A stretch of 64,000 nucleotides of DNA from assembly GCF_030144855.1 (NCBI RefSeq), contig NC_082706.1, positions 14,942,001 to 15,006,000 on the forward strand, written 5' to 3'. The notes below the pieces were generated by a model, which made no database searches, was not told the origin of the DNA, and saw only the letters and a list, made by a program, of their open reading frames with translations. The position numbers were made by a program, and so were the translations under genes. Source of the stretch: Hypanus sabinus (lineage: Eukaryota). Below are positions 1-64,000 of the stretch, one piece after another (positions within the stretch are counted from its first letter, which is position 1; the number at the start of each line of letters is the position of its first letter).

Positions 1-832
1 TTCAAAATGGTTAATTCTTCATCATTATGTGCTTGTCATTCCCTCTTATAATTTATAGTAGTACATAGGGCTCATATGTCTAAAGACAAGTTCTCTCATT
101 GTATTGCTGATATGTCTCCTTACTGTGACAGATGTAATAATGGAGAGGCTTCATTAATTCATATGTTTTGGTCATGTTCGAGCCTTGAAAAATACTGGAA
201 AGATGCATTCCAAACATTTTCTGTACTTTTTAAAGTTAGTTTTAAGCCCGATCCCTTGACTGCCTTATTTGAGTTACAATTTTGGAGCCTTCTCATTCGC
301 CAGTACTGGCTTTTATTTCTCTTATGGCTAGGAGGGCGTTCTTGCTTAAGCGGAAGGAGGTTGCCCCCTCCCCCCAAACATGCTCAATGGTTATGTGATG
401 TTATGTCATGTTTAAATCTAGAGAAGATTCATTGTTCGATTTCTGATTCTAACCAAGATTTTCAAATGTTATGGGGGGACCCTTTCTGAACTATTTTAAA
501 AATCTTTGAATTGTTATTAAAATATAGATCTGGGCTATAATTATAAAACACTATATGGTAAAAATACTCTTTTTTTTCCTCTTGTTTTTTTTAAACCAAC
601 CAGCTTTGTCTTGGTAGGGGGTGTAGATTTTTTATAATATAATTAACCACACTATTGTTTTTCATCAATCAATTTATTTTATTTGATTGATCATCAATAT
701 GGGATACTATGATTGTATCAATGTGATTTATATATAATGCATTTTGTGCTGTCTTATTTTGATTTATAATAAGTATTTCTTTATTAATATTGTATTTGTG
801 TAAATGAAACTTAATAAAAATATTGGAAAAGA
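1..832 (+). mobile_element. L1/Tx1-clade LINE 3' end (ORF2 C-terminal zinc knuckle, 3' UTR, A-rich tail), degenerate
   Basis: ORF 76-489 contains CDRCNNGEASLIHMFWSC; AATAAA and A-rich end near 812-832; homologous to 3532-3969. Confidence 0.8.
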
Positions 833-969
833 AAGTTCTCTGTTCTAAAAATGATGTGGTTGTTTTCACATTGTTTTTGGGTGCAAAAGTTCAAATGTTG
901 CACTTTGTAGCATCATGCTGCCAAGTCAAAATAATTTCACTTGCTGTGAAAATGCTTGGGAGATATCAG

Positions 970-1450
970 AGTCAGAAACAGGTTTAATAAGAAAAAAAGT
1001 AGCGAGGTAGTGTTCACGGGTTCAGTGTCCATTCAGAAATCTGCTGGAAGAGGGGAGAAGCTGTTCCTAAATCATTGAGTGTGCACCTTCTGCCTCCTGA
1101 AACTCGTTCCTGATGGTAGCAATGAGAAGAGGACATGTCCTGGGTGATGGGGTCCTCAATAATGGATACCATCTTTCTGAGGAATCACTCCATGAAGATG
1201 TCCTGGATACTATGGAGGCTAGTGCCCATGATGGAGCTGACTGAGCTTACAACACTCTGCAGCTTCTTTTGATCCGGTGCAGTAGCCCAAACCACACCCC
1301 CCCCCCCATTCTGGATGGTGATGTAGACTGTTAGAATTCTCTCCTTGGTACATCTGTAGAAATTTGTGACTTTGGTGACAAACCAAATCTTCTCATACTC
1401 CTAATGAAATACAGCCACCGTCTTGCTTTCTTTGTAGCTGCATCAATGTG
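970..1450 (-). mobile_element. Rex1/Babar-type LINE 3' fragment
   Basis: Reverse complement of the recurrent IIKDPHHPGHALFSLLPSGRRYRS-type LINE tail. Confidence 0.65.
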
Positions 1451-1511
1451 CTCTAAATCTTAAGTCCATATATCCTTCCTTCCTACACTTCTTACTACCT
1501 TAGTAAAGCAG

Positions 1512-1736
1512 TGATGCACCATCAATAACTCTCTGAGACTTGAGGCGAGATATAGGCTTTTATTGACTAGAAGAAAGAACAAGCAGCAATTGACCACCAT
1601 ACTACATCCTGGAGACTGAGGACCGGGCTCAGGCCCCAATCGCCTTTATACCGGGGTCTGTGGGAGGAGCCACAGGAGCAGTCAAGGGGGGGGGGGGGGG
1701 GGGGCGTGTCCAGACAGGTATATGTAGTTCACCACA
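1512..1736 (-). mobile_element. Solo LTR with 5-bp TSD AGCAG
   Basis: TG...CA ends; AGCAG at 1507-1511 and 1737-1741; TATAAA and AATAAA on minus strand; same family as 11293-11496. Confidence 0.85.
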
Positions 1737-2221
1737 AGCAGGCAATGCAATTAAAGGTCCCACTTACCCCGGACATTCCTGTTTATCACCCTCCCACTGG
1801 GCACAAGATACAAAAGCCTGAAAACACTTACCACCAGGCTCAAGGACAGCTTGGTTCCCACTGTTGTCAGACTACTGAGGTCTCTTGACCTCACACTATC
1901 TCATTATGACCCTGCACTTTATTATCTGCTTGCACTGCACCTTCTCTATAACTTTTTAATTCTGCATTCTGTTATTGTTTTCCCTCATATTAACTTAATG
2001 CACTGTAGTAATAAAATGCACTAATGCACTATGTAAAAAAGACTTTCCTCATTCTGTGCTCATGTGTAATAATAAACAGGTTTAGTAATTCGGCAGGACT
2101 AACTGTGGAAGTATATCTGTAACCCTGAAGTCTTTATGAATTTGTAACCTTTTTGTAAAATGTAATGTAACAAAATGGAACCTATGAAATCCCAGAGTGC
2201 TTTGCTGGTTTGAATGGAAGG

Positions 2222-2223
<2 letters not shown>

Positions 2224-2261
<38 letters not shown>
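2224..2261. repeat. (GT)n microsatellite
   Basis: Direct reading. Confidence 0.95.
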
Positions 2262-2263
<2 letters not shown>

Positions 2264-2723
2264 ATGGTGGGGTGGGATGAACCAGATAAGATACAGATAA
2301 TGGAGGAATATTAAGGAATGAAGCAACCCAATTACTGTTCTCTGTAAAAAGTATAAAAGTGCTTTGTTTTGAACACAAGATCAAAGCTATTTTCCAGACA
2401 AAATAGCACTTCCTCCAGAACCAAGGTTCAGAACATATTACCAACAGTTAATACACAGCAAAAGGCACATGTAGCGCTTACAAGATAGCAAGTGAACGAA
2501 CAGTCACATACCAAAAAAATTATAGCCCAAGTCCCTGGGTGACATGTCCTGTAAACTTATGGAGCATGGGTGTTGTTGGCAAGAACAAGCACCTCTCAGC
2601 AGTCCATGGATGAACACACACACACCAATCCAGCTTGTCATCTCACTAGTTGAACACCATCTGGACATGATTGATAACGTATAAGCAACATGGTCAGAGC
2701 GAGCAGCTAAGCTGTGTACTTAC

Positions 2724-2818
2724 TGGTACAACTACAGCTGCAGGGTGTGAATGAACATCTTCCTGTCCTCCTCCAGGCTGGAAAGGGCTGTACAGTTTGT
2801 GAGTTGGTGGCTGAGAAC
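2724..2818 (-). CDS. Unidentified minus-strand gene, coding exon 3 (SSQPPTHKLYSPFQPGGGQEDVHSHPAAVVVP); gene continues past the window start
   Basis: Acceptor ttttcccttcctcag, donor CCA|gtaagt; phase-1 start matches the previous exon. Confidence 0.75.
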
Positions 2819-3069
2819 CTGAGGAAGGGAAAATCATAATGGGATAACAGTGCAGTGCATACACAAACTGTATCATCCTACTCTGCAAATCAAAACTCCC
2901 ACAGAATACCCTTTTGGACAATCAGATACCTGGGTTTAGTGTTGTTACAAGGTGTTAGAGTCAAACAGTAAGGACACAAAGTCTATAGTAACCATCAAAT
3001 ACCCATTTACACTTATTCTACGTTCTCCACGTTTCCATCAAATGACCCTAGGTTCTACCAGTCACCATA

Positions 3070-5108
3070 CAATGCCTGGTTCCAGAGGACTGAAAGATTA
3101 CAAATGACACTCCAATCTTTAAGAAAGAGGGAAAGCAAAAGAAAAGAAATTTTAGGCCAGTTAGCTTAACCTTAATGGTTGAGAAAGTGTTGGAGTCTAT
3201 TATTTTTTAAAATATTTTTATAAATTTTTTATGCATTTCTACAATTACTATGACAAAAACCCAACAACAAAATAAAGATTAATACAGTGCAAGATAAACA
3301 TGGTTCAAAATAATAATGAAAGAGCACCCAAAATAAAGTCATGTAAAGTTAGTATCCTCCCCCCAGCCCCTGCAGAAAAAAAAACTCCAGACCAACCACT
3401 GCAAGATGTAGGAAATATAAATCGGAGCATTCAAACCCCCAAAACTGTAAATGAAAATAAGAACAAAAGATAATAATGCCTACTACCAAAGAAAGAAAAA
3501 AAAGCTGAAAGTAAGGGACTGAAAAAAAGACTTAATCTAAAGGGGAGTTATGAAAATATTTAAGAAAAGGTCCCCACACATTATGAAACTTTATGTCCGA
3601 ATTGAGAAATGAGTAGTGAATTTTTTCAAGATCTAAACAGGACATAATATCATTAAGCCATTGAGCATGAGTGGGTGGGGCAACATCTCTCCACCTAAGG
3701 AGAATTAAATGTCCAGCCAAAAGAGAAGCAAAAGATAATGTTTGACATTTAGTCGGACTCAGATGTATATCCGCCTCACCCAAGGTACCAAAAAGAGCAA
3801 TCAGAGGGTTAGGTTCTAAGTGGCAATTAAGAATATGGGATAAGGTTAGGAAAACTTCCCTCCAAAGTTTCTCTAGACTAGGACAGGCCCAGTACATATG
3901 AATAAGAGAAGCCTCACCACTTTTACACTTATCACAAATAGGACTAATGTTAGAGTAAAATCGGGACAATCTAGATTAGGATATATGAGCCCTATGTACA
4001 ATCTTAAACTGTAAAAAGACAGTGGTGAGCACAAAGAGAGGTTGGATTAACTGACTTGAGAATTGAGTCCCAAACTGCATCAGATAAAGAAACATTTAAG
4101 TCATGCTCCCAAGCAACTCTAATTTTATCAAAGGGGGTGCACCATAGGGGCACTAATTTCTCATGAATAAAAGATATTAAGCCTTTACCCAGTGGATTAA
4201 TAGAAAGAGAAAGGTCCACAACGTTTTTCTCAAGCATCGCAGGAAAATTGGGTAATAAAGGATTAATGAAATGTCTAATTTGAAGGTACCTAAACAAATG
4301 GGCATTAGTAGATTGAACTTAGCAGAAAGTGGTTGAAAGGTTGTGAAATGATTATCGATGAAAAGATCTTCAAACTGCCTAATGCCCTTTCTATACCAAT
4401 CATGAAATGTTGAATTGTGCATAGAAGGTAAAAAAAAAAGATGAATTTGCAAGATAGGACTAGAAAGGGAGAAAGCATGAAGGCCATTAAATTTTCTAAA
4501 CTGGACCCATATTCTCAGAGTATGTCTAACAAGAGGATTAACAATTAGTCCAGGCAAGCGACTAGGGAGTGCAGATCCAAGAATGCAGAAATAGAGAGAT
4601 CTTTAGTGGAGTTCAACTCCATTGCCACCCATTTAGGACAATCAGACTGGCTATGAAAAAGGGACCAGAAAGTAAGACAGCGAATATTAGCTGCCCAGTA
4701 ATATAGACAGAAGTTAGATAAAGCCATGCCACCGTCTTTTTTAGATTTTTGGAGGTATTAAGTCTAGAACGCTTACCGTTCCATAGATAGGACAAAATAA
4801 TAGAGCCTAAGGAATCGAAAAAGGTTTTAGAAATAAAAATTGGAATAGATTGAAATAAGTATAAAAATTTAGGAAGGATATACATTTTAATAACATTAAC
4901 ATGACCTACCAGAGACATAGATAAGGGTGAACTTTGTGACAAACTCTGTTTTGTAGAGTTCAAAAGAGTCTATTATTAAGGACAAGGTTTCAGGGTACTT
5001 GGAGACTAATGATAAAACAAGCCAAAGTCTGCATGGTTTCTGTAAAGGGAAATCTTACCTGACAAATCCATCAGAGTTCTTCAAGGAAGTAACAAGCAGG
5101 GTGGACTA
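3070..5108 (+). mobile_element. CR1-type LINE RT fragment split by an L1 insertion
   Basis: CR1-like sequence at 3070-3204 resumes at 4978-5108. Confidence 0.7.
3205..4965 (-). mobile_element. 5'-truncated L1/Tx1-clade LINE (RT C-terminus to zinc knuckle), frameshifted, 12-bp TSD
   Basis: ORFs with KMYILPKFLYLFQSIPI and CDKCKSGEASLIHMYWAC; GAGTCTATTATT at 3193-3204 and 4966-4977. Confidence 0.85.
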
Positions 5109-5112
5109 ACTA

Positions 5113-5651
5113 CACTCAGTGGCCACTTTATTAGGTACACTTGCTCATTACTGCAAATACCTAATCAGTCATTCATGTGGCAGCAACTCAATGCATAAAA
5201 GCATGCAGACATGATCAAGAGGTTCAGTTGTTGTTCAGATCAAACATCAGAATGGGGAAGAAATGTGATCTAAGTGACTTCAACTGTGGGTTGACTGTTG
5301 TTGGTGCCAGATGGGGTGGTTTGAGTATCTCAGAAACTGTTGATCTCCTGGGATTTTCACACACTAAAATTTACAGAGAATGGTGCAAACAAAAAAAGCA
5401 TCCAGTGGATGAAAATGCCTTGTTAATGAGAGAAATAAGAAGGGAATGGTCAGACTGGTTCAAGCTGACAGGAAGGTGACGGTAACTCAAATAACCACCC
5501 GTTACAACAGTGGTGTGCAGAAGAGCATCTCTGAATGCCCAACAAGTCAAACCTTGAAGTGGATGGGCTACAGCAGCAGAAGACCACGGACATACACCCA
5601 ATGGCCACTTTATTAGATACAGGAGGTACTAATTAAAGTGGCCACTGAGTG
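5113..5651 (+). mobile_element. Non-autonomous Tc1-like element with transposase N-terminal HTH remnant
   Basis: TIRs CACTCAGTGGCCACTTTATTAG / TAAAGTGGCCACTGAGTG; MGKKCDLSDF...GARWGGLSISETVDLLGFS. Confidence 0.85.
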
Positions 5652-6530
5652 TTGTTTAGCATCCTGAACAACTTAGGGATATGAGAGGAAAGCAAAGCAC
5701 ACAGAGGAACCCATCATGCACAATGGGAAAAGGTGCAAACACCAGACATCGGACATCAGTAATCATGAAATCTTGCATTTTGAACCGAGAAAGGATTGAG
5801 AAAGTACTTTACAAACACTGAGAGTATGGAAATAGATAAGGCTCATGTTGATAAATTGTAAAAATTAATGAAAGCTTATATACAGAGAGGCAGTTCCTTA
5901 ATGTTGTTATAGCCAGGGGTGGTAATAGGGACAAGTCCCCTCAAACTATTAAATGCTCCCAGTGGTGTGTGCTTCAAATAGCCTCTGACAACCCAAGACC
6001 AGCTCCCGGGCCTTCACATGTGGCTTGGCTACAGAGCCTGGCAGACCATTTCTACTGACAGAAGAAGGGGCTGGGGGATGACAACTACTGACGTCTTAAA
6101 ACCTGATGGGGCTAGTCAGCTCATCTAGGAGAAGATACACCCTGTCCAGTGAAATCAATGCCAAACTTGAACAGAAATGACTAATTTGTTGTATGCTTAG
6201 ACCCAGAAAGGACTGAGCCAAGACACTCTATTCTTACTGTACACAGACTCCTAAAAACATTGAGGAAAATACTAATAGTAAAGTTGCAATCCAGGTTAGA
6301 GACAACACAATTTGTAACTTATCCTACTGAACTATTATTTTTGTACATGCAGTGGACTTAAAGGGACTTGGTGTCCACATAATGCCTGTAAGTCTTCATA
6401 AACATTCATCTAAATGGCCAAATTTAAAGTTGCCTCCAACCCTTGATTTTGTTCTGTGAATTCCTCAAAGACTAAGTTTTTGGTCTTGCTAATATTCACT
6501 GCCCAGATTTTAAGATGACCAAATGCTCAC

Positions 6531-6788
6531 TATCTGGCTGTGATTGGTGGCTCTGATGAATGGGCTGAAAACTGTAGTTTAGATCCAGTCCTTGGTGAGT
6601 GATCGTAGGTGGTCTTGAATACGAAGTGGGTGTTGCTTTGTTTGATAGGCAGATGGAGTTTGGAAGGGTGCTGGGATAGCAAAGAGCAGAGGTAGTCATT
6701 GCCCACTTGTGATCAAGACCAGTAGAATTGACATCGAAGCTCGAAGGCGCGTGAATTGACCAGCTCAGTTCATTTGGCGGCTGATTCT
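6531..6788 (-). CDS. Unidentified minus-strand gene, coding exon 2 (ENQPPNELSWSIHAPSSFDV...HQSHQSQPD)
   Basis: Acceptor tttatttttcag, donor GATA|gtgagc; 258 nt, phase 1-1, open throughout. Confidence 0.75.
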
Positions 6789-7249
6789 CTGAAAAATAAA
6801 ACCAACACTATTTCAAAGATGGTGTGGATCATCCCCTCCTCCCACTGTAAAGTTGAAATCACATGAATTTTTATCATGGTCATAACTCTACAAGACTACC
6901 AACTTCTGAAATGGAGGAGCCCAGGCTGTGAAATATAGTGGTTTGCCTTCTACTATGGGATAATAACCAAAGCAACAACTGTACTTCCAAGCTCCTGAGG
7001 TTTTCCCTAGTCCAGATGATCAGTAATACATCTCTCCATCTTTCCAATGATGATGGATGTCTGATTATGTACACACATCCCAGTAAATGCTGAAGCTTTT
7101 TTGTTTTTCTTAATTGCAATCACAATGAATTTTCTTTAGCTTAAAGTTGAAGCCGCACAAATCATTGTATTTGTTGGTAATTAACCCTTTAATAATTAGC
7201 TCGAACACCTCTATCCACCTCACAGCTCAATGGCATGAAGAATACATCC

Positions 7250-7816
7250 CATAGTAATAATGGCATGGTTATTGGTGTTTGATGCACAGCGATACAGTCG
7301 ATGCACACAAAAAGCGATGGACACAGACCAGACCAATGCTGGAAAAATCCCTCCCCACCACTGAGCACATCTACAGGAAGCAATGCCACAAGAAAGCAGC
7401 ATCCATCATCAAGGACGCCCACCATCCAGGCCATTTTCTCTTTTCAAGGCTGCTATTGGGAAGGGAGGTACAGGAGCCACAGGCCCCACACCACCAGGTT
7501 TGGGAACAGTTTTTACCCTTCAACCGTCAGGCTCCTGAACCAGCATGGATAAATTCACTCACCTCAGCACTGAACTGATTCCACAACCTTCTTTCAAGGA
7601 CTTTATCACTCAGGTTCTCCGTATTATTTATCTATTTATTTGTATTTGCACAGTTTGTCTTTTTTTGCACACTGATTGTTTATTAGACTTTGTGTATATT
7701 TTTCCATTGATTCTATTGTATTTCTTGGTCTTACTGTGAATGCCCCAAGAAAGTGAATCTCTGGGTTGTATGGCAGCATATACATACTTCGATAATAAAT
7801 TTACTTCGAGCTTTGA
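7250..7816 (+). mobile_element. Rex1/Babar-type LINE 3' fragment
   Basis: KKAASIIKDAHHPGHFLFS motif followed by the family 3' tail. Confidence 0.7.
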
Positions 7817-7936
7817 GATCAGGCAAGCAACAGACATGCAACTGAACTCTGGTGTTTCAAGTTACTCTGTAGATCACCCTGCACTTTCAGTACACTTGTG
7901 AAAATTTTCTGCCTTCTAGTTCATTGATTACATATT

Positions 7937-8500
7937 CAGTGGATTCCAGTTAATTGGGACACATCGGGACCAGTACATTTTGGCCCAATTAAGCAGCTGG
8001 CCCAATCAGCCAAAGCTTCATGGAAATCATTAAAAAGGTATTAAAAAGACAAACTATCGTTTGATTGAGTAACAAAATATGTATTTAAATTAAATACAGA
8101 ACAAACAAGAACACTATAATACTATAAAACTATATTAGTTTTTAATAGTTATCGAAAGAGGAATTTACTCAGTGTACGCTGCTGTGTTCTTTTGATTAAC
8201 TGTAAATGAACAAAATCTGCAGACACCTAGTTCAGACAATGGACTGCTTCATGCAATCCTTCCGATGATTGTATCCTCCAAATCTTCATTTTCATTGTAA
8301 CATTCAAGATGATTGTCAACACCTTCAAGTTCTTCATAGTTCCTAACTTGTTGAAGTAATTAAAATATTTCATTTCACTCCCGACCGTTTTTGGCATTTT
8401 GCACCAAAACTGCAGTGAGCAAAACAGTTCTGAATTGGTTAACTGCTTATTTCTCAGCAGCTGTCAGCAACAAAAAACAGTATTAATCCACATCCTTAAC
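7937..8500. mobile_element. pogo/Tigger-like non-autonomous element (partial)
   Basis: Terminus CAGTGGATTCCAGTTAATTGGGACAC; inverse homology to 56712-57345. Confidence 0.6.
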
Positions 8501-9869
8501 AACGAGCCATATGAACATTTTTCAAACACAGATCTACAAAGGAGAATCCATCCAATGCCAGATTTCATCAGATGTCCCACCACAATAAAAATCTGGCTCA
8601 TGTTAAAAATGCCTCCACCAACTTCATGTGACCTCTGTTAAATATCCACTGTGAACACAGATATTTTCTTTCACTTTCATGTGGGCTTTGAGACTCTGCT
8701 AAAACTGATACAAAGAACTGGGGAGTGGAGGGGAGTGAAGCAGATTATTAATGAAGAGGTGCAGAGCAGCAGAGGCCGCAGGCTCAGATTACTATCACTG
8801 ACTTACATGACACATTTGTTGTCTTCCAGCACCAGTAAAATGCAAAGACATAAAATCATACCTTACAAAAAAAAATTGTGCAAATAAAAGGAATAACGAG
8901 GTAGTGTTCATACTTTCATTCAGAAATCTGAAGGCAGAGAGGAAGAGATTCTTGTTAAGTTATTGAATGTGGGTCTTCAAGACCCTGTACGTCAAAACCA
9001 ATGGCAGTAACAAGAGGGGGGTGTGTCTCAAGCAGTGAGGGTCCTTAGACTGGTGAACAGCATGCAGTACCAGGTGATATTTCAAATAATACTACAAAGG
9101 ATAATATTTGTCTTTGTTAGACGCTGAGAAATGCAGTACATTGTTTTTGATTCATTTTCATGCAATTATCATTTCTCAGTTTCCTAATACAATAGTCAGC
9201 ATTATGCCAAACACTCAACTGGCAGTCAAGTTAGCTATAGCAAAATGGAGACTTGACCCAAAACTGTACATTTCTCTCCACAGATGCTGCCTGGCCCATG
9301 AAGCTCCTCCAGAAATGCCCTTCTTGCTCCTGGAACACCTTGCCAAGCCAGATCATGAGAGGACCTTCACCAGGAGCACTGCAGCAATTCAAGACAGCTC
9401 ACCACCAGTTCCTCAAGAGCAACTAGGAATCGTTAGATTCTGCTGACCTCGCTGATGGCACGCAGGTCTCTCAAATGAATGATTATAAAATCCATCCCTG
9501 CTTTTCAAGCGAGGTTTTTAAATTATATTATTTATTTTAATAAATATCAAATTACATTGAAATAATATTCTTCTTGTAATTTTCAACTGTTCAAGATTTT
9601 TTAAATAATTATTTCCCCCTTTAGATAAATAATTTGCTTTTCTTTTCATTTAACCTTCTGTTGTAATCAACAATGCCAGGATAGATAGATACACACACTT
9701 CACTAGGTACACCTGTATACCCGCTCATTGATGCAAATATCCAATCAGCCAATCATCTGGCAGCAACTCAATGCATGAAAGCATGCAGACATGATCGAGG
9801 GGTTCAGTTGTCGTTCAGACCAAATATCAGAATGGGAGGGAAATTGTAAGGTATGTAAGGTATGATCGT

Positions 9870-12750
9870 GGCTGAAAGATCATAGTTGGGAGCTTAACAT
9901 CCAAGGATATACCTTGTACTGAAAGGACAGGTAGGTAGAAGGGGTGGGGTGGCTGTGTTGGTTAAAAAAAATGAAATCAAATCCTTAGAAAGAGATGACA
10001 TAGGATCATAAGTTTGTAGAATCCTTGTGGGTACAGTTAAGAAACTGCAAGGGTAAAAAGACCCTGATGGGAGTTATACACAGGCACCCAAACAGAAGCC
10101 AGGATGTATTACAACAGGAGATAGAAGATGCATACCAAAAGGGTAACGTTACCAAAGTCATGGAGTATTTCAATATGCAGGTAGATTGGGAGACTCGGGC
10201 TCGTGCTGGATCCCAAGAGAGAGAAATTGTAGAATGCCTATGAGGTGGCTTTTTAAAAGCAGAATGTGGTTGACCCCACAAGGGAATGGAATTCTGCAAT
10301 TCTACACTTAGCATCAAAGAATGTATAAATTATACAACTTGAGATTTGTTTGTTTACAGGCAGCCACAAAGCAAGAAACCCGAAAGAAACCAATTAAAAA
10401 AAATAAAGACCAACACCCAATGCATAGAGAATGGTAAAAAAAAGACACAAATAATGCAAACAATAGAAATAAGCAGCAACAGTTCAAACCAAAATGAGTC
10501 CTTAGATCAGAACCCCAGAGTAGGCCCAAAGCCTAGGTATCAGTCCATCATATTAGCAGACATGGCGCATAACAGCCAGGACAGTCCTCCTAGCCTCAGA
10601 GAGCAGTGAACATTGCGAGAGAGCGAGCGAAATCAGCTCTTGCCTCCAATCCCAACACCTGGTCTTTCCAGTATGTCTGGGCCAGTGTTTAAATTGTCCA
10701 AACAGCACATCATACCTCGCAGTAGACCCGGGCATGCCACCAGTGACTCCCTCTGGGTCCAGAACCCACCACCTAGTGACTCACTCCGCAACTAGATTTT
10801 CCCGCTCTCAGTTTCTCCAAATTGGCTTAGCACCCAGAAATTCAACCTCGCATCTGAGCCAGTTGTATGGGCATCGGAACCCCTCTACCCCAACTTCTCC
10901 TCTCTGAAAGGCTCACTCCATCTGCATCGATTCTGTTAGGTTTCAGCACAGATCTCTTGAATTCACTTCACCTTCACTCACCTCTACATTGTTTGCAGTG
11001 ATAGGTTACTACAATTTACAACTACAAGTTGCACTTGTAGTACAACTTACTACAATTTATTAGTAATGTTTTTAGTCATTGTTTATGGTTGTGTTTAATA
11101 AGCCAGATTTGTTTAGGAAACTTGAGAGGAAAAAAAACTCTCAAGCAGTGACCATAATATGATAGAATTAACCCTGTGGTTTCAAAGGGAGAAGATAAAG
11201 TCAGATGTAAAGTGAATTACAGGGGCATGAGAGTGGAGTTGGTCAAAGTTGATTGGAAGGGGCTACTAGCAGGAATGACGGCAGAACAGCAATGTGGTGA
11301 ACTACGTGTGCCTGTCTGGACACGCCCCCTGCTGACTGCTCCTGTGGCTCCTCCCACAGACCCCTGTATAAAGGCGATCGAGGCCTGATGCTCGGCCTCA
11401 GTCTCCAGGATGTAGTATGATGGTCACTCACTGCTGTTCCCTTCTTCCAGTCAATAAAAGCCGATATCTCGCCTTTACGGTTTCCATACACCATCAAGCA
11501 ATGTCTGGATTTTCTCAGGGCAATTTGGAAGGCACAGGACAGATACATCTCAAAGATGAAGTATTCTAAAAAGAGGTTGGGGCAACCCCTGGTTGACAAG
11601 GGAAGTCAAAGACAACATAAAAGCAAAGGAGAAGGCACATAGTCTAGTAAAAATTAGTGGGAAGTTAGAGGATTTGTAAGCTTTTAAAAACCAACAGAAG
11701 GCAACTAAAATAATACCAAAATATTTTCAGAAGGATACCAAAATATTTTCAGATATGTAAAGAGTAACTGAGAGTCAAAAGTAAATATTGGATCACCGGA
11801 AAATGATGCTGGAAAGGTAGTATTGGGGGAGAAAGAAATTGTGGACAAACTTAATAAATATTTTACATCAGTCTTCACTGTGGGAAACAGTATGCCTGAA
11901 ATTCAAGAGTGTCAGGGACAGAAGTGATTGTAGTTGCTATTACTGAAGTGGTGGTGTTTGGGAAGCTGAAAGATCTGAAGGTAGATGTGTCACCTGGACC
12001 AGTTGGACTACAGCCTGGGTTCTGAAATAGGTAGTTCAAGAGATTGTGGAGACATTGGTAATGATCTTTCAAGTATCACTGGATTCTGGGATGTTTCTGG
12101 AGGACTAGAAAATTGCAAATGTCTCTCCACACTTCAAGAAAGGAGGAAGGGAGAAGAAAGGAAAGTATAGGCCAGCTAGTCTGACTTCAGTGGTTGGAAA
12201 GATTTTGGAGTCCATTATTAATTATGAGGTTTTGGGAGGTGCATGGTAAATGCCAGAGACAGCATATAGGGGAAATCTTGCCTGACATATCTGTTAGAAT
12301 TCTTTGAGGAAATAACAGGCAGCATAGACAAGGGAGAGCCAGTGAATGTTGTTTATTTGGATTTTCAGAAGGCCTTTGACAAGGTGATTGCACATGAGGC
12401 TGTTTAACAAGATAAGAGCACATGCTATTACAGGAAAGGTACGAGCATGGATAGAGTATTGGCTGAGTGGTAGGAGGCAAAGATAGGGATAAAGGAGGCC
12501 TTTTCTGGTTGGCTGTTGGTAACTAGTGTTGCTCCAAAGGGGTCAGTACTGGAAGCAATTTTTTTCACATTACATGGAGCAAATGTTTCCTATAGTTGGC
12601 GAGTCTAAGACCAAAGGGCCTAACTTCAGAATAGAAGGACATCCCTTTAGAACAGATGAGGAGGAATTTCTTTAGCCAGAATTCATTGCCGTGGACAGCT
12701 GTGGTGGCCAAGTCATTGAGTATATTTAAAGTGGAGATTGATAGGTTTGT
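9870..12750 (+). mobile_element. Decayed CR1 LINE (endonuclease to 3' end) with nested insertions
   Basis: Broken frames with WVQLRNCKGKKTLMGVI, YLDFQKAFDKV and MRRNFFSQ. Confidence 0.75.
11293..11496 (+). mobile_element. Solo LTR with 5-bp TSD AGCAA, nested in CR1
   Basis: TG...CA ends; AGCAA at 11288-11292 and 11497-11501; TATAAA near 11367, AATAAA near 11453. Confidence 0.85.
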
Positions 12751-13188
12751 TTTCTTATGCCTCAAATGGATATATATATATATCCTTCCCTGCTTGGCTC
12801 CATCCCACGTCTCTTTCCACCTATCACTTGCCAGTTCCTGCCTTTCCCCTCCTCCTCATCCCTTTATAACAGCCATCTCACTCAGTCTTGATGCAGGACC
12901 TCAACCCAAAATGCTGACAATCCTTTTCCTTCCAAGGGTGCTATGTGACCTGCCGAGTTCCTCAAGCAGCTGTTTATAAATACTTACAAATGTTTGTATG
13001 TATGTAACATATCTCCCCACAAAAATATTAATTTTTGAATTCCACAGGATGTCTTGTATAAGGATTGAGGAGGTAAATTCCAGTAATGATAAGGTACTGT
13101 TTAACAGGGCTTTGCACAATTCTGTGAAATGCTTTAATCGTTTTGCAAGGTTTGAACAAATAATAGCAAAAGGAAGAAGCACTCCTAC

Positions 13189-13333
13189 CATATTGCTGAC
13201 GGTACGGCTCTGATGAATATGGCCGACTGGGACGTATCTCCACACCATCCATTTGTTGCTTCAGTTGATCTGAGGTTACTTTAATCTCCTGGTATATTGA
13301 GATTTCCTGAGATTGAGTGCTGGTCACCAACAT
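13189..13333 (-). CDS. Unidentified minus-strand gene, coding exon 1 (MLVTSTQSQEISIYQEIKVTSDQLKQQMDGVEIRPSRPYSSEPYRQQY); full exon 13369-13189
   Basis: Acceptor gccttttacag at 13370; ATG with A at -3; donor ATG|gtagga; phase 1 joins 6788 to make GAG. Confidence 0.7.
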
Positions 13334-13399
13334 ACTTCCAGTGGACCCTGTGGCTCCTGCTCACGGGATCTGTAAAAGGCAAGATTTTCCCCTTAATGA

Positions 13400-15120
13400 C
13401 TAGAACATAGAACATTACAACACAGTTCAGACCATGCAGCCCACAATGTTGTGCCGACCTTTTAACCTACATCAATCCAAACCTTCCCTCCCACATAGCC
13501 TTCCATTTTTCTATCACCCATGTGCTTATCCCTTAGCCTCTTAAATATCCTTAATGTATCTGGCCCTACCACAGATAACCCTGGCATCCATATAAGATAT
13601 AGGAGCAGAGTTAGGCCATTTGGCCCATCAATTCCTCCCTTCCATTTCATCATGGCTAATCCATTCCCCTCTCAGCCCCAATCATCTGCCTTCTCCCCAC
13701 ATCCCTTCATACCCCAACCAATCAAGAATCTATCAACCTCTGCCTTAAATATACTTAAAGACTTGGCCTCCACAGATTCACCACTCTCTGTCTAAAGAAA
13801 TTCCCCCTCATCTCCATTCTAAAGGGACGTTCCTCTATTCTGAGGCTGAGTCCTAGACTCACTCACCATAGGAAACATCCTCTCCACGTGTACTCTCTCA
13901 AGCCTTTCCTCCAATCACTTAAAATTATGCCCCCTCATATTAGCCATTTCTGCCCTGGGAAAAGTCTCTGGCTGTCCACTCAATCTATGCCTCTTATCAT
14001 CTTGTACATCTCTGTCAAGTCACCTTTCATCCTTCTTCACTCCGAAGAGAAAAGCCATAACGCACTTAAGACATCTCCATAAAACAAACTCTCTAATCCA
14101 GTCAGAGGTAAATCTCCTCTGCAACCTCTCTAAAGAGTCCTCATCTTTAATTATCTACTCAATAATTGCCTAAACAGCTACCTGTGTTCCAACAAGTACC
14201 AGTGGCACACCTTGATCAGAGGTTCTACCATCTCTGGGACCTTACAAACTCATACCACCATTCCCATGCTTACCAACAAATGCCCAGTGCAGTGCAGACT
14301 CACATGTCCAAACCTTAGTCTCACCAGCCACACATCCTCCCTCCTATCACTTCCCTGAAGGAGCCTCCGCTGGACTGATAGAAATAAATTGTAATGCCAC
14401 CTCCCTATCCCATAATTTCTGCCATTTCCCAACCCCAGCCAACCTAACACAAGTTTTGGCTTCATACTTTTCCATATTGACTATAATATCTACCTCATTC
14501 TTAGTAAGTTACTGTTTTGCTATAACATAAGGCCATAAGATATAGCAGCAGAAGAAGACCATTTGGCCCATTGAATCTGCTGTGCCATTTTGTGATGGCT
14601 GATCCATTTTTCCACTCAGCCCCAATCTCTTGCTTTCTCCCTATATCCCTTCATGCGCTAACTAATCAAGAATCAACCTCTGTCTTACAACTGTTTGTAA
14701 ATATACCCAATGACTTGACCTCCACAGATGCCTTTGGCAACAAATTCCACAGATTGACCACTCTCCGGCTAAAAAAAAAAATCCCTTATCTCTGTTCTAA
14801 AAGGGCATCCCTTTATTCTGAGGCTTTGTCCTCTGATCTTAGACTTCCCCATCATAGGAGACATCCTCTGCACATCTTCTCTATGAGGCATTTCAACATT
14901 TGATAAGTCTCAATGAGGGTCACCCCTCATTCTCCTGAATTCCAATGAGCAAAGGCCCAGCGCCATCAAACGCTCTTCATATGACAAGCCTTTCAGTGCC
15001 AAAATCATTTCTGTGAACCTCCTTTGAACCTTCTCCAATTTCAGCACATATTTTCTTAGATAAATAGTACTCCAAGTGAGGCCTCACCAGTGCTTTACAA
15101 AGCTTTAACATTACATCCAG
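13400..15120 (-). mobile_element. Cluster of CR1 LINE 3' ends
   Basis: Repeated reverse-complement CR1 tails (ctaaagaaattcc, catagaac). Confidence 0.65.
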
Positions 15121-15988
15121 CACTTTCAATACCCCATAAACCCACATGTGCAGGTACCCAACTACTCTGGTTTAGACACATATCAGGAAATTTGTTGTTT
15201 TGCAGCACCAGTACAGTGTGGGAAATAAAAAAATACTAAAAGTTACACATGTAAATATATAGTGCCAAAGATGCACACAACCCAAAGACCTGAAATTATC
15301 CCTAGTGTGTTTCTGAGTGATAGAACCTGGTGGGGTAGTTGATAGGAATGCGGATAGAATAATGAATGGGATTAGTGTAGGGTTGGTTGATGGTTAGCAT
15401 TGGCCCTGAAGGGCCAGAAGAGCAGAAGGGCCTGTTTCCCTATTGTATTCCCTCCATGATCATGATGTGGGTGGCTTCTGTGATGTGGAGGATGGGGAAT
15501 GAGGTGGTCTTAGTGATTCAGAAGCTAGAATGTTGGGTTGGAGCATACAAGATCAAGGCGGACTTTGTGCACTAATATTGAAGTCTCTGCTGAGGGTCTG
15601 TATAGCAACCGTGTTGCTGCTCCACTGATAAATTAGACCTGTTCGTTCAAATAGTATGCCCACAGGAACAAACAATGCAGAGAGTTGGAGACTTAGCGGA
15701 AATCTGGAGCAACACACCGGCCGGACTCAGTCAGTCAGGGAGGGAAAAGGGCAGTCGACGTTCCGGGATGAAGGGTCTCAACCCGAAATGATGACTGTCC
15801 ATTTAGCTCCGCTGATTCCTTCCAGTGTAACACACAGAAAATGTTGGAAGAACTTAGCAGATCAGGCAGCATCCATGAAAAGAAATTTAAGAGTCGACGT
15901 TTCGAGCCGCGATTCTAAATCGGGCCTGGCGTCTGCTTGATTCCCTCCAGTAATTTGCGTGTTTCGATATGTTTGTACACGGACTTAC

Positions 15989-16132
15989 CTCGGGAAATGA
16001 GCGGGTCCGAGTGTCCGTCACTTGCCGCAGCAGCACGCAGTTATTTAACGCGACATGCAGAACTCCGCCGCTCAGTATTAACGCCAGCATTTAACACGGG
16101 ATTTCAAGGCTCATCGTCTGCCATTCAACAGC
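15989..16132 (-). other. 5' leader exon 3 of the minus-strand gene (carries uORFs)
   Basis: Acceptor tcttgtttcaaag; consensus donor GAG|gtaagt; CpG-rich. Confidence 0.65.
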
Positions 16133-16383
16133 CTTTGAAACAAGAGTACAACAGTACATTACCGGGCTTTCCACCCCAGTATCATCCGTTTCTGAATTAC
16201 TTCCCCTTTAAAAAATACAGATAAAAACATCATTGTAATAACTACTACTCATTTGATACCCCAGGAAATAAAGACATCACGGGAGCTGCGCGTAGAGAAG
16301 CCCGGTGGCGTCAGAGACCAGGAGGGGCTAGTTTATTAAAATAGATTAAATCTCGTCCTGACGCCTTGCAGTTGAAAACTTAC

Positions 16384-16444
16384 TCTCCTCGTCGTAGACT
16401 ATGGGTTTAATGACAGTCGTAGGGGTAAAATGATGTTATATTGC
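16384..16444 (-). other. 5' leader exon 2 of the minus-strand gene
   Basis: Acceptor ttttgtatttgcattttag; donor AGA|gtaagt; stops in all three frames. Confidence 0.6.
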
Positions 16445-16522
16445 CTAAAATGCAAATACAAAATCGCTGTATTTATTTCAGTAAATAATGCATGAGGATC
16501 AATTGAGAATCGGGTGACCGAC

Positions 16523-16590
16523 CTGTCGTTTCCAATGCCCTCTCCCATTGCGGCGTTCCTTGTCACAGCCGCGTCTCTTGTAACTGATTG
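16523..16590 (-). promoter_or_regulatory. Putative first exon/TSS region of the minus-strand gene
   Basis: Donor CAG|gtcggt (non-consensus +3/+4); CCAAT box (gattgg) near 16586; CpG-rich; strong-context ATG at 16548. Confidence 0.45.
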
Positions 16591-18229
16591 GTGGAGATTA
16601 ACGACTCATTGCTGCTCTGTCCTGTTTGTTAAGTTTTTTTTTAAATGGTGTATTATTCCAAACACGAGAAAATCTGACAATGCTGGCGTTTCTAAGCAAA
16701 AAATACAGAATGCTGGAGGAGCTCCGATTAAAGGTCTTGCCCAAACGTAGACCGTTTATTCGTTTCCATAGATGCTGCCAGGCCTGCAGCATTTTGTGAG
16801 TGCGTTGCTTTATTATTCCCCAGGGTAGAAACGTCCAATGCTGGAAGATGTAACACGATTTATTCTTGTAAATTAGAATACTTTGTCACCGCACTGCTGC
16901 CGCAAAAATGAATTTCACGACACATGCCAATACCGTAAGCTTGATTCCGATGTGCAAGCATCAGACTTTTTCAAATTCATATTCCCCTGGTGAAGAAGTC
17001 ATCTCAGACATTCCAGGAATTGACGCTCTACTTTGTTAGTACGCACTAATTTGATTTGCTGTGCCTGCAGGTCATTTAAAGTCGCGAAGATTACTTTATT
17101 GTTGATTATACACAACTCTAACGTCCCTTGCTGCATCTCTTCCATTCCCTCTCTTTCTCTTTTGATGGCGAGAGAGAGCTCACCGGGTCCTCGGGTCGGG
17201 TTGCATGGAGAGGCGATGCGGCAGTTTGACACAGCCGGTCTCCCTTCTAGTCACAGGAGCGGTCTCTCTCTCTCCCTCGTTCGTGAGAGAGAGCCTGTCT
17301 GAGAAGTAGAAGTGCTGGTTATGGACTGTAGTTTTTGATGGACTCTAGATCATATTCTCTCTGGGGCTTTACTAATGCTTGCGTGGGTGGGGGGTCGATG
17401 CAAGTGGGGGAGGGCAGGAGAGGGAAGGGTTGATGTTTTTGCTGCTGCTTGTGAGGGGCAGAGGGCCTTTGGGGTTCTAACGTTTTTCTGTTATTCATTC
17501 TTTGTTTTATTCTGTCTGCGACGAGTAAGAATTCCAGGTATACGGCATTCATTCTGATATTCAATTGAAACACTGATGCATTTTTTAGAGACGGGTTATA
17601 AACAACTTCCAATACCTTAGCTCGAAATGGCAGCTGTCAATTTCCCTCCAGCCCAACCAGTTGAGTCCTTCAGGTTTGTTCGTTGCGCCAGATTTCGGCA
17701 TCTGCAGTCCTTTATGTTTCCAACCTCCCAACATTTTTTTTCTGTTCCCTACTTGCATAATCCCTGATGAAGTGCACAAGACCTCTCGTCTTTACGGCTA
17801 CCACTAAATGTTAAATCGTCAAAACTCAAAGACAATAAAATCAAACACATTTGAATATTTATGCTTTAGTTCCCTCATCTAATGCATGCCGCATGAACTT
17901 TGATACAGTGCCTTTAAATTCTGTACTTATCTTCTGCTCGTCTTTGCTTTCCCCCTATTTTTGCTGTCTGCAAATCGCCTTGCCATAAGCAGTTTTGTCC
18001 TCCTTCCCCTTAACTCTCCACTCTGGCTCCCAAACCGGATCATTGCTCTACCATTGGAAACCACCGCTCTGCATAATTTTGAAAAGGATTCCCGGCAGTT
18101 TTTCCCACTTTGCTTCCTTCTATCTGACCTGGTGAGCACTTCCAGTACTTTGTCTTTTTTTATTTCCAAAGAAATGGTTCTCAGTTGCTAACTATCCATA
18201 TATTTTCAACATCTCCGTTTATGCAAAAT

Positions 18230-18459
18230 CGGTTCCAGGACACACCGCCCTCACCTGAAGAGCATAATTCAATAGGAGGCGGTAATCTGGTTTTGATTGA
18301 CATTTGGATTAGCCTGTGACGACTTGCGCTCCGTTTAGGTCACAGACGCGGAAGACGTCATGACGTTATGGCGGCTCTGGGAAGTGGACAGCGGCTTTTT
18401 CTGTTCCCGTGTCCCCTGACAACAGGGCCTGGGTTGTGCCGGAGCTTTGCTGGGAAATG
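18230..18459 (+). promoter_or_regulatory. NUDT18: NUDT18 promoter and probable non-coding first exon
   Basis: CpG cluster with CGGAAG (ETS-like), GACGTCA/TGACGT (CRE-like) and ATGGCGGC (YY1-like); donor ATG|gtgagg at 18459/18460. Confidence 0.6.
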
Positions 18460-18493
18460 GTGAGGAATGAGGGAAAGAGAGTGGGGTGGGGGA

Positions 18494-19150
18494 GGGATGA
18501 AGGTGGAGGATGGGATGAGGGAGGGAAGAGGGATGAAGGTGGAGGATGGGATGAGGGAGGGAAGAGGGATGAAGGTGGAGGATGGGTTGGGGAGGGAAGA
18601 GGGATGAAGGTGGAGGATGGGATGGGGAGGGAAGAGGGATGAAGGTGGAGGATGGGTTGGGGGAGGGAAGAGGGATGAAGGTGGAGGATGGGATGAGGGA
18701 GGGAAGAGGGATGAAGGTGGAGGATGGGATGGGGTGGGAAGAGGGATGAAGGTGGAGGATGGGATGGAGAGGGAAGAGGGATGAGGGTGGAGGATGGGAT
18801 GGGGAGGGAAGAGGGATGAAGGTGGAAGATGGGATGGGGAGGGAAGAGGGATGAAGGTGGAGGATGGGATGGGGTGGGAAGAGGGATGAAGGTGGAGGAT
18901 GGGATGGAGAGGGAAGAGGGATGAGGGTGGAGGATGGGATGGGGAGGGAAGAGGGATGAAGGTGGAGGATGGGATGGGGAGGGAAGAGGGATGAAGGTGG
19001 AGGATGGGATGGGGAGGGAAGAGGGATGAAGGTGGAGGATGGGATGGGGAGGGAAGAGGGATGAAGGTGGAGGATGGGATGGGGAGGGAAGAGGGATGAA
19101 GGTGGAGGATGGGATGGGGAGGGAAGAGGGATGAAGGTGGAGGATGGGGT
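18494..19150 (+). repeat. G-rich minisatellite, 35-36-bp unit GGGATGAAGGTGGAGGATGGGATGGGGAGGGAAGA, about 19 copies
   Basis: Direct reading; no C on + strand from 18451 to 19162. Confidence 0.95.
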
Positions 19151-19726
19151 GAGGGTGGAGAACAGTGTGTAAAGGAGTGGGGATGAAGGAATGTGGAGGA
19201 CGGGTGTAGGAAGTTGGGGTGGAGAATGGAGTGTAAGAACGAAGGGGTGGGGATGGAGGAGAGAAGAGCTGTATGTCAATAAATACATAAATCATACACC
19301 TGTCATGGTAGATAAGCGAGAGTTTTTGAGAAGTCATAAAGTGAATCATACATAGAGCTATTACCCTGTATTAGGATTATAATACCTCAAAAGGCTGCTG
19401 TCAGATGCTTTATATTGTCAAGAGTACAGGGGCATAGCGGAAAACTTTGTTTTGTGTGCACTCCATACAGATCAGTTCATTACAATCGGAGTGCAGTGGA
19501 AAACAGTTACAGAATGCTGAGCAAAGTATTGTAGTTAGAAGGAAGTTACAGTCAGGAAATAAATTGCAAAGCCATGATGATGCAGACTGTGAGTTCAAGA
19601 GTCCATCTTATAATGGAGGCAGTTCAAAGTCTCCCAAGAGCAGGATAGAATTCTTTGAGCCTGACTGTATGTACTGTGGTATATGAAAGGTCTAGATAGT
19701 GTGGACATGGAAAGAATGTTTTCTGT

Positions 19727-20342
19727 AAGTCAAGTCACTTTTTATTGTCATTTCGACCATAACTGCTGGTACAGTACACAGTAAAAATGAGATTTTTTCA
19801 GGACCATGGTGCTACATGAAACAGTACAAAAACATACTGAACTACATAAAAACAACACAGAAAAAAACGACACTAGACTACAGACCTACCCAAAACTGCA
19901 TAAAATGCACAAAACAGTGCAGGCATTACAATAAATAGTAAATAAGACAATAGGCACAGTAAAGGGCAGTAAGTTGGTGTCAGTCCATACTCTGGGTATT
20001 GAGGAGTCTGATGGCTTGGGGGAAGAAACTGTTACATGGTCTGGTCGTGAGAGCCTGAATGCTTCGGTGCCTTTTCCCAGATGGCAGGAGGGAGAAAAGT
20101 TTGTATGAGGGGTGCATGGGGTCCTTCATAATGCTGTTTGCTTTGCAGATGCAGCGTGTGGTGTAAATGTCTGTAATGGTGGGAGGAGAGACCCCGATGA
20201 TCTTCTCAGCTGACCTCACTATCTGCTGCAGGGTCTTGCGATCTGAGACGGTGCAATTCCCGAACCAGGCAGTGATGCAGCTGCTCAGGATGCTCTCAAT
20301 GCCGCCCCTGTAGAATGTGATGACGATGGGGGTGGAAGATGG
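19727..20342 (-). mobile_element. Rex1/Babar-type LINE 3' fragment inserted in a CR1 tail
   Basis: ORF 19980-20219 with IMKDPMHPSYKLFSLLPSGKR; CR1 sequence on both sides. Confidence 0.7.
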
Positions 20343-20849
20343 GAGATGTAATGGGGGAGTCTAGGACTGAAGAGCACAGCTTCAGAACAGAAGGACATCC
20401 ATTTAAAACAGGGATGGGTAGGAATTTCTTTCGCCAGGGGTGGTGAATCTGTGGAATTCATTGTCACAGACAGCTCTAGAGGCCAAGTCACTGGCTATAT
20501 TTAAAGCGAAGATTGATGAGGGCATCAAAGGTTATGGCGAGCAGGCAGGAGAATGGGGTTTAGAGGGAAAATAAATCAGCCAAGAGTGAATGTTGGAATA
20601 GCCATGATGCCACTGGATGAGATGCTTTCTATGCAGTTTTGAGTCGCTTCATATTGGTGGTAGTATGATTGCTATGGGCTCACTTTCAAGAACTTTACAA
20701 CCCTTGATCTCAATTTATTTACTTGTTTAAATTTTTCTCTTGTGTTTGCAGTTTGTCTTTATCACATTGATTGTCAGTCTTTGTGTTCAGTTTTCACTGA
20801 TTCTATTGTATTTCTTTGTTCTACTGTGAATGTCCCCAAGAATCATATA

Positions 20850-21470
20850 TAGTTATAAAGAAGGCAGAACAGCTGCTATAATTTATTAGGAACTTGAAGA
20901 GATTTGGTGTGTCAACAAATACACTCAAAAACTTCTATAGTTGTACCATGGAGAGCATTCTGACAGGCTGCATCACTGTCTGGTAAGGAGGGGCTACTGC
21001 ACAGAACTGAAAGAAGCTGCAGAAGGTTGTAAATCTAGTCAGCTCCGTTTTGGGCACTAGCCTACAAAGTACCCAGGACATCTTTAGGGAGCAGTGTCTC
21101 AGAAAGGCATCGTCCATTATGCACCCAGGGCATGCCCTTTTCTCACTGTTACCAACAGGTAGGAGATACAGAAGCCTGAAAGCACACACTCAGCGATTCA
21201 GGAACAGCTTCTTCCCCTCTGCCATCCAATTCCTAAATGGACATTGAAGCTTTGGGCACTACCTCACTTTTTTTTTAATATACAGTATTTCTGTTTCTGC
21301 ACATTCTTTTAAATCTATTCAATATATGTAATTGATTTACTTGTTTATTTATTATTATGTTTTATTTTATTTTTTCTCTCTCTGCTAGATTATGTATTGC
21401 ATTGAACTGCTGCTGGGAAGTTAACAAATTTCATGTCACATGCTAGCGATAATAAATCTGATTCTGATTC
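20850..21470 (+). mobile_element. Rex1/Babar-type LINE 3' fragment
   Basis: MESILTGCITVW and HPGHALFSLLPTGRRYRS; ends in a ctgattctgatt tail. Confidence 0.75.
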
Positions 21471-21555
21471 TTCTGGTGATATACATGTTTATGTACCTTG
21501 ATAATAAATTTGAACTTTGAACTTCATTTTAATCCAGTTTTCTTTTCTTTCACAG

Positions 21556-21670
21556 GCACTGATTCATGTCGGCTAATGGTCTGGAGTTAGAATCCTGAGG
21601 AAATTTCCCTCCCTGCAATCAAGACATTCAGTCCAGTTACAGGGTCAAACTGATGTCCAACTAAGATCAG
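21556..21670 (+). other. NUDT18: Possible extra NUDT18 5' UTR exon
   Basis: Strong acceptor ttttcttttctttcacag and donor CAG|gtaatt in non-repetitive sequence; no transcript support. Confidence 0.3.
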
Positions 21671-21854
21671 GTAATTCACAACTTGCTTTAAGACTTGTTC
21701 TACAGATTAGAGCTTGCTGTTTTTTGAGACCCTGCCTCTTTGCAGCAGAAGTGAGGAGCCTGCAGAGTTTTAAAATTTGCAGGTATAAAAGGAAGTCAGG
21801 CTCCAGCTGAGTACCCATCTTTAAAATGAGCATGAAATGAATGTCTTAAAATAT

Positions 21855-24060
21855 ATGAAGATAAATCCCCAGGGCTGGATCAGGTTTAGCCAAGGACTCT
21901 GTGGGAAGCTAGAGCAGTAATTGCAGGAGCCCTAGCTGGGATGTATGCATCAACATTAGTGAGGGGCCAGAAGACTGGAGGGTAACTAACATTGTGCCTT
22001 TATTTAAGAAGGGCTACAAAGAAAACCAGGGGACTATTGACAAATAGAATATCAGAGAGGATTCTGAGGGATAAGGTGTACGACCATTTGGAAAGACTAG
22101 CAACCAAGAAGATCGATTAGGGTAAGGTGGTAGGTGTGGTCTCTATGGACTTAAGGAGGTCTGCGATAAGAGTCCACGTGATACATGGGGTACTATGAAA
22201 AGTTAAATCACATGGGATAAGGGGAGATACAATACAAAATTAGCTTGACAGTAGAACGCAGAGGGTAATGGCAGAAGGGTGCTTTTCAGACTGAAAGCTT
22301 GTGATGGTGATGTTCTCTGGGGCTCAGCTGCTAGATCCTTTGCAATAATTTGCATGAGAATTACAAGGAATTATCTAATCAAATCAAGTTTAATTATCAT
22401 TCAGACCATACATGCATGCAGTCAAACGAGATGTCGTTCCTCTGGGGCCAAGATGCATAACATACATTTAGAATAGTGAGAGAGAGCAAAAAAACACGTC
22501 GTTATGCAAGAAAACACATGTATAGTCCATGTCCTTGAGCGATATGCAAATTGATGGTACAGTTGCTGGCAATCCACCTGTCATTCCACTGGATGAGCAG
22601 CAGAGGGCAGCACAGACAGGAGAGGCCAGCTCCCTACCAAGCATGGACTCCACGATACACCCCCTCCAACACTCTCACCTGGACTCCAGCAGCAGGCAAG
22701 CCCACTTGTGGCCTAGTCCTTTCTACAACTGCCTGTTTCACCACCATACAAAGGAAATGGGCCTGCAACATCGCACATTATCAATGTCCAACAAATCTTG
22801 AGATCACAAGAGAAACATCCAAAACAGTTTCTCATGGTTACAGTCTGCCGGCTTCACCTTCTACCGGCCCATCTGCCAGCTCCTTCTACACCCTGGCCTG
22901 CAGCTCCAAACAGCGAACAGATCAATGATGCGGTAGACCTGCTGTATCAGTTGTTCTTAGAGTCCGGTAGAGTCTTACAAACATAAAAAACACATTTTAA
23001 AAAGAAAACTGCACCATTGGTTGGCCCCCGAGAGGCTGCTGCGGTCAAACGCAACACCATCTCACCGGTAGTCCTATCTATAAAATTAGTAGGTTTGCAT
23101 ATCACTAAAATGGGTGGTGTCATTGACAGTGAAGGTGGTTATAGGATTTACAGAGGGATTTTGAACAGCTTGGGTAACTGAGCCAAAGAATGGCAAATGG
23201 AGTTTAATTCTGATAACGTGAGGTATTGCATTTTGGAAAGACAGATTTTCACAGTGAATGGTAGGGCCCTGGGGAATGGTGTAGAACAGAGTTACCTAGT
23301 ATACAAGTACTATGGTTCCCTGAAAGTGGCATTGCTGGTAAACAGGGTGGTGAAGGATGTTTTTGGTACATTGGCCTTCAGTCAGGGCACTGAGTACTGA
23401 AGTTGGAATGTTATGTTGCAGTTGTACAGGGTGTTGATAAGCTGCACTTAGAATATTATTTTCACTTTTGGACACCCTTTTATAGGAAAGATGCCATTAC
23501 AATGAAAATGGAGCAGAGGAGATTTACAAAGATGTTAATCAGGGCTGAAGGGACTGAGTTTTGGAGAGAAGTTGAGTAGGTTTGGATTGTTTGGAGTGAG
23601 AAGTGAAGTTATAGGAGTGCATAAAATCATGAGGACTAGTGGGCCAAGGTTTAAGGTAAGAGAAGAGGAATTTGAGAACCCCATGAACACTGCTTTTCTC
23701 TTTTTTGCACTAATTTAATTTAACTTTTCTAATGTATATACTTAACTGTAATTTACAGTTTTATTATGTATTGCAATGTACTGCTGCAGCATAACAACAA
23801 ATTTCATGCCATATGCCAGTGATATTAAACCTGACTGATTCTGAACATGAGCACCAATTTCTTCATCAAGAGAGCAATTAGTGAATGGTTGAAGCTGCCA
23901 AAAGAAATGGTTGACACAGGTATATTAACAACGTTTAAAAGGTACTTGGGTACATGGATTGGAAGGAGTCAGAGGGATATGGACCAAACGCTGGAACATG
24001 AGACTAGCTATGAACCAGTTGAACCAAAGGGCCTGTTACTGTGCTATGTGACTCCAACTC
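21855..24060 (+). mobile_element. Decayed CR1 LINE with insertions
   Basis: WQMEFNSD and other CR1 RT and 3' remnants. Confidence 0.65.
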
Positions 24061-24672
24061 TGTTACCTAACCTCATCCTGTAGGAATATTTTTGTAATTC
24101 AAGGAACTTCCTTCAATTACCAATTAATTTCAAGAATCAATGTTGTCTCTTAAAACAAGATAGTTTATTGTCATTCGTTAGTACATGAGTGTAAGGAGAA
24201 CAAAATGATTGTTACTCCTGATCCGATGCAGCATAAGAGATGGAAAAAAAGCACAATAAATATAAATATAAACACAATGTACAAGTAACTGTTCTATACA
24301 TAGACTGTTTTATGTACATAAAGTGATGCTGGGTGATGCGTATGTAGTGATTGTGGGGTGGGTGTACATAAACACCTCCATGAGGCTGGAGGGGTTGATC
24401 AGTCCAACAGCTTGGGTGGAGTGACTGTTTTTGAATAGTAGTTCTGGTGTGGATGTTGTGTAGCCTCTTCCCTGATGGGAATGGGATAAACAGTCCATGA
24501 GCAGGGTGGGTGGCTAGCCTTTTTCTGCACCTTTCTGTGCATATGTAACTTGATGGCGGCTACTTAGTTTCAACTACCCATTGCAGTGCAGTAACTGCTA
24601 TATATATTTAACGTGCCAATTTTTTTTCTTTGATTTATTTGTTATTTTGAAATACGTGTTTTTTATTAAGAG

Positions 24673-24822
24673 ATGGATCCGATTGAAAATCAGCTGGAAC
24701 TCCTTTTGAAAGGAGAAGGCATGGAGGTAAAGAACTATGATTCCCCACTGGATGAAGTGGTACCTGTAATTGTGCGGAAAACTGTCTGTTACATCGTTGC
24801 TGCAATAATACTAAATGAGCAG
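24673..24822 (+). CDS. NUDT18: 8-oxo-dGDP phosphatase NUDT18, coding exon 1
   Basis: MDPIENQLELLLKGEG...RKTVCYIVAAIILNEQ; donor CAG|gtaagt; phase 0. Confidence 0.9.
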
Positions 24823-25239
24823 GTAAGTCAGCTACATCATCTACTCCTGGGACCAAAATGTGCTGGAATTGGCTAGTGAGGAAGCTAGTCCAGGGCTATG
24901 ACCATTGCTCTGCAATTAGATGATACAAGGCAGGAGTGCCCCACCTGGAAACCATAGACCCCTCGGTTAATGATAGGGGTGCATGGAATAAAAAAGCTTG
25001 GGAACCCCTGAAATAAGGAGATTAGTACCACTTCGCTCTTCCTGCTGGTAGATCTTTCGACACAATATCCTTCTAGAAACTTTCTCAAGACTTTCAGCTA
25101 ACTTCCTTAACACTGCTTCTGTCTCCCTGTTATTGAGAGATTTTGTTTTTACATTCAAGGTGCAAGTTTAGCAAAGGGATGGGCAATAGAAGAACAATGA
25201 AGATGATTTAAAAACATTTGGTTTTGCACTTCTTTATTA

Positions 25240-25905
25240 GGGGAAGTCCTCATTAGGGGATGGGAGGTGAAGAGAGTCAATAACTTTAAATTCCTTAGTG
25301 TTATATCAGGAGATCTGCCCTGGGACCAGCACACAAGTGGCTTTACAAGGAAGGCATGGCAGTACCTTTACTTTCTGGGAAGTTTGCACAGATTTGGCAT
25401 GTCATCTACAACTTTGACAAACTTCTTTGGAGAGCATAATAATGGGTTGTATCACAGCCTGTTACGGAAACACCTGTGCCTATGAACAGAAAAGCTTACA
25501 TAAAGTGGTGGGTATAGCCCAGTCCATCACAGGAAAAGCCCTCCCCACCATGAAGCGTACCTACAAGGAGCACTGCCACAAGAAAACAGCATCCATCATC
25601 AAGGACTCCCACCATTCAGGCCCAGCTTTCTTCTTGCTGCCATTGAGAAGGAGGTACAGAAGCCTTTAGGTCCCAGATCACCAGGTTCATGAACAGTTAT
25701 CACCCTTCACTTTCAAGGATGCTACAACTCGTGTGTTCTCAGTATTACTTGCTTTTTTTTTAAACTTATGTTTTATTATGTTTATGTTATTGTACAGTTT
25801 GCCAGTCTTTGTGATTCCATTGTATTTCTTTGTTCTGTGAATGCCAACAAGAAAATGAATCTCAGGTGACATACACATACTTTGATAATGAATTTACTTT
25901 GAACT
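25240..25905 (+). mobile_element. Rex1/Babar-type LINE 3' fragment
   Basis: RVNNFKFL and ESIIMGCITACYG. Confidence 0.7.
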
Positions 25906-26328
25906 TCGAAGCGTTAGAAAAACGCAGCAGGTACAGCAACATCTGTAGAGAACAAAGTAGTTAACATGTCAGATCAATAACCTTGACCAACTTTGGTTAG
26001 TCACGTGCATTACCACATGATTTAAACAAAGTGCTACAACAGAGGCAAAACAGACATCATAAATGGGCAACTTTAAGAGTAAAGTGGGGCCAATATTTGG
26101 ATAAAGCAGCCAGTCCAAGCTACTAAGAATCCAATGAATGTGACAAACTGGTTTAGTTGTAGTTCTAGTTACTTTTAATTACAAGAATGTTATCAGGATG
26201 CTTAATTAATGATATAATGTAGTGCTGCTACTCCACTGACATGAACATATCTGCAAGTTAGTTAGCAATTCATGGTGAACTATTTGAACTTTAATGTGGT
26301 TCCACTTGCATATGTCTTCTCTCCTGTG

Positions 26329-26545
26329 GGCAGCAAGGTAGTGTAATGGTTAGAATTACGCTGTACAATGCCAGCATTCCGGTTCAATTCCACCACTGTT
26401 TGGAAGGACAGTGTCTCCCTTATGACTGCATGGCTTTCCTCTGGATGCTCCGGTTTCCTCCCACATTCCAAATGCATATGGGTTAGAGTTAGTAAGTTAT
26501 GAGCATGATACGTCGGTACCAGAAACATGCTGACACTTGCCAACT
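26329..26545 (+). mobile_element. tRNA-derived V-SINE-like element
   Basis: A/B-box-like head (GGTTCAATTCC) and the GCTCCGGTTTCCTCCCACATTCCAAA domain. Confidence 0.65.
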
Positions 26546-27023
26546 GTCTTCAGCACATTCTCCAACCATCGAGTCTGCTCTACCATTTCATCATGGCTGA
26601 TCCATTCCCCTGACGGCCCCAAACTCCTGCCTTCTCCCTTCTGTTGGTCATCTTCTGCCCTCTGCTGGTCATTGACGCAGATGATGCATTTCATTGGATG
26701 TTTCAATGTATAGGTGACAAATAATGCTAAGGATTTTTATCTTTCTTTAATATGGTTAATACACTAGTATTTAGCAATGTTCTTTAAGTCTGTATGCGTG
26801 CATGTGAATATGTATATTCCCTTTGATTTGTTAAGCTTGCTGAGCTGTGTTTTTCCTGTGATTCAAGTCTGAAATTTAGTGGCTATTCTTGTATGTTGGA
26901 TCTGGGCAAGTCCAATCATACATTAATGACGGCAAAGGTGTAGTTTTTGTTAAAATTTATATGGACCACCTTTCTCCCAAATACTAAATTTACAGTCCTT
27001 GCAACTTCTATCCCAACATGCAG

Positions 27024-27237
27024 AAAGAAGTGGTGATGATGCAGGAGGCAAAACAAGAATGTTATGGCAAGTGGTACCTGCCAGCAGGGAGGATGGAACA
27101 AAATGAAACCATCACTGAGGCCGTGAAGAGAGAAGTTCAAGAAGAAACTGGTTTGGAGTGCGAGCCCTACACTCTGCTGAGCGTGGAGGAAAGAGGTCCA
27201 CGATGGATCCGGTTTGTTTTCCTGGCAAGAATTACAG
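27024..27237 (+). CDS. NUDT18: NUDT18 coding exon 2 (Nudix box)
   Basis: [38 protein letters not shown] fits GX5EX7REUXEEXGU; cag| acceptor, G|gtgcgc donor. Confidence 0.95.
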
Positions 27238-27654
27238 GTGCGCATTTCCCTTTTTGGTGAAGGTGGGAGTGATGGGAATTAAAGTGGCTGTCGCACTATG
27301 ATGAGCGAATACAAAGTAATGACTGCAGTCCTGAATTGTTTACTTTGGAATGTATACACTGGGTATATTTTGACGGGAATTTCTTTTTTTGTAAATTGGT
27401 ATTTTGTAACATATCAAACAATAATTTTAAGGTATATGTTGTTTATATGCTGATTCCTTTTTATGTTATAACTGGTGTCAACGGACTGTGTAATAAAGAA
27501 TCTGAATTATTCTTTCAAAAACTGAAGTATTATGGATTTGGCTTTTGAGATCTTAGTGTTGTGGACTTTCCTAAGTAAAAAATGAGGAATCAATGGCAAT
27601 GAAATGGTTCATTCAGTGGACAACATTTGTAAAAGTCATCTGTAACTCATTGTA

Positions 27655-28437
27655 CAGGTTAAGTACCCCCTTATCTGAAATGCCTGGGGCTGGAAGTGTT
27701 TTGGGTTTTGGATTTTTTCAGATTTTGAAATATATGAGATAGTTAGATGAGATATCTTTTCCAACTCTGAATTTATGGGCTACAAATAAACAGTCTTTAT
27801 CTTACAGTGTTCATCACACGTGTTGTTAACAGTAAAAATTATTACATTGCATCATTATAAAGTGTACAGGATAACGAAAGCAGCACAGCAGGATCAGAAT
27901 TCCTGAATCAGCTGTTGAACAACAGCAGGCTTTCGGTCTCTACCTACGATGCTGTGTTTTGATTAAATGGTTACAGTACACTGTATTTGCATTTACCTTT
28001 TTTTAGGTTTTATGTAAAGTAAAAAAAAAATCAGCATTTCTTCTGGTGTTAGATTTTCATCGCCTACACTTTAAAAATGTAATAAATGCCATTATGTAAG
28101 GTATAAAAGCAAACAGCATCGTATACTTGTTCTGGTGTTAAATTTTCATGATCAGCAGATGCTTTAAAAATTTGATGCCATGCCTTTTCTTAAATTTCTG
28201 CAACCAGCGTGCTGAATATTCACAATTACCTTTGATTTTCAGTTTGTTATGATAGGTCTATGCTTGTTTCGTGATCAGCATACCGTTAAGCAGCATATGT
28301 TCAGTCCTCTAATACACGATCGAGATCTTCATTTTTCAGGTGAAATTTTCAATTTGTGATGTCATGGCAAAACTTAAAAAAATCTGATTTCAGAAGTTTT
28401 CAGATTTTGGAATTTCAGATAAGGGGTATTCAACCTG
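27655..28437. mobile_element. Tigger/pogo-type MITE with TA TSD
   Basis: TIRs CAGGTTAAGTACCCCCTTATCTGAAAT / ATTTCAGATAAGGGGTATTCAACCTG flanked by TA. Confidence 0.85.
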
Positions 28438-28657
28438 TAATTTTTTTGTGTGTTATGTTCATGGTTCTAACGAAACATCAATATTAGCATTACAGAGATA
28501 ATTTTATCTAAAAATGTATTATTCACAGAGGTTTCATAGCAATTAATCACTGTTGGATTTTGAAATTACTCCTCTAGTAACTTCAACAAAAATTTTGTAT
28601 TGGGTGGTATTTTATTTGATGAGTCCAATGCTGATATTAAGCAATGTTTATTTCTAG

Positions 28658-29259
28658 GAGGGAACTTGAAGACTACATCAGAGAGTGATGCGGAATCCTT
28701 GCAGGCAAGATGGTGGGACAGAGTGTCACCACTTCCCCTGAGAGCCAGAGACATCTTAAATTTGATTTCATTTGCTGTCAAGCACAAAGAGAAAGCTTCT
28801 CATCCAGTGATTATGCCTGCTGAGTTGCCCTGCCCAGTTGTGTGTCACCGAGTAGTATCAGCCTTTCTCAACAAAAGCAATGAACTGTGGCTGCTGACTA
28901 ACAATCAGAGCCATCCCCATTTCCCCATCACTGTCTGTGGTTCCTCCTCAGCCGATCTATCCTGCAGCGTAGAAGTGGCCATCTACAGACTGATCAAGGA
29001 GTGCTTGAGGGATTCGCAGGTCAAGGTGAAAACTCATGGCATCTTGGGGTTGCAACACAGCGGTGGAATCACCGGGAAGACAGATGGTGTTTGTTTCAAT
29101 GTGCTGGTCACTGTCGCCCAGGTGGAAACTACATACAGCCAGTTCCCTCCAGATATTAACAGTGTGAAGTACACTTGGCACAAAGTGGACAATGATGATT
29201 TAAAAATTCAGTTGTTAGAGAGATTGTCATTTTCTTCTGTTGTGCCATTTTTGAATTAA
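28658..29259 (+). CDS. NUDT18: NUDT18 coding exon 3; whole protein 321 aa
   Basis: tttctag| phase 1; GGNLKTTSESDAESLQARWWDR, LPLRARDIL, GILGLQH, DGVCFNVLVT; TAA at 29259; AATAAA at 29280. Confidence 0.93.
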
Positions 29260-29318
29260 AGTGACAAGGGAAACATTAAAATAAAAGGAGGTTGAATCTT
29301 TTTATATTGATTGCCTGA

Positions 29319-30219
29319 GGCTATGTCCACTCTACACTGGATAAATACGTAACCGAAGCTTTTTCTCTTCGTTTTTACCCTCCATCCACACTAAAACGGC
29401 GTTTTCGTCCTCCAAAAATGGAGATATTCAGAAAGACTCTCCAGAGTGTGTAATTTTGAAAATGCTGGATTGGCCAGAGCAGTGTGGATGGGGTAACTGG
29501 AGAAATTTAAAAATGCTGTCATGACGTGCCGTTTTAGACCATTTCATAGTTTTCTTGAACGCAACCTAACAATTTCAGAACAGACGGCAATGAGACTAAA
29601 GGCAGAAGAGTTAGAAATGTACTCACCAAATACTTCGACCCATAACTTACTGAATAAATAAGTATACTCACTTTGCCCTGTTTTCTGTTCTTGCTCATAT
29701 GAAGTTGGTATTTATGCAAGTACTTCTCTGACAATAGATGTGAAACAGCCTAATGTAACATTGTATGGAAATACAAGATACTGTAATACTGATGCAGACA
29801 TGTTTTATACATTTAACAAGGGGCTTTATTAATGCAACAGAGTTTGTCAGTTTTTCAATGTTCGTCATTAGCCGGGTCATACTGTCTGTGAACTCCCTGT
29901 CGGTTCCCTCCATATGCTCCAGTATTTGTTTTCTTTTAGTTTTAAGTCCTCCTGCGCGAGAGCCAACAGCTGTCCGTTGCTTAAGTTTTTCTAGTCCGTA
30001 TCTGAACAAACGCGCACCAAGTCTTTCACAGCGAGATTCGACACCAAACATGTCACTTGTTTTCAGTAGATGTGTCCTGCACATATGCAGTAGGAGGAGA
30101 TTCGCCGAAGTATCCGTTTTAATGTGGACAGAGATATTTTTAAAAACGCCTTGTGTGGACACCTATTTTTACGCGAAACCGGCGTTTTCAAAATTATCTG
30201 GTCTAGTGTGGACGTAACC
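29319..30219. mobile_element. Non-autonomous PIF/Harbinger element, 3-bp TSD TGA
   Basis: TIRs GGCTATGTCCACTCTACACTGGATAA / TTATCTGGTCTAGTGTGGACGTAACC; TGA at 29316-18 and 30220-22; full-length paralog at 42166-43085. Confidence 0.8.
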
Positions 30220-32684
30220 TGAGTCTAGGCCCTGTAGTGAACTTAGGCATTCTTTTGTTAAGTGTCGTGTCACATAAGAAATCACGGTCTTTCCATGACA
30301 ATGGTTGTTTGCAGATTTTTCTGTAGAAGTGGATTGTCATTTACAAGACAAGACACCCCAGCTATTAACAATACTCTTCAGAGACTGTCTGCCTGGAGTC
30401 ATTGGTAGCACAACCAGGACTTGTGATGTGCATCAGCTGCTCATACAATTGTCCACCACCTGCTCCTGTGACTTCATGTGACCCTGATCGGTAGTAGGGG
30501 GCTAAGTCGGTGCTGCACCTTGCCCAAGGGTGATCTGCAGGCTAGTATATATAAATTGGAATTTTATCACTGGAGCATCTACATCCCACTTCACAATCCA
30601 GGAGTATTAAGGAAAAAGATTTTCTATTAGTGGTTAGGCTTCAACATACGGGAGACAAAAAGACCTGATGGACAGATTAAAATAAAAAATACACTTGACC
30701 TTGCAAATAACTGAATCTTGAAGACGGTGTAATTTTTCCCCCCTTTACTGGGTAAATCTTTTATTTCCTTACTCCAATGCTTGACGATATTGGACCTGAT
30801 TTAGCTTTTATGTGGTAAATGCCTGTTGAAAGCTTTTTGTACCACAATGCCACCACCCTGATTAAAAAGAATAATCAAATTTTTTTCCTTCTAAGTGTTA
30901 CTTTATTAATACATCCTTTATTAAAGGCTGATTAAAAAACAATTTATAATAAAATATTCGCACTGCAGATTAAATGCCCAAAATATTTTCTCTCATAATC
31001 CACTTCAACTTACTGCACTAAACACACTCCCTACTTTATTTTTACAGCTGCGTGGACCAACCATTGCTCTGAGCAGGAAATTTTTACATGTTCTGCAAAC
31101 TCTGCAGCACTTTAAATGTTTTCATTTTGTAATATGCATACATTAGAATGAAAAATTGAAAAATCACATACTTTTGATTTTATTTATTAATTAAAGGGTT
31201 CAATATCAGAATATATACAATATACAACTATAATTCTTCACAGATATCCATGAAACAAACTTCAAAGGAAGAAAGACAGAAAAAAAAGTTAGAGCCCCAA
31301 AACCACCCCTTCCCATTACACAAGCAGCAAATACAACATCCCTCCCCTCCCCAGTCGCTCCAACAAAAGCATCAACCCCACCACCCACTATGCAACTAAT
31401 AGCAAAGTCCCCAGAGAACATGATCTAGAATCCATCAAAAATTCAATACGGTACAACAAAGAAAATCTTTCACGTTCCGTAAACATTTTCTAGCCACACG
31501 GCATGAAGTCTATGTACGTGGGAGCATTTCGGCTACTACACAGCCACACTCCTGCACAGCTTGCGGGGAGCTGCGCTCGGATGGCACTGAGCATGTGGCA
31601 GGAGCACACAGTAGACCTGTGAACCCCACAAATTACACACTACTCATCCCACTGGACACCCCTGCCCCATCTGTGATAGACTACCCAGAGACTGCTTTGA
31701 ATGCAGTGGTGTGTGTACCTACTTGGGTTGGTCAGTCTGAAATCAACATTTGGGAAATTAACAGGAAGATGGCATTCCGAATGCCATGAAAAAGAACCCA
31801 TAATATTAACAGTAAAACTAAATCCCAGCTGATGTATTTAGAGAATGCAAACGACGTAAAGCAATGTCTATGAAATTTATTATAAAATCATTTGTCCCAC
31901 ACCACCAGGTTAGGAACAGCTATTACCCATCGACATCAGGCTCTTGAACCAGAGGGGATAACTTTACTCACCCCAACACTAAACTGATTCCACAGTATGG
32001 ACTCACGTTTAAGAACTCACAATTTATGTTCTCGATATTATTTATTTATTTATTTATTTATTTATTATGTTTTGTGTTTGCAATTTGTTGTCTTTTGCAC
32101 ATTGGTTGTTTGTCCGTCTTCATTGTTTTTCATTTATTCTATTGTGTTTCTTTGCACTTACTGTGAATGCCTACAAGAAAATGAATCCCTGGGCAGCATA
32201 ATAAATTTAGTTTGAACTTTATAAAAATATAAATCTTAATGACTATTTCAGACTTGGATGTGTTAGTATGGTAGAAATACCCCACCCTTCGAATCACTTA
32301 CTGAAACAAATGACATCAGCATCTACCTGTGATGGTATTTGCGCCGACCTGGCGGCGAAGAACCATAGTTGGAGTCTCAGACCACTACAGCACAGAAACA
32401 GGTCCCTCAACCCATCTAGTCAATTCTGCCTAGTTCCAGCGACCTAGAACCACTACCCTCCATTCCCCTCCCCTCCATATACTTCACAAAGGTCTCTTAA
32501 ATGTTGCAATCGAACCTGCATCCACCAGCTGTCTCCAAACTTGCACTACCCTCCGAGTGAAGAAGTTCCCCCTAAATATTTCACCTTTCACCCTTAACTT
32601 ATGACCTCTGGTTCGAGTTTCGCCCATTCACTGGGAAAAAGACTGTTTGCATTTACCCCATCTATACCCCACATAATTTTGCGT

Positions 32685-32900
32685 CAACAACAGCGACGCC
32701 ACCTTTCCTGATAGGCTGAGTGCTTTCTATGCACTGTCCAATTGAATGAAGTGGGGTGGAGGAAAGCTCCCTTCTCTTCACAGGTATGCTGCCTGTCCGC
32801 AGCTTATGTGAGGAGGACCCTAGCCTGGATGAACCCACGCAAAACTGCAGGGCCGGTCAACACACCCAGTCAGGTACCGAGGACCTGTGGGGCCCAGCTA
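32685..32900 (+). mobile_element. Rex1/Babar-type LINE internal fragment
   Basis: VRRTLAWMNPRKTAGPVNTPSQVPRTCGAQLT resembles the pre-RT region. Confidence 0.6.
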
Positions 32901-33184
32901 ACAGGTGATAGCTGCGTCCTCTCGGGTCTGACTGACACTACCAGATGGCCAGTTCCTGCGAAAGGTATCCTATCTCGTCCAGAGAAAAGGGCCAGGACCT
33001 CTCCGAATTCCTGCGCTCGGTACTTAGTGGAAATCGCTGGGTCACGCCCCGTGTGATTACAGGTCACACTCGCTGTGCTTCTGAGCAGTTTTTCTGAACA
33101 CATCGTTCCCCTGCTCCCGTTGTAGAGAACTTTCACTCTCCGCTGACAGCGATATCCTCTACACACTAGTCGCAACTCTCTGCT
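32900..33184 (-). pseudogene. Degenerate SRCR-domain exon (CD163/DMBT1/WC1-like)
   Basis: Acceptor ttccttgtttcctgtatag; ELRLV..YRC..RVKVLYNGSRGTMCSEKL..ASVTC..FGE, then across frameshifts LDEIGYLSQELAIW*CQSDP and REDAAITC. Confidence 0.8.
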
Positions 33185-35199
33185 CTATACAGGAAACAAG
33201 GAATCGCCAAGTCATTGATTTGCCACTTTTATAGATTTCTTGGTATCGATTTGGCAGGTCGATTTGTGGAAGCATGGTTTCAGATGTATGGCAGCTGCTT
33301 CGCCGCAGATTGCAAAGTTGTAGACACGGCTCAGCACATCACGGAAACCAGCCTCCCCTCTATGAAATCTGCCTACGTTTCTTGTTGCCTCGGGAAACCT
33401 ACCAACAACTGAAAGACCTCATCCACCACGACATTCTCACTCTTGTAGGCTTCCTTCTGCCACAAGTAGTTGTGTCCTCGGCGAATTTATAGATAGCGTT
33501 TGAGCTGTGTCTCGCCACAGTCATATTTGTAAAGAAAGCCAGACCAGTGGTCTCAGCACGCACCCTTGAGTGGCGCCTGTGTTGATTGCCAACGAAGAGG
33601 AGATGGTATTTCAGCGCAGACTGTGGTCTCACCAATAAGGAAGTCAAGGATCCAGTTGAAGAGGGAGTACAGAGGCCCAGGTTCTTGATTAGTACTGAGT
33701 AGATGATGGTGTTGAACGCTGACATTCAGACCATTTATTGTCGTTGGTGTTCTGAAATATTGGTAGACATGAGTCTCTTTCAACCACTGAGGTGTTAATG
33801 ACCGTCTCACAATTATATCACAGCTAATTTTCGACAACCCATTCAGTTTATGTGGGGAAAAAAAACGCGGTAGACTGAAACATTTAAAAAAAAGTCTTCT
33901 ACTTGTTTCGGAACTTTTTATACTGTACTCGTTTTAATTTCATTACCGTCCATTAACTTCACGTCCCATTCTGGAACTGATTCTTTTTCCGTGTGTTTCC
34001 AGTCTATACTTTCACAACTAGCTCTCTGCGAGTTATCCCATCAGTGTTACTCGGAGAATGGACCCCTCGGTGACTAGTTAAGTACTATTGCTTTTAAAAC
34101 TGAAGGCAACGGGGTTATCTGCTCCCGACCCCTTAGCCCACAGATCACCATAGCCCTTTGTCACATTCTATAGCCCTCGCTCTGGTTCGGTCTGAATAAA
34201 CCTTAAAGCACGCGCCAAGGAAAATCGCATCCGACAAGATACGTTGAGCGAATAGTAATTGCTGAAAAAATTCCAACGATCGTGCGGACTGCAACGTTCA
34301 AAGTAAATTCTATTATCAACGTAAAGTGCATATACGTCACTATATACAACACTGAGATCCATTTTCTTCCGGGCATTCTCAGCAAATAGGAAGAAACGCG
34401 ACGAAGTCGACGAAAACCCACACACAAGACGGACGAACAGCCGATGTGCAAACGTCAACCAATTGTGCAAATACAGAAAGAAAAATAAACAAAATAATAA
34501 TACATACATAAATAAGCAAATATCGTGAACATGAGATGACGAGTCCTTGAAAGTGAATCCATAGATTGTAGGAACAGTTCAGTATTGGGGTGAGTGAAGC
34601 TATCCCCCCCCCCCCCGATTTAAGAGCCTGATGCTTGACAGTGGTCCTGAACTTGGTGGTGTGGCTCCTGAGACTCCTGTACCTCCTCCCTTATCGCAGG
34701 AGCGAGGGGAACTACTAGGCTGTAACCACAACCCTTTGTGGGCTTTTCCATTCAGGGGGATTGGTGTTTCCAAACCAGGCCGTGATGCCACCGGGTGATG
34801 TGGACAGTGTAGAAACAGGCGAATGAAATCGAATTTAGAGGGGTGTGTCGTATGTTTCTGAGGTAACGCAGAAAGGTTTGGGGACGCACAATAAACAGGA
34901 GCGGTGTAAAGTTTTGGAATGCGTGCCAACAGACACTTAACATTTACAAGAGAGCTATGGATGGTGGTGAACCCAAGTGCAAAGTAAGCCCTGGAATTAA
35001 CTCAGAATTGAAGGAAACAATATGACACAAATGAAATCTAAAGGCAAACGGCAGTGCGAGAAACGGAACTCCTACGATTGAGAACTGAGTGCCCAGCACG
35101 AAGCCTTTAAGTACAGACTTTCCATAAAGGGATCCGGCAGGCAATAATTGGCAGTCTGCGTCTTAAAGGGACGACGTCTGCTAACCATACTCCGGGGAA

Positions 35200-35254
35200 A
35201 TGGAGAACCAAAACTTGGATACCTGCTGCTGTTCAGTCGGAAGCATGACACAAG
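35200..35254 (+). CDS. Candidate first coding exon of an unidentified gene (MENQNLDTCCCSVGSMTQ)
   Basis: ATG with G at -3 and +4; donor AAG|gtaggt; non-repetitive and in a CpG-rich domain. Confidence 0.5.
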
Positions 35255-35329
35255 GTAGGTGTTTTGAAAGGCAGCCAAGTCTTCATTTCTTTAGTACCAA
35301 TATGAATACCAGTAACAAATAAAAAACCA

Positions 35330-35862
35330 GAAATCAGAACCAGGTTTAATATCACCCGCATCCGTCGTGAAATTTGCTAATTTTGCGGCAGCAGTACAAT
35401 ACATGCATGATAAATATAAGAAAAAAATGAATTACAGTAATTATATTTGTATATTAAATTGTTATTTTAAAATAAATAATACGCAAGCAGAAATTTTTTA
35501 GAGTATTTAGGTACTCTAAACATGTGTTTAATGCCCATATAGAAATCGGATGGCAAAGGAGAAGAAGCTGTTCCTGAATCGTTGAGTGTGTGCCTCAGGT
35601 TTCTGTCCCTCATTCCTGATGATAACAATGAGAAGAGGACATGTCCTGGGTGACAGGAGTCCTTAATAATGGACTCCGCCTTCCTGAGGCACCGCGCCGT
35701 GAAGATGTCTTGGATACTACTGAGGCTAGTATCTGAGATGGAGCTGACTAATTTTACAACTTTCTGCAGCTTACTTCGATCCTGTGCAATAGCCACCACC
35801 ACTCCACCCGCCCCCAATACCAGACGGTGACGCAGCCATTCAAAATGCTCTCCATGGTATAA
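35330..35862 (-). mobile_element. Rex1/Babar-type LINE 3' fragment
   Basis: ORF 35467-35877 with RKAESIIKDSCHPGHVLFSLL. Confidence 0.7.
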
Positions 35863-36414
35863 GTGGGCAGGAATCACTACTGCCCTGTTGACCGAGTTTT
35901 GTCCAGTCTGAGCTTTAGGTCATAAAATACACTTTTCCTCAATTAATCAAAAGTTGTTCTGGCACAAGATACAAGTCCACGACTTCCAATGTCTTGAATC
36001 TTTATTGCGTATTGGTATTGGAGGGCATTTTCTCAAAAAAAAAGCTTTGGCATGTAAAACATTTTGATGTAAGCCCACATTATCATATACTCCAAAATGT
36101 CATTGTGTACCTACAGAAGATACCAAGTGTCTTAGAAAACTGGCTCTAGGATCTGTGAATATAGTCTTCTGTTTCCAAAAGCTAATGTTTGCAATGAAAG
36201 TGACGAATGTGTCCCCTTTTGGTCATTGATGCCTTTGTCCAATTTCAGCTCTAATTCTGGATTTGTTTGTTATTGTTTCAGGGAGGGATTAGTTTGATAA
36301 TCTACAGAGAATCATTTTGTAATTAGATCAAATGACTGCTTCTTTTTCTGCTATATCCATTTCACCTAATTAAAGGGGCCTCACCCTGATGAAATACTAT
36401 TCAGGAGAACTACA

Positions 36415-37000
36415 TGGAGAGGAATTCCATTCTGACATGTTGGGCCATGGCCTTCTCTACCTCTACTGCCACAATGAGGCCACTTTCAGTTTGGAAGAGC
36501 AATGCCTCATATTCCATCTGGGTGGCCTCCAACTTGATGGCATGGAACATCGATTTCTCTAACTTTCAACAATCTCTCCTCCCCCCCCCCACCTCTTCTT
36601 CCATCCCCGTCCTAATTCCTCTCTTAACCTTTGTCATCTCACCTGCCGATCAGCTCCTTCTAGTGCACCTCTCCCTCCTTTTCTCCCATAATCTCCACTC
36701 CTATCAGATTCCTTCAGCCCTTTACCTTTTCCACCTATCAATTTCCAGGTTCTCACTTCATACCCCCTTCTCCATTCTCCTACCTTCCCCCCTCACCTGG
36801 CCTCACCTATCTCCTTCTAGATGGTGCTCATTCCCCTAGCCCCCCCCCCCCCTATTCTGGTTTCTCCTTTCCTTTCCAGTCCTGATGAATGGTCCAAGCC
36901 AGAAACATCAACTGTTTATTCCGTTTCATAGATGCTAACTGACCTGCTGAATTCTTCCAGTATCTTTTGTGTTTCTGGATTTCCAGTATCTGCAGACTTG
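36415..37000 (+). mobile_element. Penelope-like element 3' end with hammerhead-ribozyme motif
   Basis: LEEQCLIFHLGGLQLDGMNIDFSNF-type C-terminus; CTGATGA...GAAAC at 36882-36906. Confidence 0.7.
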
Positions 37001-40000
37001 TATTTAGGAGCTATGTTGAACTTCAGTTACATTGGTGTTGCTGTATAAAGATGAGAACTCATTTCCATTCCATTTCAACCCAGTGGTGAGAAGCCAGCCT
37101 TCATGAATGGGAATTGCTACCTTCTCTATGTGTCTTTTACTGGATGGGGAGTATTTCCAATGTTTTAGTAACCTGATGAGATTGCACCTGTGTTTCAGAA
37201 TATTGTTGAGCCAGAACTCTAGGCTGTCAGCTGGGTCTGCTACCATTGATCAGGACCATTTATGTCAGATTGTCATGTTGAAATGGCACTTCTGCTTGCT
37301 CAAAGCTCAAAGTACATTTTACTACCAAGGTATGTATATTTTATACAAGCTTGAGATTTGTCTCCTTAAAGGCAGCCACGAAACAATGAATCCCAATAGA
37401 ACCCATAAAAAACAAAAGGAGACTGTCAAACACCCAGTGTAAACAGAGAGAGGGGAGAAAAACAAATAGTGCAAACAATAAAAGCAAGCAAACAGCATTC
37501 AGAACTGAAGTTCATAACACCAGACATCACTGGAGTCAATCCAGAAGCCCATAAGTTGCAGGCCACAGACACAGTCCAGCACAGAGATGAGCAAACCCAG
37601 TGGAGCAGTGAGCTGAACTGGCCCATCTCTCACCTCCGACCCTGACACTCTGACAATTTCAATCTGGCCCAGTACTTAAATTGTCCAAATCTCAGGTTGT
37701 TCCTCACCCTCGGGCTCTGGCTCCACCACCTTGAGTCAGCCAGTACCCAATCTTCCCAATCTGGCTCAGCTCTTAATCAATCAGACATCCAATCTTTCTT
37801 CACCTCACCTCAGCTGCATCAAATTACCCTGTGAGGTTTGATGTGCTAGGAACCTGGTGCTCCATGTCTTTAGTTGGCTGAATACCACCGACAAGGATCC
37901 ACTAATGCTTGTTTGGTGGCAGGTAATTAGAGGGACTGGCTAGCTCTAGTGTTATGTGGAGCTGAGTGCTTAACATGTTGTTGGAGCCAAGGCTTTACCT
38001 CAAGGGCAGCATGGTACTGTAGCGGTTAGAGTATTGCCAGTGACACAGGTTCAATTCTGCCACTGTCTTTAAGGAGTTTGTACATTCTCCCCATGACCAT
38101 GTGGGTTTCCTCCCACAGTCCAAAGATGTACAGGTTAGTAAGTTGCTATGTTGGCACTGGAAGCATGGTGACAGTTGCGGGCAGCACTGAACACATCCTT
38201 GGACTGTGTTGGTTCACACAAATGACACAATTCATTGTATCGATGTTTTGATGTACATATGGCAACTAAAGCTAGTATTTCCTGTTCAAAAGCCCAAGGA
38301 TATCAAAAGTTCAGTACCTGTACATCGTAGGGGGCTTGTATTTGGAGATTTGGACCGGAACATTATAAACACATCGATATCACCCAAACTCTGATCCAAT
38401 GAGTCATGCCAATGGAAAAAGAGCTGAAGGTGATTAGATTTTATATTTACACATGCACAAAGTGCACATTCAACTGAAGAACTGGAGCATCGGATCAATG
38501 AAAACTCTGAAAGGGGTCATGTATCCAACAATAAACAGCCACAAATTATAGTGTGTATGGCTAAAAAGGCAATGTGCCTCATTCCACTCCAAAACACCAA
38601 AAAACAAGAATACTAGTTGACACCATAGTGTTCTGCTGAGCAAGTGTTTAAAGTTATCATCTTCAAGAGGCAATGTTAAACCCGGGGCCAGTCTGTCCTT
38701 CCAGATGGCACTGTTATTTTTAAGGGGACTTATTTCTATTATAGTCAGTTACTTGCATTGAGATAAGTATTCATGTTAAAAGATGACATATAAATGCAAA
38801 TTATGTGCTTAGAGTTTTAGGTACTAATAAGAACAACAGTTTGTTGGTATCATGTGCACGTTTTGTGATTGTTTTGCATGCAGTTTAAAAGTAAAATTTA
38901 AACGTTGTTAGTGATTTAGTTGTTTTAAGTGCTTTTAAAATATATCAGCTTATATTAGTTGAGTACAAAGTAAATTTTATTATCAGGGAACAAATACATC
39001 ACTACATACAACCTTGGGATTCATTTTCCTGCGGGCATACTCAGCAAATCGATAGAATGGTAACTCTGACAGGATCAATGAAAAAGATCATCTATAGTGC
39101 AGAAGGCAGCAAACCGCAAATGCAAATATAATTAAATAGTGAGAACATGAAATAACAAGATAAAAGAGTCCTTGCAGTGAGATCATTGGTTGTGGGAACA
39201 TCTCAATAGATGGGCAAATGCAGAGTTTACCCCTTTGTTCAAAGAGTGTAATGATTGAGGGGTAGTAACTGTTCTTGAACCAGGTGGTGTGAGTCCTGGG
39301 GCTCTTGTACCTTCTACCTGATGGCAGCAGCGAGAAAAGAGCACGGCCTTGGTGATGTGGATCTCTGATGATGTATGCTGCTTTCCTACAACAGTGTTTC
39401 AATACTTATTCTGCACGTGGTATATTCTCTTATATGACTAACATGACCTTTCTTTACCCTGTTATTCTATTCAATTCCCCTTTTCTTCTTTTCTCTCCAC
39501 CCCTAATCTTTTCACAAGGTTCTACTCCAATCTCCTCTCCTACCTACCCCTGTCCACCACCTTCTACAGTCCCCATCCCCTCTAACCCCTTCTCCCTCTT
39601 ATTTCCTCCACTTTACAACTCTTTTCTTTCCCCTGATACTTTCGTCCCTGTTTCTTTCGCAAGCGGCTACCCCATCAGCGGAAAATGTACACTTTTTAAC
39701 CTGAGAGATGGACATCTTCAATGAGTGATGCCTCAAGAAGTCAGCAACCTTCATTAAGAACCCCCATCACCCAGGATATTCTCATTGCTGCCATCATGAC
39801 GGCACACTCTCAACAATTCAGGAACAGCTTCTTCCCCTCTGCCATCTGATTTCTGAATGGACATTACAACCAATGAATACTACCTAACTACGTTTTTAAA
39901 ATTTATATTCCTGGAGATAGATGCATTTACTGTAATTCAGTTTTACCCGTTATTATGTATCGCATTGTACTGCTGCCGCAAAAACAACCAATTTCACGAT

Positions 40001-40079
40001 ATATGCAGGTGATATTAAACCTGAATCTAACTGTGAAAGCCTTTAATTTGCTCAATACCAGCGTACATCCCTCGGCCAA

Positions 40080-40397
40080 AGACCCTCACCGTCGCCATTT
40101 TGCGATGCCAATTTTAGTGCGGGCGCACATCGGGCCGGCGTGGGAGGATCCTCGTCAGTCCGCTTCTCCGATTAGCTGCGCTCCACATGATGGGCAGGGA
40201 ACTCTGGGTCTCCATTGGCCGGCGGGGCCATATATATGTGTGTGAATGTCCGATGAGGGACGGGCTGGCCGGAGGGTGGGTGTTTCCGGCCGACCCCCGA
40301 CGACGAATTTCCAGCCTTCTGATACCCCCACCCCCCCCAAAAAAAACCATCTTTCCCCCTCAGCCTGCCCCGGGTTCGGGTTTTGTTTCTCGCCGCC
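40080..40397 (+). promoter_or_regulatory. CpG-rich promoter/5' UTR of the Myb/SANT gene
   Basis: Dense CpG; YY1-like CGCCATTTT near 40093; ATTGG then TATATA near 40214-40237; GCCGCC before the ATG. Confidence 0.6.
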
Positions 40398-40628
40398 ATG
40401 TCGGAGCCTCGGACCCCGCGCTTCAGCGATAGAGCAGTGCAGGTTCTGCTGGAGCAGGTGAGGGCTCGCAGGGAGATATTTTTCCCCTCCGAGGGCAGGA
40501 GTGTGCCCAGGGAGAAGGTGCACCAGGCCTGGATGGAGGTGGCACACTGGGTTAATGCCAAGAGTGAGGTGCCAAAGACTTGGCTGCAGTGCCGCAAGAA
40601 GTTCAATGGCCTGACCTGGACTGCGAAG
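40398..40628 (+). CDS. Myb/SANT-like DNA-binding protein (MSANTD/NAIF1-type, Harbinger-derived), exon 1
   Basis: MSEPRTPRFSDRAVQVLLEQV...AWMEVAHWVNA...KTWLQCRKKFNGL; gccgccATG; donor AAG|gtaagc; phase 0. Confidence 0.88.
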
Positions 40629-42165
40629 GTAAGCATGGTGGCAGCAGGAGTTCACCCCCAGCCACTCTGCTCCAACCAGTCATCAGTCCTTGTGCTGGCA
40701 GGTTTCAGAATCAGGTTCATTATCACTGTCTCTCTCATGATGTGAAGTCTGTTCTGCGGCTGCAGGGCAGTTCAAAGTCATAACATCATTATACATTGCA
40801 AAATAATGCAACGGAAAGACTAATGAGGTCTGTTCTTGGGTTCATAGCTATCAGAGGGGGAAAGAACTGTTCCTGAATCATTGTCTGGCAGGCTTCTGTA
40901 CCTCCTGCCTAATGTTAGTAACAAAACATGGCACAGCTCACAATACAAGGACAACCCTTTGGATCAGAGATGAGAAGGAATTTCTTTAGCCAGAGGCTGG
41001 TGAATCTGTGGAATTCATTACCCCAGATGGCTGTGGAGGTCATGTCATTGAGTATATTTAAAGTGGAGGTTCTTGGTGTCAAAGGTTACAGAAAGAAGGC
41101 AGGAGAATGGAGTAGAGATAATAACAACTCAGACATGGTGGAGAAGATTCAATGGGCTGAATAACCTAATTCTGTTCTTGTGTCTTGTGGTCTTAAGAAA
41201 TCAGATAGCAGAGGGGAAGAAGCTGTTCCTGAATCATTGATGGTCTTCAGACTTCTGTATCTCCTCACCAATAAGAAGAGGGTACAATAAAACTGATTTC
41301 TCATGTATCATGATGAAGGCATGTGTTCACATCAGAAATGGCTGTGGTCCATATGCTTCCCCCTTACCCCCCCCCCAAACAACAGAAGTGTTCAGGCATA
41401 CTCCATTATTTTAGCCTGCCCTTAGCCCACTGAACTTGCTTCTTCCTGCAGGTCATGTCTGCGGCGGTGGGGGGGGGTTGGAAATGATCCCTGGAGGCAT
41501 GACAAGCAATCTGTTGGAGGAACTCGATGGGCTGAGCAGCATGTGTGGGAGAAAAGAAATTGTTGAAGCTTCAGGTCAAAAACCTGCATCAGGAGCAGGA
41601 ATTGCCAACGTTTCGGGCTGAAACTGGCTGCAGGGTGAGTTCGGATGCAGGGTTTCAAACAGGAATATCGACAGTTTCTTTACCTCATACTGACTGCTTG
41701 GCCAAGCAGAGTTCCACCAGTCGGTTGTTTATTGTTCCAGACATCGTCATCGGTCATCTCTGATGTCACTCGTCTGGAGGAAGGGCCCTTCCTTACAATC
41801 TGAAAAGCCACCGTTATGGTTATCAGAATCAGTTTTAATATTATTGCCTTTAGCCCATTCTGTAGAAATTTTCAAGTGTCTGTTGACATGTTAAATCTTC
41901 TCAGATCTGTATTTTGAATTCTCTGGCTAAATTTTGTGTCCACTCCATGATTTTTGCATTGGCTTTGCTTTCCTTGTAAGTCTGCTCTGAAGCAGCACAT
42001 TAAATGTAATCTGCTTTTGGATGGAATCAAAGTTACAGCACTTTAGGAGGTGATTCAGGCAAACATCTCTGCACTGATTTTCCACCAAAGCATTTCATTA
42101 GTTCCAGTCTAACCGATTCCTTTCCATTCTCTAGCCTTGCAAAATTTCATTGCTATATACACTCA

Positions 42166-43085
42166 GGCTACGTCCACACTAGACCGGATAAATCCGTACC
42201 CAAAGCTTTTTCTCTTCGTTTTGACCCTCTGTCCACACTGATATGGTGATCTCCTCCCCTAAAAATGGAGCTTTTCTAAAACGCCCTCCAGAGTGTGTAA
42301 ATTTGAAAATGGCAATTGGGCAAAGCAGTGTAGACGGGGTAACCGGAGAGTTTGTAAAACGCTGTCATGACGTGCCAGAACAGATAATGGCGGCAGCACA
42401 GCATTCCATTGTTTTCTTGAACACAACCCCCACACAAACAAACAATTTCAGAACAGATGGCAACGAGACTGAAGCCAGAGAAGTTAGAAATGTGATCACC
42501 AAATACTTTGACCATAACTTACTGAATAAATCTCACTTTGCCCTATTTTCTGTCCTTGCTTGTATGAAGGTGGTTTACCTATTTATGCAAGTACTTCTCT
42601 GACAATAGATGTGTAACAGCCTACTGTAATATTGTATGGAAATACAAGATAACACTCATGCAGACATGTTTTATACATTTAACAAGGTGCTTCGTTAATG
42701 CAACAGTTAGTCAGTTTTTCGATGTTCATCCTCAGCCGGGTCAATCTGTCTGTGAACTCCCTGTTGGTTGCTTCCATATGCTCCAGTATTTTTTTGTTTT
42801 AAGTCCTTCTGTGCGAGAGCCAACAGCTGTCCATCATTTGGCAACTTCCTTTTGAGTTTTTCTAGTCTAACTGCAAAAACGCGCACTTTCACAGCGAGAT
42901 TCGACACCAAACATGTCACTTGTTTTCTGTAGATGAGTCTTGCACATGCCCAGTAGGAGGAGATTCACCCAAATACCTGTTTTAATGTGGACAGAGGTAT
43001 TTTCAAAAACGCTTGGTGTGGATGCCTATCATTTTCACGTGAAACCAGCGCTTTCAAAATTATCCAGTCTAGAATGGACGTAGCC
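42166..43085. mobile_element. Non-autonomous PIF/Harbinger element, 3-bp TSD TCA
   Basis: TIRs GGCTACGTCCACACTAGACCGGATAA / TTATCCAGTCTAGAATGGACGTAGCC; TCA at 42163-65 and 43086-88. Confidence 0.82.
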
Positions 43086-43516
43086 TCAGTGGCCACTTCA
43101 TTAGATACAGGGGTGGAACCCGCTATGGTCTTTTGTTGCTGTAGTCCATCCACTTCAAGGTTCGACATGTTGTGCATTCAGAGATGCTTTTCTGCACAGA
43201 GATGCTCTTCTCTCGTGATTATTTGAGTCAGTTTGCTTCCTGTCACTTTGAACCAATCTGGCTATTCTCCTCTGACCTCTGGTTAACAAGATGCTTTCAC
43301 CCACAGAACTGCCGCTCACTGGATTTTTGTTTTTCTTTATTGCACCATTCTCTGTAAACGTTAGAGACTGTCGTGCATGAAAATCCCAGGGGGGCATCAA
43401 CAGTTTTAGATACTCAAACCTCTTCGTCTGATACCAACAATCATTCCACCATTAGTCACTTGGATCAGATTTACTCCCCATTCTGATGTTTGGCAGGAAC
43501 AGGAAATGAACCTCTC

Positions 43517-43956
43517 CTTCTGAGGTTTTATGGCGGTTGACAAACAGCTCTTATGGTGCATTACCACCACCTTCTGAACTGGAATATGGGTCAGGATATC
43601 TAAATGTTAAATGTATATATATCTATCAAATTCTATAAAAAAGACCTGTATTCTTAAGGAACTGTGCTATATATATTTAAAGCAATAATCCTGCGAACCT
43701 TTCTGCAAAATATTTTTAATGTTAAGTTGTGTTTTATAATGTGATAACTTTGAAATCAACCATCCTCTCCCTTGACTATATCTTGGGCACCTCACCAGAA
43801 TATGCTCAACTGTATCTTGTTGATTACAATACTCATTACTGTATTTCCTCATTAAGAACAATATTATTTAACCCTGTGTGCCCAAACCTCAATCTCACCA
43901 TCTCCCTCCTGCATTCCTTGACCATCCCACTTCCTTCCAGATATTATAGAGATAAC
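43517..43956 (-). mobile_element. I/Nimb-clade LINE 3' end
   Basis: CNQQDTVEHILVRCPRY CCHC-type motif; 3' end GGTGGTGGTAATGCACC...AAACCTCAGAAG; imperfect flanking duplication tgaacctct/tgaatctct. Confidence 0.6.
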
Positions 43957-46557
43957 TGAATCTCTTGACCATGTCTGCATGCTTTTATGCATTGAGTTGC
44001 TGCCACTTGATTTGCTGATTAGATATTTGCATTAATGAGCAGGTGTACCCAATAAAGTTGGCACTGAGTATATTTATTTAATTCCTTCCTTCCTTGAAGG
44101 CCAGAACAGAATCTCCTTCCACCACATCTGCAGACAGTACATTTCAGATTGCAGCCACATGCTGATTTTTTTAAGGTTTTCTTTGTGTCACTCTTAATTC
44201 TCTTTCCCTTAATGTTTCACCTGTGACCTTTAATCCTCAGCACTCTCCAGTGGGACCAGCTGCTTGCTATCCACTGTGCAAACCCCTCATCATGTTATAC
44301 ATTTCTGTCAGCCTTCTGTAAAGAAAAAGTTTTGACTTTTCAAATCTTCCAGCATCTTTGCTGGAGAAAAACATCCCAGGAAGGATATCAAACAAAGTCT
44401 TTCTGTGAACAGTAAGAGCAATTAAATCAGTTTACTATTAGATAGGGTTTAAGGAGCTTCTTAAGAGAGAAGTGAAAAAGCTAGACATGCTTGAAAGCAT
44501 AATCATGGTATTTTGACCTTGGTATGTGAATGTAATAGAGTAGATGTGGAGAAGGTGTTTCCTATGGTGGGAGTGTCTAGGACACAGCTTCAGAGTAGAG
44601 GGGTGTCCTTTTAAAGTGGAGATGAGGAAGAATTTCTTTAGCCAGACAGTGGTGGGTGAATCTGTGGAATTCATTGCCACAGGTGGCGGTGGGGGCCAAG
44701 CTTTTGGGTATATTTCAGACAGAGGTTGATAAATTCTTGATTAGTCAGGGCATGAAGAGTTATGGGGAGAAGGCTGGAGATTGGGGCTGAGAGGGAAAAT
44801 GGATCAGCCAATGATGAAATGGTGGAGCAGAATCAATGGACCAAATAGTCGCATTCTGCTCCTATGTCTTATGGTCTTGTGGTGAACCGGGTGGAGTGAT
44901 TAAATTCAGTAATTCTCAAGTAGTGGGCACCTTGGTGAGCATGGACAAGTAGGACTGAATGACGTCCCTCCCATCTGCATGACTCTTAAGAGGACAGTAT
45001 TAGACAAGTGCAGATAGTGTAGAGGTTGTAGCATGGGGAGTGGGGTGAAAACCATGAAGCGTATGAAAATAAAGATGAGAATTTTTAAACTGGGATTTTG
45101 CTAACCCAGCAGTCACTGTGAATCACTGTGCATAATGTGTAACTGGATCTCATGCAGCATGGGTTAAGGGTAAGATAAGGTGAGCTTTATTTGTCACACT
45201 ATATCAAAACACAGTGAAAGGCATCATTTTGCATCAACAATCAATGTCGTCCAAGGATTAAGCTGGGGGACACAAGTGTCCCCATGCTTCCAGTGCCAAC
45301 TCATTAACCCTATTATCAACCGTACCTGTTTGGAATATGGGGGGAGCCAGACCACCCAGAAGAAGCACACACGGTCACAGGGAGCATGTGCAAATGCCTT
45401 ACAGACAGCAGCAGGATTGAATCAGTGGTCCCTGGCACTACAAGGTGATGTGCTAACTGCTGCACTACTGTACTGCCCTGCCCTTTCAGAAGTTGGTGTG
45501 GAAGGGGTGGCACATCTATACAGGTAAAACTGTTGACTGATAATCTGTTGCAAAATGGGTTCATTCCTAATCTCTAGCGCTGTCTGTATGGAGCTTCCAT
45601 GTTCTCCTCTGATCGGTCTCCTGTGTGCTCTAGTTTGCTTCCAGATGGCCAGTGGTTTACTAATTGGTTATATTATTCCTAATGTAGGTAGGTGTATGGG
45701 ATAATTAGGAGTTATTGAGCAGAGCTGGTGGGTGTGTGAGAGAGTTGCAAGGAAATGTGGGGGAATGGGGTTGATGGGACTGCACTGGCAGCCAGCAGAG
45801 GGTAATGGGCCAAATTGTTTCAATGTTGCAAAGAAGTATGGAAAATGCTGGAAACACTCGGCAAGTCGGAGCTTGTGTGGAATGGGTAACAGAGAAAGGT
45901 ACAAATCTAAACCTGAGATTCTGCAGATGATGACAATCTAGAGCAACACTTACAAAATGCTGGAGGAACTCAGTAAATCAAGCAGCATCTATTGATGAGG
46001 AACAAACAGTCGCCATTTCGGGTGAGACCCATTATGAGGACTGGAAAGGAAGGAGACAGGCCAGAATAAGGTGGGGGGAGGGGAAGGAGTACAAGCTGGC
46101 AGGTGCTAGGTGAGATCATCTGAGGGGGGGGGCTGAAGTAAGGAGCAAAATGGTGATAGGGAGAAGAGGTAAAGGGCTGAAGAATGAATCTGATAGGAGA
46201 GAAGGGTGGATCATGGGAGAAGGAGAAAGGGCACCAGAGGGCATGTGAAAAAAAAAGGAGAGTCAGAACAGGGAATGGACAAGGAGAGAAGGGGGGTGGA
46301 AATTACTGAAAGTTAGAGAAATCAATCTTCATGCCATCAGGTTGGAGGCTATCCATATGGAATCTGAGGTGATGCACCACCAACCTGAGTATGGACTGAT
46401 CGTGGCACTCGAGGAGGTCATGAACAGACATATTGAAATGGGTGGCCACCTGGAGACCCTTCCTTTTGTGGTGGACAGAGAAGATGCTCAAAAGACAGTC
46501 TTTTGATTATCATCAGGTCTCACCAATGTAGAGGAAGCAACACTAGATACAGTAGAC

Positions 46558-47625
46558 CAGTGATGCTCAATGTAGGCCATAAGGTCTCCTGGGGGCTATG
46601 CCAGGTTTTGTCGTGGCCAAGTTTAAAAAAAAAACAAGAAGCTGGGAGCCACAGAAGTTTCTGAATAGGCCATGATAAGTTTACAGTTTTAATGAAATAT
46701 TACTAAAATATATACATAAAAAAGAAATGAGTATATGTAATTGGATGAAATGGATGGTAAGATGTGCTAGATGCTGCAAATGAGGCATTAAAATAGCTTA
46801 GTTGTGTTTGGGGGTTGGTGGCGTATCAATCTCTCTCCTGCTTGACCACGCACAAATCACAATTCACAGCCTGCAGGGCGGCCTGCTGAGCCCTGTTGCA
46901 CATCCACAAACTGCAGATCTGCTCTGTGCCCCAGTGAGTGAGTGAGTATATAATAAGAGGCCAGTTCTGTTTGCCTTCCACTGACCTGTGCATGTTATAT
47001 TACTTACAAAACATGACATGAAGGCTGCAGTTACTGCAGTGGGTCATCTGCCAGAAATGGTTAAACTGCAGAGAGGTGAGACTTCAAACATTCTACCACT
47101 GCATCACTAGTGACCACTACAACTATTAAATCCCTGTTACTTGTTATTTTGAAAGGAAGTTCAAATCACTCTTCTTGGTTAGTGCATGCTCCTTATTGCT
47201 ACATAGGACTTGAATATATAATATAATTTTTTTAAAAGCCCAATAAATAAATTATTTTTAAAAAGTATTACTTTAAAAGCTGGTTTTATTTTTACATGTA
47301 TATTCAATACTGATACTTTTTCACGTGGGATTACACTTATAATAATTCTTTGACTTTTACTAGTTTTCTATAGAGCCTACTCACACGAAACTACCTAGTT
47401 TGGTGTCATGGTTGTTGCTGCTATGTGTCAGTGGTCGCATAACCAGGACTTGTGATGTGCACCAGCTGCCCATACGACCATCCACCACCTGCTCCCATGG
47501 CTTCACGTGACCCTGATCGAGGATCTAAGCAGATGCTACACCTTGCCCGAGGGTGACCTGCAGGCTAATGGAGGGAAGGAGTGCTCATGCCTCCTCTGGT
47601 AGAGACATATCTCCACTCTGGCTAG

Positions 47626-47692
<67 letters not shown>

Positions 47693-48321
47693 TATATGTG
47701 AATGATGTCACTACATTGAAAGAATGTCTTATTGAGCTGCAGAGTGATAAAACAGCTCAAGCAAAATTGAAACACAGCAAGCAACATTTTTGAATATCTA
47801 CTGTTTCCACAGCTTTGCGAGAAAGCTAAGTTTTTAATTGGATTTCCCACCTCTCATCTAGTTGAGTGTGGTTTTAGTTAAGCTCTTCAACTGCTTTCAA
47901 AAGCTTGTAACCGTCTTGATGTTGTGAAAAGAAGTGATCTTTGATTACCTCTAACCAAGTTCCAGCCAGATATTCATAAACTCACTAGTTTTCATCTGTG
48001 TCAAGGATCTTACTAAATACCCAAAGTAACAATATTAAGTGCTTTTTCATTGCTGGTTATAGTTTCATTATATATTATAAATAAACTATCGTATTTAGAA
48101 CTTTGAAATAGTTTTATTTATCATACACACCACCAACATTATATTTAACATATAATAATACCGATAACCTGTTAAGACATAAATATTAACTGTATATTGG
48201 AATAAATAGTATAGTTGACAAAAAATGCCTTAGCAACTAATGGAGACATTGGAGGGTGGGGGCCTCCAGAGGTAAATGATAGTCTCAAGTGGGCCATGAG
48301 CAGAAAAGCTGAGAAGCACTG
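46558..48321 (+). mobile_element. hAT/Charlie-type element remnant with 8-bp TSD
   Basis: CAGTAGAC at 46550-57 and 48322-29; TIRs CAGTGATGCTCA / TGAGAAGCACTG; dimerisation-domain remnant FPTSHLVECGFS...NRLDVVKRSDL...PDIHKL at about 47800-48016. Confidence 0.85.
47628..47694. repeat. (TA)n(CA)n compound microsatellite
   Basis: Direct reading. Confidence 0.95.
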
Positions 48322-48858
48322 CAGTAGACGACCCTGACAGATTCGCAGGTGAAGTGTTGCCTCACCTGGAAGGACTGTTTGGAACCTTGAGTTGTGGTGA
48401 GGAAGGAGGTGTAGGGATCAAGGTAGTTTGGTTGATCTCAAATTTATAAACTGTCAGCAAGGTAGCTATTTACACAGGTAAGCCTAAAGGTGAGGACGCT
48501 TGAAGGAAAGCCCTCAGAATTAGATGTGAGCAGTGATTAAAATCTTGAAAACTTTTCACATCTCCTCACGTAGAAGAAAAGTAATATAGTCACTCATATT
48601 TTTGTGGAGGCATATGTTTTATGCAAGTTGGCCACACCATTTCCTACATTACAGCAGTGACTCTACTTCAGAAATAATGCTAAGGGCAGTAAATAAATTG
48701 AAGCCCTTTGTTTTCTACGCAAAACCAATAAACATGGCTGTTAACTGGCTACATCCCCTGCCCCCTGCATTCAGCTGGTTCGCACGTCTCTGTGATGCGT
48801 TAGCATGTAACATTGCATTAACAATGAAGCATGTGACTCACTCTCACTTTTTCTGCAG

Positions 48859-49018
48859 GAGAAGTTGGCCCACAAAACAAGGAAAAGAACCAGTTGCGGG
48901 GAACGGCCCGCATCCATTCTAGATCTCACCCAGATGGAGCAGGAAGCCCTGGACATCATTGGGCCCAACAGCAGGAGAAACCTTGAGAATGGCAAGGCTG
49001 GAGGCCAAGTACCACAGG
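48859..49018 (+). CDS. Myb/SANT-like gene, exon 2 (EKLAHKTRKRTSCGERPASILDLTQMEQEALDIIG...)
   Basis: Acceptor ctttttctgcag, phase 0; donor G|gtgcat, phase 1; typical post-SANT LTxxExxALxIIG segment. Confidence 0.85.
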
Positions 49019-49148
49019 GTGCATTCCTATTTCTCTTTCCTGCTCTTTTCAGTCATCACACTGACCGAGTAATCACTGTAGAGAAGTTCATGTGCTGTTC
49101 TTACTTCACCATCCTAGGACTCACCAATCTTGTCTCCCTCTTTTTCAG

Positions 49149-49993
49149 ATCTGACTCATTACCTAGGCTTTATCGGACAGGAGATGGAGGAGGAGCATTT
49201 CACAGAAGATGCACAGTCACCAGCCCCATCTTTCCACTACATCAGCACTGACCTAAACATCTCCAGTGGAATGGACGATCAGCTAAATGGATCTTCACAT
49301 AATGAATTATTCAGTAGTAATGAACAGGAGCTGAACATAGTGGAAAGGACCGTCCAGGAGACCGATGACTCCAGGGCAACCTCTGGTCCTAGCTGTATCG
49401 AAGAGGACAAAGATGCAGATCTCACAGGCCCAGCTTTTAGAAGAAAGATTTTCCACGAGCATCATCAGTTGCTCCAAGCTTTGGACAAACTGCCAAAGAG
49501 CTGCCTCACGCTGTCTGAGAGTGTAGAAGAGTCTGCATCCATTTTTTGTGGGGTTGTGGCTCAAGGTATTACCACCCTGCAGTCTACCATGGAGCGCGTT
49601 GCCAACTCTGTCGATGCAGCCATGAAGCCCTCTGTCCATGAGCCTGTGGCACCTACTTTGGCGTCATTGATTGAGGCTCAAACTAGTGCTATTCAGGCTC
49701 TGGCATGCACCATTTCCACTAGTTTGGAAAGGTTGGGTGGGCGTATTGATAGGGGGTTCGGTCACATCTCAGACCTTCTGCAGTCTGCTCTGCCACAACT
49801 CAATGGCGGCATTGAGTCACAGCCCCACATGAGTGGGCCTGCTGGAGTGTCTCTTGCTAGCCTCTCTCGGGGTAACAGCACGTATGATCCTTCACCATCT
49901 TCTGAAGCCCCATCTCCTCCAGAAGCACCACTGAATCTGCAGGTGGCGGTCAGATCCCCTCGAGGTCGAGCACTTCGAGGCAGGCGTCCTTGA
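49149..49993 (+). CDS. Myb/SANT-like gene, exon 3 (acidic linker, helical/coiled region, basic tail); whole protein 411 aa
   Basis: Acceptor ctctttttcag in phase 1 with ORF 49130-49993; AATAAA near 50138. Confidence 0.85.
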
Positions 49994-50509
49994 GCATCCT
50001 TCAGACACTGACTGGGTTACACTAACTGCCAGTTCACTGAACTGAAGCCACGAGGGATTCACAACTAGAATAGCAAACGATGACTTCATAAAGGTACTAC
50101 AAGATGGTATCTGGAAGACTGCTGCTAATCGCATAAGCAATAAAATATTACTTTGTTTGCAAATCTAATTGATGGTTTGTAACCATGCTGCTGTAATGTC
50201 AACTGTTGGGGACATCTGTGTTAGTCAGTGGTTGGAGGTATCGCTGGATGACTGAAGACTTGAACATGGGCACGAGCTAAGTAGACTACTATTCAGGTAT
50301 GAAAGACCAGGAAATGTGGTACACAGTAGCTTTTTTAAAAATAAATCTGTTTAACTTTCAGGCAAAACTTTTATCAGAAGTTGGCACAAAGAGAAGTAAA
50401 AGGAATAGGCCATTCTGGCCTTTTGAAACTGTTCCACCATTCAACATGATCAGTCCCTGAAGCAAGAGTTCCCAAAATTTTTTATGCCTTGGACCCCTTG
50501 CTATATTGG

Positions 50510-51210
50510 GACCTCCTTCCCTAAAGGTTAGCTTGCAGGTTGAGTCAGTAGAAAGGAAGGCAAGTGCAGCATTGCCGTTCATTTCAAGTGGACTGAAATG
50601 TAAAAGCAAGAATGTACTGAGGCTTTCTCAGGCATTGGTCAGACCACATTTGGAGTACTGTGTGCCGGTTTGGGCCCCATATCTAAAAAAGGATGCACTG
50701 GCATTGGAGAGGCTCCATAGCTTTACGAGTATGATCCTGAGAATGAAAGAGTTAATGTATGAGGAGCGTTTAATGGTCATGGGCATGTACTTGCTGGAGT
50801 TTAGATGAATGAGATGATGGGGGGGGGGGGGGTGGCATAAATCTCATTAAAACACACTGAATATTGAAAGGTCAAAATAAATTGGATGTGGAGAGGATGC
50901 TTCCAATAGTGAGGGAGTCTAGGACCAGAGGGCACAAACTCAGTAGAAGGAGGTCCTTTTAGAACAAAGATGAGGAGGAATATCTTTAGCTTGAATGCAG
51001 TGAATTTCGAATTTTGCCACAGATGGTTGTGGAGGCCATGTCATTGGGTATATTAACATCGGAGGCTATTAGATTCTTGATTAGTAAGGGCATCAAAGGT
51101 TATGAGGAGAAGGCAAGAAAATGGGTTGAGAAGGATAATAAATCAGATGGAATGGCAGTGCAGACTCATTGGGCTGAATGGCCTAAATCAGCTCATATGT
51201 ATATAGTCCT
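50510..51210 (+). mobile_element. CR1 LINE 3' end
   Basis: ALVRPHLEYCVPVWAPYLKKD. Confidence 0.8.
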
Positions 51211-54169
51211 ACTGCTCTGTCCCTGTAACTCTATGAAGTTTTAATATCTAGAAATCTGTATACCTGCACCTTAAGTATCTCCATCGTCTTGGCTTCCTCT
51301 GTCTCCAGTGTTGGGGAGTTTCACATTGAAGAAATTTGTCCTCTGACTCCCAAATGACTTGTCCCTGTCCTGAGATTCTAACTTTTGTTATTGCACACAC
51401 CCTTCTTACAGGAAAGATCCCTTGTGTATTGGGTTTGTTGAGCCCTATCAGAATTCTGTAAGTTTCAATGAGATCTGCTCTCATTTTTTCCTGAAGTCTA
51501 TTAGTAGTGGAGTTGTTAACACATCCTCTTTCAGACGATAGTGCTATCCTCTGAACCAGTCTGGTGATACTTTGTTGCACTCCTATGACAAGTATGTCCC
51601 TTGGGTTAGGAATCCAAAACCACATCAGGTGTTCCAGGTTGGCATCACCGATGGCCTGGGTAATTGACTTGACTTTATTTCTTACATCCTTCACATATGA
51701 GTAAAATTCATTCTAACTTTTGTTTTCAAAACCTGTGCAATAAAAGTTAATGTGCCATTTGCCACCTTAACCACATGCTTACTTTCATAGGCTGACGTAC
51801 ACGACACCCTTCCTACGTCAGCATTTCCCAATCTGTCACCCTAACCTGGCAAGGACAACTAGAGAACAAAAGGACGATCAGGTCCTTTGGTTTTGAAAAT
51901 CAAGTTCCTTTGTCTCTTCGTTCAGCTGAGCCTTGTGGTGCTGAGGAATTCCTAAGAGTTTATTTTTGAATTTTACTCTTGAGTAGTTCATCTGTAAATA
52001 GTCTACTTCACCTGGTCCCACCATAGCTACCTCAACCTTGACATTTATCTCTATATGTTAGTATCTCTTTGAGGTGACATCTTTTGTAGGCAGCCAGGAG
52101 CAGCATCACTTTCTGATAATTGATCTAGTTATCCTTTATCAACATGTTCTCTGATTATCCTCAAATCTAAATCCATTTCTCAATGGCCAGTTTGTAATTT
52201 TGCTTTGATTTCATTGGTAGTGTCTCTGTTGTTCTACACTTGCTTCTCGTTCCTTAAACCAACCTAGCACTCTTCCCAAACCCTGTTAATTCAGGGTTTC
52301 AATTGCATTTCTTTTTATCCATGTTATGATATAGGAATTGGTTTGCTCAATGGCCCAAATGGACTTTCCTTGATGTATGATTCTGCAATTCCTGGGGCCA
52401 GGGGTAGTGATTTAATGTCCTGAGTGATTATTGCCTCGAGATTACCTTAAGATCAAGCACTAAGAATTCCATATCAAAAGATTTAAGCCCTTTTCTAGGA
52501 ATTTGGCTGGGCTGTGGAGAAGATTGATGATCAAATCTTCAGATGAAGAGCTGTGATACTAGTTGTTCAGGAAGATCTGACACTCAGGATAGTTTGTTGC
52601 TGTTCCATCTCTACTCCAGTTTTTGCTTTATTGTCTCCTTCGCTAGACAATAGGAGGTAGGTGGTTTTATAAGCAGTAGAAGGGTTTAAAAATTATAAAT
52701 ATTTTACTGACAAATACTTTTTCACAGTTTTGCCCGTTTGTTTAATGTAAAGTCGTTCACTTTAATAACCAAAAAGCATAAATTGCTGCAGGTTATAAGT
52801 ACCAGAGCTTCTACAAGTGCTGGAAATCCAGAGAAGCACACAAAATGCAGGTCAGGTAGAGTCTAAGAGAGTCAACATTTCAGGCGAAACCCTTCAGGCA
52901 AGTTGTGCAGATTTTATGGATAAAAACACATGATAATTAAAAGAGACATAGCAGGCAGTATATGTATATTTATGGTTAGTATGTGTGATATGTACAAGCA
53001 GTTGACTTTAATATCATAGACAGGTTTAAAGTAACAATGCAATGAAGTTCTTTATATTTAGGAATTAGAAATTATTATGCCATAAAATATTATTAATAAT
53101 AACTTATTTATAGAGCACTTATCATACAGATGATGTAGTTCAAAGTGCTTTACAATGGGATAAAAGTGCAAACAGGAAAATAAAAATAAACTTGAAAATA
53201 AAAGATAATTATATTATACCATAAAATCTTGATTGTATTACCCTTGAACTAAGTAGTTTTGAATGGCACACTGTAGGAATCTTATGTTTCCTTAGAACGC
53301 TCTGAGACAAAATTGGTCTTTCTCACTCCTGCACCCCTCCATTCTCTCTCCCCTTGTCTCATGCTCTGAAATCTTATTGTGGCATTCTGTTTTTTTTTTA
53401 ATTGTAGGAATGTAAGAATTAGAAACAGGAGTAAACTACATGGCTCTGTTGAGCTTGTTTGGTCATATCTTAGATAATTATGTATCTTATCCACTTTTCT
53501 GTCTGATGTTATCAAAAATTACCCTGGTTGTACTTAATAATTCACAATCTTAAGAATTGAAAACATTGCTTTTCATCTCTCCTCAATCTCAATCCCTAGC
53601 TTTAAGATTTTATCCTTGGTCAATGTCCCACCTAAATTTCAACTCAATAATGCCACAGCCTCTCAGCATTTTTGCTCAAAATTACGTGTGTCACATGAAA
53701 CTACCTGTCATTCTTTCAAATTTTGCTGAATGTGGGTGCTTGGTAGGATTAAAAAAACACAGTAGATTAATATATCAATACAGTAAGTTCCTAATTTTAT
53801 TTTCCTGCCTCTGACATAATAGTACTGTATATAGGATTACACACAAAATGCTGGAAGAACTGAGTAGGTCAGGCAGCATCTATAGAGGGGAATAAACATT
53901 CGACGTTTTGGGCCCAGACCCTCCTTCAGGAACACTATTTACTAGGATTAATCTTTTGACATATATATGTTTTTACAATTTTTTTCTATATGTCTTGCTC
54001 ATAATTTTAATTTCTTCTTCTAACCTTTAGACATCCTTTCCATTTTTAAGAACCTGTCCAAAATGTCAAGGTTATCTCTTGTTTGTTATCATTGGAACAG
54101 TGCTTCATTCAATCTAGTGTAGTCACAACCCACAGCTGATCGCATAGATATTTCTGAATAAAATGGGTA

Positions 54170-54455
54170 TTGCCACAGTAGAATAGAGGTTAGCATGATA
54201 CTATTAGAGCTTGGGTTGTTGGATTTTGGAGTTCAATTCTGCCACTGTCTATAAGGAGTTTGTACATTCTCCCCGTGACTACACTGTAGGGTTTCTTCCT
54301 ACAGTCCAAAGATGTACCAGTCAGTAGGGTAATTGGTCATTGTGAATTGTCCTATGATTAGACTAGAATGAAGTCAGTAAGTTGCTGGGCAAGGTGGTTT
54401 ATTAGGCCAGAAGGGCCTGTTCTGTGCTGTACCTCCAGATAAAAATAAAATAATT
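54170..54455 (+). mobile_element. tRNA-derived V-SINE-like element
   Basis: GAGTTCAATTC box, GAGTTTGTACATTCTCCCCGTGAC domain, CR1-like tail. Confidence 0.6.
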
Positions 54456-54581
54456 AAATTTGGGTCCTGTAAACTTTGCCTCTGATTGGATGTACATGAA
54501 ACTGATGACCTTTTTTCCACTTGCCTGGAAGAAATGGGAGTTAAGATAAGATTTTGAAATATTCAACCTCTCTCATCGAAG

Positions 54582-54636
54582 ATTTGATGAGGGAAGAGGC
54601 TTTGGATGGAAGACGGGTGTATCATGGTAGCTTCCA
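54582..54636 (+). CDS. Candidate exon 2 of the unidentified + gene (DLMREEALDGRRVYHGSF)
   Basis: Donor CCA|gtaagt; weak aag acceptor; only the phase-1 frame is open, matching 35254. Confidence 0.45.
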
Positions 54637-55819
54637 GTAAGTGTTCTAAGATTTTCTTGAGGTATTGTTATGATTCCTGATCAACTGAGCGAGAGATGCT
54701 TCTTGTTCAGATGCCCTAGATGCACTCAGTCACGCCCCTTCCAGGGAAATGTATCAAATTTTAGGCAGATAAATTTGGCAGACTGTTTAGAAATGGTATT
54801 TAATGTCTAAAATTAGGGCAGTGTTATTTATACTAGAGCATCCTCTAGTATAATGAATGGCCAAATGATTCATTGTGCTCTGGGATGACTGAAGGTGTTG
54901 TTGCATTCCGAGACAGGTTCAGAAACACTTCTGAACATGTGTTCCATTATGTTCCACAGGAAGTTCAAAGTAAACAACAAGATATGGATATTTCTCTCCC
55001 CACCCCCCTCCCCTGGCCTTAAACCACTGTGATACAGGAGCCAGAGGGGAGATGTCTAGATGACCCTGTCAATTGCTTCTACTTTGATTTCCTTTATACC
55101 CTGCTGTACCTCTTTCTCCAACCAGGATGGAATGATTGTATTTACTGCACTTCCTTCAGAACAACACTTAATTGAGGGTCTTGAAAGCTTTGACTCAAGC
55201 AGTAGAAACCAAGTCTAAGGCAAGAGAAGGCTTTCTGCTATAAAATAGCAGTGAAGTTTTGGGCAGGAATTGATAACTCCTGTCTATAGATTAGATTCTG
55301 TAGTTTACACAATAAATGTGCACAGTACAATAATTACTAGTGTAGGATGTTGTTAGCAATGCATTTCACCTATTTAAAAGCACACTAATTCATTTGATGT
55401 CAAACTATTGCAATGTAATCTCCCAGAAATCATTATTTCACAACTTCCAAAAGCTGACTGATGAAATCATTGTTTTAGTGCTAGCACTGAACATGACTTA
55501 GAACATAGAACAGTACAGCACGGAACAGGCCAAACAATGTTGTGCCAAACCAGCAGATCAAAAACTTGATGAAAATTGTTCTTCCCATACAATAAAGCTT
55601 GAAAACAGTGTTAGTGGGATAACTATCAGTGCAGTATTAATCAGAGTGCTTAAGGTGTCTTAATGATATTTTGTTTATTTTATTAATACTTTATGGAATT
55701 TTTATCCGAAGCCACTGTATTTGGTTAATGTCTTTCTCTACATATCATGTGCTGGGCCAACTCACCCGATATCAATGGGAACACTGCAGTGTGGATCTCC
55801 CAGCTATGTTGCTTTTTAG

Positions 55820-55932
55820 AATGGGAGATGATTTGGGAGGAAAAAAAATGTCTGGTGTGAAGAAGGTTCAGCCTGAACTCCAGCTTCTCCTCCAAAGCCG
55901 TGACAGTTCTGTGAAGTTAGATTGTATCTATG
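55820..55932 (+). CDS. Candidate exon 3 of the unidentified + gene (QMGDDLGGKKMSGVKKVQPELQLLLQSRDSSVKLDCIY); 3' boundary uncertain
   Basis: Acceptor ttgctttttag; phase 2 completes CAA with the previous exon. Confidence 0.4.
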
Positions 55933-56262
55933 GTATATGTGTATGTTTTAAATCGGTTATGAGGAACTATGAAGTGGAGAAGTTAGGGAACTTTCTCTGC
56001 CATAGGCCAATTGGGCAAAAGATTTCAATGTAATATACAATATTTGACTTCTATTTGCTTTGTGTATCTGCTGTTGAAAATAGTACTGGTATATATTCTC
56101 ATGCTGTTTTGAATTTATCAAACCTTCCAATTTGATTTGTAATTTGTATCTAATTTGAACTGATATTTTTGCGGTTTGTTAATCTGTCTATATTTTCCAC
56201 AATCCATAGCTACAAAATTAGATTGTTCTGTTTAATCTTTAACTCATCGAGGGTCATGAATT

Positions 56263-56494
56263 CAGTCACAAACAAGAGAAAATCTGCAGATGCTGGAAAT
56301 CTAAGCAGCAGCACACAAAATGCTGGAGGAACTCCGCAGGCCGGGCAGCAACTATGGAAAAGAGTACAGTCGACGTTTCAGACCAAGACCCTTGGGACCT
56401 GCCAAAGGGTTTCAGCCCAAAACATCGACTGTACTCTTTTCTATAGATGCTGCCTGGCTTGCTGAGTTCCTCCAGCATTTTGTGTGTGTTGTAC
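56263..56494. mobile_element. Palindromic Penelope-derived short insertion with 12-bp TSD
   Basis: GGGTCATGAATT at 56251-62 and 56495-506; inverted arms of about 85 bp. Confidence 0.8.
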
Positions 56495-56711
56495 GGGTCA
56501 TGAATTAATGGTTTAATATATGTTTCCTATGAGACGGTAATTAATTTCAATCATTGGGAACACGTAAGATGTATGAAAGCTTTAAACCTGAATTCTGTAA
56601 TTTTTGTCTTGTAATCATTATTGCAGTTGATGCTATAATTTCTTAAACTGTGAGATGCAAGATTTTAATTAATGTTCATATAATTCCTAGACATTGAGAT
56701 CTTGGGATATA

Positions 56712-57345
56712 TGGTGGATTCCAGTTATTTGGGCCATTGGTTAATCGAGCAGCAGCTTATTTGAGAACACTATTAAAGAACAAAAACAAATGGAGAAAAT
56801 AGCTGGTGTTGCCTTTGTTTATTTGGGACACTGTACTGCTTAATTGGAACAGGAGACTGTTGCAGAACAGTTTCTAACTAGCGTGTACTTGTGTGGCCAT
56901 TAGAAACTACGCCATGCTGAGAGCAAACAGTTTTTAAAGGCACCGATTCAAAATGTCATGATTTTTGATCGTTTTCTGCCAGGAAATTTATTGGTGGATT
57001 ATGACACTACTTCAGGCAGGAAGGCAATAGAGGCAAAGAATTATCCACACTTGGGTGTCCGCGCTGATTTTGTTCATTTACAATTAATAAAAGAGTACGA
57101 CAATGTACCCTGTTTAATACCCCATTGATAACTATTAGGAACTAGTACACGTTTATAGTAGTATTGGTAGTGTTCTAATTTGTTCCATATTTCATTTAAA
57201 TACATAATTAGTTACACAGTTAAATGGTAGTTTGTCTTTTTTATACCTTTTTAACTATTTCCATGACACTTCAGTTAATTAATGCACCCACTTGATTGGA
57301 CCAAAATGTACAAAATTATGTGTCCTAATTAACCGGAATCCACTG
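56712..57345. mobile_element. pogo/Tigger-like MITE
   Basis: GTGGATTCCAGTTA ... TAACCGGAATCCACTG followed by TA. Confidence 0.65.
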
Positions 57346-58602
57346 TATTTCCATCTTAATGTTTGCAAGTTGTGTCAATATTTGAGTGATACCAGTGTTC
57401 TTTATGGAGATTATTATATTGTGTCATTCACCTGATAAAGAACATGGGTTTTATATCTTTGTACAACTATAGGGATCTACATATACTGTATCTATTGGGA
57501 ATAATACTGTATTATTCAACTCTAAATTAAACTTTCATTTCACTGTACACTTTGAAGGTAGAAACTATCTAATCTGAGCATTGGAGTTGTGTTTGATTTA
57601 TGTTGGGATAATCTTTCATCTGAGAAAGGGTAAATTTTATGATGCTATTTAATTCTTACATAATCGCAGTGCCAACAGCACATAGAGGATCAGACTTGTA
57701 AGTCAACCAAGAACTTGGTTTAAAAATAAGACCTGTGAAAGAGATTAACTTCAAGCTTGGGAGATCGCCGATAGTGATAACATTGACATTGCTCTTCTTT
57801 CAGGTTTATGGATTGAAATCTATTGGTGATAATTCGTTGGATATTGAGTGATTTTTCACTAGTGTTTACATCGTGACAAAAAGTAACCAACATACAGGAG
57901 AAAAAGGTCATGTGGATAGATAAGTGACAAAAGGAGTTTTAATCCAAAGTATTGTGAGGTATTGTTTTTGGGAATTATAACAAGGGAAAGGAATACACAA
58001 AATACAAGAGGATATTGGAATGTTTGAAGTAACACATATCTTGGTATATACACAGATCCTTAAAATTAGCAGGCCAAGTCAGTGAGGTAGTACAGAATGC
58101 AAGGAACCTTTCTTTTTATTAGCTGGGGCACAATATTAGAACAAGAAAGAAGAAATCCAGTTTAAAAAAGTAAGATTAATAAGCTAGCTTTGTTTCTGTG
58201 AAATAGAGTTCAATGTGAATAGAGAATCAGATGAGGCAGATAAAACTCTAAGGGGTTAGAGAAAATAAAACAGTACAGCAGAGCACTGGAATAATCCCCT
58301 TGGCCCACAATGGTGTACTAAACTAGTAAGTAAATTACATCTGCATCCCACCATTTTCTGCATATTTATGTGCCTACCTAAAAGCCTCTAAAGTGCCTTT
58401 ATCATGTTTGCTTCCAAGACCACCCTGGCTGTGCATTCCTACCATCCACCACTCTGTGTTTCAAAAACAAAACTTGCCCTGAATACCTCCTGTGATCTTA
58501 GCCACTCTCCCCCCAAATGTGTGCCCTATAGTATTAGATATTTTGAGCCTGGGAATAAGATATATTTGTTTATCAATGCTCTTATAAACTAGAACAAATA
58601 TA

Positions 58603-59103
58603 CACTTAGTGTCCACTTTATTTGGTGCACCTGTACACCTTGTTAATGCAAGTATCTAAAACAGCCCAATCATGCGACCACAACTCAATGCATAAAAGGA
58701 TGCAGAAGTAGTCAAGTTGTTCTTCAGACCAAACATCAGAAGGGGGAAGAAATATGATCTAAGTGACTTTGACTGTGGAATGATTGTTGGTGCCAGTCGG
58801 GGTGGTTTGTGTCTCTCAGAAACTGCTGAGCTCCAGGGGTTTTCACGCACAACAGTCAAAGAATGGCGCGAGAAACAAAAAAAAAAATCATACAGTGAGC
58901 GACAGTTATTTGGAAGAAAGCACCCTGTTACTGAGTGAGGTCAGAAGAGAATGGCCAGACTGGTTGAAGTTGACAGAAATAACCTGTGGTGTGCAGAAGA
59001 GCTTCTCTGAACGCACAACACATCAAACTGTGAGGTGGATGGGCTACAGAAGCAGAAGATCACAACGTACACTTAGTGGTCACTTCATTAGGTACAGGAG
59101 GTG
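58603..59103 (+). mobile_element. Tc1-like non-autonomous element
   Basis: GKKYDLSDFDCGMIVGASRGGLCLSETAEL; same family as 5113-5651. Confidence 0.8.
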
Positions 59104-62100
59104 CCTCATTGCCCACTGACATATTTTTTCATCCAAAGGGTAACATGGATCTGGTACTCAGAGCCTGAAAGAGTAGTAGTTACTGAGAAGCTCACTGCAT
59201 TTCAAAGGTGTTTTGGTTGTATAGTGAAAAGAGCAGGAACCTGTAGAACTGTGGACCGACGATTGGAAGTGGAATTTAGTTAAGGTAGCCTTTTCAACTG
59301 GCGCAGACAAAGTTGATGGAATAACCTTCTCTGTCATGAATTGTCTGATTCTGATTTTGTAGGTTGTGGTAGAGGTCATGGGTTTGGTCAGAGCCTTGGT
59401 GAGTTGCTGTGGCCCATCTTGCAGATGGTGTACACTGCAGCCATGATGAACTAATGTTGCTAGGAATGAATGATCTTAGATATGGTGCGTGCAGTGCCAG
59501 GCAAGCTGCCGGACTGAAATTTGACTGCTGTTGTAGCTGCACTCATCCAGGCAGCCCATCACATTCAAAACGTGAAGCTTGTAAATAGTGGAACAGAAGG
59601 TGGGTCATTTGACCAAAACTACACATAGTCATAAATTGGGACAGGGAGGGGGGGTGGGGGAGGTTGTTTAACCCTTTTTGGACAGAAAGTGGAAGTGAAC
59701 AAAAACATTAAGAAATTATAGGCTCTTCTATTTGTTGTATCCATTTTGTGGATAATCCATCAGATCGCCAACTCAATAAGTGTACCATAGTAATCCAGCA
59801 TGTCTAATTTCTGTAACCTTCTGGCACCTATTAGAGAGATTGAGGTAGAAATCTAATACTGTTATTTCATTTAATTAATTTTGACTTGTTAGTTTTTTTG
59901 CAGTCTCTTGATTTCATATCATGCCATATTAGCTATTTGAGCAAGAGTGAGATTTGTTCTTCACTGAATTCCCATGCATGGTAATGCATCAAATCTAAAA
60001 TATATTTGCATGCAAAAGCATTCCAGTATCATGCTTCATAGGAAATCTGTGCCTAGTCTTTTGGCTTACTAAATAAAAGATTTTCATCCTGCCCCACCTG
60101 CCCTGACCTAGACTGAAGCTATACCAGCAAACGGAAGATAGTTTTGTTTTGGCAAAGTTGGAAATATTTTCCTGGGAAAAGAGTTTGCCATGCAACTTTA
60201 AAAGAATTGATTGTACTATTAAAGTTCAAAATAAATTTATTATCAAAGTATATATATGTCACCATATACAACCCTGTGATTTATTTTCTTGCAGGCATGC
60301 TCAAATCTATAGAATAATAGCCATAACAGAAACAATTTAAGACTGCACCAACTTGGACATTCAACCAGTGTGCAAAAGACAACAAACTGTATAACTAAAA
60401 AAAGAAATAATAAATAAGCAATAAATATTGAGAACATGAGATGAAGAGTTCTTGAAAGTGAGTCCATTTTTCCCACAACATTTCATTGAGGGAACAAGTG
60501 AAGGTGAGTGAAGTTATCCACTTTGGTTCAAGAGATTGATGGCTGAATCAGGTACTGTGAGCCCTGAGGCTCCTGTATATTCTTCTTGATGGCAGGAGTG
60601 AGAAGAGAGCATGGCCTGGGTGGTGGGGGTCCCTGATGATGGATGCTGTTTTCCTGCAACAGCGTTTCATATGTACTGTAATGAAGTTAATCATGCTATT
60701 AAGAAATAATGGAATATCAGTACCGTTGATTATTTGTCTATATTTGTAAAATTGGTTCCTGTTGCAATACAAAGTGGTTAGAGGCTTGTTCTATTTATTC
60801 ACTTTTTTATTCCAAATATTAGTATGGAAAGTCTAATAAGGTTGTCAATCACCTTAAACATGAGTGATTGTTACAAACATGACACATTCTTTTAATTTAT
60901 AAATCTCACAGAGGTATATTTGAAAACAAAATGTTGCACACTACTGCTTTAAAAAATATGCTCTCATTTTGCCCATGGGCCACGACCGCTTCATTTCTTC
61001 AACGTTCTGTTCTGCCAATGCATCATTGGTTGATCCATCTCTCTCTCAGCCTTAATCTCCTGGCTTCTCCCCATAACCCTTCATGCCCTGACTCATCAAG
61101 ACTTTATTAATGGACCAACTTTGAGGAGAATATGTTTCAGGAAGCAGTTGAGTCAAAAGAATGTCAGAAAATGCAGAGCTTCCTTCCTTCAAAAAGAGTA
61201 AAAATCATGACAAATGTTGGGTTGTTTATAAACACCGAGAACTAGGCTGGTTACAAAAATGAATTGGAGAGGAAATGAAAACAGAAAGAAGAGAAACAAA
61301 GCCTGAGAAAATAGAATTCTTCTATCAGCACATCAATAATAAAACAGTAGCAGGGAGTGTAAACAACAAAAAGGAACTTAATTACCTTTAATTTGTTTTA
61401 ATCAGAAAAGTAGGTTCTTTCAACATAATAGTGAAGGAGATGATTGACACATTAAGTATGTTTGAAAATTGATGGTGATTTTGAAAACCATGCTTTAAAA
61501 TAATGCTGTTTATAAGATTTGTACTTTTAAACAAACTCATGTATTTTTCACACTCACTGGCAGCGGTATAGCAGCCACGCTACAGTTTATCACATTTCTC
61601 ATTTTTCATTGGCTAAGTATTAGTACATTATCCACATGATGTAATTGTTTTAATTATGTCGCCTATTAGTTAGTTTATTCTCTTTGTAAGGAATTTATCT
61701 TATCTATACAAGTGGTGGATTTTTCAGAGGCACCTGTATCCCTTTGTCTCTGCATCCATTCAACTGTCACATTGTTTCCCAGCTCAAGTTTTGTAGGTTT
61801 GTACTCTAAAATAAACTGAAATATTGGAATTAAGACTGTCTTTCAGTCTTAATTCCAAGATTTCAGTTTAGAGATCGAACAGTATGGAGTTCTTAAATAA
61901 CTTGGATGCACTTGAAGTCATGCAGGACTGGATTGGATGCTTTATAGGATTTTGAGGAAAATACAGCAGGACGCCACAGAATTGTGAGCATAATCTTACA
62001 GTGTCCTTCGGATACTGAAGTCATGTGTGAGGACTGCAGAGGGGTGAATGGTATACCCTATATTCAAGAAAAAAAAACAGTAAGATAAGCCCAACAAATA

Positions 62101-63627
62101 TAGGTCAGTTGGTTTAACCTCAGTGATGGAAGAGCTTTCAGAAACATTGATCTGGGAGAGGATTAACAGATGACAGAAGAAATTGGATTAATTGAGGCAA
62201 AACAGCATAGATTTGCAAAGGAGAATTTGTGTATGGCTATTTTAATAGAATATATTGATGAGGTAAATCAGACAATTTCAAAGTGTAGTATTTTGGTAAA
62301 TTAATCTGGAGTAGGATTTGCACACTAAAGTGTAGGGGGCCTTGGAGAGTATGTTGTGAACAGAGAAACCAAGGGGGTACTAATTAATTTTTTCTTAAAA
62401 GTGGTGACGTGGGTGAACAGGTGACAGAGAAGCCTGTTCAGAAACTTGCCTTGTTGGTGAAGGCTCTGAGAACAAAAGCTGGGACACCATGTTACAACTG
62501 TACAAGACATGGAGGAGACCAGCCTTGGCGCAAGAATATTGGGGAGCTGTTCCTGTTGGCGCAACTGCCGAGGATTGGAAGTCAGATGGATACTTAAAAG
62601 AAAAAGGGAAGAGGATTATAAGTGACATGAGGAAAATCTTTTCTAGAAAAGTGTGGTTGGAATCTGGAATGCACAGTGTGCAGACGTGAAAGAGGCAGAT
62701 TCCATGGTGGCCTTCTCAAGGGAACTAGATCAAACAGAGAGGTTACATTTGCCAGGCCACTGAGAAGGAAGCAGGGTTGTTGAACTTGCAAGTTGCTCTG
62801 TTAGAGCACCAATTAAGAGTTTTATTAGTATTTACTGTTTTTATATATATAAACAGCAGGCATCTAATAGTTCAGTTATCAAGCTCCAAATGAGGTGTTG
62901 GTGATTCCACCCGAACACCACCTCCCAAGGCAACTGCAGAAAAGTGCGAAACATCTCAGTGTAAGTGGCCACATTCTTGAGGAAAGTCTTTGTGTTGCAC
63001 ATTCGCTCCAAGACCGCGTGGGTTTCCTCCGGGTATAAACTCCACATAGCACTATAAGACAGAATTGTACCCAGTTCTCTGAAACTTTGTGGCAGTAGCA
63101 CTAACTGTTGTGTCACTTCAACCCTGCAGCAAAGACGACGGGACTGGACAACTTCCCATCTCCCGCACTGAAGGCCGGTGTTCCTGAACTAGCGATGTTT
63201 CAGCTCAAGCTGTTCCAGTACAGTCAGAGCAGCTGTATATTTACCGGGGTCATAAAAAGTTGCAGCGAAGTTCCCCGACGGCGGAAGACGCAGGAGTCTC
63301 GTCCCACATTGTGAGGTCCGATTACCTCCCCGGCGCAAGGTGGCCGACAGTTTAGGCTGTAGGTTGATGTTTAATGTCCGCAGCGCTGACGCGCTTTCCT
63401 ATTTGAGCCACTTGATCGAGACGTCTCGGCAGCTCGTGGCTGTGGACTCAGTTTTGGGGACAGCGGTTCGATGTTTAGCGTTCTGTGTGTTTTGTTCGCT
63501 TTTTGCTATTAGTGCGATTTGTTGTTCCGCGCTTCGTTTGATGGTTATGTTGTGTGGGGCTTTTCTTGAAACAAGTTATATGGTGTTTCTTTGTTATGGC
63601 TGCCTGCAAGAAGACGAATCTCAAGGC

Positions 63628-63728
63628 TCTCTCTCTCTCTCTCACTCTCTCTCTCTCACTCTCTCACTCTCACTCTCTCACTCTCACTCTCTCACTCTCT
63701 CACTCTCTCTCACTCTCACTCACACACA
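63628..63728. repeat. (CT)n/(CTCTCA)n microsatellite
   Basis: Direct reading. Confidence 0.95.
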
Positions 63729-64000
63729 GGAACTCAGCAGATAGGCAGCATCTATGGGGTCAGGGCTGAGAAGAAAGGGGGAAGATGCCAGGATAAAAAG
63801 GTGTGGGGGTGAGGGGGAGGATGAGGATATTTGGAAGGTGATAGGTGAAGGCAGGTGTGTGGGAAAGATCAAGGACTGGAGAGAGAAGAGTGGACAGTAG
63901 CATATAGGGAAGGAGGAGGGGAAAATAATAGGCAGGTGAAAAGAACTGAAAGGACAGAGTAGGGAATAGAGGAAGGTGGGGGGAATTGATATTCATGCCA
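63729..64000 (-). mobile_element. Penelope-like element 3' fragment, cut by the window end
   Basis: GGAACTCAGCAG...GCAGCATCTATG head, purine-rich tract, ATTGATATTCATGCCA end. Confidence 0.6.

What the first reader, a model, noticed from the sequence alone, without database searches (positions are those of the whole stretch)
40080..50160. Intact three-exon Myb/SANT gene that looks like a domesticated Harbinger DNA-binding gene without a transposase
Seen: exons 40398-40628, 48859-49018 and 49149-49993 join in phase into an uninterrupted 411-aa ORF. It has a gccgccATG start, a CpG-rich promoter and an AATAAA, while its 8.2-kb intron 1 has accumulated CR1, Tc1, Harbinger, Nimb-like, Penelope and hAT insertions, several nested. 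I saw no flanking TIRs or DDE transposase ORF. Known: Harbinger elements encode a transposase plus a Myb/SANT protein, and vertebrate NAIF1/MSANTD genes derive from the latter. Inference: an ORF that stayed intact while the intron decayed is under selection, so this may be a lineage-specific host gene. The basic tail SPRGRALRGRRP could be an NLS or AT-hook-like motif.
Basis: partly seen in the sequence, partly recalled or inferred. Interest (0 to 1): 0.82.

Follow-up and report, generated by a model that had tools for sequence, protein, structure and literature searches.

The report
Domesticated Harbinger Myb gene in rays
This stingray gene is real and conserved: it descends from the DNA-binding helper gene of a Harbinger "jumping gene", belongs to a small family found so far only in sharks, skates and rays, and adds one more case to a known pattern of vertebrate gene birth.

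Summary
The three exons (40398-40628, 48859-49018, 49149-49993, + strand) join through GT-AG introns into a 411-aa ORF. It has an N-terminal Myb_DNA-bind_5 domain. It differs by 4 residues from an "uncharacterized protein" of the stingray Hemitrygon akajei.

Orthologues with the same 231+160+~850-nt exon plan occur in a skate, beside the same NUDIX neighbour, and in many sharks. dN/dS is 0.19-0.27 overall and 0.07-0.13 in the Myb and C-terminal helical domains.

The gene is not an orphan. It is paralogue "A" of at least three old paralogues (A, B, C). A and B both predate the shark/ray split.

The Harbinger origin is now directly supported. In the shark Heptranchias perlo, a ~4.2-kb element has 15-nt inverted ends, 3-bp ATA flanks and a DDE_Tnp_4 transposase. 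It carries a Myb-like gene homologous to the window protein over 370 aa (E 1e-38), with introns at the same positions (240+160+998 nt).

The window has no transposase and no such inverted ends. All full-length relatives whose source I looked up are elasmobranch. NAIF1, MYPOP and MSANTD4 are only 13-17% identical.

In sharks, gene conversion homogenises the promoter and exon 3 of A and B but spares the Myb exon.

Verdict: a new member of a known kind, of moderate interest.

The parts
39750..40397 (+). CpG-island-like promoter and 5' leader of the gene
   Evidence: GC 0.46-0.58 and CpG observed/expected 0.83-0.85. An inverted CCAAT box (ATTGG, 40214-40218) is shared with the A and B promoters of other species.
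40089..40147 (+). Promoter block conserved with the skate orthologue
   Evidence: 88% identity over 59 nt to L001 9735-9793. It contains the GCCATTTT..GCGGGCGCAC motif shared by A and B promoters.
40398..40628 (+). Exon 1 (231 nt, codons 1-77): most of the Myb/SANT trihelix
   Evidence: ATG in a GCCGCC context, donor GTAAGC. Myb_DNA-bind_5 at E 3.6e-12. 90% nt identity to skate. pLDDT above 90.
40455..40463 (+). Internal donor CAG|GTGAGG (junction 40457|40458), which would give a Myb-less 354-aa isoform
   Evidence: Annotated isoforms P0004 (Pristiophorus A) and P0018 (H. akajei B) use the same junction, joining Q20 to exon 2.
40629..48858 (+). Intron 1 (8230 nt), repeat-rich
   Evidence: 36% of it has other copies in the window. 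The same intron is 3.5 kb in skate and 2.5 kb in Heptranchias.
45012..45169 (+). Unique block in intron 1 conserved with the skate intron 1 (candidate regulatory element)
   Evidence: 72.8% over 162 nt to L001 11933-12090, collinear. It is not among the segments repeated in the window.
48859..49018 (+). Exon 2 (160 nt): end of the Myb domain plus the conserved helix around TQMEQEALDII
   Evidence: Acceptor CAG, donor GTGCAT. Exon 2 is exactly 160 nt in all seven orthologues and paralogues and in the transposon copy.
49019..49148 (+). Intron 2 (130 nt)
   Evidence: GT..AG. Short in all relatives (116-149 nt in most).
49149..49993 (+). Exon 3 (845 nt including the stop): acidic disordered linker, helical hairpin, Pro-rich tail
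   Evidence: No Pfam family. AlphaFold2 model.
49430..49789 (+). Coding for residues 225-344: two long helices (225-288, 298-344), the family-specific C-terminal domain
   Evidence: pLDDT about 80. dN/dS 0.07-0.13. 60 of the 131 invariant columns of alignment A2 lie at residues 224-346. Homologous to the same region of the transposon protein P0035.
49952..49990 (+). Basic C-terminal motif RSPRGRALRGRRP
   Evidence: Aligned with R-x-P-R-A-R-A-L-R-D-R-R-P in the A, B and C paralogues, and with KPRGRPPK in the transposon-borne P0035.
49994..50451 (+). 3' UTR, with AATAAA at 50139 and 50340
   Evidence: The alignment to skate runs on to 50451 (76% over 48740-50451). Signals.

Best explanation
The locus is an intact, expressed-type host gene. 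It is paralogue 'A' of an elasmobranch gene family that arose by domestication of the Myb-like (ORF2) gene of a PIF/Harbinger DNA transposon.

The ancestral transposon gene already had three exons and the full architecture: a Myb/SANT trihelix, a short helix, an acidic linker, a two-helix hairpin and a basic tail. One copy lost its transposase and inverted ends and gained a CpG/CCAAT-box promoter. It duplicated into A and B, and probably C, before sharks and rays diverged. It has since been kept under purifying selection next to a NUDIX gene.

Inferred mechanism:
- The protein is nuclear. It binds specific DNA through the trihelix, as Harbinger Myb-like proteins and NAIF1 do.
- It self-associates or binds partners through the conserved helical hairpin.
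- It uses the acidic linker as an effector or interaction region, and the basic tail for nuclear import or minor-groove contact.
- An internal donor in exon 1 can give a Myb-less isoform that would keep the hairpin but not bind DNA.

Shown here: gene structure, domain, conservation, selection, paralogy, and the link to the transposon. Inferred only: DNA binding, dimerisation, nuclear location and regulatory role.
For: - ORF and splice sites. Myb_DNA-bind_5 at E 3.6e-12.
- Orthologues and paralogues in 15+ elasmobranch species, all with the same exon plan of 231+160+~850 nt.
- The skate orthologue has a NUDIX gene upstream. That gene's last exon aligns to window 28930-29287, and window 27018-27257 is NUDIX at E 1.7e-15.
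- NG86 dN/dS is 0.19-0.27 overall, 0.08-0.13 for Myb, 0.07-0.13 for the hairpin and 0.36-0.79 for the tail. Bootstrap 95% upper bounds are 0.31 or less.
- The tree of residues 1-130 gives clades A (SH-aLRT 100), B (91) and C (90). A and B each hold sharks and batoids. C's only batoid is one long-branch skate sequence.
- Transposon link, locus L009 in Heptranchias. The Myb-like gene P0035 (+ strand, exons 240+160+998 nt) converges on a DDE_Tnp_4 transposase (Pfam E 7e-17 and 2e-12, a single in-frame TGA). Both lie inside 15-nt inverted ends (14/15 match) with ATA on both flanks.
- P0001 against P0035 gives BLASTP E 1e-38, 29% identity over 370 aa, including the hairpin.
- A second, decayed copy of the Myb-like gene lies in L004. 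An unrelated genome shows the same convergent pairing of Myb-like gene and transposase (L008).
- AlphaFold2 gives the trihelix pLDDT above 90 and the hairpin about 80.
- The best Swiss-Prot fold matches are NAIF1, MYPOP, MSANTD4, MSANTD3 and TSNARE1. These are the genes listed as Harbinger Myb-like derivatives or candidates in PMC9392472.
Against: - No transcript evidence could be examined. Expression rests on database gene models only.
- The direction transposon-to-host is inferred from the general rule that Harbingers carry a Myb-like ORF2. The trees are midpoint-rooted.
- The TIR/TSD call in L009 rests on one 15-nt pair and a 3-bp match. ATA is not the classic TWA.
- Absence from chimaeras and bony vertebrates is absence of hits in protein databases, not a genome search.
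- I looked up sources for only 30 of the 150 listed HMMER hits.
- No DNA-binding, dimerisation or localisation data exist. PDB fold matches are weak (best E 0.47) and there is no PDB sequence match.
Confidence: 0.8

Rival explanations
1. The gene is simply the elasmobranch orthologue, or an in-paralogue set, of a named pan-vertebrate Harbinger-derived gene such as MYPOP or NAIF1. It has diverged fast, so there was no separate domestication.
For: NCBI names some family members 'MYPOP-like', and names one distant member (P0173) 'NAIF1'. Foldseek aligns NAIF1 and MYPOP models over nearly the full length at E about 1e-6. The overall plan of Myb domain, acidic region, helices and Pro-rich tail resembles MYPOP (from my own knowledge).
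Against: Identity to NAIF1, MYPOP and MSANTD4 is only 13-17%, whereas the shark transposon ORF2 is 29% identical at E 1e-38 with identical intron positions. Every close or full-length relative whose source I looked up is elasmobranch. For P0173, the protein-atlas NAIF1 cluster ranks only 23rd. I could not build a joint phylogeny, because no NAIF1 or MYPOP sequences were available through the tools.
Confidence: 0.1
2. The ORF is still part of a mobile or recently mobile element, such as a non-autonomous Harbinger carrying only ORF2. On this reading its intactness reflects youth, not host selection.
For: Sharks hold many dispersed relatives, including compact solo copies such as P0027 with no adjacent transposase. 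Chimeric gene models also carry the C-terminal domain.
Against: Exon structure and the NUDIX neighbour are shared between stingray and skate. Orthologues exist across sharks, with dS of 0.4-1.1 but dN/dS about 0.2. There are no inverted ends and no transposase in the window. The 8.2-kb intron is incompatible with the 116-375-nt introns of the transposon-type copies.
Confidence: 0.02
3. The host family came first, and the shark Harbinger element captured a host gene copy. The homology would then run host-to-transposon.
For: The trees are unrooted or midpoint-rooted. The C-terminal hairpin was found only in elasmobranch proteins, and the Myb-like protein of the unrelated element in L008 is short (208 aa) and matched the family profile only in its Myb region. 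The hairpin could therefore be a host invention.
Against: A Myb-like ORF2 convergent with the transposase is the canonical Harbinger layout (PMC9392472, PMC9179366), and it recurs in L008. In the N-terminal tree the transposon-borne protein P0035 (E) pairs with the solo copy P0027 (D) outside the A/B/C clade. Recurrent domestication of this ORF is documented in vertebrates.
Confidence: 0.06

Closest known systems
Myb-like ORF2 protein of PIF/Harbinger transposons (here: P0035 in the Heptranchias perlo element, L009 7743-11945)
   Same: Full-length homology (E 1e-38). The same three-exon plan with identical intron positions and a 160-nt exon 2. The same order of trihelix, DLSGPAFKR-like motif, helical region and basic tail.
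   Different: The window gene has no partner transposase, TIRs or TSD. It has an 8.2-kb first intron and a CpG/CCAAT promoter that the element lacks. It sits at a fixed syntenic position and is under purifying selection. Its tail has lost the canonical R-G-R-P core.
NAIF1 (vertebrate gene derived from a Harbinger Myb-like gene; partner of HARBI1)
   Same: Best reviewed fold match (E 1.2e-6). Same Pfam domain. Same evolutionary route of Myb-like ORF2 domestication (PMC9392472).
   Different: 13% identity. NAIF1 is present across jawed vertebrates, whereas this family was found only in elasmobranchs. No evidence here of a HARBI1-type partner.
MYPOP / p42POP
   Same: An N-terminal Myb_DNA-bind_5-type domain followed by helical and Pro-rich regions. 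Foldseek E 1.7e-6. NCBI names some family members 'MYPOP-like'. Listed as a putative Harbinger derivative in PMC9392472.
   Different: 16-17% identity. No orthology signal. MYPOP is pan-vertebrate.
MSANTD1-4 family
   Same: Recurrent, independent domestications of Harbinger Myb-like genes under negative selection (PMC9392472). MSANTD4 and MSANTD3 are among the fold matches.
   Different: Those events date to the base of jawed vertebrates or of sarcopterygians. This one is restricted to elasmobranchs and still has a near-intact relative of its source transposon in a shark genome.

Membership tests
Domesticated Harbinger Myb-like (ORF2-derived) host genes | Myb/SANT-like trihelix domain of the Harbinger ORF2 type | tested here: met
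   Pfam Myb_DNA-bind_5 at E 3.6e-12, residues 5-82, 46.5 bits against a cut-off of 21.7. F9 and W45 are invariant across all 33 family sequences (A3). W62 and F69 are invariant within A and B (A2).
Domesticated Harbinger Myb-like (ORF2-derived) host genes | Demonstrable homology to a Myb-like gene carried inside a bona fide Harbinger element | tested here: met
   The L009 element has a DDE_Tnp_4 transposase, 15-nt inverted ends and 3-bp flanks. P0001 against its ORF2 gives E 1e-38. Intron positions are identical.
Domesticated Harbinger Myb-like (ORF2-derived) host genes | Immobilised: no TIRs or transposase, and an orthologous position in several species | tested here: met
   No transposase or TIR in the window. 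The same NUDIX neighbour and collinear conserved blocks in skate. Synteny in sharks could not be tested with 10-kb flanks.
Domesticated Harbinger Myb-like (ORF2-derived) host genes | Long-term purifying selection on the coding sequence | tested here: met
   dN/dS 0.19-0.27 with dS 0.43-1.1. Bootstrap upper bounds of 0.31 or less.
Domesticated Harbinger Myb-like (ORF2-derived) host genes | Transcribed and spliced as a host mRNA | not testable with these tools
   No RNA-seq access. The only support is NCBI gene models, including isoforms.
Autonomous or non-autonomous Harbinger transposon | Terminal inverted repeats with a 3-bp TSD around the unit | tested here: not met
   No inverted pair brackets 40080-50160. 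There are 0 matches to the shark element's end at up to 2 mismatches.
Autonomous or non-autonomous Harbinger transposon | DDE_Tnp_4 transposase ORF next to the Myb-like gene | tested here: not met
   tblastn of both halves of the shark transposase against the 64-kb window gave no hit at E<=0.01.
NAIF1 / MYPOP / MSANTD4 orthogroups | Orthologue-level sequence similarity and a distribution across jawed vertebrates | tested here: not met
   13-17% identity to the reviewed members. Every full-length relative whose source I looked up is elasmobranch. A joint phylogeny was not possible.
AT-hook proteins | Core R-G-R-P flanked by basic residues | tested here: not met
   The window tail is PRGRALRGRRP and the orthologues have PRARALRDRRP, with no G-R-P. 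The aligned position in the transposon protein P0035 reads KPRGRPPK, which is canonical.

The most novel reading that the evidence does not exclude
The A and B paralogues may work as a pair. They would heterodimerise through a C-terminal hairpin that gene conversion keeps identical, while selection keeps their Myb exons different. They would act on the still-living cognate Harbinger lineage of elasmobranchs, for example by occupying its subterminal binding sites or by sequestering its transposase. That would make them a host-encoded regulator or repressor of the transposon family they came from, with the Myb-less isoform as a built-in dominant negative.
Probability: 0.1. Interest if true: 0.7.

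Novelty: new member of a known kind. Interest (0 to 1): 0.45.

Why it matters
Domestication of Harbinger Myb-like genes is known to have produced NAIF1 and MSANTD1-4, and probably MYPOP and TSNARE1, near the base of jawed vertebrates. In those cases the source transposons are long gone or only distantly similar.

Here, a related transposon lineage survives in a shark alongside the conserved host genes. It is nearly intact, with a single stop codon in its transposase, and it shares full-length homology and intron positions with them.

That pairing allows a before-and-after comparison that older cases do not. One can see what was kept (exon plan, trihelix, hairpin), what was gained (CpG/CCAAT promoter, long intron) and what decayed (the AT-hook core).

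The mosaic concerted evolution of A and B, in which the promoter and exon 3 are homogenised and the Myb exon is spared, is a clean natural example of selection resisting gene conversion at a DNA-binding domain.

It remains an incremental addition to a known class. The proteins are already in databases as 'uncharacterized'.

Tried and rejected
- Pfam on the C-terminal 280 aa found no family. The only matches were at noise level.
- PDB sequence search with the family profile gave 0 hits at E<=1. PDB Foldseek gave only weak Myb/trihelix matches (Sap1, Zeste, GT-1; E>=0.47) and nothing for the hairpin.
- The protein atlas returned only generic Myb_DNA-bind_5 clusters.
- Ten intron-1 ORFs gave no TE domain.
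- Paralogue B was sought in the window by tblastn and is not within these 64 kb.
- The H2B-like histone gene downstream in skate has no counterpart in the window.
- I suspected a transposase remnant next to the decayed copy in L004 from a remembered N-terminal motif. Pfam and tblastn did not support it, so I make no claim.
- P0028 and P0030, at about 680 aa, were suspected of being fusions with a transposase. They contain no DDE domain.
- DNA for the H. akajei reference locus, for Mustelus and for the C paralogue could not be fetched.
- Synteny with NUDIX in sharks could not be tested, because the 10-kb flanks share only exons and repeats with the window.
- A search for promoter similarity between the host genes and the transposon's 5' end found nothing convincing.

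Full report
OBSERVATION

They concatenate to 1236 nt and translate without interruption to 411 aa plus a stop. Exon 2 ends in phase 1 and exon 3 completes the codon.
- Donors are GTAAGC and GTGCAT. Both acceptors are pyrimidine-rich tracts ending in CAG.
- The start codon sits in GCCGCCATGT.
- The 750 nt around it have CpG observed/expected of 0.83-0.85, against 0.1-0.3 nearby.
- AATAAA occurs 146 and 347 nt after the stop.
- Pfam places Myb_DNA-bind_5 at residues 5-82 (E 3.6e-12). The C-terminal 280 aa match no family.
- About 36% of intron 1 is repeated elsewhere in the window. The ten longest intron ORFs gave no significant Pfam family, only two noise-level matches to unrelated domains. A shark Harbinger transposase finds nothing in the window.

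IDENTITY AND CONSERVATION

The protein differs at 4 of 411 positions from an 'uncharacterized protein isoform X1' of the stingray Hemitrygon akajei. Full-length relatives of 57-84% identity exist in skates, rays, sawfish and many sharks.

I rebuilt the coding sequences of six relatives from their genomic loci. All have the same plan: a 231-nt exon 1, a 160-nt exon 2 and an exon 3 of 821-887 nt. Intron 1 ranges from 2.3 to 21 kb.

The skate (Amblyraja) orthologue has a NUDIX gene ending 9.7 kb upstream. That gene's last exon aligns at 86.6% to window 28930-29287, and window 27018-27257 is a NUDIX exon (E 1.7e-15).

Outside the exons, stingray and skate share only four collinear blocks:
- a 59-nt promoter block;
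- a 160-nt block in intron 1;
- the 3' UTR;
- a non-coding block 7.4 kb downstream.

Stingray and sharks share only the exons, apart from dispersed repeats.

SELECTION

Nei-Gojobori dN/dS between the window gene and its skate, Heptranchias and whale-shark orthologues is 0.19, 0.23 and 0.20, at dS 0.43-1.11. Bootstrap 95% intervals top out at 0.31.

| Region | dN/dS |
|---|---|
| Myb domain | 0.08-0.13 |
| Residues 223-346 | 0.07-0.13 |
| Acidic linker | 0.19-0.42 |
| Tail (residues 347-411) | 0.36-0.79 |

In the tail, only the terminal basic motif is conserved.

A FAMILY, NOT AN ORPHAN

The N-terminal 130 residues give three clades:
- A, which includes the window gene (SH-aLRT 100);
- B (91);
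- C (90).

A and B each contain both sharks and batoids, so that duplication predates the shark/ray split. C's only batoid is one long-branch skate sequence.

In Heptranchias, A and B lie about 41 kb apart, head to head. In the whale shark they lie about 112 kb apart, tail to tail. B is not within this window.

A profile search of 1.84 billion representatives found 295 hits. Every hit that extends into the C-terminal domain, and whose source I looked up, is elasmobranch. So are nine of the ten best Myb-only hits that I looked up; the tenth is an unnamed record. Word-based searches gave only elasmobranch proteins.

MOSAIC CONCERTED EVOLUTION

For residues 271-411, A and B group by species in sharks: Heptranchias 99, Pristiophorus 99, Heterodontus 96. 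In batoids they stay apart.

Heptranchias A compared with B:

| Segment | Nucleotide identity | dS |
|---|---|---|
| Promoter | 94.5% | - |
| Exon 1 | 72% | 1.28 (Myb region, codons 1-90) |
| Exon 2 | 82% | - |
| Exon 3 plus 3' flank | 94.5% | 0-0.09 |

Paralogue-specific residues at the start of the hairpin persist across species: FHEHH, LP[RK]S and VVAQ in A against FHVHH, LSRS and VLPQ in B. Conversion therefore homogenises most of the unit, while selection keeps the DNA-binding exon and part of helix 1 distinct.

THE TRANSPOSON LINK

P0035 is one of the more distant full-length relatives (profile E 6e-43). It lies in Heptranchias locus L009.
- Its gene (8001-9838, + strand) has exons of 240, 160 and 998 nt. 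The intron positions and phases match the window gene.
- About 300 nt beyond its stop, on the opposite strand, lie two adjacent ORFs (11572-10151). They match Pfam DDE_Tnp_4 positions 1-87 and 99-158 (E 7e-17 and 2e-12). A single in-frame TGA separates them, where the transposase reading frame is otherwise continuous.
- Both genes are enclosed by a 15-nt inverted pair, GGGCTGGATTTTAGC / GGGCTCGATTTTAGC, at 7743 and 11945. ATA lies on both outer flanks.

This is the two-gene layout of PIF/Harbinger elements (PMC9392472, PMC9179366).

BLASTP of the stingray protein against P0035 gives E 1e-38, 29% identity over 370 aa. The match runs through the trihelix, the D-x-x-GP-x-x-KR motif and the helical region.

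Other copies:
- A decayed second copy of the P0035-type Myb-like gene (72% nt over 2.2 kb) lies 5 kb downstream of paralogue B in Heptranchias.
- A closer solo copy (P0027, 40% identical) has the same compact exon plan but no transposase nearby.
- An unrelated genome (L008) shows the same convergent pairing of Myb-like gene and transposase.

The window has neither the transposase nor the inverted ends.

STRUCTURE AND LIKELY MECHANISM

AlphaFold2 with a 33-sequence alignment gives:
- a confident trihelix (helices 11-23, 38-55, 62-88; pLDDT above 90);
- a conserved short helix at 102-111;
- a disordered acidic stretch at 118-219;
- two long helices at 225-288 and 298-344 (pLDDT about 80);
- a disordered tail.

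The best reviewed fold matches are NAIF1, MYPOP, MSANTD4, MSANTD3, FSBP and TSNARE1, at 13-17% identity. PDB gives only weak Myb/trihelix matches.

By analogy with Harbinger Myb-like proteins, which bind transposon ends and import and recruit the transposase, and with NAIF1 (PMC9392472), I infer the following. None of these functional steps is shown here.
- The protein is nuclear and binds specific DNA.
- Its helical hairpin mediates self- or partner association.
- The basic tail aligns with a canonical AT-hook core (KPRGRPPK) in the transposon protein. In A, B and C it has degenerated to R-A-R-A-L-R-D-R-R-P, so nuclear import or weak minor-groove contact is the more likely role.
- An internal donor (CAG|GTGAGG, 40457|40458) matches the junction used in annotated Myb-less isoforms of both paralogues in other species. 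Such an isoform could act as a dominant negative.

COMPARISON AND NOVELTY

The gene meets the tested criteria for a domesticated Harbinger Myb-like gene. It fails those for a transposon and for orthology with NAIF1, MYPOP or MSANTD4.

PMC9392472 describes five such vertebrate genes and four further candidates, none of them elasmobranch-specific. PMC9179366 found no Harbinger in the elephant shark. I found no paper describing this family.

It is therefore a new member of a known kind. What is unusual is that a near-intact related transposon survives in a shark, and that the paralogues show mosaic conversion.

LIMITS
- No transcript data.
- No whole-genome copy count in the stingray.
- No joint phylogeny with named vertebrate genes or Repbase ORF2s.
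- Trees are midpoint-rooted.
- The TIR/TSD call rests on one element.

Noticed in passing
The exon at 27018-27257 is NUDIX at E 1.7e-15. The last exon is 86.6% identical to skate.
   Followed up: partly
window 45012-45169: A unique 160-nt block inside intron 1 is conserved with intron 1 of the skate orthologue (72.8%). The rest of the intron does not align. It is a candidate intronic regulatory element.
   Followed up: partly
window 57346-57856: An AT-rich non-coding block is conserved and collinear with the skate region downstream of the gene (66% over 575 nt). It has stops in all frames.
   Followed up: partly
window 40170-40218 and alignment A4: Promoters of the A and B paralogues across sharks and rays share a GCCATTTT..GCGGGCGCAC block and two inverted CCAAT boxes. 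In the window these are ATTGG at 40214-40218 and a degenerate GATTAG at 40170-40175. The transposon copy lacks them.
   Followed up: partly
L009 7743-11945 (Heptranchias perlo CM068670.1): A near-intact ~4.2-kb Harbinger element. It has 15-nt inverted ends, ATA flanks, a three-exon Myb-like gene, and a convergent DDE_Tnp_4 transposase interrupted by a single in-frame TGA.
   Followed up: yes
L004 21011-23202 (Heptranchias perlo): A decayed copy of the same element's Myb-like gene lies 5 kb downstream of paralogue B. No transposase is detectable beside it.
   Followed up: partly
L002 4147-9538 and L004 8110-9373: A long satellite of about 48-bp period lies just upstream of both the A and B genes in Heptranchias. 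It sits within the 94.5%-identical (converted) promoter region.
   Followed up: no
P0042 and P0052 (shark gene models): The family's C-terminal helical domain also appears in gene models with a SAMD1 winged-helix N-terminus or a KH-domain N-terminus. These could be exonised copies or model fusions.
   Followed up: no
window 39810-39857, 40857-40883, 41193-41240: Copies of one dispersed repeat in opposite orientations flank exon 1 (48-nt arms, 92% complementary). They are interspersed repeats, not ends of the gene unit.
   Followed up: partly
window 18335-19349 (-): Two overlapping ORFs of more than 300 aa are made of Pro/Ser-rich repeats. This is a tandem repeat, probably within a NUDIX-gene intron.
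   Followed up: no
P0040 cluster (P0172-P0181): A 425-aa distant family member is kept at 90% identity or more across at least eight shark species, and is labelled NAIF1 in one of them. It is 29% identical to the window protein over the full length. Whether it is the true NAIF1 orthologue is unresolved.
   Followed up: partly
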